55,462 bases of DNA from a virus (lineage: Duplodnaviria > Caudoviricetes), in the IMG/VR virus record IMGVR_UViG_3300028388_004387, positions 1 to 55,462 of that record; one strand, given 5' to 3'. The notes under the pieces were generated by a model, which was not told the origin of the DNA, did no database searches, and was given only the letters and a program-made list of their open reading frames with translations. Shown here piece by piece: positions 1 through 55,462 of the stretch. Each line of letters opens with the position of its first letter. Position 1 is the first letter of the stretch. The position numbers and the translations under genes were made by a program.

Positions 1-99
1 ACAATAACAAACAATAACAAACAAAAACAAACGTCATGAATCAATTTAGAGAAACTTTTGAGGAGCTTACTTGGGAGCTAACAGGTACAGTAATAGTAG
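1..99. repeat. Terminal direct repeat, left copy (assembly overlap of a circular or circularly permuted genome)
   Basis: Bases 1-99 (ACAATAACAA...GTAATAGTAG) are identical to 55364-55462; 99 is a common assembler k-mer. Confidence 0.95.
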
Positions 100-260
100 G
101 CAACCAAATCTGCTGCGACATCGAGTGGAACAACGGAGAAAAGCAAGCGCAAATGGTTACCATAGACGTGCCCGAGGACTTTGACTTAAGCGACAAAGAG
201 GCGCGTAGAGAATACTGCCTAAGCGAGCTTGGATTGGTACTTGATTACGAACCTGCATAA
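36..260 (+). CDS. Hypothetical early protein (74 aa, acidic)
   Basis: First ORF after the promoter cassette at 55327-55361 across the circular junction; leader ends CAAACGTCATG as in other cassettes. Confidence 0.75.
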   Translation: MNQFRETFEELTWELTGTVIVGNQICCDIEWNNGEKQAQMVTIDVPEDFDLSDKEARREYCLSELGLVLDYEPA

Positions 261-268
261 AACGGAAA

Positions 269-1066
269 ATGAAAGCAAACGAAACAACGCACCTCCCCTC
301 CCCTGCACAGTGGGAGGCGGATGTGCAAAGCGATGTGAAAAAGGTGCTGGAGCTATCCCAGCAAATAGAAATGTCTGACCCGCAAGACGCGGAGCAGCTA
401 AAGCACGCAGACGGCATGCGCAAAGCTCTAAAGAAGCTGCGCACTGCGATAGAGGCGCGTAGAAAGGAGCTCACGGCTCCAGCGCTGCAATACCAGCGAG
501 ACCTTAAGAAAGTTGCTGACACGCTTATGATGCCGCTGAGAAAAAGAGAAAACCAGATACAAGCGTTCTGCGACGAAGCAGCAAGGATTGAAGAGGAGAA
601 AAAGCGAGAGCAGGAGCGCCTACGCCAGGAGGAGATGAACCGCAGGCTGCAATACCTTAAGGAGCTGCGCGGGTATGTAGACCACGGTGCCGGGCAAGTA
701 GTGCTATTCGACGGGACGAATATCAGCTTAGCGGAATGGCAAGCAATGCCGCCCGAAGAGTTTGACGCTTACATTGCAAAAGTGCGCCCAGCTATTGTTG
801 AGGAGATACGCCAAATGGAGGTGTTGCAGCAGCAGCTTAAAGAGAAGAAAGAAGCTGAAGCACGCGCAGCTAAACAGCAACCTGAGGAACCGGCATCAGC
901 TACGCCAAAAGCGCAGCAGCCAAACCCGGCAGAGGAGTCTGCTCCTCAAGTGCCTCACGGCATGCTCAAATTTGCACGCTGGTTTAAAGACAACAAATAC
1001 GTCTGCACGAAGGATGGGCAGCAGCACGATATTGAAAACGTACTAAAGGAATATATGTATGGATAA
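269..1066 (+). CDS. Coiled-coil hypothetical protein
   Basis: 265-aa ORF with long E/K/R/Q-rich helical segments (IEARRKELTAP); A-rich leader. Confidence 0.75.
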   Translation: MKANETTHLPSPAQWEADVQSDVKKVLELSQQIEMSDPQDAEQLKHADGMRKALKKLRTAIEARRKELTAPALQYQRDLKKVADTLMMPLRKRENQIQAFCDEAARIEEEKKREQERLRQEEMNRRLQYLKELRGYVDHGAGQVVLFDGTNISLAEWQAMPPEEFDAYIAKVRPAIVEEIRQMEVLQQQLKEKKEAEARAAKQQPEEPASATPKAQQPNPAEESAPQVPHGMLKFARWFKDNKYVCTKDGQQHDIENVLKEYMYG

Positions 1067-1505
1067 CCTTAAAAGCCTTGCGCCTAAAGCTCCAAAAATG
1101 CACCGGCGCATGATAATTGAAAAAGACGGCAGGAGAGTCTGCGCTTATGTTAAGGGCGCAGCTCCAGCGCTCAATATTTACATGCTGCATTATAAAGACG
1201 AGGATGGGCTTGTTTGGGCAGAGCAGACAAAAATACTGAACCCGGAGTGGGTAAAGCTGGGAGCGCTTGTGGTGCAGGTTGTGCTGTGGTTTCTTAGACG
1301 TGCAAAGATGCCTGGCTATATTTACACGCTGCATAAAGGAGAGCGCAAGATATACCAATACCGCATGTACTACGATATGAACATGTTCGTGGCAGAGTAC
1401 AGCACAAAAGACGGCGAGGTAGTCGCGCGTGAAAAAGGCGAAACAGAAAGGGAAGCAAAAAAGAGGCTTTATGACACCATTGACGCGCTCGGCTTTCTGT
1501 ATTAA
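1059..1505 (+). CDS. Hypothetical protein
   Basis: 148-aa ORF overlapping the upstream stop by 8 nt. Confidence 0.7.
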   Translation: MDNLKSLAPKAPKMHRRMIIEKDGRRVCAYVKGAAPALNIYMLHYKDEDGLVWAEQTKILNPEWVKLGALVVQVVLWFLRRAKMPGYIYTLHKGERKIYQYRMYYDMNMFVAEYSTKDGEVVAREKGETEREAKKRLYDTIDALGFLY

Positions 1506-1518
1506 GCTTGGGAGATAT

Positions 1519-1788
1519 GTGTGGCTAAGCGCGCAGGAAATGCAAGGCGAAAGCTTAGACAAAGACATGCACGTTTCGCTTTATGTTAACCCAAGTAAAG
1601 GTACCTACCTATTAGAATTTTTTGTAAATTGTGTAGGTCACTCGCGGCTTCTAACCAGTGATGTAGAGTTAGTGGGTGAGCTGATTGATTATAGCACAGG
1701 TAAAAACATTCAACAGGCGTTATTTCAATACCCGACTTCGATGCGGGAGAGCTCCCTTATTGGTGATAAAGCTATCCAGCTACTTTGA
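1519..1788 (+). CDS. Hypothetical protein (start uncertain)
   Basis: Distal part of ORF 1429-1788; in-frame GTG at 1519 or ATG at 1540 avoids a long overlap. Confidence 0.5.
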   Translation: MWLSAQEMQGESLDKDMHVSLYVNPSKGTYLLEFFVNCVGHSRLLTSDVELVGELIDYSTGKNIQQALFQYPTSMRESSLIGDKAIQLL

Positions 1789-1795
1789 AGTAGGA

Positions 1796-1969
1796 ATGAA
1801 GCCGCCTGCTAAGCTGCTAAGCACTTGCCAGCTACTGCACCCAGAATATTTCTACAAAGAGCCGTTCTGGAGGAGGTGGTATAATAGTTGGAAGGCGGCA
1901 AGGGAGTTTAACCAAGCGATTGAAAATCTAAGCAATGACATACAGCAAACGACAAGACCAAGCGATTAA
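1796..1969 (+). CDS. Small hypothetical protein
   Basis: In-frame ATG at 1796 inside ORF 1685-1969 (MKPPAKLLSTC...). Confidence 0.45.
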   Translation: MKPPAKLLSTCQLLHPEYFYKEPFWRRWYNSWKAAREFNQAIENLSNDIQQTTRPSD

Positions 1970-2114
1970 AGAGCAGCTTTTGAACAGCGGGCAGCTAACG
2001 GAAAAGGAAGCGGAGGAGCTGCGCAAAGCACAAAGCACAGACAGCTTAGGTGCCAGGCTGCGCAAAATGATAGGCACAATCAAAAAGAAACTAAAGTCAG
2101 AACCAAAGCAATGA
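1935..2114 (+). CDS. Small hypothetical protein (59 aa, below the ORF-track cutoff)
   Basis: Hand translation MTYSKRQDQAIKEQLLNSG...KSEPKQ; stop overlaps the next start (ATGA at 2111). Confidence 0.55.
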   Translation: MTYSKRQDQAIKEQLLNSGQLTEKEAEELRKAQSTDSLGARLRKMIGTIKKKLKSEPKQ

Positions 2115-2551
2115 AGCGAATACCAGAATCAATTATCCCAGAGGATGTAAGCAAGGACTTAAGCGGAGACGAGCTTAGGCAAATGGTTGCAGATAACGCC
2201 GACGTAATTTATCCGCTACACGAGTACAAGCACACGTTCACAGAAAGAGAAGTGCAGTACATGGAGGAGGTGCTTGTTGCAAAGCAGCTTGAGCTGTACG
2301 GCTTAGAGAAGCACCTTGAGCGGATAAAGGAAGAGCATAAGCAAAAGATGGACCCGCTGAAAAGCACGATTAAGGAGTGCGTTAAAGGCTTAAGCGCAGG
2401 CAGCGAAATGAGGATGGCAGACGCTTTTGGGTACCGCCACGGAGACAAAATGGCACTGTATAACCAACACGGGAAATTGATATATGTTCGGGATGTAAAC
2501 GCTACTGAACAGCAAGGCACGCTGATGGGAGCTATCAGAGAGGAGGAATAA
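2111..2551 (+). CDS. Hypothetical protein (coiled coil plus C-terminal MALYN..GKL segment)
   Basis: 146-aa ORF with an ATGA-coupled start. Confidence 0.75.
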   Translation: MKRIPESIIPEDVSKDLSGDELRQMVADNADVIYPLHEYKHTFTEREVQYMEEVLVAKQLELYGLEKHLERIKEEHKQKMDPLKSTIKECVKGLSAGSEMRMADAFGYRHGDKMALYNQHGKLIYVRDVNATEQQGTLMGAIREEE

Positions 2552-2599
2552 GAAACGAAAAGAATGCAGAGCCATACAATATACCAAAAAGCAAAAAGA

Positions 2600-3157
2600 A
2601 TGCGAGAGAAGCTAAATCTCGCAGCGACAGCAGCAATCTTCGTTTTCCTTTTAACTGCGTTGCAAAGCATAGCTCAAAACAAGACTTTCATCTACAACGG
2701 ATATGTCAGCCACTTTAGCTTGGAGTACCAATGCCCGCTGCGCGTAACGTACAGAGTAGAGGCGAAGGAAGGAGATTGTGAGCGCGGCAGGTTTTATGCA
2801 GCAGAGGGAACGCACAAGCCAGACGCCTACTTCGGCACGGGATACGAGCGTGGGCACTGCGCTCCAGCAGCCAACTTCAAGCACGACTGTGAAATGATGG
2901 AGGAGAGCTTTAGCATGCACAACGTATTTCCACAAACACTGTTCACTAATCGCAGGAGCTGGAAATGGACAGAGGAATACGAGAGGAAGCTTGCAGAGCT
3001 CGAAGGGTGTGTGGTAGTACAAGTAGAGCTGTCATGCTTTGTGCAGTCGCAAGGCTTATGGGTGCCCACAATGCTAAGCAAAAAAGTCAGCCGGTGCTGG
3101 GAGCCGGAAATACTATTTGAATTTATTACTCCAAACCTAACATACGAAGCAAAATGA
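2600..3157 (+). CDS. DNA/RNA non-specific endonuclease (NucA/EndoG-type beta-beta-alpha-Me) with predicted Sec signal peptide
   Basis: Motifs YERGHCAPAA, ESFSMHNVFPQ, NRRSWKWTEEYER; N-terminus MREKLNLAATAAIFVFLLTALQSIA|Q. Alternative start at 2564. Confidence 0.88.
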   Translation: MREKLNLAATAAIFVFLLTALQSIAQNKTFIYNGYVSHFSLEYQCPLRVTYRVEAKEGDCERGRFYAAEGTHKPDAYFGTGYERGHCAPAANFKHDCEMMEESFSMHNVFPQTLFTNRRSWKWTEEYERKLAELEGCVVVQVELSCFVQSQGLWVPTMLSKKVSRCWEPEILFEFITPNLTYEAK

Positions 3158-3546
3158 ACGGAATGCGTAACCTACCAAAAATCGCACAGCACGAGCCTCC
3201 CTCACAACGCGGGCAAGGCTTTGTACACCAAAACAGATATCGCCCACCACGAAAGATTGTGCCCTGGAGCGAGTTGTACCGTAAAGTGCAGATGGGTATT
3301 GAGCTAAACCCAATAGAACGTTTTGTCTATCTGCACGAACCGCATCGCTGCGACGACAACCTGTGGGACTTAGCTTTGTTTGAAGCGCTTATGTATGCTC
3401 AAAAGCAAAGTGATGTAAAACAGCTAAAGGGCACAAAAGCACCCGCTGGCAGAGCTGCAAATATGCAAAAAAGGGGAAACGGCAAAACCGCAAGCATGCC
3501 CACTCCCGAAAAGCGTAAAGCATACAACAGCGTCGCCCATAAGTAA
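3154..3546 (+). CDS. Hypothetical protein
   Basis: 130-aa ORF with an ATGA-coupled start. Confidence 0.65.
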   Translation: MNGMRNLPKIAQHEPPSQRGQGFVHQNRYRPPRKIVPWSELYRKVQMGIELNPIERFVYLHEPHRCDDNLWDLALFEALMYAQKQSDVKQLKGTKAPAGRAANMQKRGNGKTASMPTPEKRKAYNSVAHK

Positions 3547-3587
3547 ACACCAAGCGAATAGCTTCGCTATTCCCCAACTCAAAAGCC

Positions 3588-4157
3588 ATGGCTACACTGG
3601 ATAAAGCACAAATACTCGCACAGCTCCAAAGCTCAATTTCCGTAGTAAGAAACTTCCTTGTCGAGGCACTGAAAAATGAACTCCACGCACAAGGACACGT
3701 TAACACAGGAGCGCTGGCAAACAGCATTGAAGGGCAGATAAAGCAAGTGGCAGACGTTATTGTTTTGACAGTGTGGATGAATGACTATTGGATAAACGTG
3801 AACCGCGGAGTGGGAGCGGATAAGATTCCGTACAGCCCAGGCAGCGGTGCAGGCAGTAGCAACTACATACAAGGCCTTATTGATTTCTTTATGAGCAAAG
3901 GGTTGCAGTTTGACGAGGCGCGTGGTGCTGCATTTGCAACAGCAAACGCACACAAGCGAGAGGGGATGCCCACTAAAGGGAGCTACCGCTTTTCAGATAA
4001 CGGCAGGCGTTTGGGCTTTGTTGACCACACCATAGCAGAGGAGCAACAGCGCATTGACGAGCTACTAACCAACAACACGTTCACGGGAGTTGAGAAAGCG
4101 TTTTATGACTTCCTGGGGAGGGTAGCGCAGGAGAATGGAGCAACTATAAAGCTATAA
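3588..4157 (+). CDS. Putative tail-completion/neck protein (HK97 gp10-like)
   Basis: TGALANSI motif, Y(W)INVNRG, and basic I.R.G-like segment followed by F-containing helix, typical of this family. Confidence 0.6.
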   Translation: MATLDKAQILAQLQSSISVVRNFLVEALKNELHAQGHVNTGALANSIEGQIKQVADVIVLTVWMNDYWINVNRGVGADKIPYSPGSGAGSSNYIQGLIDFFMSKGLQFDEARGAAFATANAHKREGMPTKGSYRFSDNGRRLGFVDHTIAEEQQRIDELLTNNTFTGVEKAFYDFLGRVAQENGATIKL

Positions 4158-4169
4158 AACCAAGTGACA

Positions 4170-4253
4170 ATGAACTTCCCACTTATGCTGGCGATAGTAA
4201 TAGCAGGCAATGCTGTAATGCTGTGGCTACTGTTTAAAGGAAAGAAGAAATGA
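4170..4253 (+). CDS. 27-aa single-pass membrane peptide
   Basis: Hand translation MNFPLMLAIVIAGNAVMLWLLFKGKKK; stop overlaps the start at 4250. Confidence 0.5.
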   Translation: MNFPLMLAIVIAGNAVMLWLLFKGKKK

Positions 4254-4465
4254 ATTTTGACTTTGCAGCGCGTAAAAGCGGACCGGCTACCCTGCCTGGA
4301 CGTAATATTGGAGCATGCCATAGGCTACATGAGAGGCCGAACAACGAGAGCGCTGCACAGGTTTTGGGTAAAGACCTGACCATATGCTTGTTATGGCATG
4401 CTAAAGGGCGCGCAAGCTGCGAGAGTGCTATGCGCAGGCAAATGTGTCTGCGATATTCAGCTTGA
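4250..4465 (+). CDS. Small hypothetical protein
   Basis: 71-aa ORF ending just before a terminator. Confidence 0.4.
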   Translation: MNFDFAARKSGPATLPGRNIGACHRLHERPNNESAAQVLGKDLTICLLWHAKGRASCESAMRRQMCLRYSA

Positions 4466-4470
4466 TTTGG

Positions 4471-4505
4471 GAGCCGGGTGCAGGGATGACACTCGGCTCT
4501 TTTTT
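4471..4505 (+). terminator. Intrinsic terminator
   Basis: GAGCCGGGTG-loop-CACTCGGCTC followed by a T-run, directly before a promoter cassette. Confidence 0.8.
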
Positions 4506-4521
4506 AAAAAAGCTGCAAGAT

Positions 4522-4556
4522 ACTTGCATAGTAAAGTAAAGCACTTTATATTTGTA
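4522..4556 (+). promoter_or_regulatory. Repeated early promoter/operator cassette, copy 1
   Basis: ACTTGCATAGTAAAGTAAAGCACTTTATATTTGTA; -33-like TTG and -7 TAtaTTTG (4547-4554); inverted repeat TAAAGT-N5-ACTTTA in the spacer. Confidence 0.85.
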
Positions 4557-4589
4557 ATGCAATAACGCACAAACAGCAAAACAAACGTC

Positions 4590-4862
4590 ATGATTCACGT
4601 ATTAACAGAAAAAGATTTTACCTACTGTGTCATTTGCGACTCTCAAATCCATGTTGTCGAAAAAATAAACTGGCACACCTACAAGCTTACTCGCATAAGC
4701 AGAGTCAACAACGCAAAAACCACAGGGCTTATTTCATCCTTAGATTGGGAAGACTTTGTGTACACATGCAAGGAGCACCAAATGGAAAGCACTTGCGAAA
4801 AGTGGATGGATGAATTGGTAATCGTTGATAAGGCTGTTGACAGAGCTGTAGACCCTGTCTAA
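4590..4862 (+). CDS. Hypothetical early protein
   Basis: First ORF after cassette copy 1; leader CAAACGTCATG. Confidence 0.75.
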   Translation: MIHVLTEKDFTYCVICDSQIHVVEKINWHTYKLTRISRVNNAKTTGLISSLDWEDFVYTCKEHQMESTCEKWMDELVIVDKAVDRAVDPV

Positions 4863-4924
4863 TAAAACAAGCTGCGCAGCTTCTGCATAAGCGCTGGAGC
4901 TGCGCGCTTATTAAACTAAGCCAT

Positions 4925-5677
4925 ATGGAAAGCTCGAATAACAAGGCCGTAGAAATAGCAAACGCCCTGAGCAACGGAAGCCCCATGTGTTATTATGACG
5001 TGCGGTATTTCCTAAATCAGCACCCGCGGTTTCTTAACGCGGAGTATGTGTGCACACTAAAGGAATGGCGGGAGCAAGGGAGCGTCTGCAAGGCATGGCC
5101 GTTCTGGGAAGCGTACCGCTACCTGGGGCCGCAAGATATATGTATATTCTCTTTAGGCGACAAGTATTATGCAGTAGCATGGTATGGGGTGGTGCCCACC
5201 TACACTCCCAGCGTAAGGTTCCGACGCGTGTACTTCGACCGCCAGCCGCCTCGTCGCCGGAATCAGCGCACCTACAATATCGCTGATAACACCATAATAG
5301 ATACGCAGAGCCGCGAGGATAACGATTGTCAGGTGCGTTGCCTTGCTGAAATAACTCAACGCCCGTACAGTGAAATTCTCAAGCGCATGCAGCAGCTTGG
5401 GTGGAGCGCGAAGACGCCCGGCAGGTGGGAGCAAGACAGAATAGACGCTGTGCTGAAAGCGTACGGGCTAAAGAGGGTAGAGGTGTTTGCAAAGAAGTGG
5501 AATGACAAAACCGTGCAAGCACGCAACGCTGGGAAGCTAATTGAGCAGCATCACAGCGCGTGGCATACTGTACTCGTGTCAGGGCACGTTGCAGCGTGGA
5601 AGGAAGGTATGCTGTATGACTCTTGGGATAGCGGCAGGAGGCTTGTGCTGCGCATCGAGAGAATAGAGCCTCTCTAA
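4925..5677 (+). CDS. Two-domain protein with C-terminal putative papain/C39-like Cys-His-Asp domain
   Basis: NDCQVRCLA ... GHVAAWKEGMLYDSWDS pattern in the C-terminal half. Confidence 0.55.
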   Translation: MESSNNKAVEIANALSNGSPMCYYDVRYFLNQHPRFLNAEYVCTLKEWREQGSVCKAWPFWEAYRYLGPQDICIFSLGDKYYAVAWYGVVPTYTPSVRFRRVYFDRQPPRRRNQRTYNIADNTIIDTQSREDNDCQVRCLAEITQRPYSEILKRMQQLGWSAKTPGRWEQDRIDAVLKAYGLKRVEVFAKKWNDKTVQARNAGKLIEQHHSAWHTVLVSGHVAAWKEGMLYDSWDSGRRLVLRIERIEPL

Positions 5678-5703
5678 AAAAATTTAAAATCTTTTTGGAA
5701 GAT

Positions 5704-5738
5704 ACTTGCACAGTAAAGTAAAGCACTTTATATTTGTA
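5704..5738 (+). promoter_or_regulatory. Repeated early promoter/operator cassette, copy 2
   Basis: ACTTGCACAGTAAAGTAAAGCACTTTATATTTGTA. Confidence 0.85.
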
Positions 5739-5768
5739 GTACATTAGCAAACAAACAAAACAAACGTC

Positions 5769-5981
5769 ATGAAAAAATTATTTGCAATTATCTACAGAGA
5801 AGCACAAGGATACTACGGATACAACAAAGACGTGGTAGAAATGGTTTCCGTAAAAGATGTAAACACTGCATGCAGCGAAGACGCTCGCTTTGAAGTGTAC
5901 TGCACAGAGAAGAACGATGTAGACGCATGCTTAACGCACAGAGAAGCTAAAGCATGGGCAGCTAAAAACCTAAAGAAGTAA
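5769..5981 (+). CDS. Hypothetical early protein
   Basis: First ORF after cassette copy 2; leader CAAACGTCATG. Confidence 0.75.
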   Translation: MKKLFAIIYREAQGYYGYNKDVVEMVSVKDVNTACSEDARFEVYCTEKNDVDACLTHREAKAWAAKNLKK

Positions 5982-6034
5982 ACACAATTTTCAACCCGGG
6001 GGGCGTACAGCGCCCTCCACAATACCTTTATCAA

Positions 6035-6892
6035 ATGTCAAATTTCACAAAAGAACGATTCAATTACGAAGTCCAAACTTCACCCGTCTACTTCGAGTGC
6101 GGAGGTGAGTTTTGCGAAGTGCCTAACAAGCAGATTATCAAAACCAGCGACAATAAGGTGCTTAGCATTATGAGCAAAAGCTACAACCTTTTCACCAACG
6201 AGCAGTTTTGCGACCTTGCAGAGCAAATCAGCGACACGCTAAGCTTGAAGCTGCAATGGTATGCAGACTACAAAGGAGGCAGACAAGTGCTTGCAAGCTT
6301 TAAAAACGAGAGCGAGCTTAGCATCCTGGGGCACACGTTCAACTCCAACATCGTCCTCTTTGATAGCCGAGACGGTACAACGTGCTTAGGCTTAGCTGGA
6401 GTGGGTATGCTGCACAGATGCAAGAACATGTTCACAAGCGTAAAGAACAGCAAGACGCAGTACAAAATCCGCCACAACAATAAGCTGGAGGAAATGGTAG
6501 CAGAGTTTCAGCTCAACCTTGAGATGTACCACATTGCAGCGCAGCAGCGCATCAAGCGATTGGAAGCACTTGAGGGCGTGAAAATCACAGACAAAAATGC
6601 TATGGAGTGGATAGCTAAGTGGCAGGAGACGCAAGCGGATAAAGTTGCGGGAGTGCTAAAGGGGAAAGAGGATGTCTTGGCTGAAGTTAGCACACGTAAG
6701 CAAGGGATAATCACTGACGCTTGGGAAAGCTGGAAAACAGAGAGCAACGACCTTGGGAAGAACGGCTTTGCACTTTGGAACGCCACCACCCACTACTACA
6801 CACACGCAAGAGACAAGAAGCCAACAGATTTTTTGTTCGCCGATGCAGGCTACCAAGAGGAGCGCAGCATCAAGTTCGCGGAGGCCTTATAA
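6035..6892 (+). CDS. DUF932-family protein
   Basis: Pattern Y.L.TN..F, GGRQV, L.DSRDGT, RCKN, IRH, and LWNATT.YYTH matches the DUF932 layout. Confidence 0.7.
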   Translation: MSNFTKERFNYEVQTSPVYFECGGEFCEVPNKQIIKTSDNKVLSIMSKSYNLFTNEQFCDLAEQISDTLSLKLQWYADYKGGRQVLASFKNESELSILGHTFNSNIVLFDSRDGTTCLGLAGVGMLHRCKNMFTSVKNSKTQYKIRHNNKLEEMVAEFQLNLEMYHIAAQQRIKRLEALEGVKITDKNAMEWIAKWQETQADKVAGVLKGKEDVLAEVSTRKQGIITDAWESWKTESNDLGKNGFALWNATTHYYTHARDKKPTDFLFADAGYQEERSIKFAEAL

Positions 6893-6909
6893 ACCAACCT
6901 CAAGTTCAC

Positions 6910-6942
6910 GCGCCTGGTACTGCATAGTGCCGGGCGCTCTTT
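6910..6942 (+). terminator. Probable intrinsic terminator
   Basis: GCGCCTGGTACT-GCAT-AGTGCCGGGCGC hairpin followed by TCTTT. Confidence 0.65.
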
Positions 6943-6977
6943 AGCTGTAAAAAAAATTTAAAATCTTTTTGGAAGAT

Positions 6978-7012
6978 ACTTGCACAGTAAAGTAAAGCAC
7001 TTTATATTTACA
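6978..7012 (+). promoter_or_regulatory. Repeated early promoter/operator cassette, copy 3
   Basis: ACTTGCACAGTAAAGTAAAGCACTTTATATTTACA; upstream AAAATTTAAAATCTTTTTGGAAGAT shared with copy 2. Confidence 0.82.
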
Positions 7013-7047
7013 GTACAATAACAAACAAACAACTAAAAACAAACGTC

Positions 7048-7311
7048 ATGAATCCACAAGTAAAAGTATCTTTCGCAGACAATCAAGTTACCACTACCTA
7101 CACAGCAGGAAACGCAGTCCTAATCGTTAAGCAGGACACAAAGTATAACACAAGCATAATAACCATGCAGCACATGTACGGTAGGTTTCAAGCTGTAAAA
7201 GCAGCATGCAGCCCACAGGAGGCTTCTTACATTATGTCAAACTTCTTGAACAATGAGCTGAAAGAGGCACACGGAGCTCTTAAGTGCTGCGACGGAGCTG
7301 AATTGTTTTAG
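7048..7311 (+). CDS. Hypothetical early protein, paralog of 55020-55307
   Basis: Shared GNAVL.VK, H...RFQ, S.QE....MS.FL, AH.A.K...GAE. Confidence 0.8.
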   Translation: MNPQVKVSFADNQVTTTYTAGNAVLIVKQDTKYNTSIITMQHMYGRFQAVKAACSPQEASYIMSNFLNNELKEAHGALKCCDGAELF

Positions 7312-7371
7312 TCGAAACGCGCATTGCTGCGCGTCTACGGGAATAAGCCTACCCGTACTGAAGAGACAGGC
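7311..7371 (+). ncRNA. Hammerhead ribozyme, type II, with pseudoknot
   Basis: GTC-GAAA-CGCGCA(TTGC)TGCGCG-TC-TACGGG(AATAAGCCTA)CCCGTA-CTGAAGA-GAC-AGGC; all core nucleotides and stems I-III present; loop GCCT can pair with 3' AGGC; predicted cleavage after GUC at 7335. Confidence 0.92.
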
Positions 7372-7397
7372 AATAACAAACAAACAATCAAACAGTC

Positions 7398-7697
7398 ATG
7401 GGAAAAAATTTAAGAGTTACAATCAAAGAGGAAAGAGGCATGCGCACCAGCGTCCTTTGGACGCGATACACGCAGGACAAGCTTGGATTTGAAATTCGCG
7501 GGCACAGCTTAGGTGGACAGATGTTCATTTGCAGGATGCTTGAGGAGTGGGAGCCAGACGATGAATGCGACCAGTACCGCTTTGGGAAAATTGACGAAAT
7601 GGGCTTGCTCCCTTATGAGGTAGCGTACTTGCTGGACACGGTACAAGACAAAGGTATGGAAGCTGCGCACACGTTCCTTAAAAGCTTAAACCGATGA
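7398..7697 (+). CDS. Hypothetical protein
   Basis: 99-aa ORF with an AC-rich leader just downstream of the ribozyme. Confidence 0.75.
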   Translation: MGKNLRVTIKEERGMRTSVLWTRYTQDKLGFEIRGHSLGGQMFICRMLEEWEPDDECDQYRFGKIDEMGLLPYEVAYLLDTVQDKGMEAAHTFLKSLNR

Positions 7698-7933
7698 AAA
7701 AGAAATATGACGTTTTCCAATCTATGCAGCGCGGGGTCGTGCTGTTTATCATCATCACGATACTCGTGTTCTGCATAGTTGGTGCCTTAGAGGAGTCGCT
7801 CAACCCTGCCAGCTGGAGTAATGCAGCATCAGTCGCATTCGCGGTTGGAGTGTTCTGCGCAGCACTTGTAGGCATGCAGCACGCGATAGAAATTTGTGAC
7901 TTTAAAAGCAAGGACGATGGTAAAGGGATTTGA
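7694..7933 (+). CDS. Small membrane protein (2 TM)
   Basis: Hydrophobic segments VVLFIIITILVFCIVGAL and VAFAVGVFCAALVGM. Confidence 0.7.
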   Translation: MKKKYDVFQSMQRGVVLFIIITILVFCIVGALEESLNPASWSNAASVAFAVGVFCAALVGMQHAIEICDFKSKDDGKGI

Positions 7934-8348
7934 GGAGATTACTTACGAGGTAACAGACAATGAGCGCAAGCTTGCTAAGCAGATTTGGAGGATACTGCAA
8001 TCACGCCAAGGGGAGTATGTAACCAACGACCAGCTGCAAGAGCTGTTAGGCAAGAAGGTAGGCAATGCGCGCATCAGAAAAATCATACAGCACATTCGCA
8101 AGGTAGCGGCAAGCAACACAGTGCAAAAGCCAATGCCAGCAGTCATAGGAAATAAGAACGGCTATATGATGACACGCGATTTGCAAATGCAGCACGACCA
8201 CATCATTAGCCTTGCGCAAAAGATAAGCGCGCTGCAAACAAGCTTAAGAGCTGCTGACATAATTTACCGCAGGCAGCTGGAGCTTGAGAATAAAGCTTAC
8301 CAATTGAGTATTTACGCTGAACTTGGAATAGATGCAGAAGAAGAATAA
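7917..8348 (+). CDS. Putative winged-helix DNA-binding protein
   Basis: VTNDQLQELLG..VGNARIRKIIQHIR ... VIGNKNGY resembles an HTH plus wing. Confidence 0.6.
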   Translation: MVKGFEEITYEVTDNERKLAKQIWRILQSRQGEYVTNDQLQELLGKKVGNARIRKIIQHIRKVAASNTVQKPMPAVIGNKNGYMMTRDLQMQHDHIISLAQKISALQTSLRAADIIYRRQLELENKAYQLSIYAELGIDAEEE

Positions 8349-8356
8349 TATATTTG
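8349..8356 (+). promoter_or_regulatory. Bacteroidota -7 promoter element (TAtaTTTG)
   Basis: Exact TAnnTTTG in a short intergenic gap before 8370. Confidence 0.4.
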
Positions 8357-8369
8357 TATTTTTGCCTAT

Positions 8370-8753
8370 ATGGCAGCAAAAAGCAAAACGCTAAGCATGC
8401 GCACTCAACAAATTTACGCGACAGTGCGCGAGAGATGCTTTCTGCGCTATTTAAACAGCGAAAGGGTATACGAGGTGGCGGAGAAGCGAGAAAGTGGCGA
8501 TATGAAGCTCAATGTGTGGTTGTTGGATAATGGTCTGATGAAGCTTGCACGCAAAGGAGTAGAATGCGAGTACCACATTAGCAGCTTTGAGTACGGATTG
8601 GCGAACGGTACAATCGCAGTGCTTAGCGAAGCGCCCGGTACAAAGCTGGAGCAAGAGAAAAAGAAAGTAGCCGCACGCAAGGAGCAGGTGAAAGAAATAA
8701 AGAAACAGCGCAAGCAAGCAGCGCAAGCTGCACAGTCGCCAACGCTGTTTTAA
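8370..8753 (+). CDS. Hypothetical protein with basic C-terminal tail
   Basis: 127-aa ORF. Confidence 0.7.
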   Translation: MAAKSKTLSMRTQQIYATVRERCFLRYLNSERVYEVAEKRESGDMKLNVWLLDNGLMKLARKGVECEYHISSFEYGLANGTIAVLSEAPGTKLEQEKKKVAARKEQVKEIKKQRKQAAQAAQSPTLF

Positions 8754-8834
8754 GGAATTGAAAATTGACGTTTGTTTGTTGGGCGGAGTATGCAGCGCTC
8801 GCCAGCGCTCCGCCCACTTTTAAAACCAAAGAAA

Positions 8835-9122
8835 ATGAAGCTTACTAAGCAAGAGCGAAATCACGTAACCCACTGGCACGTCAGAGGCTTGGGAGTAGGT
8901 AAGCACGGGCACATTTTGCGCGACATTCCAATAAGGAGTTACCTGGTGGAAAGGTGCCACACAGAAAGCCAAGCAGCAGTAAGAGCGCTTGAGCTTATCC
9001 CCAGTGAAGAAATTACACACTTAGTAGTAAACGGAAGCGGGTATGGAGCCCGGTATGATGTTAGCTGGATAATGACAGTCAAAGAGCTTGTGGAAATGCG
9101 GAATAAAAGCCGCGCCACGTAA
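8835..9122 (+). CDS. Hypothetical protein
   Basis: In-frame ATG at 8835 after an A-rich leader within ORF 8772-9122. Confidence 0.65.
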   Translation: MKLTKQERNHVTHWHVRGLGVGKHGHILRDIPIRSYLVERCHTESQAAVRALELIPSEEITHLVVNGSGYGARYDVSWIMTVKELVEMRNKSRAT

Positions 9123-9140
9123 CCTGCGACCAACTTGAGA

Positions 9141-9186
9141 GCGGGCAGGGTTTTTCCTCGCACGGTTTTCCCTGCTCGCATTTTTT
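9141..9186 (+). terminator. Probable terminator or large-loop hairpin
   Basis: GCGGGCAGGG ... CCCTGCTCGC followed by ATTTTTT. Confidence 0.55.
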
Positions 9187-9208
9187 GAAGCAAATCAAAA
9201 CAGCAGAA

Positions 9209-9442
9209 ATGAATGTAGTAAAGCAAACAACGACAACCGGAGAGGTGTTCTTAACACATAGCTCAGACGGCACTTGGTTTTGCGAGGTAGGCGGACATGT
9301 TCTAAAGCGGACTACAGAGCCCTTCCTCTTTCAGCAGGATGTGTCAAAGCTGCAAATATTTGAGGAGGAGGATGTGATAGTGGCAGTGGAAACGGAGGAG
9401 CAGTTTAGGTCGCAGCTTGTAAAGCTTATGCGACATGCGTAA
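9209..9442 (+). CDS. Hypothetical protein
   Basis: In-frame ATG at 9209 within ORF 9185-9442. Confidence 0.6.
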   Translation: MNVVKQTTTTGEVFLTHSSDGTWFCEVGGHVLKRTTEPFLFQQDVSKLQIFEEEDVIVAVETEEQFRSQLVKLMRHA

Positions 9443-9674
9443 ATCAACAGAGAAACAGCGATACAACATAGCCGGAGAAGTGTATAAGCGACGCATGGAA
9501 ATGGGCATTACTGCACAAGAGGTTGATGAGCGGATTAGAGCGCTTGGAGTAAACGTCCCAAAGAACTATACGTCAAACGTTGAGTCAGCAAACGTCAAGT
9601 CGCTGCACACTCTTCGCTTCACGAGCTTGCGCTTTGTGCTTGGCATGAGTAAAAGGGCATACGCGGCGAAATGA
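9435..9674 (+). CDS. Putative XRE-like HTH protein
   Basis: IAGEVYKRRMEMGITAQEV...YTSNVES resembles a Cro/C1-type HTH. Confidence 0.55.
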   Translation: MRKSTEKQRYNIAGEVYKRRMEMGITAQEVDERIRALGVNVPKNYTSNVESANVKSLHTLRFTSLRFVLGMSKRAYAAK

Positions 9675-9732
9675 TAAAGAGCAGGGGTAGGCGCGCCAGC
9701 GCTTGCTTCTTTGTTTGGTTACATTAACAGTT

Positions 9733-9769
9733 AGGAAGAGGATAGTCAAGTCTATGCTCTTCCTTTTTT
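9733..9769 (+). terminator. Intrinsic terminator
   Basis: AGGAAGAG(G)ATAG-loop-CTAT(G)CTCTTCCT followed by a T-run. Confidence 0.75.
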
Positions 9770-9786
9770 ATATGCAGTGATATAGG

Positions 9787-9794
9787 TATATTTG
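9787..9794 (+). promoter_or_regulatory. Bacteroidota -7 element upstream of the tape measure operon
   Basis: TATATTTG between a terminator and the ATG at 9814. Confidence 0.55.
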
Positions 9795-9813
9795 TTAATA
9801 CTAAAGCCGCAGC

Positions 9814-12800
9814 ATGTCAAGGACTATCGCATTCAGCTTGGAGGTACAAGCGGTTGGCAGCATCGCCAGCCAACTTAGCACAGTAGGCCAAGAGCTGGAC
9901 AAGGTTGCCAAACGTACGAGAGAAGTCCGCAAACAGCTTAACACGCTAAATCAAGGAGGCGCTGGAGCAGAGGAAGTGCGCAGGCAACTACAGGCGCAAG
10001 GGCGCAGCGTTGACGATTTGCGGAAAGAATACAAGGAGCTGATAACGGAAAGCACGCGCCTCAAACAAAGCCAAAAAGATTTACGGAAAGATTTCCGAGA
10101 CCTTGCCAAGGATGCTGCTGCGGTACGCTTCCCGAAAGGCAGCTTAGCGGACCTGGAGCAGCGATACCGCAAGCTCAGACAAGAGATTAGGCTGCTGGAT
10201 GAAACAGCACTAAAAAGCAAGGGAGGGCAGCGCTTAATCTCAGAAGCGCGACAGCTAAAAACGCAAATAGACAGCACCAATCGCAGCATAGGGATATTCA
10301 ACGGGAATGTCGGTAACTATAAGAGCGCTTTCAGCGGGCTTGCAAGTGTGGTGAAAAGCACGGTTGGCGTTTACTTTAGTGCGCAAGCTATATTCAGAGG
10401 GCTGCAAGATGCAGTCACTACCATAAGGGAGTTTGAGCAGTCGCTTGCGGAGCTGCAATCAATCCTGGGTGTAACAGACCAGGAGCTGCAATTCTTTGGA
10501 GACCAGGCGCTACTCATTGGGCGCAACTTTGGAACAAGCGCCAAGGAGATAGCTGACGGCTTTGCGCTTATAGGCTCAAAGAAGCCAGACCTGCTTGAAG
10601 ATGCTGCTGCGCTTGCTGAAGTAACAAAGCAAGCCGACATCCTTGCGAACGCTGCTGGGCTTACATTGCCGGAGGCAGCTGATGCGCTTACAAAGTCGCT
10701 AAACCAATTCCAAGCCCCTGCACGGGACGCCTCAAAGTTTGTTGATATCTTAGCTACGTCGCAGCAGCGAGGTACCGCCCGGATTGAAGCACTTAGCGCC
10801 TCGCTAAAGAACGCGGGTGCGGTAGCCAACGCTTTTGGGCTAAGCTTTGAGGATACGAACGTTGTGCTGCAAGCACTTGCGAAGGGTGGGCAGGAAGCAG
10901 AGGAAGCTGGTACCAAGCTGCGTACCTTCCTATTGAAGCTTGCTGCAACTGGCGACAAAGATTTGAACCCTGCGCTGAACAGCACAGTGAGCATCTTAGA
11001 AACGCTGAAGGAGCGTTACACAGACCAGGAAACAGGTTTGCTGAACGTTACGGAGCTGACTGAAATATTTGGCGACAGGGCAGTGGTTGCTGCTACCACC
11101 CTAATCGGGCAAATAGATGCAGTTAAGACACTTGACGGAAACCTGCTGGAGCTGGGTAACGCTTTAGGGCAAGCAAACAACAATACCAACACACTTGACG
11201 GCTCTCTCAACAAGCTGGGGCAAGCATACGACGCTCTCATCTTAAGCTTGGAGGGAGGAGAAAAAAGAGTCAGCGGAGCGCTTAAAGGACTGACAGATCA
11301 GTTCACCGACCGCCTCACAGCGCTGCAAGAGTTTAATGACGGGAACATAGGATTCGGGCAGCTTATAGCAGTCATAACCGGGCAAGTCAACCCGCAGCTC
11401 ATCCTGCTTCAAGCGGAGCTGGAGCGCGCAAAAAAGAGCGCCACTGGCTTAAGCGAGGAAAGCGGAGAGGTATCGCTGCGCTTTAGCGACAATGCTACAA
11501 AGCTAAGAGCATACAAAGAGGAGCTTGAGGAAGCAGAGCTTGCACTAAGCGGAATAGAGGAGGGGACGAAAGGGTACGAGGATGCGCTGCGCAATGTTGA
11601 GCAACTGCAAACAATAGTAGGCAGGCTGGCAGGAGAGGTAGCTGCTGAATTAGCAGGTACTGCACAGCAACCAACGGAAACAATCGCCAGTCTTAAGGAG
11701 GAGCAGAAAAAGCTTAGAGAGGAGCTGGAAAGCACAGCTATAGGCACCCAGGAATTTGACGACAAGCTGGAGGAGCTTATTGATGTGAACAATAGGCTTG
11801 ACAAAGCAACTGAAAAGCTGCGCAAAAGCGTAAAGAAAGTCAAGGAGGAAGTAGAGCCCGCAGCAGGTAGCATAGACGCGCTGAACAAAAAAATCAGGGA
11901 GCTTACAAAGGACTTTAATGCAAGCGCTGACGAGCGGGAGCGACTAAGCATACTAAACCAGATAGACGAGCTTAAAGAGGAGCTTAGGTTCCTGCAAACA
12001 GGAGCCGCTGGGAAAATCATAATACCGCTGCCTGGCTTAGACGACGCAGCACTTGAAGAAGGGATAAAGGCAGCTGGAGAAAAAGTGCTTGATTTAGACA
12101 AGCAAATCAAAGCCATAGAGGAGTTGCAGCAGCGCAGCAACCTACAGCTTTTCGAGGAGTTTGGAAGCAACTATGAAAGCATTGAGGAGGCGGAGGGGCT
12201 GCTGGCTAACTTGCGCGCGCAGTTTGAAAAGTCAAAGTTTGCTATTGAGCAGGAGATAAAAACGCAAGTTGACATCACTGACTCGCTGCGTACAGTGCGC
12301 AGGCTGCAAAAAGTGTTTGAGGATTTCCGCAACTTAGAGGACCCGCTGCAACTGTACGAGGAAGTGCAAGCAGAGAAAGATAAAGCGCTTGTAGAGGACA
12401 TAGGCGACATTATCGAGTCGCAGCAAAGGGAAATAAAAAAGAACGCTGGGAAGTACAGCATAGGAGAGGAGTATCGCAAGCAAGCAGAAAAAGCAGCAGA
12501 AGCATGGGAGCAGCTAAGCGGATTATTCGTAGATATAGCTGGAGCGCTAAGCCAAGCAATTACAGACGCACAAATATCAGACATAGAGCGGGAAGAAGAA
12601 GCGCGAATCGCTGCGTTAGAAGCGCGCTATGAACGCGAAATAGACTTGGCGGGTGATAACGCCGAGGAGCAGGAACGCCTTGAGAAAAAGCTTGAGAGGG
12701 AGCGCAAGAAAATCGAAAAGGATGCAGCTAAAGAAAAGAAACGGCTTGCGCTTATTGATGCAGCCATACAAGTTGCTTTGTCTATCATCGAAGCTTCCCC

Positions 12801-13323
12801 GGACCCGATAAGGATAGCAGGAGCAATCGCTATTGGTGCAATACAGACAGCCACCATTGCTGCGCAGCAGTTTTGGAAAGGGGGTAAGGTGAAGCCAGAG
12901 GTGCTTAATGACGGGAAGATAAACGCACGCAGTAACGTAAAGCCAGACGCCCACGGTGATAGGGTGCTTGCACTTGTAAAGCCTGGAGAGGTGATACTGA
13001 ATGAATGGCAGCAAGCTTTGCTGGGCGGAGCGGCAACTTTTAAGAGGATAGGCGTACCCGGTTTCGCAGCAGGAGGAGCGGTAGGCTCGCAAGCTACACA
13101 AACACCGTTCGTGGTGACAAGCACAATACAAGGCAGGACAGAGATATCGCCACAAAGCATAGAAATGATGAGCAGGATGGTTGCTGGTGCTGTGCTGCAA
13201 AGCTTTGGGCTGGCACAAGAAGGGCTGGCACAGTCTTTCCGTGAAAGCATACAAGAGGGGCTTGAAATAGCAAACAGAAACAGAGAAAGAAGGATAGAAG
13301 CAAGCAAGCAAAGCACTTACTAA
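9814..13323 (+). CDS. Tail tape measure protein (TP901-type core)
   Basis: 1169 aa, helical; GNVGNYKSA motif, EFEQSLAELQSILG...GTSAKEIADG...AGTKLRT core, C-terminal F..GG.V...PGEVILN motif. Confidence 0.92.
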   Translation: MSRTIAFSLEVQAVGSIASQLSTVGQELDKVAKRTREVRKQLNTLNQGGAGAEEVRRQLQAQGRSVDDLRKEYKELITESTRLKQSQKDLRKDFRDLAKDAAAVRFPKGSLADLEQRYRKLRQEIRLLDETALKSKGGQRLISEARQLKTQIDSTNRSIGIFNGNVGNYKSAFSGLASVVKSTVGVYFSAQAIFRGLQDAVTTIREFEQSLAELQSILGVTDQELQFFGDQALLIGRNFGTSAKEIADGFALIGSKKPDLLEDAAALAEVTKQADILANAAGLTLPEAADALTKSLNQFQAPARDASKFVDILATSQQRGTARIEALSASLKNAGAVANAFGLSFEDTNVVLQALAKGGQEAEEAGTKLRTFLLKLAATGDKDLNPALNSTVSILETLKERYTDQETGLLNVTELTEIFGDRAVVAATTLIGQIDAVKTLDGNLLELGNALGQANNNTNTLDGSLNKLGQAYDALILSLEGGEKRVSGALKGLTDQFTDRLTALQEFNDGNIGFGQLIAVITGQVNPQLILLQAELERAKKSATGLSEESGEVSLRFSDNATKLRAYKEELEEAELALSGIEEGTKGYEDALRNVEQLQTIVGRLAGEVAAELAGTAQQPTETIASLKEEQKKLREELESTAIGTQEFDDKLEELIDVNNRLDKATEKLRKSVKKVKEEVEPAAGSIDALNKKIRELTKDFNASADERERLSILNQIDELKEELRFLQTGAAGKIIIPLPGLDDAALEEGIKAAGEKVLDLDKQIKAIEELQQRSNLQLFEEFGSNYESIEEAEGLLANLRAQFEKSKFAIEQEIKTQVDITDSLRTVRRLQKVFEDFRNLEDPLQLYEEVQAEKDKALVEDIGDIIESQQREIKKNAGKYSIGEEYRKQAEKAAEAWEQLSGLFVDIAGALSQAITDAQISDIEREEEARIAALEARYEREIDLAGDNAEEQERLEKKLERERKKIEKDAAKEKKRLALIDAAIQVALSIIEASPDPIRIAGAIAIGAIQTATIAAQQFWKGGKVKPEVLNDGKINARSNVKPDAHGDRVLALVKPGEVILNEWQQALLGGAATFKRIGVPGFAAGGAVGSQATQTPFVVTSTIQGRTEISPQSIEMMSRMVAGAVLQSFGLAQEGLAQSFRESIQEGLEIANRNRERRIEASKQSTY

Positions 13324-13598
13324 TGAGCGAAGAGTACACAACGTGGGGCGTACTTGAGGGCGGGTGTACATATAGTTGGTTCTGTGCGCAAATCATAAGC
13401 AAGAAAACAGCGACGAAAGAAGTAAAGCTCTTGCTATATTTACTCCAAGAAGGGAGCAACACAAAACAACAAGATGAAAGCGCAAGCAATATACCAAAGA
13501 ACTATCGAGCCAGGGAGTGCAGAAATTTTGTGTTTAACGGTTTACCAAGCCCCTACAGCTCAGGATATGTTAGGCTCTACCGCCCCTTGTTTAACTGA
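13323..13598 (+). CDS. Hypothetical protein
   Basis: 91-aa ORF coupled to the TMP stop (TAATG). Confidence 0.45.
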   Translation: MSEEYTTWGVLEGGCTYSWFCAQIISKKTATKEVKLLLYLLQEGSNTKQQDESASNIPKNYRARECRNFVFNGLPSPYSSGYVRLYRPLFN

Positions 13599-13605
13599 CG
13601 AAAAA

Positions 13606-13770
13606 ATGAACAAGCAGAAGCAGCAAATAGAAGCAGAACTTAAGCGCTACCAATCGCAGCTCATAAGCGCAGCAGGCGTCAGTGTAGTGCGTGAAATTAT
13701 GCGGAACATCTATCGGCTGAAAATACAATACAGGATAATCACTAAAGCCCTTTCGCTATGCCAACAATAG
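13606..13770 (+). CDS. Small hypothetical protein (start uncertain)
   Basis: In-frame ATG at 13606 after an A-run inside ORF 13474-13770. Confidence 0.45.
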   Translation: MNKQKQQIEAELKRYQSQLISAAGVSVVREIMRNIYRLKIQYRIITKALSLCQQ

Positions 13771-14939
13771 ACCTCGAGCCTTCCGGCGTAAAAGGAGTAG
13801 GCGAATGCCTGCAATACGGAGTCAGCATGGCAAGCCTTGGCAGCGGGACAATTACGCGCAAGCTTGGGTACAGGCTTAAGGATGCTGACACAGGCGACTA
13901 CATTACAGCAGAGCGCGCAATGACTCCAAGAAGCGCAGGGTTCACAGAGTACCTGGACTTCACGCGCAACGTCAAAGGCCTCGTGTACACCACTCCGCCC
14001 TTACTGCAAAGCTGGAGCTTAACAGCAGCAGAGTCTGACGACAACTTTATGAAAAGCGTGCAGCTTGAAACAAAGGAGTACGTAGTTGAGAACGACCCAA
14101 GCGCTGACCCGCCTGTCTGCAACACAACAGAAGAGGCTGGGCCTACAAGTGCTTCGGTGCAAATAGTCAACAGCGCCACACAGAATTACCAGATATTCGT
14201 CGAGCGTATAGGCATGGCGCTAAGCATGCGCCCGGAAACGTGGAACGTCCCTCACACGACTTATCAGTGGGTGTGGACGTACGGTCCGGCGAACATTAGA
14301 TTGAATGCGTACAACAAGGAAAACGGCTTGGCGCAGCAAATTGATATCAGCGGAGCGAACAACGTGAATATCGTTCCAATAGGCCCTTTCAATAGCAGCA
14401 TTGCAAACGTGCAAAACATACGCAGAGTTGAAGTGCTGAACCTCAACTTCAGCGAGGGGGATGCGCGACGTAACATTGGGACGTATTATGTCAACATGTG
14501 CGACCACTGCCCAGAAAATATCCAGGAGATTTACTTCCTAAGCCCGCTGGGAGGATACGATACGATTACGTTTGATTGCCCTTCCGTTAGTGTAGTGAAA
14601 AACTACAAGGAAATCTGTAGGTACGACAACTGCGGCGGCACACAAATCAATAGGCTGCAAAGAGGAGGAAAGACAATCGGTGACGCAACTGCTGCAACGC
14701 AGTTCACTCTCACGCGCACAGCAGCCAATACACCCTCGCAGATAGAGTGGTTTGAGAGCTTCCTGGCGTCAACAAGCTATTACAAGCGCAGAACGGTCAA
14801 CACATTTGCGCCAGTAGACCAGGCTGTCAAGGTTTTAATAAATGGAGGGACAATCGGCATAAATGAGGACACGGGCGAGCTGGTAATGCAAGTTACGGGA
14901 AGGTACTTAGATTGGTCACTGCAAGGAAGTCAACTGTAA
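13758..14939 (+). CDS. Putative tail/baseplate (distal tail-like) structural protein
   Basis: Lies between the TMP and the giant tail protein; IYFLSPLGGYDTITF resembles the F.N..GG.D.F motif of Bacteroidota siphophage tail proteins. Confidence 0.65.
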   Translation: MPTIDLEPSGVKGVGECLQYGVSMASLGSGTITRKLGYRLKDADTGDYITAERAMTPRSAGFTEYLDFTRNVKGLVYTTPPLLQSWSLTAAESDDNFMKSVQLETKEYVVENDPSADPPVCNTTEEAGPTSASVQIVNSATQNYQIFVERIGMALSMRPETWNVPHTTYQWVWTYGPANIRLNAYNKENGLAQQIDISGANNVNIVPIGPFNSSIANVQNIRRVEVLNLNFSEGDARRNIGTYYVNMCDHCPENIQEIYFLSPLGGYDTITFDCPSVSVVKNYKEICRYDNCGGTQINRLQRGGKTIGDATAATQFTLTRTAANTPSQIEWFESFLASTSYYKRRTVNTFAPVDQAVKVLINGGTIGINEDTGELVMQVTGRYLDWSLQGSQL

Positions 14940-14940
14940 T

Positions 14941-17900
14941 ATGTCAGAGTGCTGCTTAGTCATAGAAATAATTGAAGCGCTGGAGCATGTGCCCAGCCGC
15001 TTTTATGAAAGCGATGGACGCTTAATTTTAGACTTGGATAGTGGCAGCAGCTTAAGCTTAGATAAGAAAGCAGAGGAGCTGAATGACATTAACCAAATCA
15101 GCATAGACGTTGCAGCTCCTTTCACAGTCCCCGCAAGCGATAAGAACTTTGCTATACTGCGCGAATACCTAAACGCAAATATCTGGAACCAAAACTTCAA
15201 GCCGTGGGTTGTGCGTGTAACGCAAGGAGGGGAGCCACTGCGCATGCGCTACCTTTACCCGCGTGCTTTTAACGAAGGAGCAGATTCATTTGAGCTTATT
15301 CTAAGCACGGATGAGCATTGGGTGCAAAAAGCAAGCGAGTTAAGGCTATGTGACCTAAACCTCCCTGCCATACCCGTAAGCTGCGCAACGTGGCTGGATA
15401 AGATGCAAAACAACGCGCAGTACGTAGACGGGGACGATGGGTATTGGATTCCGCTTGTAAACTACGGAGGGCAGAATGTTCTAAACTATGTGCCTATTGA
15501 ATTCCTGCGCCCGTGGTACAGCTTGCTTTACTTGCTCCAGGTTGGCTTTTGCCAAATAGGCTTTAAACTTTCAGCGCCAGCATTGGAGACAGCGTTCGGT
15601 AGACGCATTCTCTCGTACGTTTGGAGCGAGGACTACGGAAAGGACCGGTACGTGCTTGATAAGCGCAGAGCAAGCGCGAGAATGACTCTCACGGATATTC
15701 CTCCGTATGGTCAGGTACCTTTTACGATGGTAGTAACAGAGGAAGTAGGAATAAGCTCTCAAAATGAAATCCCGCTGAACGATGTGCTGCAAGACGAAAG
15801 CCAGCTGCTGCAACCAAAGCCGTCAGGGCAGTTTGGAACGTTTACTGCATATACCGGCACAGGCATTGTAGAGGTAGCGATTAAGGGGTACCTGGATAAT
15901 GTGGATTATCTGCCAGCGAGCATCATAACCAATTTGGTGCTGCACATAAGGCTCGTGAAGAGGGACCAGGACGGCAACGACATACCGCTCGAAAATCACG
16001 TCATCCCTTGGGACCCGGTAGTAGCTCCGCGCCTACAATTCAACCACACATTTGAGCCCGCTGAAGTGCTGCCCGGGGAATACCTGTTCATAGACGTAGT
16101 ATGCGACCCGGTTGGGCAGGCGTTTGGAGAAGGGCAAGCGTTTGGGATAAACATGAGCGCTGACTTTGAAACGCAGCGCGTTTTCTTTAGCGAGGGAGAG
16201 GAGATAGACCCGTCAAGCAACATTAGCTGCAAGGATAGTTTCTTAGACCTTGTCAAAGCTGCTGCGCACTTGCTGAACGCAAAGTTTGACACAAACCTTG
16301 CAAGGCAGGAGGTAGGCATGTACTGCCCGTACGATGTGGAGTGGTACGGAGAGAGTGTTGAAGGGTACTATATTGAGGATGGGGAAGTGGATGACTGGAG
16401 CGATAAAGTGCAGTGCAAAAGCGAGCGCACAACTACGCCGGAGAACAATAGGGAAAGGTATTTGAATATCGGGTTTAAAAGGAGCCAGGATAAGTACATA
16501 GACGACACGCTCAACGAGGATGAAATAGACGAGGAGTTCAATCACATACAGGACCTTGGGGAGCAGTATCGTGACGCTACAAAATCAATACGAAATCCGC
16601 TATTTGAGCCAACACTAAACGGCGACGTTTTAATCGCCAACCAGGAAGTGCAAGAGGTGCTGAATATTCCCGTGTGCTGGGACAACGAGGATGGGGAGGA
16701 GATAAGCTACAAGCTTGGATACCGTTTGCTGTACGCTCACGGCTGGGATATGCAGTATTTCGAGGAGGTGGCTCGGGAGTGGTTTTTCTGCTTGGATGGA
16801 GCAAGTTACACATCGCTGCCTCTTGCATATCAAATTCCAAACCGCCCGACAGCCATTACCGGCACCGCAACCACGCCCGACATCCCAATGTGGCGCCTGA
16901 CATACGGAGCAAGTGTCAACAGCTTGTTCAATATGTTTTACCGCAGGATAATAGCAGAGACGCTTGAAAATTACGGCATAGAGTTTTTGATTTACATAGA
17001 CGTGAACATGTGGGGGTTCATAGACTTCCGCAAGCGCTATGCAATCAACTACAAAGACACGGTCCTTGTCGCATGGATAAAGGAAATCAGAGATTGGCTT
17101 CCGTGCAGTGATGTAAGCACGCCGGTTGCATTTCGCGGAGTAAGGGAAAGCACAGACTGCCTCCCAGACCCTATACTTGCGCTACCTCCCGGAGCGGGGT
17201 TTTGTAGCGGTAATAACCCGGCTATCGTTGCAGTAAGAAATGGAAGCTGCGTAGACTTTAGCATAGGCGGTGTAAGTGTGAGCCCAATCGTCTTTCAAGA
17301 GTGGGAGTATAAGAAGGCGTCTGAGACGGTGTTTACAAGCTTCGGGACTAATCCTACCGCCAACCTGTGCACGGGCGAGAGAACCACGATAAAGCTTACT
17401 GTCGCGTATGATATAGGCCCGGATGGCTCTACATGCGAACCTAAAACAGTCATAACCGTTATCAATCCATGCGCAGACAACCGCCCTGTCGGGCTATGCG
17501 AAAGCTATCAAAACGAAGATGGAGACTGGTGCCTTAAAGCAGAGGTAGGAGGGGTTATTTTTGACCCGTACGTTGAGCAGAATTTTGAGTATAGCGTGAA
17601 CGGAGGCACAACGTGGAGCAGCTACACAAGCGGTTCTGAGCTTTGCGGCTTAGCAGGCACAGTGAATTTCCGCGTTACGTTGAACTGGAGCAATGATTGC
17701 GCAGACACGCTCCTGGAGTGGAGCTGCAACGTTGAGCCAGCCATACTTGACTGCGATGTAACTGACGCCGATGTAACATGCGCAGAGGTAGGAGGAGAGG
17801 TATGCTGCTTTGAGATAACGCCAAGCGCCACACAGTTCGCCTGCCAGGTAGCAACGGATGTGGTTTACTGGAGGGGAACGAACGATGGAAGCACATGGAC

Positions 17901-20900
17901 AGAATGGACTGAATGGGACGGCAGTAATGTGTGCGGGCACAGCAAGCTACAAGTAAAGCGCGTTATCACTTTTTGTGATGATTGCTGCCCAACGTATTGC
18001 AGCCCGATAAGCGAATGCCAGTGCTGCGATTTGACAGCAGACGCAGGCGCTGATGAAAGTATATGCCCAGGCACTATAACAACGCTCACAGCAACACCTA
18101 CAGGAGGCACAGCGCCCTACACATACGAATGGCAAGACAGTAGCGGTACAACAATAGGCACAACGCAGTCAGTCAACGTAATGCCTGCAAGCACAGAAAC
18201 ATACACGGTGATAATCACAGACGCGCTTGGATGTACTGCACAGGATAGCGTCACCATTACCGTGTACCCGGAGATGGCTTTGAGCGTAAGCGGAGACCCA
18301 GGCCTTGCAATCTGCAACGGCGGAAGCACTGATGTGGAGGTTACAGTTACGGGCGGCACAGCGCCTTTCACTTATGACTGGAGAGAGGTAGGCGGAGGTA
18401 GCTTAGGCACAACCAATCCAATCACCCTTTCCCCTGTTGTCACCACAGACTACGAGGTGGAGGTTACGGATGCAAATGGCTGCTCTAAAATCGAGCTTTT
18501 CACTATTACCGTGTACCCAGCGGTGACAGCAGACGCAGGGCCCGACGTTACAACGTGTCAGGGTACAGTTGTGCTTACGGGTACACCAGGAGGAGGCACA
18601 GCGCCTTACACAGAGGAGTGGGAAGACCCGAGCGGGATAATCACACCCGGCAACCCTTTAACCGTTTCGCCTCCTGTTACGGGCACCTACATTTATCGCG
18701 TAACCGACGCCAACGGATGCACAGCGGAAGATACTTTGCTGCTAACTGCAAGCGCAGGCCCCACTGCTGATGCTGGAGCTGACCAAACCATTTGCCCGGG
18801 CGATACTGCAACGCTATCAGGCAGCGCGACAGGCGGTACAGCACCCTACTCATACGAGTGGTTTGAAGGGGCTGTCAGCATAGGTACAACGCAAAACGTG
18901 AACGTAACGCCAGCAAGCACAACAACCTACACGCTTGAAGTAACAGACGCGAGCGGCTGCATAAGCACTGACACGGTAGAAATAATCGTAGATTCATGCG
19001 CTCCGGCGTGCGGGATTTCGTGCAGCATTGCAACCAACCCAAGCCCTGCGGAAATATGCGAAGGAGATAGTGTTGAGTTCACAGTAACTCCAGCAGGCAT
19101 GACAGGTCCTTACACTTACGAATGGGATGCGGATGGGGGCGGCTTCATGACTGGCTCCCAGACAATGGTGTTCACCTTCGTAAATGCAGGCACGTACACA
19201 GTACAGGCGCGCGTAACTGATGCAAACGGATGTATGACAACGTGCAGCGTAAGCGTTGACGTAGAGGAGCCATTATGCGACCCGGGCGCACAAGCTGCAA
19301 CCGTTTGCCAAGACTCGGGCACATATACGCTTTGGAGCTTGTTGACTTGGCCTTTTCCTTGCACGCCTCCGTCGCCTGCGACAGGGAATTGGTCGCTGGT
19401 AAGCGGAAACGCAAGTTGGTTCACACTTAGCGCCGACGGAGATCCGACTAACGACATTATAGATACCACAGGTATAGCGGGCGGAAGCACAGCAAGCTTA
19501 GACCTTACTCTAACCAATGGCGCATGCGCTGACCTGATTATACGATTAGACATAACCATTCGCTCACAATTCTTTTCCGGGCACCTTGCAGTTACTCCAG
19601 TCATCGATGTATGTGCACTTGGATTTGACGGCAAGGAATTTGACCTTAAAACGGTGTACGACACATGGCTTGCAACGCAAGGGCAGCCGCCAGCCGATGC
19701 GGGAGGAGAGTGGTGCGAGGTGAAATACGATTCTGGGTGCGTCGGTCCCTACACAACAAAGGAGGTAGATGCGGAAAGCACAGGCTGCACAACATACCCA
19801 ACAACCAGCGATATTCTTCCCGGCGGAGATAACCCGACAGTGAACTTCGAGTGTGGCGCACCTAACGACGGATGCTACCGCATAAGGTACAAAGCTCCAG
19901 CTGGAGAGTTGTGCCCAAACGACACAGTCGTAACCTTTAAGAGCGAAACCTGTACGCCAACATGTACAGCTTCCGTAACCATTACCGGAACCTGCTTGCT
20001 TACTGCAAACGTGACAGGCGGATGCCCAGGCGCTACATACCAGTGGCAGAGGTTTGTGGGAGGTAGCTGGTTCAACATTGCAGGGGCTACCAATAGCACT
20101 TACTTAAGCACCGCAAACGAAACGGTGAGAGTGCAAGTTTCATGCACGGATGGGTGTTCTTATACCAGCGCCCCCAGAACCGTTTCATGTGCGCCAGCAT
20201 GTACAGCGACAGCCACAGTCAATCAAAACTGCTGCCTGCTAACATTGATTACCACAAACTGCTCCTCTCAAACACAGCAGTGGCAGGAGTTTGTTGGAGG
20301 TAGCTGGGTGAATATTTCCGGAGCCACAGGAACCACTTTCAACGCCACAGGAAATGGCACCTATAGAGCTGCTGTAAATTGCTCGGGTTGCCCGACTATT
20401 TTTACTGCATCGCGGACGGTAAATATCAACGCTACAATCAGCGAATCAAGCTGCGTACTCACCGCAACCGTGACAGGGTGTACCAGCGTTTCAAACTACC
20501 AGTGGCAAGAGTTTACAGGAGGAACCTGGCAGAATAGAGGAAGCAACCAAAGCACGCACGACATAAGCGGTACCAATAGTACATGGCGGTGCGTTATAAC
20601 GATGGTAGGCGGATGCACATATACCTCCAACACCATATCAAAGAACTGCGTTGTAGCGTGCAGTATCTCCATATCGCTGGTTGAGCTGCCTAACGGAGAT
20701 TTGCGCGCCACTGCAAGCGGCTGCGGCACCTTAGATACTCCTCAATGGACGTATGCTACAAGCTACACTATTCCGGGCTCATGTTCGGGTGCAGGAGGCT
20801 GGTCTGCTGCGACAGGCACAACGGTAACGATAGGTAACGTATCAACGCACACACCTGCCAATGGCGCGCAGTGTTATAGAATTATTTGGAGGTGCTTAGA

Positions 20901-21924
20901 TGGAGCTACATGTATAGACGTTGAAACCATATATGCAGGCCCTTCATGCACCAACACAGTCAACGCAACACGCACAGCGCAGACATGCGATTACGAAATG
21001 TTCGACGAGCACCCGATAACAGGAGGCGCAAACTGGCGAGGGCGAGTGTTTGCAAACGTGTCGGACGCCACAGCTGAAAGGCGCTTTAGGGTTGAGAAAG
21101 ACTGCGGGGGAACGGTTACAACGGTGCTGGATACAACGCGCCTTGTCCCGCTTGCGCTTAGGCATACATATTTCAGCAATGCGTGGAACGAAGGGGACGT
21201 AATTGATTACGTTCGCCTTTACGAAAACGACGGAGCGGGAACAGTTACGGGCCCGATAGATGTGGTAGTGAATGTAAGCTTCACAGCAGGGCAGTCAAAT
21301 GCAACTATACGCACCAACCTTGAAAATGCAATAGAGGGTTGGCTGACGTCAAACTATTCAGCAAGCAACGGCTCAGACTATGAGCTTGAGATAGAGGTGC
21401 AAGGGAGCGGCACGCAGCGCAATGTGTGGATTCATTTCACATGCAGGCACGTGGGGGCGCAAAACTGGTTCGGGATAAACAAGACAGACAGCAACATGCA
21501 AATCACGCAGGTAGGCGGAGCGCTGTTCAATATCCCAGCTACACAACAGGAATGGGAGCGCAGCCCTTTCAATATCCCAGACGTGCAGTACACGCTGCCC
21601 TGCGGTACCGTGCTGCGAGTGCGTGTGCTATTCACAAATCCTCCGGGTATTATTGTAGATAGCAGCAGTAATTTCGATACACTCGTCCCGCTGGACCCTG
21701 CACCTTTCTACTACATACAGGACAGGCTTGGAAGCTGCACAGAACACACGCTGACAGCAAACACCTCCGGCTGCACAGGAACGGAAACCTTCGAGTGGAG
21801 GAATCCAGCCGGCACCGTTATAGGCACAACGCGCAGCATAGTCGTAACAGCAAGCGGCACATATGAGGTGACAGTAAAGTGCCCTGGCTGCCCAGATATA
21901 ACAGACACAGTAACCGTACCATAA
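14941..21924 (+). CDS. Giant Cys-rich tail tip/adhesin protein (2327 aa): N-terminal tail hub-like region plus SprB/PKD-like Ig repeats
   Basis: N-terminal LDL...L.L.K....L.DI...F.VP....N and PLVNYG hub-type motifs; repeats ADAG.D..IC.G...GGTAPYTYEW...TY.V.VTDA.GC. Confidence 0.8.
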   Translation: MSECCLVIEIIEALEHVPSRFYESDGRLILDLDSGSSLSLDKKAEELNDINQISIDVAAPFTVPASDKNFAILREYLNANIWNQNFKPWVVRVTQGGEPLRMRYLYPRAFNEGADSFELILSTDEHWVQKASELRLCDLNLPAIPVSCATWLDKMQNNAQYVDGDDGYWIPLVNYGGQNVLNYVPIEFLRPWYSLLYLLQVGFCQIGFKLSAPALETAFGRRILSYVWSEDYGKDRYVLDKRRASARMTLTDIPPYGQVPFTMVVTEEVGISSQNEIPLNDVLQDESQLLQPKPSGQFGTFTAYTGTGIVEVAIKGYLDNVDYLPASIITNLVLHIRLVKRDQDGNDIPLENHVIPWDPVVAPRLQFNHTFEPAEVLPGEYLFIDVVCDPVGQAFGEGQAFGINMSADFETQRVFFSEGEEIDPSSNISCKDSFLDLVKAAAHLLNAKFDTNLARQEVGMYCPYDVEWYGESVEGYYIEDGEVDDWSDKVQCKSERTTTPENNRERYLNIGFKRSQDKYIDDTLNEDEIDEEFNHIQDLGEQYRDATKSIRNPLFEPTLNGDVLIANQEVQEVLNIPVCWDNEDGEEISYKLGYRLLYAHGWDMQYFEEVAREWFFCLDGASYTSLPLAYQIPNRPTAITGTATTPDIPMWRLTYGASVNSLFNMFYRRIIAETLENYGIEFLIYIDVNMWGFIDFRKRYAINYKDTVLVAWIKEIRDWLPCSDVSTPVAFRGVRESTDCLPDPILALPPGAGFCSGNNPAIVAVRNGSCVDFSIGGVSVSPIVFQEWEYKKASETVFTSFGTNPTANLCTGERTTIKLTVAYDIGPDGSTCEPKTVITVINPCADNRPVGLCESYQNEDGDWCLKAEVGGVIFDPYVEQNFEYSVNGGTTWSSYTSGSELCGLAGTVNFRVTLNWSNDCADTLLEWSCNVEPAILDCDVTDADVTCAEVGGEVCCFEITPSATQFACQVATDVVYWRGTNDGSTWTEWTEWDGSNVCGHSKLQVKRVITFCDDCCPTYCSPISECQCCDLTADAGADESICPGTITTLTATPTGGTAPYTYEWQDSSGTTIGTTQSVNVMPASTETYTVIITDALGCTAQDSVTITVYPEMALSVSGDPGLAICNGGSTDVEVTVTGGTAPFTYDWREVGGGSLGTTNPITLSPVVTTDYEVEVTDANGCSKIELFTITVYPAVTADAGPDVTTCQGTVVLTGTPGGGTAPYTEEWEDPSGIITPGNPLTVSPPVTGTYIYRVTDANGCTAEDTLLLTASAGPTADAGADQTICPGDTATLSGSATGGTAPYSYEWFEGAVSIGTTQNVNVTPASTTTYTLEVTDASGCISTDTVEIIVDSCAPACGISCSIATNPSPAEICEGDSVEFTVTPAGMTGPYTYEWDADGGGFMTGSQTMVFTFVNAGTYTVQARVTDANGCMTTCSVSVDVEEPLCDPGAQAATVCQDSGTYTLWSLLTWPFPCTPPSPATGNWSLVSGNASWFTLSADGDPTNDIIDTTGIAGGSTASLDLTLTNGACADLIIRLDITIRSQFFSGHLAVTPVIDVCALGFDGKEFDLKTVYDTWLATQGQPPADAGGEWCEVKYDSGCVGPYTTKEVDAESTGCTTYPTTSDILPGGDNPTVNFECGAPNDGCYRIRYKAPAGELCPNDTVVTFKSETCTPTCTASVTITGTCLLTANVTGGCPGATYQWQRFVGGSWFNIAGATNSTYLSTANETVRVQVSCTDGCSYTSAPRTVSCAPACTATATVNQNCCLLTLITTNCSSQTQQWQEFVGGSWVNISGATGTTFNATGNGTYRAAVNCSGCPTIFTASRTVNINATISESSCVLTATVTGCTSVSNYQWQEFTGGTWQNRGSNQSTHDISGTNSTWRCVITMVGGCTYTSNTISKNCVVACSISISLVELPNGDLRATASGCGTLDTPQWTYATSYTIPGSCSGAGGWSAATGTTVTIGNVSTHTPANGAQCYRIIWRCLDGATCIDVETIYAGPSCTNTVNATRTAQTCDYEMFDEHPITGGANWRGRVFANVSDATAERRFRVEKDCGGTVTTVLDTTRLVPLALRHTYFSNAWNEGDVIDYVRLYENDGAGTVTGPIDVVVNVSFTAGQSNATIRTNLENAIEGWLTSNYSASNGSDYELEIEVQGSGTQRNVWIHFTCRHVGAQNWFGINKTDSNMQITQVGGALFNIPATQQEWERSPFNIPDVQYTLPCGTVLRVRVLFTNPPGIIVDSSSNFDTLVPLDPAPFYYIQDRLGSCTEHTLTANTSGCTGTETFEWRNPAGTVIGTTRSIVVTASGTYEVTVKCPGCPDITDTVTVP
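18028..19270 (+). repeat. Five tandem SprB/PKD-like Ig repeats (about 80 aa each) inside the giant tail protein
   Basis: Recurring GGTAP(Y/F)(T/S)(Y/E)(E/D)W (GMTGPYTYEW in the fifth) and (V/I)TDA(N/L/S)GC motifs. Confidence 0.8.
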
Positions 21925-21934
21925 AACGATTGAA

Positions 21935-22441
21935 ATGGCATACTACAATTTGATTGAAATTAAGGATGACAGGATGGTAATTGTGAAGCAAGCGCTAAGC
22001 CGGGAGGAGTACGAAGCAAACCCTCATGTCAGCTCTGGCGTGCAAACCTTCTGGAGCGTAACGCAAAACGATACAGAGCAAGCAAGCTTAGAGGACCAGG
22101 TTAACAGCTTCACAACCGCGTTGCAGAACAGCGCAGTAATGGAAGCCAAGAAAAAAGACCCAGCCAACGGAGCAGGCGGCGGCATTATACCTCCCTCAGA
22201 GGTAGTGATAGGGCAAGCAACGCCACAGCCTTCTGCACAAACAGTAGACATTGAACTTGACTTATCCAAGCTAAGCAAACAGCAAAAAGCAGAGGCGGAG
22301 AGGATAGCAAATGAGGGCACAGATAACGAAGCGTTCTTCTTTGCTAAGCAACATAAAATCGCCAACATTGATTTGTGCTGCTCGGGCTTTGCAAAAAGCG
22401 TAATGGCTGCGCTTAAAAGTTCACTTAAAAGCGAGGAGTAA
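21935..22441 (+). CDS. Hypothetical protein
   Basis: 168-aa ORF; C-terminal LCCSG. Confidence 0.7.
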   Translation: MAYYNLIEIKDDRMVIVKQALSREEYEANPHVSSGVQTFWSVTQNDTEQASLEDQVNSFTTALQNSAVMEAKKKDPANGAGGGIIPPSEVVIGQATPQPSAQTVDIELDLSKLSKQQKAEAERIANEGTDNEAFFFAKQHKIANIDLCCSGFAKSVMAALKSSLKSEE

Positions 22442-22647
22442 TGTGGGACTGGAGCAAGCTACCAAAGGAGGAACACGAAGCAGCGATTGAAGCGTACAGC
22501 TATGGGCGCTGGAGCGTGCTGCGGCAACTGCATGACAAGTATAGCTTGAGCCCCTACTCTTATTGCTGCGACACCAAAGGAATAATCAATCACTTCAAAC
22601 ACGCAATCGAAAATGGAATACTCCAAGGAAGAGCTGTCGAAGCGTAA
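22441..22647 (+). CDS. Small hypothetical protein
   Basis: 68-aa ORF with a TAATG-coupled start; SYCCD motif. Confidence 0.65.
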   Translation: MWDWSKLPKEEHEAAIEAYSYGRWSVLRQLHDKYSLSPYSYCCDTKGIINHFKHAIENGILQGRAVEA

Positions 22648-22882
22648 AAAAGCAATCGCTAAGTTTCTAAGCGCAGTAACACCCGAGAGATATATGCCAG
22701 AGGACGTGACAGAAGCGCATCTCGCGTTTTTTAGCGCATATCGCCTAAAAGAGCTGGTGAAGCCTCTTGTCGTGCGAGACAAGCGAAAAAAACCAACTGC
22801 CACTGAAGGGCAGCTTGCAAACAAGTACGGCATAAAGCCAACACAGGTCCAGTACATGTTCCGTCAGTGTAAGCGCAGCTAA
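22613..22882 (+). CDS. Small HTH protein (Mor-like late regulator candidate)
   Basis: TEGQLANKYGIKPTQVQYMF helix-turn-helix directly upstream of the head operon. Confidence 0.55.
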   Translation: MEYSKEELSKRKKAIAKFLSAVTPERYMPEDVTEAHLAFFSAYRLKELVKPLVVRDKRKKPTATEGQLANKYGIKPTQVQYMFRQCKRS

Positions 22883-22988
22883 AGAAGTTCCGTAATTTTT
22901 ATTCGCTACTAAGGAAATCGCTTGCCTGTATAAATTCCTTTCCTTTACTTCGTTGAGACGGATTTAGTTACCCGAAACAAAAAGCAGT

Positions 22989-24065
22989 ATGAGTCAAACC
23001 TTAGAGATACAAATTTTTGAAGAGATAGGTGGCTGGGGCTTCGGCATGCGCGACTTAGTTGAGCAGCTAAGAGGCTTCACCGGAACCAACATCCGCGTCC
23101 CTATTAACTCCTATGGAGGAGTTGTTACAGAGGGCATTTCAATTTACAACGTACTGAAAGGGAGGAAGGAGCATGTAGAGGCTCATATTGTAGGCTATGC
23201 AATGAGCATGGGTACAGTAATTGCCATGGCAGCGGATACTGTAACGATGCCCGAAAACGGCTACTTTATGATACATGAGCCGTGGGGCGTTGAAGTAGGC
23301 GACGCAGAGGAGATGGAAAAGATGAGCTCGCTGCTTGAGAAAATGGCGGAAATGCTTGCCAAAATATACAGCGAGAAGACAGGGCTCACTGTTAATCGCG
23401 TGAGGAAAATGATGAAAGAGGAGACGTGGCTTACTGCAAAAGAAGCGAAAGCGCTTGGCTTTGTAGACAAGCTCACTAAGGGTGCAGAAATTACTGCTGC
23501 ATACCATGTACAAAATCAGGAAATCCTGGCAGCTTGCAACAAGTTGCCTAAACCTATTTATAATTCACTTAAATCCACGGAAATGGAAAATACGTTTTTG
23601 AACAAAATCGGAAAGATTCTGGGTTTGGTAGGTGAAGGCACGGAGCCAATCACTGAGGACCAAGCAGAAGCAAAGCTCCAGGAGTTAGTTGAGCAAGCGC
23701 AAGCAAGCACGCAAAACACCGAGGAGCTGAGCAAGTTCCAGAACAATGTCAAAGACCTGTTCGGTAAAATGAACGAGGAGTTTGGCACCAAGCTCAAAGC
23801 TGTCCAAGACGAGTTAAGCGAAGTGAAAGCTGCCGCTGACAAATTCAAGGAAAGCAACGACGAGCTGACCACCAACTACAATGCGCTCCAGGAGGAGCTC
23901 AAGGAGTTGAAAGGCCAAGCCAGCGGAGGGCAAACCAAAGGCGACGGTGCTCCGCCGGCCCGGAAAACAGGTGCCGCTGCTGAAGGCGGTGCGACAGTCA
24001 TTGCTGCAAGCATGATTGACGAAATGCTCGGGAGCGATGTAAAAATCGTAAGGCCTGGAGCTTAA
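22989..24065 (+). CDS. ClpP-type prohead protease with C-terminal coiled-coil scaffold
   Basis: INSYGG.V.EG, G.AMSMGTVIAMA, FMIHEPW, ETWLTAKEAKALGFVD; coiled-coil C-terminal half. Confidence 0.92.
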   Translation: MSQTLEIQIFEEIGGWGFGMRDLVEQLRGFTGTNIRVPINSYGGVVTEGISIYNVLKGRKEHVEAHIVGYAMSMGTVIAMAADTVTMPENGYFMIHEPWGVEVGDAEEMEKMSSLLEKMAEMLAKIYSEKTGLTVNRVRKMMKEETWLTAKEAKALGFVDKLTKGAEITAAYHVQNQEILAACNKLPKPIYNSLKSTEMENTFLNKIGKILGLVGEGTEPITEDQAEAKLQELVEQAQASTQNTEELSKFQNNVKDLFGKMNEEFGTKLKAVQDELSEVKAAADKFKESNDELTTNYNALQEELKELKGQASGGQTKGDGAPPARKTGAAAEGGATVIAASMIDEMLGSDVKIVRPGA

Positions 24066-24105
24066 TTTGGAACCATAGTACATAACCTACTCAATCTAAA
24101 GAAAG

Positions 24106-25302
24106 ATGATTCAATTAACAGGAGACTTTGGTAGCATGGTTTACTCCGGCAACCAAAGCGGAAGATACCTGGATATTCCTACTGAAGTAGCAATGAAGCT
24201 ATTCTCAAAGTTGGCTATCCAGAAGCCCAATATTGTGCTGAATGCTTTAGGCATGTACACTCTCGCGCCAGTAGGCCGCGACGGTAAAGCACGTTTCGCG
24301 AACCTGAGTACGCCAAGGCACCTCTTGCAAAAGAGAAACAACGGCTGCGCATGGAATGCCAAAGGCCGCACTATTATGGAAACGGATTCCATTGATACGC
24401 ATGCGGTAGAGTACAACGGAGAGCAGTGCCCAGACCACTTGTGGGAGGGTTGCTTGGAGTTGCTCGCAGGAGCTGGCAATGACGTCAAAGACGTATTTGC
24501 TACGCCCGAAAGCGCTGCTATTATGCAGCAAGTAATTGAAAGGACCTACTTGGGTCTTGGAAATTCCTTCTACGACCTAATCAACTACGGGCAGCACCCG
24601 CTCATCACGCAATCCGACACCAACGGGTGGTACAATGAGCAGGAGGATGCTTGGGATGATTTTGTTGACCAGCAGTCTATCCTGGGAGGGCACATTACGC
24701 AAATTGATGCGCTGAAGTCCTCAGGCTACGACAATTTCCAGGTCGTAATCAACGAGGGTGACACGGACGGCAATAGCAAGTTCACGGCCAACGCCACAGA
24801 CTTGTTTGACGAGGTGATTGCTCGCGGAGGAACGAAGTTGAGGATTATGGTTAAGCAAATGCAAGCAACTGGAGGAAACGACAGACCGCTTCTGCTTGTT
24901 TCTCCAAGCATCTACAACAAGTACCGGGATGAGCTCATCAACGACTACAACACCCTGCCAGAAGCGTACACGTTGCAGCTTACAGCAAGCGACGGTCGTT
25001 TCACTGCGCCAGGCGTGCTGATGTACGACGGGTTTTGGGTCGTAAGGATGGATGAGTGGGACCTGTTCGACGAAATCACGGGAACCAAAACCTTCCGATG
25101 CTTGCTTACCGTCCCGGGCAACTTTGCAGTCGCCTACGACGTCCCAAGCTTGAATCAGTTCACCGGGATGAATATGCGCATTGTGCAGAAGCTTGACCCG
25201 CCTTACAACGGGAAGGTTTACATGCACACCAATTTCAAAGTTGGTGCGGGTATCATCGATACTGAACTGATGACAATGGCAGCCTTGACCCTTACTCCTT
25301 AA
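24106..25302 (+). CDS. Major capsid protein
   Basis: 398 aa immediately after the protease/scaffold and followed by a terminator-like hairpin; C-terminal LMYDGFWV and strand pattern consistent with the HK97 fold. Confidence 0.78.
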   Translation: MIQLTGDFGSMVYSGNQSGRYLDIPTEVAMKLFSKLAIQKPNIVLNALGMYTLAPVGRDGKARFANLSTPRHLLQKRNNGCAWNAKGRTIMETDSIDTHAVEYNGEQCPDHLWEGCLELLAGAGNDVKDVFATPESAAIMQQVIERTYLGLGNSFYDLINYGQHPLITQSDTNGWYNEQEDAWDDFVDQQSILGGHITQIDALKSSGYDNFQVVINEGDTDGNSKFTANATDLFDEVIARGGTKLRIMVKQMQATGGNDRPLLLVSPSIYNKYRDELINDYNTLPEAYTLQLTASDGRFTAPGVLMYDGFWVVRMDEWDLFDEITGTKTFRCLLTVPGNFAVAYDVPSLNQFTGMNMRIVQKLDPPYNGKVYMHTNFKVGAGIIDTELMTMAALTLTP

Positions 25303-25304
25303 CT

Positions 25305-25326
25305 GGAGGGGGTCAACTCCCTTTTT
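25305..25326 (+). terminator. Probable (leaky) terminator after the capsid gene
   Basis: G-rich arm, TCAA loop, CTCCC arm and T-run. Confidence 0.5.
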
Positions 25327-25353
25327 CTTAACACCAAATAAACAAAGAACAAA

Positions 25354-26019
25354 ATGAAAATCTTTAGTTTAGTATTGGCTCTAATCACCCTTCTGGGGGC
25401 TATCATATTTCCACAATTCGCTGTTGAGCTTCTGGGTGCGTTTGCAGTGCTTGGAGTGCAGGGTGCAATGTGTACCATAATCGCACTTGACGAGCAAGCA
25501 GATTGCCCAGAGGCCCAAGGCGGTATCTACCAAAGCTACTTGACGGAGTGCAGTAACATCACTCTTTCGGGTACTGCTAAAGACGTAGACGACCAAATCA
25601 CAACGCTGGTCATGACGGGTCTGGGCCTTTGGGTAAAGTGGGTTTATGATGATGACGATACAGCCTTTTACAATGAAACCGGAGAGCGGCAGGGTAACTT
25701 GCATGTGTTCAACCAGCAGGCCTTCCTAAAGTTTGGGGGACTAACCAACACCAAGAGGAAAGTTGCTAACGGTATCAAAGACTGCTGCTGCATTGTCGCA
25801 ATCCACTTCCTAAACAACGGTACGCAAGTTGTGCAAGGGATAGAGGAGGATTCTTCCGGCAACTGGAGATATACCTCCAGGAGTAGAGCGAAAGCCACTG
25901 TCAGCTTGCTATCCGGTACCGGAGCGGAAGAGGACAGAGCAGAAATTTCAATCGACTCAATTAGCCGCGCTGGGTCCTATGTCACGACACTGGATGCAGC
26001 AGCTATTGAAGCACTCTAA
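25354..26019 (+). CDS. Probable major tail (tube) protein with a 38-aa hydrophobic N-terminal leader
   Basis: Core starts MCTIIAL...DC...GGI and ends G.SGTG.EE, resembling Bacteroidota siphophage tail tubes; leader MKIFSLVLALITLLGAIIFPQFAVELLGAFAVLGVQGA. Confidence 0.65.
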   Translation: MKIFSLVLALITLLGAIIFPQFAVELLGAFAVLGVQGAMCTIIALDEQADCPEAQGGIYQSYLTECSNITLSGTAKDVDDQITTLVMTGLGLWVKWVYDDDDTAFYNETGERQGNLHVFNQQAFLKFGGLTNTKRKVANGIKDCCCIVAIHFLNNGTQVVQGIEEDSSGNWRYTSRSRAKATVSLLSGTGAEEDRAEISIDSISRAGSYVTTLDAAAIEAL

Positions 26020-26031
26020 AACCCACGACCT

Positions 26032-26319
26032 ATGTCACTGAAAAAGTATAACTTACACCCGCGTCTTAGGAAGTCTAACCAGACAATGATTATGCCAGTG
26101 CCCGTTGTAGTAGACGGCATTGAAACGTATGCTCCTCGCATTATCCGCGGAGAGCAGAACGTAATCAAGTCAAAGGTGCCGGCTACCAAAGACCAGCCAG
26201 AGTTTGAAAAAGTAGCAACCCGAATCACTGACGAGGAGGTTGATTACTTGTTCAAAACTTATCCCGACAAAGGATACGACCAGCTTTTTGTAAAAGTTGC
26301 TCCTCCTGCGAAAGGATAA
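26032..26319 (+). CDS. Hypothetical protein (structural operon)
   Basis: 95-aa ORF. Confidence 0.7.
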   Translation: MSLKKYNLHPRLRKSNQTMIMPVPVVVDGIETYAPRIIRGEQNVIKSKVPATKDQPEFEKVATRITDEEVDYLFKTYPDKGYDQLFVKVAPPAKG

Positions 26320-26354
26320 TTGCAGTACGATAAAATCTCAACAGGTAAGAGGGT

Positions 26355-27674
26355 ATGTCAAGTTGGAATCCAAAAAAGCAATCACGTTCAGCTCCTAAAG
26401 ACAGGAGTATTGTCAAGTGGATGGACTTGGGCAGCCCCTTACCTGCTGAAATTACAGACCCGGAAGTAATACAGAAGTGGTTCAGCAACTTTCCGTTCGT
26501 GCCTTATGCTACATATTCGCACGCCACAGGACACGCGCTGCTGCACTTAATCGACGACTTGAGTGAGCTTAGCGTTACACAAAGCGCATGCCGGAACAGT
26601 ATTTGCTCGCATGTCCTTGGAGGGAAAGTGAAGCTGATAAATGCTTCAAATGAAACGTTCTTTGAGGAGGCGGCACAAGAGGCGGCAGTAGAGGCGAGCG
26701 TGCGAGAGAGCTTAATTCTCGCGCTTACGCAGCAAGTATCATACGGCAAACACAAGAACCTGCGCGGCTTTTACAAAGCTGCATTTGAAAACATGCACCG
26801 AAATGGTAATTGCTGGGTAGAGGTTGTTCAGTATTATGTAGCAGGTGTCCCTTACGTTGATTTGCATGTACACCCAATGTCAAACGTGCTGTACTATGCA
26901 ACAAGCAAAGGGGAAGATAAATACTGCGCAGTAAGCAAGACTTGGTTCTGGGAAGACATCCAGAAAAAGAAATACGACACGCTGCCTGTCTACCCTCTAT
27001 GGGCAGAGCAAAACGGAATAAGAAGGACTATGCTGCACTTCAAGCATGGGGACCTCGATTGGTACGGCAGGCCGCTGTCTTTACCAAGCTTGATTTACCA
27101 ATACCGGGAGTGGCAAGATAGCACATACTTAAGCAAGCAAGCGAACGCAAATTTTGTAGGGCAGGTATTCATGGAGCTGGAGCAAGGCGACCCAGAAACT
27201 GCCAACTTTATCGACGACGAGGCAGCCCAGGAAGCTGGGTTCCAAAGTACGCGCGATAGACTTGAACAAACGTACACAATGAAAGGAGAGAATCCTTCGG
27301 CTATGCTCGTGACGGAAAGGCCGTACAATAGCGGAAGAGCTTTCATATACCAATTCAAACCTCACACCAATCAGGATTTCTACACTAAGATTGGGAAGCT
27401 CGCTGAGGATAAAATCATTGTGGCAAATCAATGGAGCCGTAGGCTAAGCGGCTTGGATGTATCTGCCGGCTTAAACACTTCAGCGTACATAGACGAGCTG
27501 AAAATCAAAGGAGCCGGAGTGCTGCAAGACTGGAAGGAAGAAATTGACGGCATTGTGAACAAAGTTGCTCACATTGCAGTTGAACACATCCAACCAGGCG
27601 CCATGGAAGGCGTGCGCTTAAGTGCTTCAAGCCCCTACGAGCAACTGATTCAACAGGAACAATCAAACCAATAG
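26355..27674 (+). CDS. Portal protein
   Basis: 439 aa; GNCWVEV, WYGRP..LP.L, and IIVANQWS..L.G.....GL patterns typical of portals. Confidence 0.78.
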   Translation: MSSWNPKKQSRSAPKDRSIVKWMDLGSPLPAEITDPEVIQKWFSNFPFVPYATYSHATGHALLHLIDDLSELSVTQSACRNSICSHVLGGKVKLINASNETFFEEAAQEAAVEASVRESLILALTQQVSYGKHKNLRGFYKAAFENMHRNGNCWVEVVQYYVAGVPYVDLHVHPMSNVLYYATSKGEDKYCAVSKTWFWEDIQKKKYDTLPVYPLWAEQNGIRRTMLHFKHGDLDWYGRPLSLPSLIYQYREWQDSTYLSKQANANFVGQVFMELEQGDPETANFIDDEAAQEAGFQSTRDRLEQTYTMKGENPSAMLVTERPYNSGRAFIYQFKPHTNQDFYTKIGKLAEDKIIVANQWSRRLSGLDVSAGLNTSAYIDELKIKGAGVLQDWKEEIDGIVNKVAHIAVEHIQPGAMEGVRLSASSPYEQLIQQEQSNQ

Positions 27675-27678
27675 AAAA

Positions 27679-28350
27679 ATGAATTTGATAACGGGCTTCG
27701 AGGTCGTTGCAAATTCCCCAGCCAGCAGACAGTTTCCAGTGGATGATGTGTGCAAGCACATATACCGAATAGAAACCATTCAGCTAAAGCAATGCTTAGG
27801 GGAAGACGCAAGAGCATACCTAATAACAAAATTGACAGCCGTAGCAGGAGAACCAGAGGAGTGGGTAGAGGGAAATACATATGACCTTGACGAGGTAGTG
27901 ATTTACTTCGGCAGGCTGTATAAAAGCTTGGCAGCAGCAAACACAGCGCTGATAAAAGACACGTCTAAGTGGGAGCCGGTTGAAAAGTTCAACAACGCAC
28001 TGCTGAACGAGCTGTGGGTAAACGGTTTGAGGGATTGGATAGCATATCATGTGCTGGCTGCGACAGTGCCCTATGCAACGTACAAGATAGGGTCGGAAGG
28101 GGTTGCAAAAAACCTGGATAGCAGAGCAGGGATTATGTCAGCAGAGAAAGAGGAAGTGTGGGGAGTGCAGCGGCAGCTAAAAAAACAAGCAGAAGAATAT
28201 CAGGAGCTGGCTTTGTGCTACCTAAACGACAGGTACGACGACAGGGACGGGACAGAGGATATTGACTGGGATAAGTTTAGCATATTCAATGAAAGCTGTG
28301 CCAGTGGAAATTGCAGTAACACACCAGGCGGTCGAAGAGTTGCTTGGTAA
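27679..28350 (+). CDS. Head-tail adaptor-like protein with inserted CBM5/12-like (chitin-binding-type) domain
   Basis: After the portal; E...LK.CLG and ...KI...GV helical pattern; insert W..G.TY...EVV.Y.GRLY.S...N........W. Confidence 0.6.
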   Translation: MNLITGFEVVANSPASRQFPVDDVCKHIYRIETIQLKQCLGEDARAYLITKLTAVAGEPEEWVEGNTYDLDEVVIYFGRLYKSLAAANTALIKDTSKWEPVEKFNNALLNELWVNGLRDWIAYHVLAATVPYATYKIGSEGVAKNLDSRAGIMSAEKEEVWGVQRQLKKQAEEYQELALCYLNDRYDDRDGTEDIDWDKFSIFNESCASGNCSNTPGGRRVAW

Positions 28351-28362
28351 AAAACGAAAGCG

Positions 28363-28656
28363 ATGAGTTGGAGCATTGATAGGCTGCTAAAAGCAGCAGC
28401 TGAAAAAACACTTGCGGGAGAAAAAGTGCCGCCCGAGGTGAAGGAGTTTAGATTAGGCATTTGTGAAGCGAACGATTGCAATGGGTATGCAGTAGTAAGA
28501 GGAGAGAAGAGGTGCCTTTATTGTGGGTGCTACTTGGACGTGAAAGCGGGATGTGCTACAAATGTAAACCCAAAGACAATGAAGTGGGAGGTAACACATT
28601 GCCCAAAGGGGCTGTGGGACGACAAAGAGATTTTAGACTTTTATCAATCACCATAA
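28363..28656 (+). CDS. Small Cys-rich zinc-finger-like protein
   Basis: RLGICEANDC ... RCLYCGCYLDVK ... CPKGLW. Confidence 0.7.
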   Translation: MSWSIDRLLKAAAEKTLAGEKVPPEVKEFRLGICEANDCNGYAVVRGEKRCLYCGCYLDVKAGCATNVNPKTMKWEVTHCPKGLWDDKEILDFYQSP

Positions 28657-28666
28657 ATTTCGAACC

Positions 28667-29350
28667 ATGTTCAGAAAATTGTATAACCCGGATGCTCACG
28701 CAGACAACACGCTACAGATTTTGGATTCTGATAGCGGCTGCTGTGGGTCAGACGCTACTGCGTGCGCCTATACGGCTGACGATGTAGATGTCTCTACTGT
28801 GAACGGCATCATCTACATAGACGATGCTGGAGCAGAGCAAACCATTGCGTTTGCCGCTGCCGCAACCAGCTTGCCTGACTTGCGGAGAAAGCTTGCAACG
28901 GCGCTCAAAACTATCGGCTATGTCGAGGATGATGAGCGCAGTGTCCAAGCGCAAGCGAACGGCTCAAACTACGACCTTCAGGTTGTAAGTGAATTGGAGC
29001 TGCACGCTTTCACCACAACCGCTGCCGACGTGGACTTCACTAAGAAGTGTACAATGGTGCCAATTTGTAGCTACAAGGTCCTCTATGCAGGCGGTAGCAG
29101 CATCGACTTGACCGTAGACGGCTCCACTGTGGCGCTGAATACGGCCGCGTACGGAACAGCTGGAGCTACGGCTGCGCTGATTGCTGCGCTGGAAGGCGGA
29201 GGCTTTGCAGCTAAGTTTTGGAAAGTGGTTGAGAACGACACCCTGCAAAAGTGGGAAGTGTACGTGAAGGGCAACCCGAACAGCACCACAGTCGTTTACG
29301 ACGGAACAGCCGTCGAAAGATGCGACTGCTGGCAAGGATGGGAAGCGTAA
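28667..29350 (+). CDS. Putative virion structural/decoration protein
   Basis: 227 aa, beta-rich, A/T/D-rich, with SGCCGS and RCDCW; followed by a terminator. Confidence 0.55.
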   Translation: MFRKLYNPDAHADNTLQILDSDSGCCGSDATACAYTADDVDVSTVNGIIYIDDAGAEQTIAFAAAATSLPDLRRKLATALKTIGYVEDDERSVQAQANGSNYDLQVVSELELHAFTTTAADVDFTKKCTMVPICSYKVLYAGGSSIDLTVDGSTVALNTAAYGTAGATAALIAALEGGGFAAKFWKVVENDTLQKWEVYVKGNPNSTTVVYDGTAVERCDCWQGWEA

Positions 29351-29374
29351 TTGCTCCCTCAGATCTATCTTAAT

Positions 29375-29409
29375 GCGAGGAGCTGCATACCGTGGCTCTT
29401 CGCTATTTT
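29375..29409 (+). terminator. Probable intrinsic terminator
   Basis: GCGAGGAGC...GCTCTTCGC hairpin followed by TATTTT. Confidence 0.55.
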
Positions 29410-29422
29410 AAAACCATAATAT

Positions 29423-31567
29423 ATGCTCAATTATATCACTCCGGTTTTGATTGCGCTTGCACTGCACTTTAGCGCTGGGACGCCAACCGCGCCCGTCTTT
29501 GAAAGCGCTGACCCTCCAGTGCTTTTTTCCTGCTTAGATTGCGACAAAAGAATAGGACCAGATTGCGGTATTTGCGATAACCTAAACACCGCAATCGTTT
29601 TTAAAGGCATACGCTTCCAAGAGGTGTATGGTACAAGGAAAAAGGATGTCTTAATCAGGTATCCTTTTAGCATTTCATACAGCCTCACAAAGCTGACAGT
29701 CAAAAGCGCTTTTGGCGAGGAGTACAGTTTCAAAGTAACGCAAGCTTCTGGGTACAGCAACGTTCACGATATCATTGCTGCGATGTGTGCTTGTTTTGCT
29801 GTTGATGTGACACCAGGAGACTTTAGCTGCGAAGCTGCGCTGGGCTGTTCTTACATAGCTCCGCAGCGTGCAGGAGATACTTGGTATTGGATACAATATG
29901 ACACAACCAACACGCCTATAGACACAACTTCCGTCAACCCAATTCCGCACGTATTTGTCAGCCCAGAGCTGCACGCAGGAGTAGACACAACAGGGTATAG
30001 GCTTGATTGGATAGACGGTTACGACGGGGTTCAGACTTATTTGCTGCGTATCCCAGACCACGTATATGACGACAGAAGCGTATCGTGGAGCGAGACGGAC
30101 ACTTCTTTCACGATACTTACATGCACCACTCCAAGCCCAGAACGTACGAGAGAATGCGATACAATAACGATATCAAAGTATAGCATAAGCTGCACAGACA
30201 TTTGGGACCACATTACAATCATCCCCGAAGCAAACGGAGATTCAATTTATTACAAAGCATACTGCAACGGAGTCATCCAGGACACCACAGCCGTAGTACC
30301 CAGGAAGGCGCGCGAGTTGCCTAATCCCTGTGAAGCATTTTTGGAGTGCTTTAGCTTTGATACCATATGCGTAACCAACGAGCAAATCATCCTCGATACG
30401 ATGGTAAGCTGCACGCTTGAGGAGCGCTTTGATACAATCATTTCACCGCTCGACACAACCATAGTCTGCGATACCGTTTTAACGCTGTGCGACACCGTGC
30501 CATTTCCTATTGATACGATTATAAATTGCGATGATATAGCGGAGCCTGATAGTTGCGACTTTACAGCTTTTTGGTGCTGCAACACAATAAACCGCTTCCG
30601 CTTTTCAGACGACCAGGGAAGCACCTGGACAGAGCTGGCACCTCCCCTGGGGACAAACGGATGGGCAAACGCTTCGCAGCTTGGGGGCTTGCCGCCAGGT
30701 TACATTGCGTACAGAGACGCAACTCAAGGGCTATGCGAACAGATTGAGGTAATGGCTTTAGCGCTAAGCCCAATGAACAGAATTTACGAGTGCCTTGTTA
30801 CCGAGAACCCTTTTGGAGTAAGTGTAGCAGGCCGCATAAATTGCAATGCAGATTTATGGATTGACGCCCGATATGATGTTACTGCAAACTGCGATGACTG
30901 CTATGCACCCGGAGTGGGAGCTTGGTACGAGTTCATGCGCTTTGATAGCACGCGCCCGTTCTATCGCATAGAAACTATTTGTGACACCACAATCCTGTAC
31001 GATACGCTATTTGTAGGCTGCGACACCACCATTACCTGCGATACAACTATTTCGGGCGGAGACACCACGTTTGTGCCGCTGCCTGATACGCTTATCTGCG
31101 ACACCACAATAGTCAGCGACACGATTACCACTGGAGACGGGTGCTGGATAGTGCTTGTGGATAGCACAGGCATGCCTAAAGACACTATCGCTTGGCTTCC
31201 GAGCGGAGGAGGCGGAGGAGGCTTTACAACTTGTGAGCAAGTACGCGCATGCTTAAGCGTTGACACTGTTTGGCAAGACGGAGCGGAGCTGGTATTTGTA
31301 GAGGCCATACAGGGCGATACCATACGCCTAAACTTAAATACCATGCTTATTTCAGACGCTGCCTGGAGTACAGCCTGGGACGGGGATACAGCAGCAGCTA
31401 CAAAGAACGCAATTTATGACGGTGTGTGGCGCGACGTTTCTCATGGGATTTACAGCAATGACGCAGACGCGGCAGCAAACGGATGCCCTATAAATCAAAA
31501 CTATACTTTGAACAATGTAAATACCTACGGACTGCCTGCGGGTACTATTAAAAGACGAGTAAATTAA
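29423..31567 (+). CDS. Predicted secreted, Cys-rich fibre-like protein with 27 D(S/T)(A/I/L/V/M/T) sequons
   Basis: N-terminal hydrophobic stretch VLIALALHFSA; dense DT(T/I/V/L) motifs; fibre-type motifs WDGDTAAATKNAIYD and C-terminal YSNDADAAANG.P. Confidence 0.8.
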   Translation: MLNYITPVLIALALHFSAGTPTAPVFESADPPVLFSCLDCDKRIGPDCGICDNLNTAIVFKGIRFQEVYGTRKKDVLIRYPFSISYSLTKLTVKSAFGEEYSFKVTQASGYSNVHDIIAAMCACFAVDVTPGDFSCEAALGCSYIAPQRAGDTWYWIQYDTTNTPIDTTSVNPIPHVFVSPELHAGVDTTGYRLDWIDGYDGVQTYLLRIPDHVYDDRSVSWSETDTSFTILTCTTPSPERTRECDTITISKYSISCTDIWDHITIIPEANGDSIYYKAYCNGVIQDTTAVVPRKARELPNPCEAFLECFSFDTICVTNEQIILDTMVSCTLEERFDTIISPLDTTIVCDTVLTLCDTVPFPIDTIINCDDIAEPDSCDFTAFWCCNTINRFRFSDDQGSTWTELAPPLGTNGWANASQLGGLPPGYIAYRDATQGLCEQIEVMALALSPMNRIYECLVTENPFGVSVAGRINCNADLWIDARYDVTANCDDCYAPGVGAWYEFMRFDSTRPFYRIETICDTTILYDTLFVGCDTTITCDTTISGGDTTFVPLPDTLICDTTIVSDTITTGDGCWIVLVDSTGMPKDTIAWLPSGGGGGGFTTCEQVRACLSVDTVWQDGAELVFVEAIQGDTIRLNLNTMLISDAAWSTAWDGDTAAATKNAIYDGVWRDVSHGIYSNDADAAANGCPINQNYTLNNVNTYGLPAGTIKRRVN

Positions 31568-31572
31568 AGAGA

Positions 31573-34500
31573 ATGAAAAATGTAGTGTTTTCGGTTTTCT
31601 TAGCAGTTTTAAGCGCAGCGCTGTTCATCCCGGATAGTGCTGCGCAAACTGTTATTGAAGGAGGCGCTGGCGTTGTGCATGTCAGCAGCGACCCAGACTC
31701 AGATGCAGCTTTGCAAACACAAAGCCCAGACGAAGCTTTGTTGGCTATTGATAACAACGGCGGAAGCTTGTATGTTTATGACAGCTTGGCAGCTATTACG
31801 TTGCGCTGGCTTAAGCTTAACGAAGGAGTAGATTGGATAGGCACTTTCGACGGGCAAGAGGGAAGCTATTACCTTGACTATAACAACCTCACAAACCTCC
31901 CCAGCATTCCAACCGTAGACGGCACAGCCTTTGGCCCTTCATGGGATGCTAACGGCGACGCAGCGACAAAGGATGCTATCTACGATGAATTGAGCAATGT
32001 AGGCCTTGACAATTTTGACACTGATGTCGGCCAGCTGTTCGGAATTGTAAGAGGAATTTACCTTGACGACCCGGACGAATGGATTACTTCAGACGGGACT
32101 ACTGTTACGTTGAACATAGAAGCCACGGGAGGCGGCGACATAAGGATGCTATTTAGCGATGGCGTTTTCACATTAGATGCAACTCCAACAGCTACGATTG
32201 CTCTTACAGCAGGGAGCGATGTATCGCCTACTTTGAACTACATCTACATACCGCAATCCACAAAGGTTTTGACTGTTTCAACAACCGGGTGGCCTTCCAC
32301 TGAATATATCGCAGTTGGAACGGCTCTTGTACAAAGTGCTGCGTCGGTTCAAACGGATGGGGTTTACAAGTTTCATCAGTGGAGCGACCACGCTTATAAA
32401 GCCTCGAATAATACAGGCCATTTAGCTCACTTGAACTATTGGATAAGACAACAAGCGGCAACATGGACCAGCGGAGTTGCTTTGACTCCAACGGCTGGAG
32501 TTGGACAATTAGATATAACCACGACAAGCGGTAATATCTTGCAGCTTCATCCTCATGCCTTCCCTGCTTTCACGACAGTTGGAGCAACGGATGATATCTA
32601 CGTAATAAACGACCCTGATGCAGCCTATACAAAAGTAGGAGGATTAACCCAGGCAGAGGGAGTTGATAAAGACTTGAATGGAACCCTTCTTGGGGACCCC
32701 GCAACAGACTTTTATAACCTGGTATTATGGGGCGTTGTTTCGGAGGATTTGACTGACTGTAAATTGATGTTGAACTTGCCAGATGGAGCCTACGCAAATG
32801 ACAATGACCAACAGGCTACCCTTGACAGGGAAAACACAGCAGCCTACGACATCCCGATGGAATATGTAGGAACAGGGTTCCTTATTGCACGCTTAACCAT
32901 CCAGGAAAATGCTGGGACCTATACAGTTGTCAACAACGAAGATTTGAGAGGCTTATTTCCTTCAACTGCTGCTGGAGACGGTACAGGCTTAGGGCAAGGA
33001 AGTGAGTTCGCCGACAATGCGTTTAGGATACATGACGAGGCTGACATATCCAAGGAGGTAGAATTTCAACTTAACGGAGTGACTACATCCACGCTCAGAA
33101 CATTGACTGTTCCGGATGCAAGCGGTACTATCGCCCTAACGTCCGACGTATTTACTCCAAGCACATTGTTGGCTGACTACGGATTCACAGATAATTCCTC
33201 AAATTGGAATACAGCATTTGGGTGGGGCGACCATGCACTTGCAGGCTACCTGACGGATGCTCCAAGCGACGGTTCAGAGTATGTCAGGCTAAACGGAGCG
33301 TGGGCAGTAGCAAGTGGAGGCGGAGGAGGCGGTCCCACATTTGGAACAGACAACCAAATTCCGTACACCAATGCAGGTGGAACGGATTATGATTATTCAG
33401 CCAATTTCACATATGATGGAGCAGGATTATATGTGGGCGGAACAGATGTGGCACTTGATGCAACGGCCAATATAAAAAGCAGCGACGCCAAAAGCTTGAA
33501 AATAATGAACACGGCAACCTCAGGTTCGAGCGCCGGCGCCGGCATTGTCGCAATGTCAGATGATGGAAGCGCGAATGTTGCTGGTGACCGTCTTGGGTTC
33601 TTTTTGTTTGGGGGAAATAATGGGTTAGCAATAAGAAATGCAGCAGGTATTGTCGGATATTCTCAAAGCACATGGAACGGGAGCAATCAGGAAGCTAAAC
33701 TTGTAATTGAAACAAGTCCACCAAATGTGGGCAATGTGCGCGAAGAAGTAGCGGAATTTGATTACACCGGGCTAACAATGGGAACAGGCAACAAGATTGT
33801 CATTGATGGATTGACATTGGAGGATGGGAGTATTTACACAACAGCCGGCGACCTGTTTATTCAAAGTGCAACGGGGAACATGGAGTTGGGCAATATTAGG
33901 TTTGATTCATATCAAACATTAGGAGCGGCACAGCAAGATTTTGTATTCGATTATGATAATGTCAGCGGCATAGCAGCATTTAGAGAATTTGATGGAGACC
34001 ATGCTGACATCGACTACACACCAACGTTTTATACACCCACAACAGCTCCAGCAGAAGCAGCAGACGCTGACGACCTTGCCGCGCACCTTGCGGGTGTTAA
34101 TGCAGCTATTGGAGGGCTGACACCCGAAAACGATGCTTTTGATGCAACATGGGACGGGGACCTTGATGCAGCAACGAAGAACGTGATTTACGACTATGTA
34201 AGCACGCTGATTGCGGAGCTGAAAGACGACCCAACACCCGAGCTGGCTGCTAATTTGATAATGAACGGAACGGCATTTGTTGACACTGTTACGCTCGGGG
34301 AAAATGCCTCCGCAAGAGACTTGCTTACGCTCGACACTGACCTTACTGATGGCAACTATTACCTAACGGACTGCGACGACGTTTCAAGGAGTACAGGGCA
34401 CCTGGTTTTAGCACTGGAAGCTGGGCTGGCAACGGAGCAAATTCAAGTGGCGATATTGGGTAAGGTTCCCGGTTTTACTGCGTTAAGCCAAAAGCCCTAC

Positions 34501-34647
34501 TATATCAGCGCAACTCCAGGCGCAATTACAGACACTGCACCCAGCACCGAAGGACAGGTTGCTCGCATAGTAGGGCAAGGGACAGACACAAATACAATTT
34601 TTAACTTTCAACCAGCAAGTTCATGGGCTATCGTTCAAACACCTTAG
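31573..34647 (+). CDS. Fibre-like protein (1024 aa) with Sec signal peptide
   Basis: MKNVVFSVFLAVLSAALFIPDSAA|Q; phage-fibre motifs RTLTVPDASGTIALTSD, WNTAFGWGDHA.AGYL, DAPSDG..YVR..GAW; C-terminal DUF2190-like cement domain (YYISATPGAIT.TAP). Confidence 0.85.
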   Translation: MKNVVFSVFLAVLSAALFIPDSAAQTVIEGGAGVVHVSSDPDSDAALQTQSPDEALLAIDNNGGSLYVYDSLAAITLRWLKLNEGVDWIGTFDGQEGSYYLDYNNLTNLPSIPTVDGTAFGPSWDANGDAATKDAIYDELSNVGLDNFDTDVGQLFGIVRGIYLDDPDEWITSDGTTVTLNIEATGGGDIRMLFSDGVFTLDATPTATIALTAGSDVSPTLNYIYIPQSTKVLTVSTTGWPSTEYIAVGTALVQSAASVQTDGVYKFHQWSDHAYKASNNTGHLAHLNYWIRQQAATWTSGVALTPTAGVGQLDITTTSGNILQLHPHAFPAFTTVGATDDIYVINDPDAAYTKVGGLTQAEGVDKDLNGTLLGDPATDFYNLVLWGVVSEDLTDCKLMLNLPDGAYANDNDQQATLDRENTAAYDIPMEYVGTGFLIARLTIQENAGTYTVVNNEDLRGLFPSTAAGDGTGLGQGSEFADNAFRIHDEADISKEVEFQLNGVTTSTLRTLTVPDASGTIALTSDVFTPSTLLADYGFTDNSSNWNTAFGWGDHALAGYLTDAPSDGSEYVRLNGAWAVASGGGGGGPTFGTDNQIPYTNAGGTDYDYSANFTYDGAGLYVGGTDVALDATANIKSSDAKSLKIMNTATSGSSAGAGIVAMSDDGSANVAGDRLGFFLFGGNNGLAIRNAAGIVGYSQSTWNGSNQEAKLVIETSPPNVGNVREEVAEFDYTGLTMGTGNKIVIDGLTLEDGSIYTTAGDLFIQSATGNMELGNIRFDSYQTLGAAQQDFVFDYDNVSGIAAFREFDGDHADIDYTPTFYTPTTAPAEAADADDLAAHLAGVNAAIGGLTPENDAFDATWDGDLDAATKNVIYDYVSTLIAELKDDPTPELAANLIMNGTAFVDTVTLGENASARDLLTLDTDLTDGNYYLTDCDDVSRSTGHLVLALEAGLATEQIQVAILGKVPGFTALSQKPYYISATPGAITDTAPSTEGQVARIVGQGTDTNTIFNFQPASSWAIVQTP

Positions 34648-36125
34648 CGTTACTTTTTGCGCTGTGCTTAGTCGCACTGCAAGGAGCAAGCCAGGCGCAT
34701 ATGATAATCAGAGGTAACAGCACCTTGACGGATTCAATACCGGATAGCGGCGACACGCTCAACCTTAAATGGCCGGATGCTGACACTTTGGTTGGTACTG
34801 CTATTCGTTACATAGCAGCAGATGGCTCGTTTGTTTTTGATAGCGCAGGGCGATACCATGTGCAGTACACTGAAAAGCTAACAACATCCTCTACAAATAC
34901 CGCCTACCCTGTTGAACCTAAAATTGGAATTTGGCATTCAGGCCACCAATATTTTTATGGCAGAAAAACACATTGGATAAGCAAGCAGACAAGCAGCAAT
35001 TCAGCTCAAATAACCAACGCAGCGTTGATTGATGCAGCAATAGGCGATACGGTTAGGATTATAGTCGAACGAGTAGATGCAGTTGTTCAGAACGGGGAAA
35101 AGCCTGTGCGCGCAGCAGAAGAAAGCAGCGTTGTCATTTTCAAATTTCCTAACCATTGGGAATGGGCAAGCTATTTCAAAACATCAGCCCAAGCAATAGG
35201 CACCGGAATCAATGCAATCAACTACATAACCCTTGATTCAACCGCACAGGAAGGTACGCCATTCACTTTAGAGGCAAACGGATATGATGTGACAAGCGGA
35301 ACAGCTAATCATATTCTTGCTTACTTTAGTATGAGCGCAAACGGAACCGGAGCAACTGCGGACTATAACATTCAAACCCGGAACAGATTCGCAGGTAACA
35401 CCAATACATACAGGCCGTGGCTGGACAACAAATATTCAAGTTCGTCAGTGCAAAAATTATCCTTTGGGGCGTCGGGTATTTGGCCGGCATCAGTTAGTGA
35501 AACATTTGCAATGCAAACGGTAAACAGGAATGCGACGTATGGCTCAACAAATATCAATACATACGAACTACAAATGATTGAATTACCGTCTACTTCAGAA
35601 GTATTTCATGTGCGTGGCGGTAGCAACCCACAAAACGGATTGGACCAAGACTTCCTTTGGACACAAGTTTTTGAAATAGATGCGCTAACATACGACCAAC
35701 CAAACGACACATTGATAACCATTGAAAAGGCGGGGACCTATTTGTTTTTTGGTGGTTCACAGATTGGCGGAAGCGGAGGTGCTGCATATACTATACCGCG
35801 ACACCAAATAACTATTGACAATACAGTAGATACACGCTTTGGCAGCTCGGACTTCATTAGGGGTGGCTCAACGCTTGACCACATGACGACACAGTTCTCG
35901 GCGATTGTGCCGGGCATAACAGTAGGCACGGAATTAAGGTACCAAGCCAACCGGCTGGGTGCGTCGGGCGGCGGCAATTCAAACGGTGATGTTTTTCAAG
36001 GTATCAACCTAACCACCATACTTGGCAGCCCAGCAGCGCCTTCAAGCGCCTTAGGTATAAACGGAGTAGACGCTTCCACAGTAAACGGCGTCAATTATAG
36101 TTCATTTATAGGTATATCAAAGTAA
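34623..36125 (+). CDS. Predicted secreted beta-sandwich (C1q/TNF-like repeat) protein, receptor-binding candidate
   Basis: Signal-like LALLFALCLVALQGA|SQ; repeated F.F..AG.Y.V / I.I.KAGTYLF strands; C-terminal INGV....VNGV motif. Confidence 0.7.
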   Translation: MGYRSNTLALLFALCLVALQGASQAHMIIRGNSTLTDSIPDSGDTLNLKWPDADTLVGTAIRYIAADGSFVFDSAGRYHVQYTEKLTTSSTNTAYPVEPKIGIWHSGHQYFYGRKTHWISKQTSSNSAQITNAALIDAAIGDTVRIIVERVDAVVQNGEKPVRAAEESSVVIFKFPNHWEWASYFKTSAQAIGTGINAINYITLDSTAQEGTPFTLEANGYDVTSGTANHILAYFSMSANGTGATADYNIQTRNRFAGNTNTYRPWLDNKYSSSSVQKLSFGASGIWPASVSETFAMQTVNRNATYGSTNINTYELQMIELPSTSEVFHVRGGSNPQNGLDQDFLWTQVFEIDALTYDQPNDTLITIEKAGTYLFFGGSQIGGSGGAAYTIPRHQITIDNTVDTRFGSSDFIRGGSTLDHMTTQFSAIVPGITVGTELRYQANRLGASGGGNSNGDVFQGINLTTILGSPAAPSSALGINGVDASTVNGVNYSSFIGISK

Positions 36126-36130
36126 AAGAT

Positions 36131-36505
36131 ATGAAACACTTGTTGCTCTTTTTTATGCTTGCTTGTGCAGTAGCTTGCAAGCCAGCAAGCGAATCGCTCC
36201 AGCTCGATACAGTGCAGCCAGCCTTGCAAAGCGCACCTGCTTACAGTATTGGGCAGCTTGTAGAGATGAGGACGTACAGCGAGGCAAGAGGGCAAAAGGT
36301 TGCAGACGCAGACGGTAATGTAAGCTTTGGCGGGCTGGTTTTCAACATAGATATGATTCAGTATGCAGGCGATACAATGCGCGTGTCAAACGTCATTACA
36401 GAAATGCCGGGCCTAGACCCTTTGCTTTTGCCTTTGTACGAAATGGAAACGGATAACCAGGAGTGGCTTTGGCCTGAGGTTTTTATCAAAAAGAAAGCCA
36501 GGTAA
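36131..36505 (+). CDS. Predicted lipoprotein
   Basis: MKHLLLFFMLACAVA|C lipobox-type signal peptide. Confidence 0.7.
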   Translation: MKHLLLFFMLACAVACKPASESLQLDTVQPALQSAPAYSIGQLVEMRTYSEARGQKVADADGNVSFGGLVFNIDMIQYAGDTMRVSNVITEMPGLDPLLLPLYEMETDNQEWLWPEVFIKKKAR

Positions 36506-36566
36506 ATTTATTAGGGAAGCAGCAGAATTGCTTTTCCGTAAAAGCGGTTTTTAATTAAATTGCAGC

Positions 36567-36836
36567 ATGGACATAATGCAGCTGATTAAACTGGTGAATG
36601 ATTACGGCACACTGCCCGTCTTGGTGTTTGTGTGCTATATTTGTTATAAGATGTTCGTCAGCGAAAGAGCAAAAGCAGACAAGTGCGCAGAAAGAAGATT
36701 TGAGGACATCAAAGAACACACGGACGACACTAAGGCTTTACTGCAAACAACTCTTAAAGCTATCGGCGAAATGCAGCAAGCAAGCAAGCAGGTAGCTGAA
36801 GCGTGCAAAGAGATTAAAGACATTCTGACAAAATGA
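36567..36836 (+). CDS. Single-TM plus coiled-coil protein (holin-like candidate)
   Basis: YGTLPVLVFVCYICY TM segment followed by a charged helix. Confidence 0.55.
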   Translation: MDIMQLIKLVNDYGTLPVLVFVCYICYKMFVSERAKADKCAERRFEDIKEHTDDTKALLQTTLKAIGEMQQASKQVAEACKEIKDILTK

Positions 36837-37201
36837 TTAGAGCGATTTTAAGTCACTTACGGAACGACTATGCTACAGAAATCACGTGGGAAGAAATGCT
36901 AAGCATTAGCAGAACAGAATGGACACAGGTAAGTGAAGGATGCAAGGGCATACGAGTAAGAATGCCCGCTCCAAAAATTATGAGCTTTATCATTAAAATG
37001 GAACCGGGCTCGCATATACCCAATCATTGGCACGAAAAAGTGAAAGAATATTTTACGCTGCTGGAAGGAGATTGCTTTAGCAATATTTACCGGGACATGG
37101 AGACAGGTACTGCATACAAAGTGCATCCAGGTGTAGAGCATAACTTTAGCACAGAAAACGGGTGCTTGCTGCAAATGACTGCGGTACGGGTAGGGAAATA
37201 G
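36833..37201 (+). CDS. Cupin-domain protein
   Basis: PGSHIPNHWH...EYFTLLEG and VHPGVEHNF cupin metal-binding motifs. Confidence 0.8.
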   Translation: MIRAILSHLRNDYATEITWEEMLSISRTEWTQVSEGCKGIRVRMPAPKIMSFIIKMEPGSHIPNHWHEKVKEYFTLLEGDCFSNIYRDMETGTAYKVHPGVEHNFSTENGCLLQMTAVRVGK

Positions 37202-37257
37202 TTGTAGAACACCATGTAAGCCGCTATATTTAACGTCAATCAAAATCATAAAGCTTT

Positions 37258-37743
37258 ATGGAAACCCTAATGAAAATTATCGTACGAACGTTTTTCATGT
37301 TCTACGGAGACAAGCTGAAAGGCGACCGTACTGCGCTTGTAGGAGTGCTGACGGGTATTTTGGCGCTTTGGACAATGATACAAGGCGAGGGACTTTTTCA
37401 AGCGCTGTGCGACTTGGCTGCAAAGATTCCCTTCTTTAGCAAGTTCTGCGACATTGAGTCCACCGTCTATTACAGCATTATGCTGGCGCTGGTAGCAGGC
37501 GTAACAACTGCGCTGAAGTATCTGGACACAAACGAAATGGGCAAGCAGAGGATGATGTCAAGCGGATACACAGAGGGCAATTTTGCTCGGCTCGAAATTT
37601 ATGCCATTGCAGCAGCGCTTATTGTAGTGGCAGCAGTAGTAGTAGGTATATGGAAGATGGGCTTTGCTGCGCTGCTGTTTGGCCTCATTCCTATTTGGCT
37701 ATTGACAAACATATTGGGAGCGATTAAAGCCGCTACCAAGTAA
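37258..37743 (+). CDS. Multi-pass membrane protein (holin candidate)
   Basis: About four hydrophobic segments; LKGDRTALVGVL resembles the LKG.KT start seen in small phage holins. Confidence 0.55.
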   Translation: METLMKIIVRTFFMFYGDKLKGDRTALVGVLTGILALWTMIQGEGLFQALCDLAAKIPFFSKFCDIESTVYYSIMLALVAGVTTALKYLDTNEMGKQRMMSSGYTEGNFARLEIYAIAAALIVVAAVVVGIWKMGFAALLFGLIPIWLLTNILGAIKAATK

Positions 37744-37772
37744 GAAGCTTCATTTCGCATCGTTTGCTTTTA

Positions 37773-37803
37773 GGTGGGTGTCGCATAGGCGCCCACTTTT
37801 TTT
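37773..37803 (+). terminator. Intrinsic terminator
   Basis: GTGGGTGTC-GCATA-GGCGCCCAC followed by a T-run, directly before cassette copy 4. Confidence 0.8.
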
Positions 37804-37821
37804 GTGACTTTTTTGCAGAAA

Positions 37822-37856
37822 ACTTGCACAGTAAAGTAAAGCACTTTATATTTGTA
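37822..37856 (+). promoter_or_regulatory. Repeated early promoter/operator cassette, copy 4 (heads the recombination and DNA-modification region)
   Basis: ACTTGCACAGTAAAGTAAAGCACTTTATATTTGTA, continuing ATGCAATAACGCACAA as in copies 1 and 5. Confidence 0.85.
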
Positions 37857-37889
37857 ATGCAATAACGCACAAGCAACAAACAAACGCAA

Positions 37890-38087
37890 ATGACAACTTC
37901 AATCTTAAACTCGCAGTACCAATCTTACCTTTCATTCCAGCAACGCCTTAAAGAAAATGACTTCCCTTACGACCAGCCGCTCCTTACCAAGGAGGAGTTT
38001 ATCAAAAAGGAGAAAGCAAAAATGGAGAGGTTGCTTAAAGAGGAGGCAGCTCACCAGCGCAGGATAAGGTCTTTAGAACGAAGGTAG
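37890..38087 (+). CDS. Small hypothetical early protein
   Basis: First ORF after cassette copy 4; its TAG overlaps a hammerhead ribozyme. Confidence 0.75.
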   Translation: MTTSILNSQYQSYLSFQQRLKENDFPYDQPLLTKEEFIKKEKAKMERLLKEEAAHQRRIRSLERR

Positions 38088-38146
38088 CCGAAACCTCCTC
38101 CGGGAGGTCTGCTGGAAATAACCTACCAGCACTGACGAGGCAGGTT
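38087..38146 (+). ncRNA. Hammerhead ribozyme, type II, with pseudoknot
   Basis: GCC-GAAA-CCTCC(TCCG)GGAGG-TC-TGCTGG(AAATAACCTA)CCAGCA-CTGACGA-GGC-AGGTT; loop AACCT can pair with 3' AGGTT; predicted cleavage after GUC at 38109. Confidence 0.92.
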
Positions 38147-38262
38147 CCTTATGAAGCAATACAAACAAGACATTTTAGAAACTAAACTACACACCGCCCG
38201 GGAGTCCTACCACTCTCTCAACACCCTTATAAGCTCCCGGGCACTTTAAAATCAAATGCAAT

Positions 38263-39228
38263 ATGGCACAAGAAAAACAGCCGAAAAAAAGTTTTGTGGA
38301 GCGCATGCGCGACAACGTATTAAAGCCCCTGCAAGAGCTCGGGATGGAAAAGGCGCAAGCGGAGGCAGAAATACAATGGGCAGCAGAGCAGATTCTTAGC
38401 TCGGAGCAGCTTTTAAAGTGTTCAGCAAATAGCCTTTTCAATGCTGTGCTGGATACTGCACGAATGGGACTATCTCTTAACCCTTCTCGCGCTGAAGCTT
38501 ACTTAACCACAAAGTGGGATAAGGTGTCTAAATCGGCTAAGGCATATTTAGAGCCAAGCTACCGAGGCTTGACTTTGTTAGCTGCGCAATCTTGCGGAGC
38601 CAAGTACAGCATTGCTCATGTAGTGTACAGCGACGACGATTTTGTTATGCCCAATCTGCTTGACCCAAAAAGCGTTGCGGTTCATAAGCCAAGCTTAAAA
38701 AAGAGCGGAGAGCCTATAGGCGCTTATTCGCAGTTCGTTCTACCTGACGGTACTGCGCTGTTTGAGTACATGACGATTGACGAGATTAAGGAGGTGCGTA
38801 GTGCAAGCCAAGGGTGGCAGGCATTTGAGAAAAAGAAAATACAAGCAACGCCCTGGCACAATTGGTTTGGAGAAATGGCGCGCAAGACAGTAGTAAGGAG
38901 GCATATCAAATACCTACCTAAGTACGAGAACACGAAGTACGAAAAGCTGATGGCTGCTGCAAGCGCGATAGATAGCCAATACGAGTTTGAAAACACTCCG
39001 GTGGTAGTAGCAGCGGATGAGCAGGAGAACGTGCGAGAGAACGCGCGAGAAACGCTTGTGAAGCAAATTACCGAGGGCTTAAGCAAGTGCAGCAAAGAAA
39101 CACAGCAAGAGCTGAAGGAGCTGCTAAGAGAGAAAAAGGCAGCAGGAGAAATCACCTTGCAGCTACTTGAGGCAGTGGCGAAGCAAATAGAGGAAGAAAT
39201 TGCAGAATCAACAAGCACGGAGCAGTGA
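38263..39228 (+). CDS. recT: RecT-family single-strand annealing protein
   Basis: LLKCSANSL.NA....A..GLSLNP...EAYL, SYRGL, VVY..DDF, PW..WF.EMARKTVVRR..KYLP. Confidence 0.92.
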   Translation: MAQEKQPKKSFVERMRDNVLKPLQELGMEKAQAEAEIQWAAEQILSSEQLLKCSANSLFNAVLDTARMGLSLNPSRAEAYLTTKWDKVSKSAKAYLEPSYRGLTLLAAQSCGAKYSIAHVVYSDDDFVMPNLLDPKSVAVHKPSLKKSGEPIGAYSQFVLPDGTALFEYMTIDEIKEVRSASQGWQAFEKKKIQATPWHNWFGEMARKTVVRRHIKYLPKYENTKYEKLMAAASAIDSQYEFENTPVVVAADEQENVRENARETLVKQITEGLSKCSKETQQELKELLREKKAAGEITLQLLEAVAKQIEEEIAESTSTEQ

Positions 39229-39863
39229 AAATCTACGACAACATAGTGCAGGGCACTCCCGAGTGGGACGACATTAGGTGCGGCAAAATCACGGGCTCAA
39301 AAATGAATACTCTAATGCAAAAAGGCGGAGTAGGAGATGACTGGGGAGCGGGAGCTGTGACATACGCCTATGAGCTGGCGGCAGAAAGAATGCTGCTGCG
39401 CAACGAAGAGCCTAAGTTTAACCTGCCGCAATTCCAGCGAGGACATGAGGAGGAGGTGCTGGTGAAAAAGAAGCTGCTTGAGGAGTATTGGGAGCCTATA
39501 CAGGAAGTGGGTTTTATACAGCTTAACGACTACTTTGGCGTGAGCCCTGACGGTATTGTTGGCGGGGAAATATTGCTGGAGTGTAAAAGCATAGAAAGCC
39601 CAAGCAAGTTTCTTCGGTTTGTAGACGAGGAGAAAATACCTAACGACCATTACGCGCAAATGCAGGCGGGTATGTATGCAGGCAACTTTCAGTCTGCGTG
39701 GTACGTGCAGTACAACGGAGCCATGAGGAGCTTTCACCGCGTGATAGTTGCGCGAGATGAAACGTTCGTACAAGACATGGCTGTACGTATTGCAAATTTC
39801 AATCAGTACGTTGACAAGCTTAAAATGGAGCTACATGAAAAGGTACGTCAGGGGAATTTTTAG
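39225..39863 (+). CDS. YqaJ/lambda-type exonuclease
   Basis: QGTPEW...R.GKITGS, RGH..E, GVSPDG, LECK, Y.AQMQ; GTG start overlapping the recT stop. Confidence 0.92.
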   Translation: MKIYDNIVQGTPEWDDIRCGKITGSKMNTLMQKGGVGDDWGAGAVTYAYELAAERMLLRNEEPKFNLPQFQRGHEEEVLVKKKLLEEYWEPIQEVGFIQLNDYFGVSPDGIVGGEILLECKSIESPSKFLRFVDEEKIPNDHYAQMQAGMYAGNFQSAWYVQYNGAMRSFHRVIVARDETFVQDMAVRIANFNQYVDKLKMELHEKVRQGNF

Positions 39864-40311
39864 TGGAGGGCAAATGCGCTTTGATTTTATGCAGCTTACA
39901 CAGCAGGCTGAATCATTGCTAAAGGAAGGAGAGGAGTTTCTTTTAAGTATTGAAAAAGCAAAGCGATGGAAGACGCTTAAACAGTTGCGAGCGTTCCACG
40001 GGCCTGTATGCGAGCAGGTGCAAAGGTACTGGCGAGATGAACATGGAGAGTGGAAGTCGCTTGATAGGGTTAAAGAGGAGCTGAAGGATGAGTTCCTGGT
40101 TAAGAAAAAGCAATACTATGACGATGGTAGTCCTGTTTTGCTTAAGCTTCCGCACCCGAGTCATAAGAATGCAGTATATTTATGGCACCTTGAACAAACG
40201 CCCTCCCTTAAGGATTTGAGCATTGAGGAAATGACTGATTTTATTGAGCAAATAATTAACCACTACTGGCACGAAAAAGGCTGGCAAATAACGATTGAAG
40301 ATGAGCTATAA
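39835..40311 (+). CDS. NinB-like protein
   Basis: KTLKQLRAFHG, LK.EFL, and SLKDLS.EEM.DFIEQI pattern; start chosen at the in-frame ATG 39835. Confidence 0.6.
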   Translation: MKRYVRGIFSGGQMRFDFMQLTQQAESLLKEGEEFLLSIEKAKRWKTLKQLRAFHGPVCEQVQRYWRDEHGEWKSLDRVKEELKDEFLVKKKQYYDDGSPVLLKLPHPSHKNAVYLWHLEQTPSLKDLSIEEMTDFIEQIINHYWHEKGWQITIEDEL

Positions 40312-40567
40312 AAAAGTAGAACAAGCATGCAAAGAAATGTTCCAAAGCAAAGCCTACGACGAGCTTGCTTACGGCACGCAAGGAGTCGCATGGGCGACGT
40401 TTAGACGGACGTGGCAAAACGGCAAGATGGGGCTTCAAAGTATGATTACAACGCTGCGGAAGTTCCATGGCGAAAAGAATGTACAAGTATATGTCAAGCT
40501 TAAAAAGAGAACGCGCAGAGCTGCTCCTAAGCGAGTGGAAGCTATGGACAGTCGTGCTGAAGGATAG
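40301..40567 (+). CDS. Hypothetical basic protein
   Basis: About 88-aa ORF from the ATG at 40301. Confidence 0.6.
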   Translation: MSYKKVEQACKEMFQSKAYDELAYGTQGVAWATFRRTWQNGKMGLQSMITTLRKFHGEKNVQVYVKLKKRTRRAAPKRVEAMDSRAEG

Positions 40568-40805
40568 CTTCGAGCTTGACGGAGTTAAGTATGCAGCATT
40601 TCACGGAGAGTGTAGACTGGAGGATAGGGGCGGCAAGTGCTTTCTAATAGTAAAGGGAAGCGTAGGAGAGCTGGTGGTTGCTTTGAGCAATGTTGCAGAC
40701 ATGAAGTTTGGCAGCAATAAAACGTCAAAAGCAAACGTCTTAAACCTGTGCAGCACACAGGACAATCAAAACAATAAACCACAAAAAACCAATGACAACG
40801 ACTGA
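40467..40805 (+). CDS. Hypothetical protein (start uncertain)
   Basis: 112-aa ORF filling the gap before queE. Confidence 0.5.
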   Translation: MAKRMYKYMSSLKRERAELLLSEWKLWTVVLKDSFELDGVKYAAFHGECRLEDRGGKCFLIVKGSVGELVVALSNVADMKFGSNKTSKANVLNLCSTQDNQNNKPQKTNDND

Positions 40806-41595
40806 AATTTTAGGAAAAGAAAAAGCACCTATCAGCGAGTATTTTTACAGCTTGCAAGGCGAGGGGAGGTACACAGGATACCCAGCATTTTTTGTTCGGT
40901 ACCGCGGGTGTAACCTACTGTGCGGAAGGGACATGAAAACAGATAGCGAGCACCCAGACGCTGAATGGGAGTGCGACACCATTGACGTATGGCGCAAGGG
41001 CAAGATGATGACGAACAAGGAGCTGGTAGACAAAATGAACGAGGAATTTCAGTTCATTGACAGGTTGTTTAACCAGGACGCGCACCTTATCCTAACAGGC
41101 GGAGAGCCGCTTTTGCACATGCGCAGGCTGGAGTGTTTCATAGAGTATGTAGACGGCTTATTGGCAGACGAATCGTTCCCACACTTTCACACGCCTTTCG
41201 TGGAAATAGAAACCAACGGCACAATCACTCCAACAGAGTATTTGCTTAGGCGTGTAAACCAGTGGAACGTCAGCGTCAAGCTGCATAACAGCGGCCAGCC
41301 TTTAGATATGCGAGTGATAGACGATGCCTTAGAAACATTTGCACAAGCGTCAAGGGTTGCAGGTTCAGTAGATTTAAAGCCCGTCATAACACATCCAAAC
41401 GACATTTTCCAGGTGCAAGAAATTGTTGAGAAATACGGCTGGAGCGAAAGCAATGTCGTTCTAATGCCAGGAGGCAGCACGCAGCAGCAGCTTGACGAGA
41501 ACAGCAAGTTGGTTGCAGAGCAGTGCAAGGCGTTTGGGTACAGGATGAGCAGCAGATTACAAGTTATAATCTGGAATGAAGTAACCGGAGTTTAA
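40792..41595 (+). CDS. queE: 7-carboxy-7-deazaguanine synthase (radical SAM)
   Basis: FYSLQGEG...G.PAFFVR..GCNL.C...W.CDT, LTGGEPLL, IETNGT, LMP.G, S.RLQV.IW. Confidence 0.93.
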   Translation: MTTTEILGKEKAPISEYFYSLQGEGRYTGYPAFFVRYRGCNLLCGRDMKTDSEHPDAEWECDTIDVWRKGKMMTNKELVDKMNEEFQFIDRLFNQDAHLILTGGEPLLHMRRLECFIEYVDGLLADESFPHFHTPFVEIETNGTITPTEYLLRRVNQWNVSVKLHNSGQPLDMRVIDDALETFAQASRVAGSVDLKPVITHPNDIFQVQEIVEKYGWSESNVVLMPGGSTQQQLDENSKLVAEQCKAFGYRMSSRLQVIIWNEVTGV

Positions 41596-41641
41596 ATAGG
41601 AAAATCAAGTAGTAAACTTTATCTTAGCACAAACAGGAAAT

Positions 41642-42490
41642 ATGGATAAGACAAAATTAAGTTGGAACGACGTCGCCAGGATGGCTGACAACCTTAAAGC
41701 AGTGATTGCTCAAAAGGTACCTCGCCCTAAAGTGTACCCGGTACCGCGAGGAGGTATCTATGCTGCATTGCTGCTCGGGTTCGAAATAGTAGACAGCCCA
41801 GACAAAGCCAATGTCATAGTAGACGACTTGATTGATAGCGGCAGCACTAAAGCACAGCATGAAGTGCTTTACCCAGACAAACCTTTCTACGCTTTATTAA
41901 CAAAAGCACACGACGACCTATGGATAGAGTTTCCATGGGAGCGCAACCAGCGCAATCCGCACGAGAGCGTCACAGACAATGTATCGCGAATACTGCAATA
42001 CCTGGGAGAAGATGTAAGCAGAGAAGGGTTGCTTGAAACGCCAAAGCGATACATAAAAGCCATGGAGGAGTTCTTAAGCCCTCCGGAGTTCAACATGACA
42101 ACTTTCCAAGCAGACAGCCAGGACATGATAATTGTCGATAATATCACATTTGAAAGCATGTGTGAGCACCACTTGTTCCCTTTCCATGGAGTAGGCCATA
42201 TTGGATACATACCCACAGACAAGATGGTCGGCATAAGCAAGATTCCTCGCACGCTGGAGCTGTTTAGCAGACGACTGCAAAACCAAGAGCGGATAGGCTC
42301 TCAAGTTGCAGACCACCTAATGCACCACCTGCAACCAAAGGGCGTTATTGTCATTTTAGAGGCTGCTCATATGTGCATGTGCATGAGGGGAGTGAGGAAG
42401 CCTGGCGCAATGACTAAGACAAGCGCTTTGCGAGGCTTGTTTTGCACTGACAGCGATTTACGAAATGAGTTTTTACAGCTAATCAAATAA
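41642..42490 (+). CDS. folE: Fusion of Gpt-like purine phosphoribosyltransferase and GTP cyclohydrolase I
   Basis: N-terminal VPRGG, VIVDDLIDSGST, WIEFPWE; C-terminal REGLLETPKR, SMCEHHLFPF, GISKIPR, RRLQNQER, HMCMCMRGV. Confidence 0.93.
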   Translation: MDKTKLSWNDVARMADNLKAVIAQKVPRPKVYPVPRGGIYAALLLGFEIVDSPDKANVIVDDLIDSGSTKAQHEVLYPDKPFYALLTKAHDDLWIEFPWERNQRNPHESVTDNVSRILQYLGEDVSREGLLETPKRYIKAMEEFLSPPEFNMTTFQADSQDMIIVDNITFESMCEHHLFPFHGVGHIGYIPTDKMVGISKIPRTLELFSRRLQNQERIGSQVADHLMHHLQPKGVIVILEAAHMCMCMRGVRKPGAMTKTSALRGLFCTDSDLRNEFLQLIK

Positions 42491-42492
42491 GC

Positions 42493-43044
42493 ATGGAAAA
42501 GATAGTAGAATGGGTGCCCGTACCCGGTTTTGATAAGTACGAGTTCAACAAGTACGACGGGCAAATCAGACAAAAGAAAAACGGCAAGGTGCTTGAAGCA
42601 AGCACAAAAGGATGGACTGTAAGGCTAAGAACCAGCGACGGTAGCCGTAAAACCGTTTCTCCGGCGCGTCTCGTGCGCGAAGGGGATTGGCCCTGGAAAA
42701 CTATCCCGGAAGGCATAAAAGCGCGAGAGAACGCAAAAGAGCCCAGCGAGAAGCCAAGTAAGAAGCAAACAAGGATTGAGCGTGACGGAGTAAGGGCGCG
42801 CAAAGCAAAAGGTCAAAAGCTTGTTCCGCGCAGCGCAGCTCCAGCCAAGCCCAAGTATGACGAGCGGACAAAGCGAAAGGTAAAGCTCAACCCTTTGCTT
42901 GCAAAAAAGATAAGAGGACTGCGCAAGGAGGGATGGTACTTAAGGGAAATCGCAGAAGAGTTTGGTGTGCATGTTAGCACGGTAAGCGAAATCTGCTCAA
43001 ATAAACTTTACAAAATCATTAAAACCACAAAACAAGATGGCTAA
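42493..43044 (+). CDS. NUMOD4-like N-terminal domain plus C-terminal HTH DNA-binding protein
   Basis: EWVPVPGFDKYEF...GQIR; IRGLRKEGWYLREIAEEFGVHVSTVSEI; no HNH motif between them. Confidence 0.7.
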   Translation: MEKIVEWVPVPGFDKYEFNKYDGQIRQKKNGKVLEASTKGWTVRLRTSDGSRKTVSPARLVREGDWPWKTIPEGIKARENAKEPSEKPSKKQTRIERDGVRARKAKGQKLVPRSAAPAKPKYDERTKRKVKLNPLLAKKIRGLRKEGWYLREIAEEFGVHVSTVSEICSNKLYKIIKTTKQDG

Positions 43045-43441
43045 AGCAGAAGGAATGAGCATCCCTTTTGAAGGGAAGGAAGCAATTATGAAAGACGTCC
43101 TTGAAACGTTTGAGTACGGAGGGGATATGTCGCAAATTATCAAAACTGAAACGCACGAGTTTAGCGCAGTATGCCCTTTCAGCGGCTTACCAGATATCGC
43201 TACGCTGCGCATTCATTATCGTCCAACCGCCAACATGTGCGTGGAGCTTAAAAGCTTGAAGTATTACACCATGTCTTACCGCAACGTAGGCCTCTACCAG
43301 GAGCATGTAACCAACGAAATTTTCAACGACATGCTGAAGTGCTTAGGCGTATCTCCTAAGGACCTGTATGTGTACACGAAGTACAATGTGCGCGGAGGCT
43401 TTTACACGGAATGTGAGCTTGGAAACAAGGAGCTGAAATGA
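43037..43441 (+). CDS. queF: NADPH-dependent preQ0 reductase
   Basis: EF.AVCPFSGLPD (catalytic Cys/Asp), QueF motif ELKSLKYY, QE..TN, RGG. Confidence 0.9.
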   Translation: MAKAEGMSIPFEGKEAIMKDVLETFEYGGDMSQIIKTETHEFSAVCPFSGLPDIATLRIHYRPTANMCVELKSLKYYTMSYRNVGLYQEHVTNEIFNDMLKCLGVSPKDLYVYTKYNVRGGFYTECELGNKELK

Positions 43442-44169
43442 AATACTTTTTCAGCAGCCCTTCCGGGCTAAAGAAAATCCTGGAACCTGGGGGCGCTCGA
43501 AATTTCCTGCTGAGCTATGCAGTAGACGCAAAGCACTGTAAGAAATTTGATGATATCAGCGACAGCGTTATCATTGATTCGGGCGCCTTTACGGTTTGGA
43601 ACAGGGGCGAGGGGGACATAGATATAGAAGCCTATGCAGATTTTTGCCTTACGCTTCCACAGGATTGGACGTTCATAAACGTGGATGTGATTCCCGAAAC
43701 AGGCAGCACAGCAGCAGACATTGAGCGCTGCTGTGAGCGCGGATACGAGAATTACAAATACCTTAAAAGCAGGATACAAAATATCATGCCGGTGTACCAC
43801 TATGGCGACAACCAGAAGTGGCTAAAAAAGTTTATGGATGAGGCGGATTACATTGGCATAAGTCCAGCCAACGACACCCACGAAAATGTCAAGCGCCAAT
43901 TCCTAAAAGAGACCTATGCTATTTGCGGCACAGACGTAAAGACTCACGCGCTTGGATACAGTAGCTTGGTTGGGCTTAGCATGTTTCCATTTTATAGTGT
44001 AGACAGCATTTCGTACAAGCGAGTGAAAGTGCTTGTTGACGGGAGTGCAAAAGCGCTATTGGTTGCAGGGGATATGAGGTACCTCGGTATTAAGAGTATC
44101 CAGGAATATTTGTACATAGAAAAATACATGACAGAGTTATGGGAAAGCAGGGGAGTTACCTGGGATTAG
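43438..44169 (+). CDS. dpdA: DNA 7-deazaguanine transglycosylase (TGT-like)
   Basis: LLSY, IDSGAFT, DVIP, MPVYHYG, YIGIS, HALG, PFYSVDS; short TGT-fold protein inside a que cluster. Confidence 0.85.
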   Translation: MKYFFSSPSGLKKILEPGGARNFLLSYAVDAKHCKKFDDISDSVIIDSGAFTVWNRGEGDIDIEAYADFCLTLPQDWTFINVDVIPETGSTAADIERCCERGYENYKYLKSRIQNIMPVYHYGDNQKWLKKFMDEADYIGISPANDTHENVKRQFLKETYAICGTDVKTHALGYSSLVGLSMFPFYSVDSISYKRVKVLVDGSAKALLVAGDMRYLGIKSIQEYLYIEKYMTELWESRGVTWD

Positions 44170-44618
44170 AAACTATCAATCTGAGCGAGGTGCAGCTAAG
44201 CGATAATTGGTTTATGCTGCCCAAGGATGCTGGGAAAATGTTCTTAGCTGCATACACATCAGAACCGGAGCTGTTTGACTTAAGGGTAGCTGAAATAGAC
44301 GGGGCATATTATGCTCTGGAAGGAGATGCTCTTTTTGCTACGCTGCTAAAGTACAAACAGTATGAAGCGCGCTGCCATGTTTACAAAGTAGACAGCCACG
44401 AAAAACTGGTAGAAATTAAAGCGATTAGACAAATCGCAAAGCCTTTTGTAAATTACGTTCAAATCGCTATTGACTTTAAAGAGGTCAGCGATAAGCTGGG
44501 CTTGAAAAAGAAGTACAGCAAAGGAGGTAAATTGTACGAGGATGTGTGCTTGCTTAGCGAGTACGATTGGGAAAAAATTTACCAGGAGCAAACAACGAAT
44601 CAAACTTCACTTTTTTAA
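44139..44618 (+). CDS. Degenerate ParB/Srx-like N-terminal domain protein
   Basis: ETINLSEV, LRVAEIDGAYYALEG, and C.V...D pattern; lacks the usual G.HR; sits next to dpdA. Confidence 0.45.
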   Translation: MGKQGSYLGLETINLSEVQLSDNWFMLPKDAGKMFLAAYTSEPELFDLRVAEIDGAYYALEGDALFATLLKYKQYEARCHVYKVDSHEKLVEIKAIRQIAKPFVNYVQIAIDFKEVSDKLGLKKKYSKGGKLYEDVCLLSEYDWEKIYQEQTTNQTSLF

Positions 44619-44629
44619 AATCAAAGAAC

Positions 44630-45358
44630 ATGGAAAAACATGCGAAACAGAAAGGAGCTTTAGTGCTGCTAAGTGGCGGGCAAGATTCAGTCACTTGTCT
44701 GTACTATGCTTTAGCATATTACGACAAGGTAGCTGCGCTAAGTTTTGACTACGGTCAAAAGCACGCTAAGGAGCTGGAGTATGCGGAAAGCTTGTGCAGC
44801 GACTTACAGGTGCCCTTCAAGCTCATTTCTGTAAAAGGAGTATTTGGCGAAAGCGCACTAACCAACCACGAGCTTGATGTGGATGGGATGCACCAGGTGA
44901 ACGAAGGGCTGCCTGCTACATTTACAGCAGGAAGAAACATGACTTTTCTTTCTATTGCTTGTGGGCTTGCGCACAGCATGGGCATGCCTACAGTCATCAC
45001 AGGGATATGCCAAACAGACTTCAGCGGTTACCCAGACTGCCGAGACAGCTTTAGAGCAGGTATGGAAATTACTGCACAGCTTGCACTTGACAACCCTGAC
45101 ATGAGGATACTGGCGCCCTTAATGTACAGAACCAAAGCTCAAACATGGCAGCTGGCAGGCGACTTGACAAAGCGATTTAAGGAGCTTGGAAAAGAAGGGG
45201 AGTTGTGGGATGTTGTAGAAGTGGTTCGTACGCGCACGCTTACTGACTACAACGGAGACCTGACGCAAAACGAATGGGGCTTAGGCAAAGCCGACAACCC
45301 TGCCAGCAGGCTTCGCAAAAAAGGGTACGAGGAGGCGAAAGAGAAAGGGTGGGTGTAG
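44630..45358 (+). CDS. queC: 7-cyano-7-deazaguanine synthase
   Basis: LLSGGQDS.TCL, FDYGQKH..E, P.TF..GRN..FL, G.CQTDFSGYPDCR, APLM..TK. Confidence 0.93.
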   Translation: MEKHAKQKGALVLLSGGQDSVTCLYYALAYYDKVAALSFDYGQKHAKELEYAESLCSDLQVPFKLISVKGVFGESALTNHELDVDGMHQVNEGLPATFTAGRNMTFLSIACGLAHSMGMPTVITGICQTDFSGYPDCRDSFRAGMEITAQLALDNPDMRILAPLMYRTKAQTWQLAGDLTKRFKELGKEGELWDVVEVVRTRTLTDYNGDLTQNEWGLGKADNPASRLRKKGYEEAKEKGWV

Positions 45359-45405
45359 CAGCACCTACCAAGCATCATTAAGGTATAAACCAAAAGCAAC
45401 AGCAA

Positions 45406-45840
45406 ATGAAAACCAAAGCAATAAGATACCACGACATCTGTGCAGGGCATCGCGTACACAATCACGAATCAAAGTGTGCGCACTTGCATGGACACAACTA
45501 CCGTTTCCACTTTACGGTAGAGGCGTTCAACGAGGATGAGCCGCTTGACGAAATTGGGCGCGTGCTTGACTTTAGCGTTATCAAGTCAAAGCTTGCAATG
45601 TGGCTTGAGGAGAATTGGGACCACAAGTTCTTAATCTGGGAGAAAGACCCGCTCTCTCGCGTTTTAAAAGCAGCGGACCAGGATGGCGTGGTGATTGTGC
45701 CGTTTAACCCGACAGCGGAGAATATCGCCCGTCATTTCGTAGATGTGGTTGCTCCTGTGCAGCTTGCGGGAACGCGCTGCAAGTTAACGGGGTGCAAAAT
45801 TGAGGAGACTCGAAAATGCAGCGCCTACTATGGAGAATAA
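45406..45840 (+). CDS. queD: 6-carboxytetrahydropterin synthase
   Basis: AGHRV....KC.HLHGHNY, DFS.IK, DHKFL, NPTAENIA, EET. Confidence 0.93.
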   Translation: MKTKAIRYHDICAGHRVHNHESKCAHLHGHNYRFHFTVEAFNEDEPLDEIGRVLDFSVIKSKLAMWLEENWDHKFLIWEKDPLSRVLKAADQDGVVIVPFNPTAENIARHFVDVVAPVQLAGTRCKLTGCKIEETRKCSAYYGE

Positions 45841-46642
45841 CAACGAAGCGAAACGAAGCAAAAGAGAGGAGCGCGGATTTAAGGGCGTATGGATTCCCGC
45901 TTACATTTACTTAGACCCTAACTTAAGCGCTTTGGAAAAGCTGCTCATAATCGAAATTGATAGCTTAGACAACGACGAGGAAAAAGGGTGCAGAGCCAGC
46001 AATGAGTACCTTGCTAAATTCATAGGAAAAAGCCCAGGCACGACCAAAAATATGATAACCAAATTAAAGAAAAATGGTTACATTGAGCAGTGCTATTTTG
46101 ACGGTAGAAACAGAGGGCTCAGAGTGTTAAAAAGTGCAAGCTGGTCGCACGTATATGTGCGAGCTGGTTGCACGGATTCGTGCGAGCAGGATGCACGGAT
46201 TCGTGCAAGCTCCGAAACTCACGTTGCTTCTTATAGTGTTAAGAATAACAGTAGTAAGAATAAAAGTAAAAAAGAGCAAAAGTCCGTTTCCGACATTTTG
46301 GCAGAAAAGGTGATTTTTTTCTTAAACGAAATGACAGGCAGGCGCTTTCGCCCAGAGGGGAAAACAATGCTTTTCGCCAGGTGCCGAGAAGGGTACACGC
46401 TTGAGCAGTTCAAAGACGTTATCGCTCTCAAATGTGCGGAGTGGCTCAACACGGAACAGGAAAAGTATTTACGCCCGGAAACCTTATTCAACAAATCCAA
46501 GTTCATAAAATACCTCGAGGATGTACAGTGGCTCAAAGAAAACCCAGCAAAGCAGACAGCTTACTTCAATCAGCAAACCGCAAAGCGAATTGGTTCAAGC
46601 AAGATTGAAGCGCTACGAGACCAAATTGCAAGCTCTATATGA
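45830..46642 (+). CDS. Replication initiator (N-terminal winged HTH plus conserved phage C-terminal domain)
   Basis: FKGVWIP, C.ASNEYLA.F, L...GYI; C-terminal W....QEKYLRPETLF..SKF..YL; carries internal iterons. Confidence 0.85.
   Translation: MENNNEAKRSKREERGFKGVWIPAYIYLDPNLSALEKLLIIEIDSLDNDEEKGCRASNEYLAKFIGKSPGTTKNMITKLKKNGYIEQCYFDGRNRGLRVLKSASWSHVYVRAGCTDSCEQDARIRASSETHVASYSVKNNSSKNKSKKEQKSVSDILAEKVIFFLNEMTGRRFRPEGKTMLFARCREGYTLEQFKDVIALKCAEWLNTEQEKYLRPETLFNKSKFIKYLEDVQWLKENPAKQTAYFNQQTAKRIGSSKIEALRDQIASSI
46134..46275. repeat. Putative replication origin: 23-bp-period iterons plus A-rich tract
   Basis: GCACG(N4)(C/T)GTGC(G/A)AGC at 46147, 46170, 46193 and a half copy at 46134, followed by TAAGAATAACAGTAG-TAAGAATAAAAGTAAAAAAG. 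Confidence 0.75.
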
Positions 46643-47129
46643 GCAGGCGTCAAGCAGCTTTAAGGCACTGCACATTTCGGACATCCGCGAAATCCTTAGA
46701 GCGGACATGCCTACCTTCGCAGACATTGAAGCTCACCGAGACCAAGCTACTGCGCTAAAGGTTGCAATGGTTGCGCTGCTAAGCTTGCAGAGGTATGGGT
46801 TGTGCAAAGACGAGGAGGATGTGTTGTGTTTGAAAGAGGTATCTAAAGACATTGTCAACTCGCCTAGGTATAGAGCCATGTCGCCTTACGATATTTGGCT
46901 CATGTGCAGGTGGGGGAGCGCGGGGAGGTTTGAGGATGACGGCAAGGTGTACAAAGTCAAGTACAACACACTGCACGGTTGGCTGGCGAAGTATAACAGC
47001 GAGCGAATCGCTTTGAAAAAAACAATCAAGCCGGCTAAAGTTTTGCAGCAGCCAAAGCAAAAAAGGAGCCCGGAGTTGGATGCAAAATTTGAGGAGCTTA
47101 AAAGGAAGCTGGATGCCAATAGAGATTAA
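46521..47129 (+). CDS. Hypothetical replication-associated protein (helicase-loader position)
   Basis: Follows the initiator; G..G.F....VY......WL..Y..ER pattern; start uncertain. Confidence 0.55.
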   Translation: MYSGSKKTQQSRQLTSISKPQSELVQARLKRYETKLQALYEQASSSFKALHISDIREILRADMPTFADIEAHRDQATALKVAMVALLSLQRYGLCKDEEDVLCLKEVSKDIVNSPRYRAMSPYDIWLMCRWGSAGRFEDDGKVYKVKYNTLHGWLAKYNSERIALKKTIKPAKVLQQPKQKRSPELDAKFEELKRKLDANRD

Positions 47130-47817
47130 GTGGGGGCAGTGTAAAGGAGAAAACTGCACAAGCAAAGGCAAGGAGGTGCCATTGGCGCATGTCAAGCTAA
47201 AGCTTTGCCAGAACTGTAACAACATTAGGAAATGGAAGCAAAGTACAAGCGCTACAAAAAGTCAGCGTTCATCAAGCAGCTGGTCGACACAGACTACTTC
47301 TCAGAAACGATTAAAGCAATCAGGCGCGCTAAGAAAAAGAAAAGGCAGCGCCCCACCAAAGACACCTCTCAAGCGTAAAAATGCGATACGCGCCAAATCT
47401 CGCACGTCATTCGCAAAGCAAAAAGAGAGGGCTTGGAACGCTTTTAGCTTGTTTGTGCGCTTACGGGATGCAGACCAAAACGGTTATTGCAAGTGCTGCA
47501 CATGCTCAAAGGTAGCTTACTTCAAAGGAAGCGGGATGCAGGCTGGGCATTTTTGGCAAAGCGGCAACTACCCGAACACCAGATACGACGAGCGAAACGT
47601 TCATGCGCAGTGTGTAGGGTGCAACGTAATGAAGAACGGGATGGAGCTTGCGCACATGATGCACATTAGAAAGAAGTACGGAGAGGAGGTGTTAAACGAG
47701 CTGGAGCAAAAAGCGCACGTACCAAGAAAATACAACGAAATAGAACTGCTCGCGATAGAAAAGCTGTACCTTAAAAAAGCAAAAGAGGAGGCAAAAAAGC
47801 GCGGTATTGTGTTGTAG
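47113..47817 (+). CDS. ninG: NinG/Rap-like HNH nuclease
   Basis: AFSLFVRLRD, C.CCTC, MQAGHF, TRYDERNVHAQC..CN, KYGEE....LE. Confidence 0.9.
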   Translation: MPIEIKWGQCKGENCTSKGKEVPLAHVKLKLCQNCNNIRKWKQSTSATKSQRSSSSWSTQTTSQKRLKQSGALRKRKGSAPPKTPLKRKNAIRAKSRTSFAKQKERAWNAFSLFVRLRDADQNGYCKCCTCSKVAYFKGSGMQAGHFWQSGNYPNTRYDERNVHAQCVGCNVMKNGMELAHMMHIRKKYGEEVLNELEQKAHVPRKYNEIELLAIEKLYLKKAKEEAKKRGIVL

Positions 47818-47824
47818 AAATACT

Positions 47825-47832
47825 TAATTTTG
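47825..47832 (+). promoter_or_regulatory. Bacteroidota -7 element before the endolysin
   Basis: TAATTTTG in the short gap before ATG 47845. Confidence 0.45.
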
Positions 47833-47844
47833 TAAAAACGATTT

Positions 47845-48333
47845 ATGAAACTTATCACTCCAATCAGCTACATAGACCAGTACCTTGCAGGGGAGACAGA
47901 AAAGTCGGGTCCAGCAAGTAACCCAGCCATACAAAAAATCATACGCGACTGTATGCCTTGGGTTGAGCCTAATGTGGACGACAGCAAGGTGGCGTGGTGT
48001 GGTTGTTTCATGCTGCACGTTTTAAGGCAGTGCGATATAGACGTCAGCCAAATTAAGCATCCCTGGAGGGCGCAGGCGTGGGTGGAGTATGGACACCCAA
48101 GCGAAAATCTCCTTTACGACAAGTGCATTGCAGTATTTAGGCGAGGGGGTAAGAATAGTGTGTATGGGCATGTTGGTTTTCCGCTAAGAGAGAAAGAGGG
48201 TAAGATACTGCTGCGTGGCGGGAATCAAAGCAACGGAGTACACGATAGATGGTACAGCAAAAAGAGCTCTTATTATGAGTTTTTAGGATATAGGTTAATA
48301 CCAGAACTAAATGAAAACTACGAACTGAAATGA
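47845..48333 (+). CDS. Endolysin candidate, CHAP/NlpC-P60-like cysteine peptidase (TIGR02594-type)
   Basis: DD..VAWC.CF, A..W..YG, IAVF.RG, GHVGF, GGNQSN. Confidence 0.85.
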   Translation: MKLITPISYIDQYLAGETEKSGPASNPAIQKIIRDCMPWVEPNVDDSKVAWCGCFMLHVLRQCDIDVSQIKHPWRAQAWVEYGHPSENLLYDKCIAVFRRGGKNSVYGHVGFPLREKEGKILLRGGNQSNGVHDRWYSKKSSYYEFLGYRLIPELNENYELK

Positions 48334-48695
48334 AAGCAATTGAACACGTAATTATCGCCCTGGGCTTAGACTCAGAGTTTCAGCAAAATTTGCAGCTATG
48401 GAACACGCTTAGCGGTAACCTTGCGCACAACATTAGGGACTACATTTTGCAGCAATGCTCAGAGGATGAGCTGTTAAGCTGGGCAGAGGAGTTTATGCAA
48501 GGGAGGTACGGACACGGAGAAAAAAGAAGCGAGATTTACTATGCAGTAGCGGCAGTCCAAATAACACTTTATGAAGAGGTTATAGACCTGATAAACACGC
48601 GAGTTGAGGAGCTGGATTCGGAATCACAATCCAGGGTCGTATCGCTTGATGTAATGGAGCAGCTTGTAAACAATTACCCAATCAACAAAAATTAG
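48330..48695 (+). CDS. Hypothetical protein
   Basis: 121-aa ORF with an ATGA-coupled start. Confidence 0.7.
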   Translation: MKAIEHVIIALGLDSEFQQNLQLWNTLSGNLAHNIRDYILQQCSEDELLSWAEEFMQGRYGHGEKRSEIYYAVAAVQITLYEEVIDLINTRVEELDSESQSRVVSLDVMEQLVNNYPINKN

Positions 48696-48699
48696 CTTT

Positions 48700-49410
48700 A
48701 TGGCTTGCGGGCACAGCACGATACCCAAAGCGTCCAACTACAAACACATAATCAAAAATAAGACAATACCTATTGAGAATGGTGTTGTCAAATGGAGCAT
48801 TTTGAACTTCAGCAGGGACATGGACCGCCTTGTTCAGCTAAGCATATTCCACGACGTGTTCCAGGAGTATGAGCGCAGGATGTGGCCTATACGTTTCCAG
48901 AAAACAGACAACCCAGATGAAGCGTATTTCAAAGTGGTGTTTGCAAACAAAGGGAAGTACCTTAATCACGAAGGCAGAGAGGTGAGCATACCCGTGCCTT
49001 TTGAGGAGGGCGTGCTTGCATACGCTTACGGCCCGTACGACAATTTTGAGTACCGCGGATGGGTGTTTGTCAATGACGACATTTTTTGGACAATGAAAGG
49101 GCAGTCGGAAGGCGGAATGAAAATACGCTTAACCTTAGACCACGAGCTTGGGCACGCAGTAAACCTCGACCATACAGATGAGGAGGCTGATTTAATGTAT
49201 TGGCAGTACGGAGAGCACCGCACCTGGACGCAAGACAGCCAAGCAGGAATTGACAGTATTTACATGAGGATAATGGTGCCTCTTTTAAACCACTTTGGAT
49301 ATGAGCAACGTTTCAGAAAGTACAAAGCCAAAGCGCAAGAAGCGCAAAAGTACCCGAAAGCCCTTGACTACATCTGTCGCAAAGCAAAACAGTTCTTTTC
49401 CAAGCTCTAA
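48700..49410 (+). CDS. Matrixin (M10/MMP-like) zinc metalloprotease
   Basis: GVLAYAY.P, HELGHAVNLDH zinc motif, Met-turn LMY, and QD..AGI.SIY C-terminal helix. Confidence 0.88.
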   Translation: MACGHSTIPKASNYKHIIKNKTIPIENGVVKWSILNFSRDMDRLVQLSIFHDVFQEYERRMWPIRFQKTDNPDEAYFKVVFANKGKYLNHEGREVSIPVPFEEGVLAYAYGPYDNFEYRGWVFVNDDIFWTMKGQSEGGMKIRLTLDHELGHAVNLDHTDEEADLMYWQYGEHRTWTQDSQAGIDSIYMRIMVPLLNHFGYEQRFRKYKAKAQEAQKYPKALDYICRKAKQFFSKL

Positions 49411-49927
49411 GCCAAGCGAGGTGTGGGTAACGGAGGACGGCAGAATCGCTTCGCGCAGTAAGAAGAAAATCGTGCCAATGCTCATTGCTGCAATGCAAGA
49501 GGTAGTGGAGGACCTTGACAACCTTATTCTCACCGTGCCGGAGCTTGTAGACGAAATCAATTACCACTTGCCTTTGCACATGCGAATAACAGCAAACACT
49601 TGGAGCAGTTGGCAAACGGAATACCGTAACGCAAATTGGGAAGATTTAACTACTGACGAAAAGAACTTTTTGCGGGAAATAAAGCGCATTATGAGGAGCA
49701 GAAAAAAGCTCATGTGGAACCGAATGCGTACCGCACAATCTCATTGGCAAAAGTGGGCTTGGTTGCTTGAGCGTAAGTACGTTGACTTGCGCGCAGTAAA
49801 CACAGTCCAGCACCAGAACCCAGACGGCACAGGCTTGTTTCAAAACAAGACAGACGAGGAGCTTGAAAAGCTGTCAAACAAGTACACAAAAATCATAGAA
49901 ATAACGGATAAAAATGATTCAGATTAG
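49301..49927 (+). CDS. terS: Terminase small subunit (putative)
   Basis: HWQKWAWLLERKY motif and G.DG-like / TDEEL tail typical of TerS; lies upstream of TerL. Confidence 0.65.
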   Translation: MSNVSESTKPKRKKRKSTRKPLTTSVAKQNSSFPSSKPSEVWVTEDGRIASRSKKKIVPMLIAAMQEVVEDLDNLILTVPELVDEINYHLPLHMRITANTWSSWQTEYRNANWEDLTTDEKNFLREIKRIMRSRKKLMWNRMRTAQSHWQKWAWLLERKYVDLRAVNTVQHQNPDGTGLFQNKTDEELEKLSNKYTKIIEITDKNDSD

Positions 49928-50345
49928 CCAACAACGATATGCAGCAGAGCTCGCTTCTTATATAGGCTGCAAAGTAAGATGGGAGGTGGAAAGCAAAGTG
50001 AAAGCCACAGGAACGCTGACAGGAGTAAGCGTCAGCAACTCGGACGAAACCTATTACGCGACAATCCTAATGAATGGCGCTCATTATGCTTGCCCGGTAA
50101 AAGAGGTTGAGGTGCTGGCGAAGCCCGCTAAGATTGCAAGTATCGCAGAGATGCGTGAAGCTTTGGAGTATGAGTGGATAATGCAGCACGCTAAAGAGTA
50201 TATCAAGCTGCGAAAAAAGGTGTCGCAAGACATACAGCGCAAAGCAGAAGCTAAAGAAGTTGAAGGGCAGCACGCCTGGAGGTTAATGGCTCAAAAAGGG
50301 TACCAAATACCCGGCCACGAAAAGATTCTTAAATTCGCGAAATAA
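49914..50345 (+). CDS. Hypothetical protein
   Basis: 143-aa ORF. Confidence 0.65.
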   Translation: MIQISQQRYAAELASYIGCKVRWEVESKVKATGTLTGVSVSNSDETYYATILMNGAHYACPVKEVEVLAKPAKIASIAEMREALEYEWIMQHAKEYIKLRKKVSQDIQRKAEAKEVEGQHAWRLMAQKGYQIPGHEKILKFAK

Positions 50346-50351
50346 AGAAGC

Positions 50352-50786
50352 ATGTACAACAAAATCACTTTAATAGGACGCCTGGGGCAAGACGTGGAAG
50401 TGTCGCACGGGCAGCATGGGGAGTATTTCACGTTCTCCTTAGCAACTTCAAAGAGCTGGAAAAACGCTCAAGGAGAATGGGTAGACAAAACGGAGTGGCA
50501 TAGCTGCATATACTCCGGGAAGTATGCAAGCAGCATGGCTAATGGGCTATTCAAAGGCAGGTTGCTTCTCGTGGAAGGGGAATTAACCTACACCAAAAAA
50601 GATAATGTCACCTACTCAAACGTCAGGGCTTATACTATTCGCAAGCTGGACAAAGAGCCGGAAATGCAGGGCACAATAAACGAGCGCCATAGCCCCTTCC
50701 CGGAACCTAAAAAAGCCGCTGACCCTTTCCCTTCTGCAAAAGGAGGCGATTGGGATGGCACGGATGAGGATGACTTGCCATTCTAA
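50352..50786 (+). CDS. ssb: Single-stranded DNA-binding protein
   Basis: NKITLIGRLGQD, FSLATS, TEWH, KG..L.VEG.L, C-terminal DDLPF. Confidence 0.95.
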   Translation: MYNKITLIGRLGQDVEVSHGQHGEYFTFSLATSKSWKNAQGEWVDKTEWHSCIYSGKYASSMANGLFKGRLLLVEGELTYTKKDNVTYSNVRAYTIRKLDKEPEMQGTINERHSPFPEPKKAADPFPSAKGGDWDGTDEDDLPF

Positions 50787-50788
50787 GT

Positions 50789-52258
50789 ATGCCCGTAAGC
50801 CACGAGCATATTATCGCAGCTAAAGCAAAAGCTATCCTGAGAGCGCGTGAGAGCTTGCTTGCTTTTACGCTTATGACTAAAGACGATTATGATGTAAACT
50901 GGCACCACAGGTACTGCTGCGACATGCTTGATAAATTTGCGTTAGGCCACGTCAAAAAGCTTATGATGTTCATGCCTCCGCAAACAGGGAAAAGCGAATT
51001 AAGTAGCAGGCGATTCCCCGCTTACCAGCTCGGTATAGACCCGTCCTGCAGGATAGCGCTATGCGGCTACGGAGACACCTTTACGCAAAAGTTTAACCGA
51101 GCAGTGCAGCGCATAATAGACACACCCGAGTACGCAGAGATTTTCCCCGAAACAAGAATCAGCAGTAAAAATGTCGCCACCTCCTCAAAGCGAAGCTGGG
51201 TGCGAACAAGCAACCTGGTAGAGGTAGTTGAAAGCGCGGGCTTTTTGTACACGACAGGAGTTGGTGGTCCGCTTACAGGTACCAGCGTAGATTGCGGCAT
51301 AATTGACGACCCTGTAAAGGACAGGCAGCAAGCAAAATCAAACGCCTTTAAGACGCAGGTATGGGAGTGGTACACAGACGTCTTTAAAACAAGGCTGCAC
51401 AATCAATCAAAGCAGCTTATATTGATGACGCGCTGGGAGCAAGACGATTTAGCCGGCCGCATACTTGACGAGGAGGGCGAGGTATCGGAAGGCGGTAGCT
51501 GGGAGGTGATACGCCTGGAAGGCATAAGGGAGGATATGAGCGACCCAAACGACCCGCGAAAATTAGGGGAAGCGCTGTGGCCCGAAAAGCACAGCTTGGA
51601 GCGCTGGATGGATATCAAAAAGCGCACGCCCAGGACCTTTACTTCAATGTACCAACAACGACCTGCGCCCCAGGACGGTGACATACTAAAGCGAGAATAT
51701 TTTGAAGTGGTTTCGCACAAGTCGTTGCCAAAAGCATTTTATGAAAAAACAGTGCATTTCACAATAGATACTGCATACACAAAATCGCAAAGCAATGACC
51801 CGTCTGCGGTGCTTGCTTTTGTGGTGTGGAAAGGAGACTTGTATGTAGTGAGCTTTTGGAAAGGGCGCCTGGAGTTTCATAGCTTACTCAAAAAGATAGT
51901 GCAGCGTGTGAACAGCATAGGCAGCCCGAACAGCGCGGTGTTCATAGAGCCAAAGGCAAGCGGGTTGTCAGTGCTGCAAGAGCTTAAGAGGCAGACAACG
52001 CTGAACGTAATGCGCCACAAAATGATAACCGGCGACAAGGAGGAGCGTGTGCAAACGCTTGAGCCCTATTTTGAATCGGGCAGAGTGAAAATAGTTGAAG
52101 GGAGCTGGACGGCAGGTTTTTTACAGCAGCTAATGATATTCCCTAACGGTAAACACGACGAGGAGGTTGATTGCTTAGTGATGGCAGTGGTAGAGGGTCT
52201 TGCGCGAGGGAAAGGGCGTAGTACAGCAGCAGTAAGAAGAACGCTTAGAAGCATGTAA
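50789..52258 (+). CDS. terL: Terminase large subunit
   Basis: Walker A MPPQTGKSE, GVGG.LTG, Walker B IIDDP.K, MTRW..DDLAG, YQQRP, nuclease IDTA and FPNGKHDE.VD. Confidence 0.95.
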   Translation: MPVSHEHIIAAKAKAILRARESLLAFTLMTKDDYDVNWHHRYCCDMLDKFALGHVKKLMMFMPPQTGKSELSSRRFPAYQLGIDPSCRIALCGYGDTFTQKFNRAVQRIIDTPEYAEIFPETRISSKNVATSSKRSWVRTSNLVEVVESAGFLYTTGVGGPLTGTSVDCGIIDDPVKDRQQAKSNAFKTQVWEWYTDVFKTRLHNQSKQLILMTRWEQDDLAGRILDEEGEVSEGGSWEVIRLEGIREDMSDPNDPRKLGEALWPEKHSLERWMDIKKRTPRTFTSMYQQRPAPQDGDILKREYFEVVSHKSLPKAFYEKTVHFTIDTAYTKSQSNDPSAVLAFVVWKGDLYVVSFWKGRLEFHSLLKKIVQRVNSIGSPNSAVFIEPKASGLSVLQELKRQTTLNVMRHKMITGDKEERVQTLEPYFESGRVKIVEGSWTAGFLQQLMIFPNGKHDEEVDCLVMAVVEGLARGKGRSTAAVRRTLRSM

Positions 52259-52267
52259 ACAAAACCA

Positions 52268-52275
52268 TATATTTG
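52268..52275 (+). promoter_or_regulatory. Bacteroidota -7 element
   Basis: TATATTTG between the terL stop and ATG 52291. Confidence 0.45.
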
Positions 52276-52290
52276 TAAAAACAATTTATC

Positions 52291-52827
52291 ATGAACAAAG
52301 AACAGGCCTTTGATTTTTTACAAGACGCACAACGCACAGCACAAGGGAGAGAGGATAGAGTGTTCGTTCGGAAAATTGCTGCGGCAATAAAACAGAGATG
52401 GAGCGGCAGAGCGGATAAGCAGCGCGTGCTTGAAATTACCAAGAGCAGAACCGTAGACGCTCCAGTGGCGAGCTCTTTAAAAGTAGCAGAGCTGAAACCC
52501 GAACACTTTGAAAGCTCGGGAAAGCGCTTGAGGCAACGCAAAGCAGAAGCTGCTGCGGATAAACCTGCGCAAGCAAAACCAGCTCCAAGCGCGCTGCCTC
52601 AAGAAGAAGACCCTGACGCTATTCCGTTGAACGCATTTGCTCATTTCGCGGAGATGTCAGACAAGGAGCTGATAAAGGAATTTGGAGAGCTGGCTGCTGT
52701 AAAAAAGTGGGCGCGGGACGTAGTTGGATTGAAGGTAAATATGACAGCTCCAGCAAAACGATTCTTCCCTTGGCTGCGTGAGCAATTAACGCCCGTGGAA
52801 GCAAACCCTTTCGAGGAAGAAGAATAG
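52291..52827 (+). CDS. Hypothetical protein
   Basis: 178-aa ORF. Confidence 0.7.
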   Translation: MNKEQAFDFLQDAQRTAQGREDRVFVRKIAAAIKQRWSGRADKQRVLEITKSRTVDAPVASSLKVAELKPEHFESSGKRLRQRKAEAAADKPAQAKPAPSALPQEEDPDAIPLNAFAHFAEMSDKELIKEFGELAAVKKWARDVVGLKVNMTAPAKRFFPWLREQLTPVEANPFEEEE

Positions 52828-52830
52828 CGT

Positions 52831-53586
52831 ATGATTGAAGTGAAGCTGACAGGGTATGAGCAAACGGTAATCAATATACCCGAAAGCCCAGATGAAGTAA
52901 GCTTGGCGCAAGGTGTTAGGTTTACAAACAAGTGGCGCCATTTCATTGCTTGGCTTGAGGAGCGCAGCGACGATGATATTGTCAGCTACAAAGGTCAGCT
53001 GGAGTATGTTAACTGGCTTGCTGATATCATTAGCAGCACGTACGACATAGACAAGGAGAAGATATTGGGGCAGCATGTAGGAGATTGGGTGGAGCATGCA
53101 AGGCGCTTAAAAGGCACGGAGGAGGAGGTTGATGTAGACAGCGCGCAGCACACGCTGCTTTGGATATTTGATAAGACTCAAAACGCAGTGCGCTACACAA
53201 GCAAAGTGAGCATAGACAAGCCGTACGAGTTTGAGCATTGGGACGTGGGGAGGAAGAAGGTTACTACCTGGTACATAGCAGCAGAAAGAGCTGCAATGCA
53301 CATGAGCGGAGCTGTGCTGCCTACGTTTACAGTTGGGCAGGTAGTTGAGGTGATGGAGACTAATCGCCTTATGAGCAGTTATAAAAGCGAGCAAGAGGAT
53401 AATGCTGAGTTCACGCGTATAGTGCGAGAGATTGCAATTCTCGCGCTTAAGCAAGGAGAATCATTCCCAGCTATGCCTGCACAGATAGACGACTTTGTGA
53501 ACACGCGCGTAAAGGTGTTCCAAGATGTTAGCTGGAAAGTAGCTTGCGACATAGGTTTTTTTTTGGAAGCTATTACTCCAAGCTAA
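52831..53586 (+). CDS. Putative tail assembly chaperone (G-like; short product)
   Basis: Ends ...IGFFL with a T9 slippery run at 53556-53564 overlapping a -1 frame ORF. Confidence 0.65.
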   Translation: MIEVKLTGYEQTVINIPESPDEVSLAQGVRFTNKWRHFIAWLEERSDDDIVSYKGQLEYVNWLADIISSTYDIDKEKILGQHVGDWVEHARRLKGTEEEVDVDSAQHTLLWIFDKTQNAVRYTSKVSIDKPYEFEHWDVGRKKVTTWYIAAERAAMHMSGAVLPTFTVGQVVEVMETNRLMSSYKSEQEDNAEFTRIVREIAILALKQGESFPAMPAQIDDFVNTRVKVFQDVSWKVACDIGFFLEAITPS

Positions 53587-53843
53587 AGAAGCAGCGCAGC
53601 ACAATGTATTTTTTCAATCCGCCGGAACCTACATTGAACAAAGGAGATATGGAGGCGTATAGCAAAGCAAAAGCTGCCAGCGAAAAAGTGTTTAAAAGGA
53701 ACGGATGGAGAAGCATTTATGGGAGGCTTGTGGAAAGTGGTTTTTTCACAGTTAGTACCATGCCGCCTATTGCTGCTGCTGTATCAGCAGACTTTCGCGA
53801 TGCGGCCATTTTAATTTCACAGGAAAATGCACAAACAACATGA
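53562..53843 (+). CDS. -1 frameshift extension (GT-like) of the tail chaperone
   Basis: ORF 53544-53843 is in the -1 frame, opens just before the T-run and has only a weak TTG start; fused product about 337 aa. Confidence 0.65.
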   Translation, partial: FGSYYSKLKKQRSTMYFFNPPEPTLNKGDMEAYSKAKAASEKVFKRNGWRSIYGRLVESGFFTVSTMPPIAAAVSADFRDAAILISQENAQTT

Positions 53844-54187
53844 AAAAGAAGCTCCTTAAAGAAATTCGCAGCTTAGCGCAGCGCCTCCCTCAAACAGCTG
53901 AAAAAGTAACTGCCGTAGAGATGCGCAAGTGGGGCGAGCTAACAAAAGAGGTTCAGCAGCAAATACGCGAAAGAGATAACATACCCGACGGTTTTGATTA
54001 TTCCTACGATAAGCTGTTTGCAGTACAAGTTGAGAAGCTGGTTTCCGTAGACCATTACAGACGCTTGAAGCGCGCCTACACAAAAGGTGGGTTTAAGCGT
54101 GTGCAAGAATATATCCAGCACGTACAAAAAAATCACCTTAAATTAGCAGCGCAGCACCCAGAGCTGTTTCAAAAAGTAGAACAATGA
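53840..54187 (+). CDS. Hypothetical protein
   Basis: 115-aa ORF with an ATGA-coupled start. Confidence 0.7.
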   Translation: MKKKLLKEIRSLAQRLPQTAEKVTAVEMRKWGELTKEVQQQIRERDNIPDGFDYSYDKLFAVQVEKLVSVDHYRRLKRAYTKGGFKRVQEYIQHVQKNHLKLAAQHPELFQKVEQ

Positions 54188-54924
54188 TTCGCAACCTCAC
54201 CTACACAGAGTTTATCGGCTTTTTCAAAACGGCTGTGCAATTTTATCCGGTAACAGAGGAGCAGTGTCAACGCCCAAACACGTTTGCAATGATAGACACG
54301 GTTGCGGATATGTCAAGCAGCAATTTAAGAAAGTCTATTTGCGACAAAGGGAAGAACTATTTTTTCAGCAGGGAGTGGGCGAACAACAAGTACAACCCGT
54401 CAAAGCTCACCTGGACTTTTCCTATTGTAATGCTGCAAGAGAACAACTTATCGGGCGCCGACATTTTCCGCAAGAATCAAAAGTGGGCATACACCTTTCA
54501 GCTTATAGTTCTCGACCAGTACGACGAAAGCAGCAGAGAGAAGCGAATGTGTGACGGCTGCAAAGGCAGGTTGATAGCGGAAATATTTTTAGACACAGAA
54601 GCAATCCTTAGAAACATACTGCGCTACATAACTACAATGAAGTACGGGCACCGCACAGGAGAAACTCCTGCGGATGCAAAGTGGTACCCGTACAACTTGA
54701 CATTGGCAGACTTTGTGGAGGATACTGCAACGGTAGCAAATTACCAGCGCATGCTAAAGAACTTGAATGCGTCAGTATCTGCACAGCGCTACCAAAGCAT
54801 CAGCATCAATAATGCCTACGGCACCAGCGTCACCGTCAATGTGAATTTCGACTACTGCAATCTACTGGAGTGGGATGTGGAGCAAAGCAGCTATATTACT
54901 ACCTACGACGAAGGGTGCTGCTAA
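54184..54924 (+). CDS. Putative tail terminator-like structural protein
   Basis: FPIVML, YTFQLIVLD, DTE.IL..I pattern; ends in GCC like other Cys-tipped structural proteins here. Confidence 0.5.
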   Translation: MIRNLTYTEFIGFFKTAVQFYPVTEEQCQRPNTFAMIDTVADMSSSNLRKSICDKGKNYFFSREWANNKYNPSKLTWTFPIVMLQENNLSGADIFRKNQKWAYTFQLIVLDQYDESSREKRMCDGCKGRLIAEIFLDTEAILRNILRYITTMKYGHRTGETPADAKWYPYNLTLADFVEDTATVANYQRMLKNLNASVSAQRYQSISINNAYGTSVTVNVNFDYCNLLEWDVEQSSYITTYDEGCC

Positions 54925-54950
54925 AAAAAATTAAAATCTTTTTGCGAGAT

Positions 54951-54985
54951 ACTTGCACAGTAAAGTAATTGGCTTTATATTTGTA
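54951..54985 (+). promoter_or_regulatory. Repeated early promoter/operator cassette, copy 5 (variant spacer)
   Basis: ACTTGCACAGTAAAGTAATTGGCTTTATATTTGTA. Confidence 0.85.
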
Positions 54986-55019
54986 ATGCAATAACGCACA
55001 AACAAACAATTTTTAAAGC

Positions 55020-55307
55020 ATGTCAAACGTCAAAGTAGAAATCAAAAGAGAGCAAACTTACACAGGTAGCTACATAACCACAACAAGGTACCAAGTAGGT
55101 AACGCAGTCCTGTTCGTTAAAACTGCAAACGAGGAGTCAAGCAGCAAGCTTATAATCAAGCACTTGAATAACAGGTTCCAAGGACATAGCGGAAGAACTT
55201 CACAACAAGAAACCGCACGCGTAATGAGCTTGTTCTTAAGCGGCGACATCGCGGCAGCACATGAAGCAGTCAAATCCAGCTACGGAGCAGAAGCTTTGCC
55301 AAGATAG
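55020..55307 (+). CDS. Hypothetical early protein, paralog of 7048-7311
   Basis: Shared motifs with 7048-7311; first ORF after cassette copy 5. Confidence 0.8.
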   Translation: MSNVKVEIKREQTYTGSYITTTRYQVGNAVLFVKTANEESSSKLIIKHLNNRFQGHSGRTSQQETARVMSLFLSGDIAAAHEAVKSSYGAEALPR

Positions 55308-55326
55308 TTAAAAAAAATTGCGAAAA

Positions 55327-55361
55327 ACTTGCATAGTAAAGTAATTGGCTTTATATTTACA
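55327..55361 (+). promoter_or_regulatory. Repeated early promoter/operator cassette, copy 6 (variant spacer)
   Basis: ACTTGCATAGTAAAGTAATTGGCTTTATATTTACA; drives ORF 36-260 across the junction. Confidence 0.82.
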
Positions 55362-55363
55362 GC

Positions 55364-55462
55364 ACAATAACAAACAATAACAAACAAAAACAAACGTCAT
55401 GAATCAATTTAGAGAAACTTTTGAGGAGCTTACTTGGGAGCTAACAGGTACAGTAATAGTAG
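55364..55462. repeat. Terminal direct repeat, right copy
   Basis: Identical to bases 1-99. Confidence 0.95.

Follow-up and report, generated by a model that had tools for sequence, protein, structure and literature searches.

A genuine type II hammerhead ribozyme, carrying in its sequence all the defining features of the class, lies at 38087-38146 on the + strand of a phage genome, between a short leader ORF and the recT operon. Its first base is also the last base of the stop codon of the leader ORF, an arrangement that recurs in other viral hammerheads. In our judgment the element probably acts by intercistronic self-cleavage, separating the leader-ORF message from the recT/deazaguanine/replication operon. 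The window analysed here is the whole of an IMG/VR virus record (55,462 bp, a complete record; GC 48%). Essentially all long ORFs of this 55.5-kb genome lie on the + strand, and an exact direct repeat of 99 bp is present at its termini (window positions 1-99 and 55364-55462). The terminal repeat starts within a CA-rich leader and takes in the start of ORF 36-260. No tRNAs were found in the window. The ribozyme, its parts and the ORF preceding it are the following.

37890-38087, + strand: leader ORF of 65 codons (ORF65), TAG at 38085-38087
38087-38146, + strand: type II hammerhead ribozyme, from Rfam, covariance model R1, fold and pseudoknot
38087-38089 (GCC) with 38139-38141 (GGC), + strand: stem II, 3 bp, open
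38090-38093, + strand: GAAA core
38093-38098 with 38103-38108, + strand: stem III, 6 bp, UCCG loop
38109/38110, + strand: predicted self-cleavage site, from the GUC triplet position in the Rfam and R1 alignments
38110-38115 with 38126-38131, + strand: stem I, 6 bp, 10-nt loop
38120-38124 (AACCU, loop I) with 38142-38146 (AGGUU, tail), + strand: pseudoknot, 5 bp
38132-38138, + strand: CUGACGA core

In the Rfam and R1 alignments, the catalytic core C3-U4-G5-A6-N7-G8-A9 and G12-A13-A14 is present as CUGACGA (38132-38138) and GAA (38090-38092). The A15.1-U16.1 pair is formed by A38093 and U38108, which make up the outer pair of stem III, and is followed by C38109; this residue occupies position 17, where any base other than G is required, and completes a GUC cleavage triplet. 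The minimum-free-energy fold consists of exactly the three hammerhead stems, with loops capping I and III and with II open. The folding energy itself is unremarkable (z = -1.55; 17 of 200 shuffled sequences fold equally well). The pseudoknot linking loop I to the tail after stem II, for which at least 4 bp are expected, comprises 5 bp.

The Rfam model RF02276 (Hammerhead_II) aligned with the element end to end at 36.6 bits, 0.4 short of the gathering threshold of 37, with E-values of 4.8e-6 locally and 7.6e-4 over the whole window; at gathering thresholds Rfam gave no match anywhere in the window. The second model, R1, was a covariance model made from 119 distinct hammerheads of other viral contigs, with the window sequences excluded. 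It scored 65.0 bits at 38084-38148 and 64.5 bits at 7308-7374, R1 and the survey both having been seeded by a pattern from the two window copies, so that 22 positions agree by construction. Over both strands of the genome these were the only two such matches, the next best reaching 13.1 bits. A pattern of the core without the stems matched 6 times against 5.7 expected, which is not above chance, indicating that the signal is carried by the stems. The canonical cores, the three stems, the pseudoknot and the scores of 36.6 and 65.0 bits together bear out the initial annotation of 38087-38146 as a type II hammerhead.

The other R1 match corresponds to a sister element placed behind an ORF of its own.

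7048-7311, + strand: 87-codon ORF (ORF87) upstream of the sister hammerhead, behind promoter copy 6979-7009
7311-7371, + strand: sister hammerhead, predicted cut 7335/7336, R1 score 64.5 bits

An Rfam search of 7200-7500 at E <= 10 did not return the sister hammerhead. The two copies had been described as sharing one layout with fully covarying stems. The layout is indeed common to both, and every in-helix difference between them is compensatory (seven pairs in all: stem III has three, stem I two, and stem II and the pseudoknot one each); the remaining pairs are identical, so that the word "fully" went too far. The spacing between the two hammerheads is 30.8 kb, and excision or circularisation between them is implausible at that distance. 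Products of this kind, between hammerheads, were sought and went undetected in the part of the study by Perreault et al. considered here (PMC3088659). ORF87 has a paralogue in the first ORF behind promoter 54952 (55020-55307; 41% identity over 71 aa, E = 1e-16); of the pair, ORF87 alone is followed by a ribozyme on its 3' side.

A further reading takes the motif to be catalytically dead, or to be carried along neutrally without effect on expression. We hold this to be highly improbable: the catalytic core is free of deviations, the helix differences from the 7311 copy all preserve pairing, and the pseudoknot needed for fast cleavage is retained. What speaks for inactivity is the score of the 38087 element, slightly below the Rfam threshold, together with the finding, in the part of the report of Perreault et al. 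at hand, that some hammerhead candidates are inactive (PMC3088659).

Viral contigs were scanned with a pattern fixing 22 core and helix-end bases; at least 120 stretches were recovered, and 119 distinct sequences were aligned. In these 119 sequences, among the matches listed, the positions left free by the pattern were paired in 99.0% of cells as against 76.9% in shuffles, and pair changes on both sides occurred in 316 cells as against 93, with none of 500 shuffles reaching 316. Mean pseudoknot length, again among the matches listed, was 5.07, compared to 3.86 and 3.67 in two controls. By these measures of covariation the surveyed set is a real ribozyme family; the helices of the 38087 element covary both with its sister, in the seven pairs given above, and within this survey (316 versus 93 among the matches listed). 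Two subclasses, differing in stem II and pseudoknot, can be told apart in the alignment of the 119 sequences listed. The first has stem II GUC/GAC and places the pseudoknot on the 3' part of loop I; both window copies belong here. The second has stem II GC/GC and tail AGCC, with the pseudoknot on the 5' part of the loop. Five loci on other viral contigs (L012, L036, L046, L068 and L100) hold two hammerheads 0.3-1.5 kb apart around single small ORFs, a spacing that corresponds to the clustered arrangement described in 2011 and differs from the 30.8 kb of the present genome.

At the 5' end of the 38087 element, G38087 is at once the last base of the ORF65 TAG and the first base of stem II. The initial annotation had both hammerheads of the genome starting at the last base of the TAG that closes a short ORF, and this is what we find, with ORF65 at 38087 and ORF87 at 7311. 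ORF65, ORF87 and a 32-codon ORF downstream of the ribozyme matched no PHROG or Pfam family, save for a weak match of ORF87 to phrog_33211 (E = 0.009). The annotation had also called for a survey of this overlap in other phage hammerheads. For this purpose the junctions of 121 non-redundant type II hammerheads from other viral contigs, among the matches listed, were analysed. A stop triplet stands at -4 (TAA or TAG) or -5 (TGA) from the CGAAAC core in 82 of the 121 listed matches (TAA in 36, TAG in 34, TGA in 12). In 70 of the 121, still among the matches listed, the frame closed by the stop extends over at least 60 codons or reaches the contig end. As background for the 70 of 82, stop triplets taken at random from these loci, on the same strand, close such frames in 715 of 5,971 instances (12%), and the overlap thus recurs far beyond chance in the matches listed (70/121 versus 12%). 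Collapsing the matches listed by similarity of the upstream 300 nt left the junction in 46 of 87 clusters. Judged by these alignments, the stop-codon junction is real and general, and not peculiar to this phage.

The longest nearby frames gave a concordant picture. An ORF of at least 40 codons ends within -60 to +12 in 109 of the 121 matches listed. In the same longest-frame analysis of the matches listed, the stop starts at -4 in 51 cases, at -5 in 19 and at -7, -6 or -3 in 16, and falls inside the ribozyme in just 2. Upstream ORFs have a median length of 92 aa (78 clusters among 110) and downstream ORFs of 101 aa (84 clusters among 119), while the next ORF begins a median of 24 nt past the hammerhead core, all these figures referring to the matches listed. 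A PHROG tally of 117 downstream ORFs, also among the matches listed, yielded mostly families of unknown function and no common theme. Intercistronic placement is, on this sequence survey, the rule for the hammerheads examined. No stop is found at -4 or -5 in 39 of the 121 matches listed, and only 19 of those 39 keep the A at -3; it is therefore mostly the stop codon that shows up as a conserved A at the start of the Rfam model. In the literature searched we found no description of a stop-codon overlap of hammerheads, although paper supplements might contain revealing alignments; the main text of PMC3088659 has no occurrence of stop codons.

One way to account for the overlap is a ribozyme gated by translation. 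A ribosome stopping at the TAG (38085-38087) would cover stem II together with the 5' strand of stem III, and translation of the leader would then decide whether and when the ribozyme folds; what happens to the recT operon RNA would in turn depend on the leader being translated. The presence of the stop codon within the first ribozyme bases both here and in 70 of 121 others among the matches listed is in keeping with this model, as is the interchange of TAA, TAG and TGA (36, 34 and 12 among the matches listed). It could further draw on the behaviour of the base at -3, whose weak retention in the stop-less cases among the matches listed (19/39) ascribes it to the stop codon and not to RNA structure, and on the accumulation of stops as close to the invariant core as they can come. 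In a compact genome, however, pressure towards deletion would also drive stops to that limit. Gaps between same-strand genes in the surveyed loci have a background median of 8 nt, and 39 of 121 hammerheads lack a stop at that spot, both figures again among the matches listed. Since the stops gather as near to the invariant core as is possible without touching it, the overlap may reflect maximal packing alone, and tight packing by itself could be a sufficient source of it. We consider it quite unlikely that a stopping ribosome gates the ribozyme, and equally so that leader translation determines the fate of the recT operon RNA. Were it the case, leader translation would set the rate of self-cleavage and the fate of a 17-kb recT-to-terL message, and phage type II hammerheads would be translation-sensing switches instead of passive cut sites. 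The stop codon in the first ribozyme bases is best explained by the ribozyme filling the entire intergenic gap.

The region in which the 38087 element lies, and the units related to it by a common repeat, are set out below.

4523-4553, 5705-5735, 6979-7009, 37823-37853, 54952-54982 and 55328-55358: near-identical copies of a promoter-like repeat
4869-4909: hairpin without U tract after the first ORF of promoter unit 4523, -26.1 kcal/mol, z -3.67
5998-6018: hairpin without U tract after the first ORF of promoter unit 5705, -17.4 kcal/mol, z -3.74
37772-37798, + strand: terminator-like hairpin, 11 bp and a T run, closing the preceding structural/lysis block, -18.4 kcal/mol, z -3.69
37823-37854, + strand: promoter-like repeat of 31 nt, one of the six copies, ending in TATATTTG
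38151-38249, + strand: 32-codon ORF opening with an ATG 4 nt past the pseudoknot, coding status uncertain

The TATATTTG at the end of the 37823 repeat fits TAnnTTTG, which we take to be the consensus of the Bacteroidota -7 box. The 6979 and 37823 copies, each followed by a hammerhead unit, are identical, and each of the six repeats precedes a CA-rich leader ending in ...AAACGTCATG. All six lie in the non-structural arc, which begins at 37.8 kb and continues across the genome ends as far as 9.7 kb. No copy occurs in the structural block (9814-37743), which has a strong hairpin on either side (9683-9710 and 37772-37798). This distribution fits an early-type class of promoter, if not demonstrably in timing, and the cassette would be early as judged from its gene content alone. 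What comes after the first ORF differs among the six units: two have a hammerhead, two a stable hairpin without a U tract and one an 8-nt gap, while in the remaining unit the next promoter follows. A weak Rfam match to SdsR_RyeB at 4436-4505 (23.7 bits, gathering threshold 38) was rejected, the sequence being only a terminator-like hairpin with a T run; it stands before promoter copy 4523. Between the ribozyme and recT, within the 32-codon ORF, there is a hairpin at 38196-38242 (10 bp, 38196-38205 with 38233-38242, and a 27-nt loop).

It had been proposed that promoter, short ORF and stop-fused ribozyme make up a module. In this genome both copies do stand behind the same repeat and a short ORF, and the stop junction recurs in other phages. 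The promoter, in contrast, did not hold up as a general part of the module. A gap of at least 80 nt before the upstream gene is found in 15 of 42 other hammerhead cases, among the matches listed, versus 158 of 741 background junctions (odds ratio 2.05, p = 0.035, with crude gene calls), and within this genome a ribozyme follows 2 of the 6 repeats.

The genes to which the argument refers are these.

9814: tape measure protein
22989: head maturation protease
38263-39228, + strand: RecT-like annealing protein, first large gene of the downstream operon (phrog_148, E = 5.3e-45)
39225, + strand: exonuclease
39868, + strand: NinB
40792, + strand: QueE
41642, + strand: FolE
43438, + strand: tgt/DpdA-like gene
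44567, + strand: QueC
45406, + strand: QueD
45800, + strand: replication initiator
47080, + strand: NinG
50352, + strand: SSB
50789, + strand: TerL

RecT, the exonuclease, NinB, QueE, FolE, the tgt/DpdA-like gene, QueC and QueD all lie 3' of the ribozyme, in agreement with its having been placed upstream of recT and the DNA-modification genes. The interval 40792-45840 holds a full 7-deazaguanine DNA-modification set: QueE, a FolE whose N-terminal part resembles phosphoribosyltransferases, another GTP-cyclohydrolase-like protein, the tgt/DpdA-like gene, QueC and QueD. In the structural block, an ORF of 2,327 aa (14941-21924) located 3' of the tape measure gene contains tandem DNA repeats of ~240 nt at 18084-19144 and 20035-20338. 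By tblastn, the best match of TerL is to a Flavobacterium phage (43% identity) and that of RecT reaches 33% identity. Searches for a close relative were negative with blastn of 36500-42500 against GenBank phages, with RecT against viral contigs or metagenome contigs, and with QueE against viral contigs (IMG/VR), and none turned up when the promoter repeat was used as a pattern in viral contigs.

The hairpins in the sister units raise the question of whether the ribozyme is attenuator-like, its main role being to end the leader message and to lower the amount of downstream RNA through faster decay, in the manner of a partial terminator. Two sister units do have hairpins in the equivalent slot. 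These hairpins lack U tracts, hence are no clear terminators, and the 5' end of the downstream fragment would bear a hydroxyl group and a stable hairpin, both of which are commonly associated with protection of RNA. Moreover, 17 kb of essential genes rely on the 37823 promoter, and between 37854 and 54952 the repeat does not recur. We consider an attenuating role unlikely.

The reading that we favour, intercistronic processing, can be laid out as follows. Presumably the element is transcribed and cleaves in vivo. A + strand transcript starting at the promoter-like repeat 37823-37854 would carry the hammerhead, which, once its 3' part to 38146 had been transcribed, would fold with the aid of the loop I/tail pseudoknot and cut itself between C38109 and U38110. 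Hammerhead cleavage leaves a 2',3'-cyclic phosphate, here on C38109, and a 5'-OH, here on U38110. Since the two halves would then be joined by the 3-bp stem II alone, they should separate. The upstream product would be a message of ~250 nt for the 65-aa leader ORF, whose 3' end, 22 nt past the stop codon, would consist of the stem III hairpin and a cyclic phosphate. The downstream product, with the stem I hairpin and a 5'-OH at its start, would encode RecT, the exonuclease, NinB, the 7-deazaguanine and replication functions and TerL. In this way two parts of one transcription unit might gain separate ends and separate stabilities or translation; cleavage at 38109/38110 may thus serve to process the transcript, with effects on RNA stability and expression. 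The plain hairpins in the same slot of the sister units seem to do the same job. This suggests that ribozyme and hairpins share one purpose, to let the RNA of the first ORF and that of the remaining unit go separate ways.

The arrangement offers a natural comparison within one genome, six near-identical promoter units having a hammerhead in two, a hairpin in two and nothing in two after the first ORF. A 2019 review still describes the role of hammerheads in bacteria and phages as undefined (PMC6765202), and the contrast between hammerhead, hairpin and nothing could show what the ribozyme adds. The stop-codon junction, seen in over half of the surveyed hammerheads among the matches listed and mentioned nowhere in the literature searched, provides a handle on a possible interaction between translation and cleavage.

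In other respects the 38087 element is an ordinary member of the hammerhead family known since 2011. As far as the parts of the sources at hand go, it resembles RF02276 and the examples of PMC3088659 in its core, permuted topology, stem II of 2-3 bp, pseudoknot between loop I and the 3' tail, and position between phage genes on the coding strand. Clustered prophage hammerheads were reported there to cleave in vitro and in E. coli, and hammerhead processing of long polycistronic phage transcripts was proposed in the same 2011 study (PMC3088659). The cases described in that part form prophage clusters flanking single genes or short blocks, whereas the present phage has two copies 30.8 kb apart, each behind a common promoter repeat and a short first ORF. 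In Desulfovibrio vulgaris three type II hammerheads cleave in vivo, their cleavage fragments having been caught in total RNA by cyPhyRNA-seq (PMC8782182). They too are of type II and lie near phage-like genes, but they are chromosomal, belong to another phylum and, in the part of that report at hand, are described without a link to a promoter or stop codon. A crystal structure of a pseudoknot-hammerhead (PMC11300833) was set aside as a parallel; its architecture is another one, in which the pseudoknot replaces helix II, and the bases 5' of stem II are not treated.

Closer to hand, the hairpins at 4869-4909 and 5998-6018 share with the ribozyme the slot directly after a first short ORF and the same promoter repeat. 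They differ in having no catalytic core, so that a host nuclease would be needed for cleavage, or else they would act as 3' stabilisers only. In synthetic insulators of the RiboJ type, a hammerhead sits downstream of one transcribed region and ahead of a gene, and the downstream message thereby gets a fixed 5' end formed by a hairpin. These insulators were engineered from a type III hammerhead of satellite RNA and are not natural phage elements; their comparison with the 38087 hammerhead is by function only.
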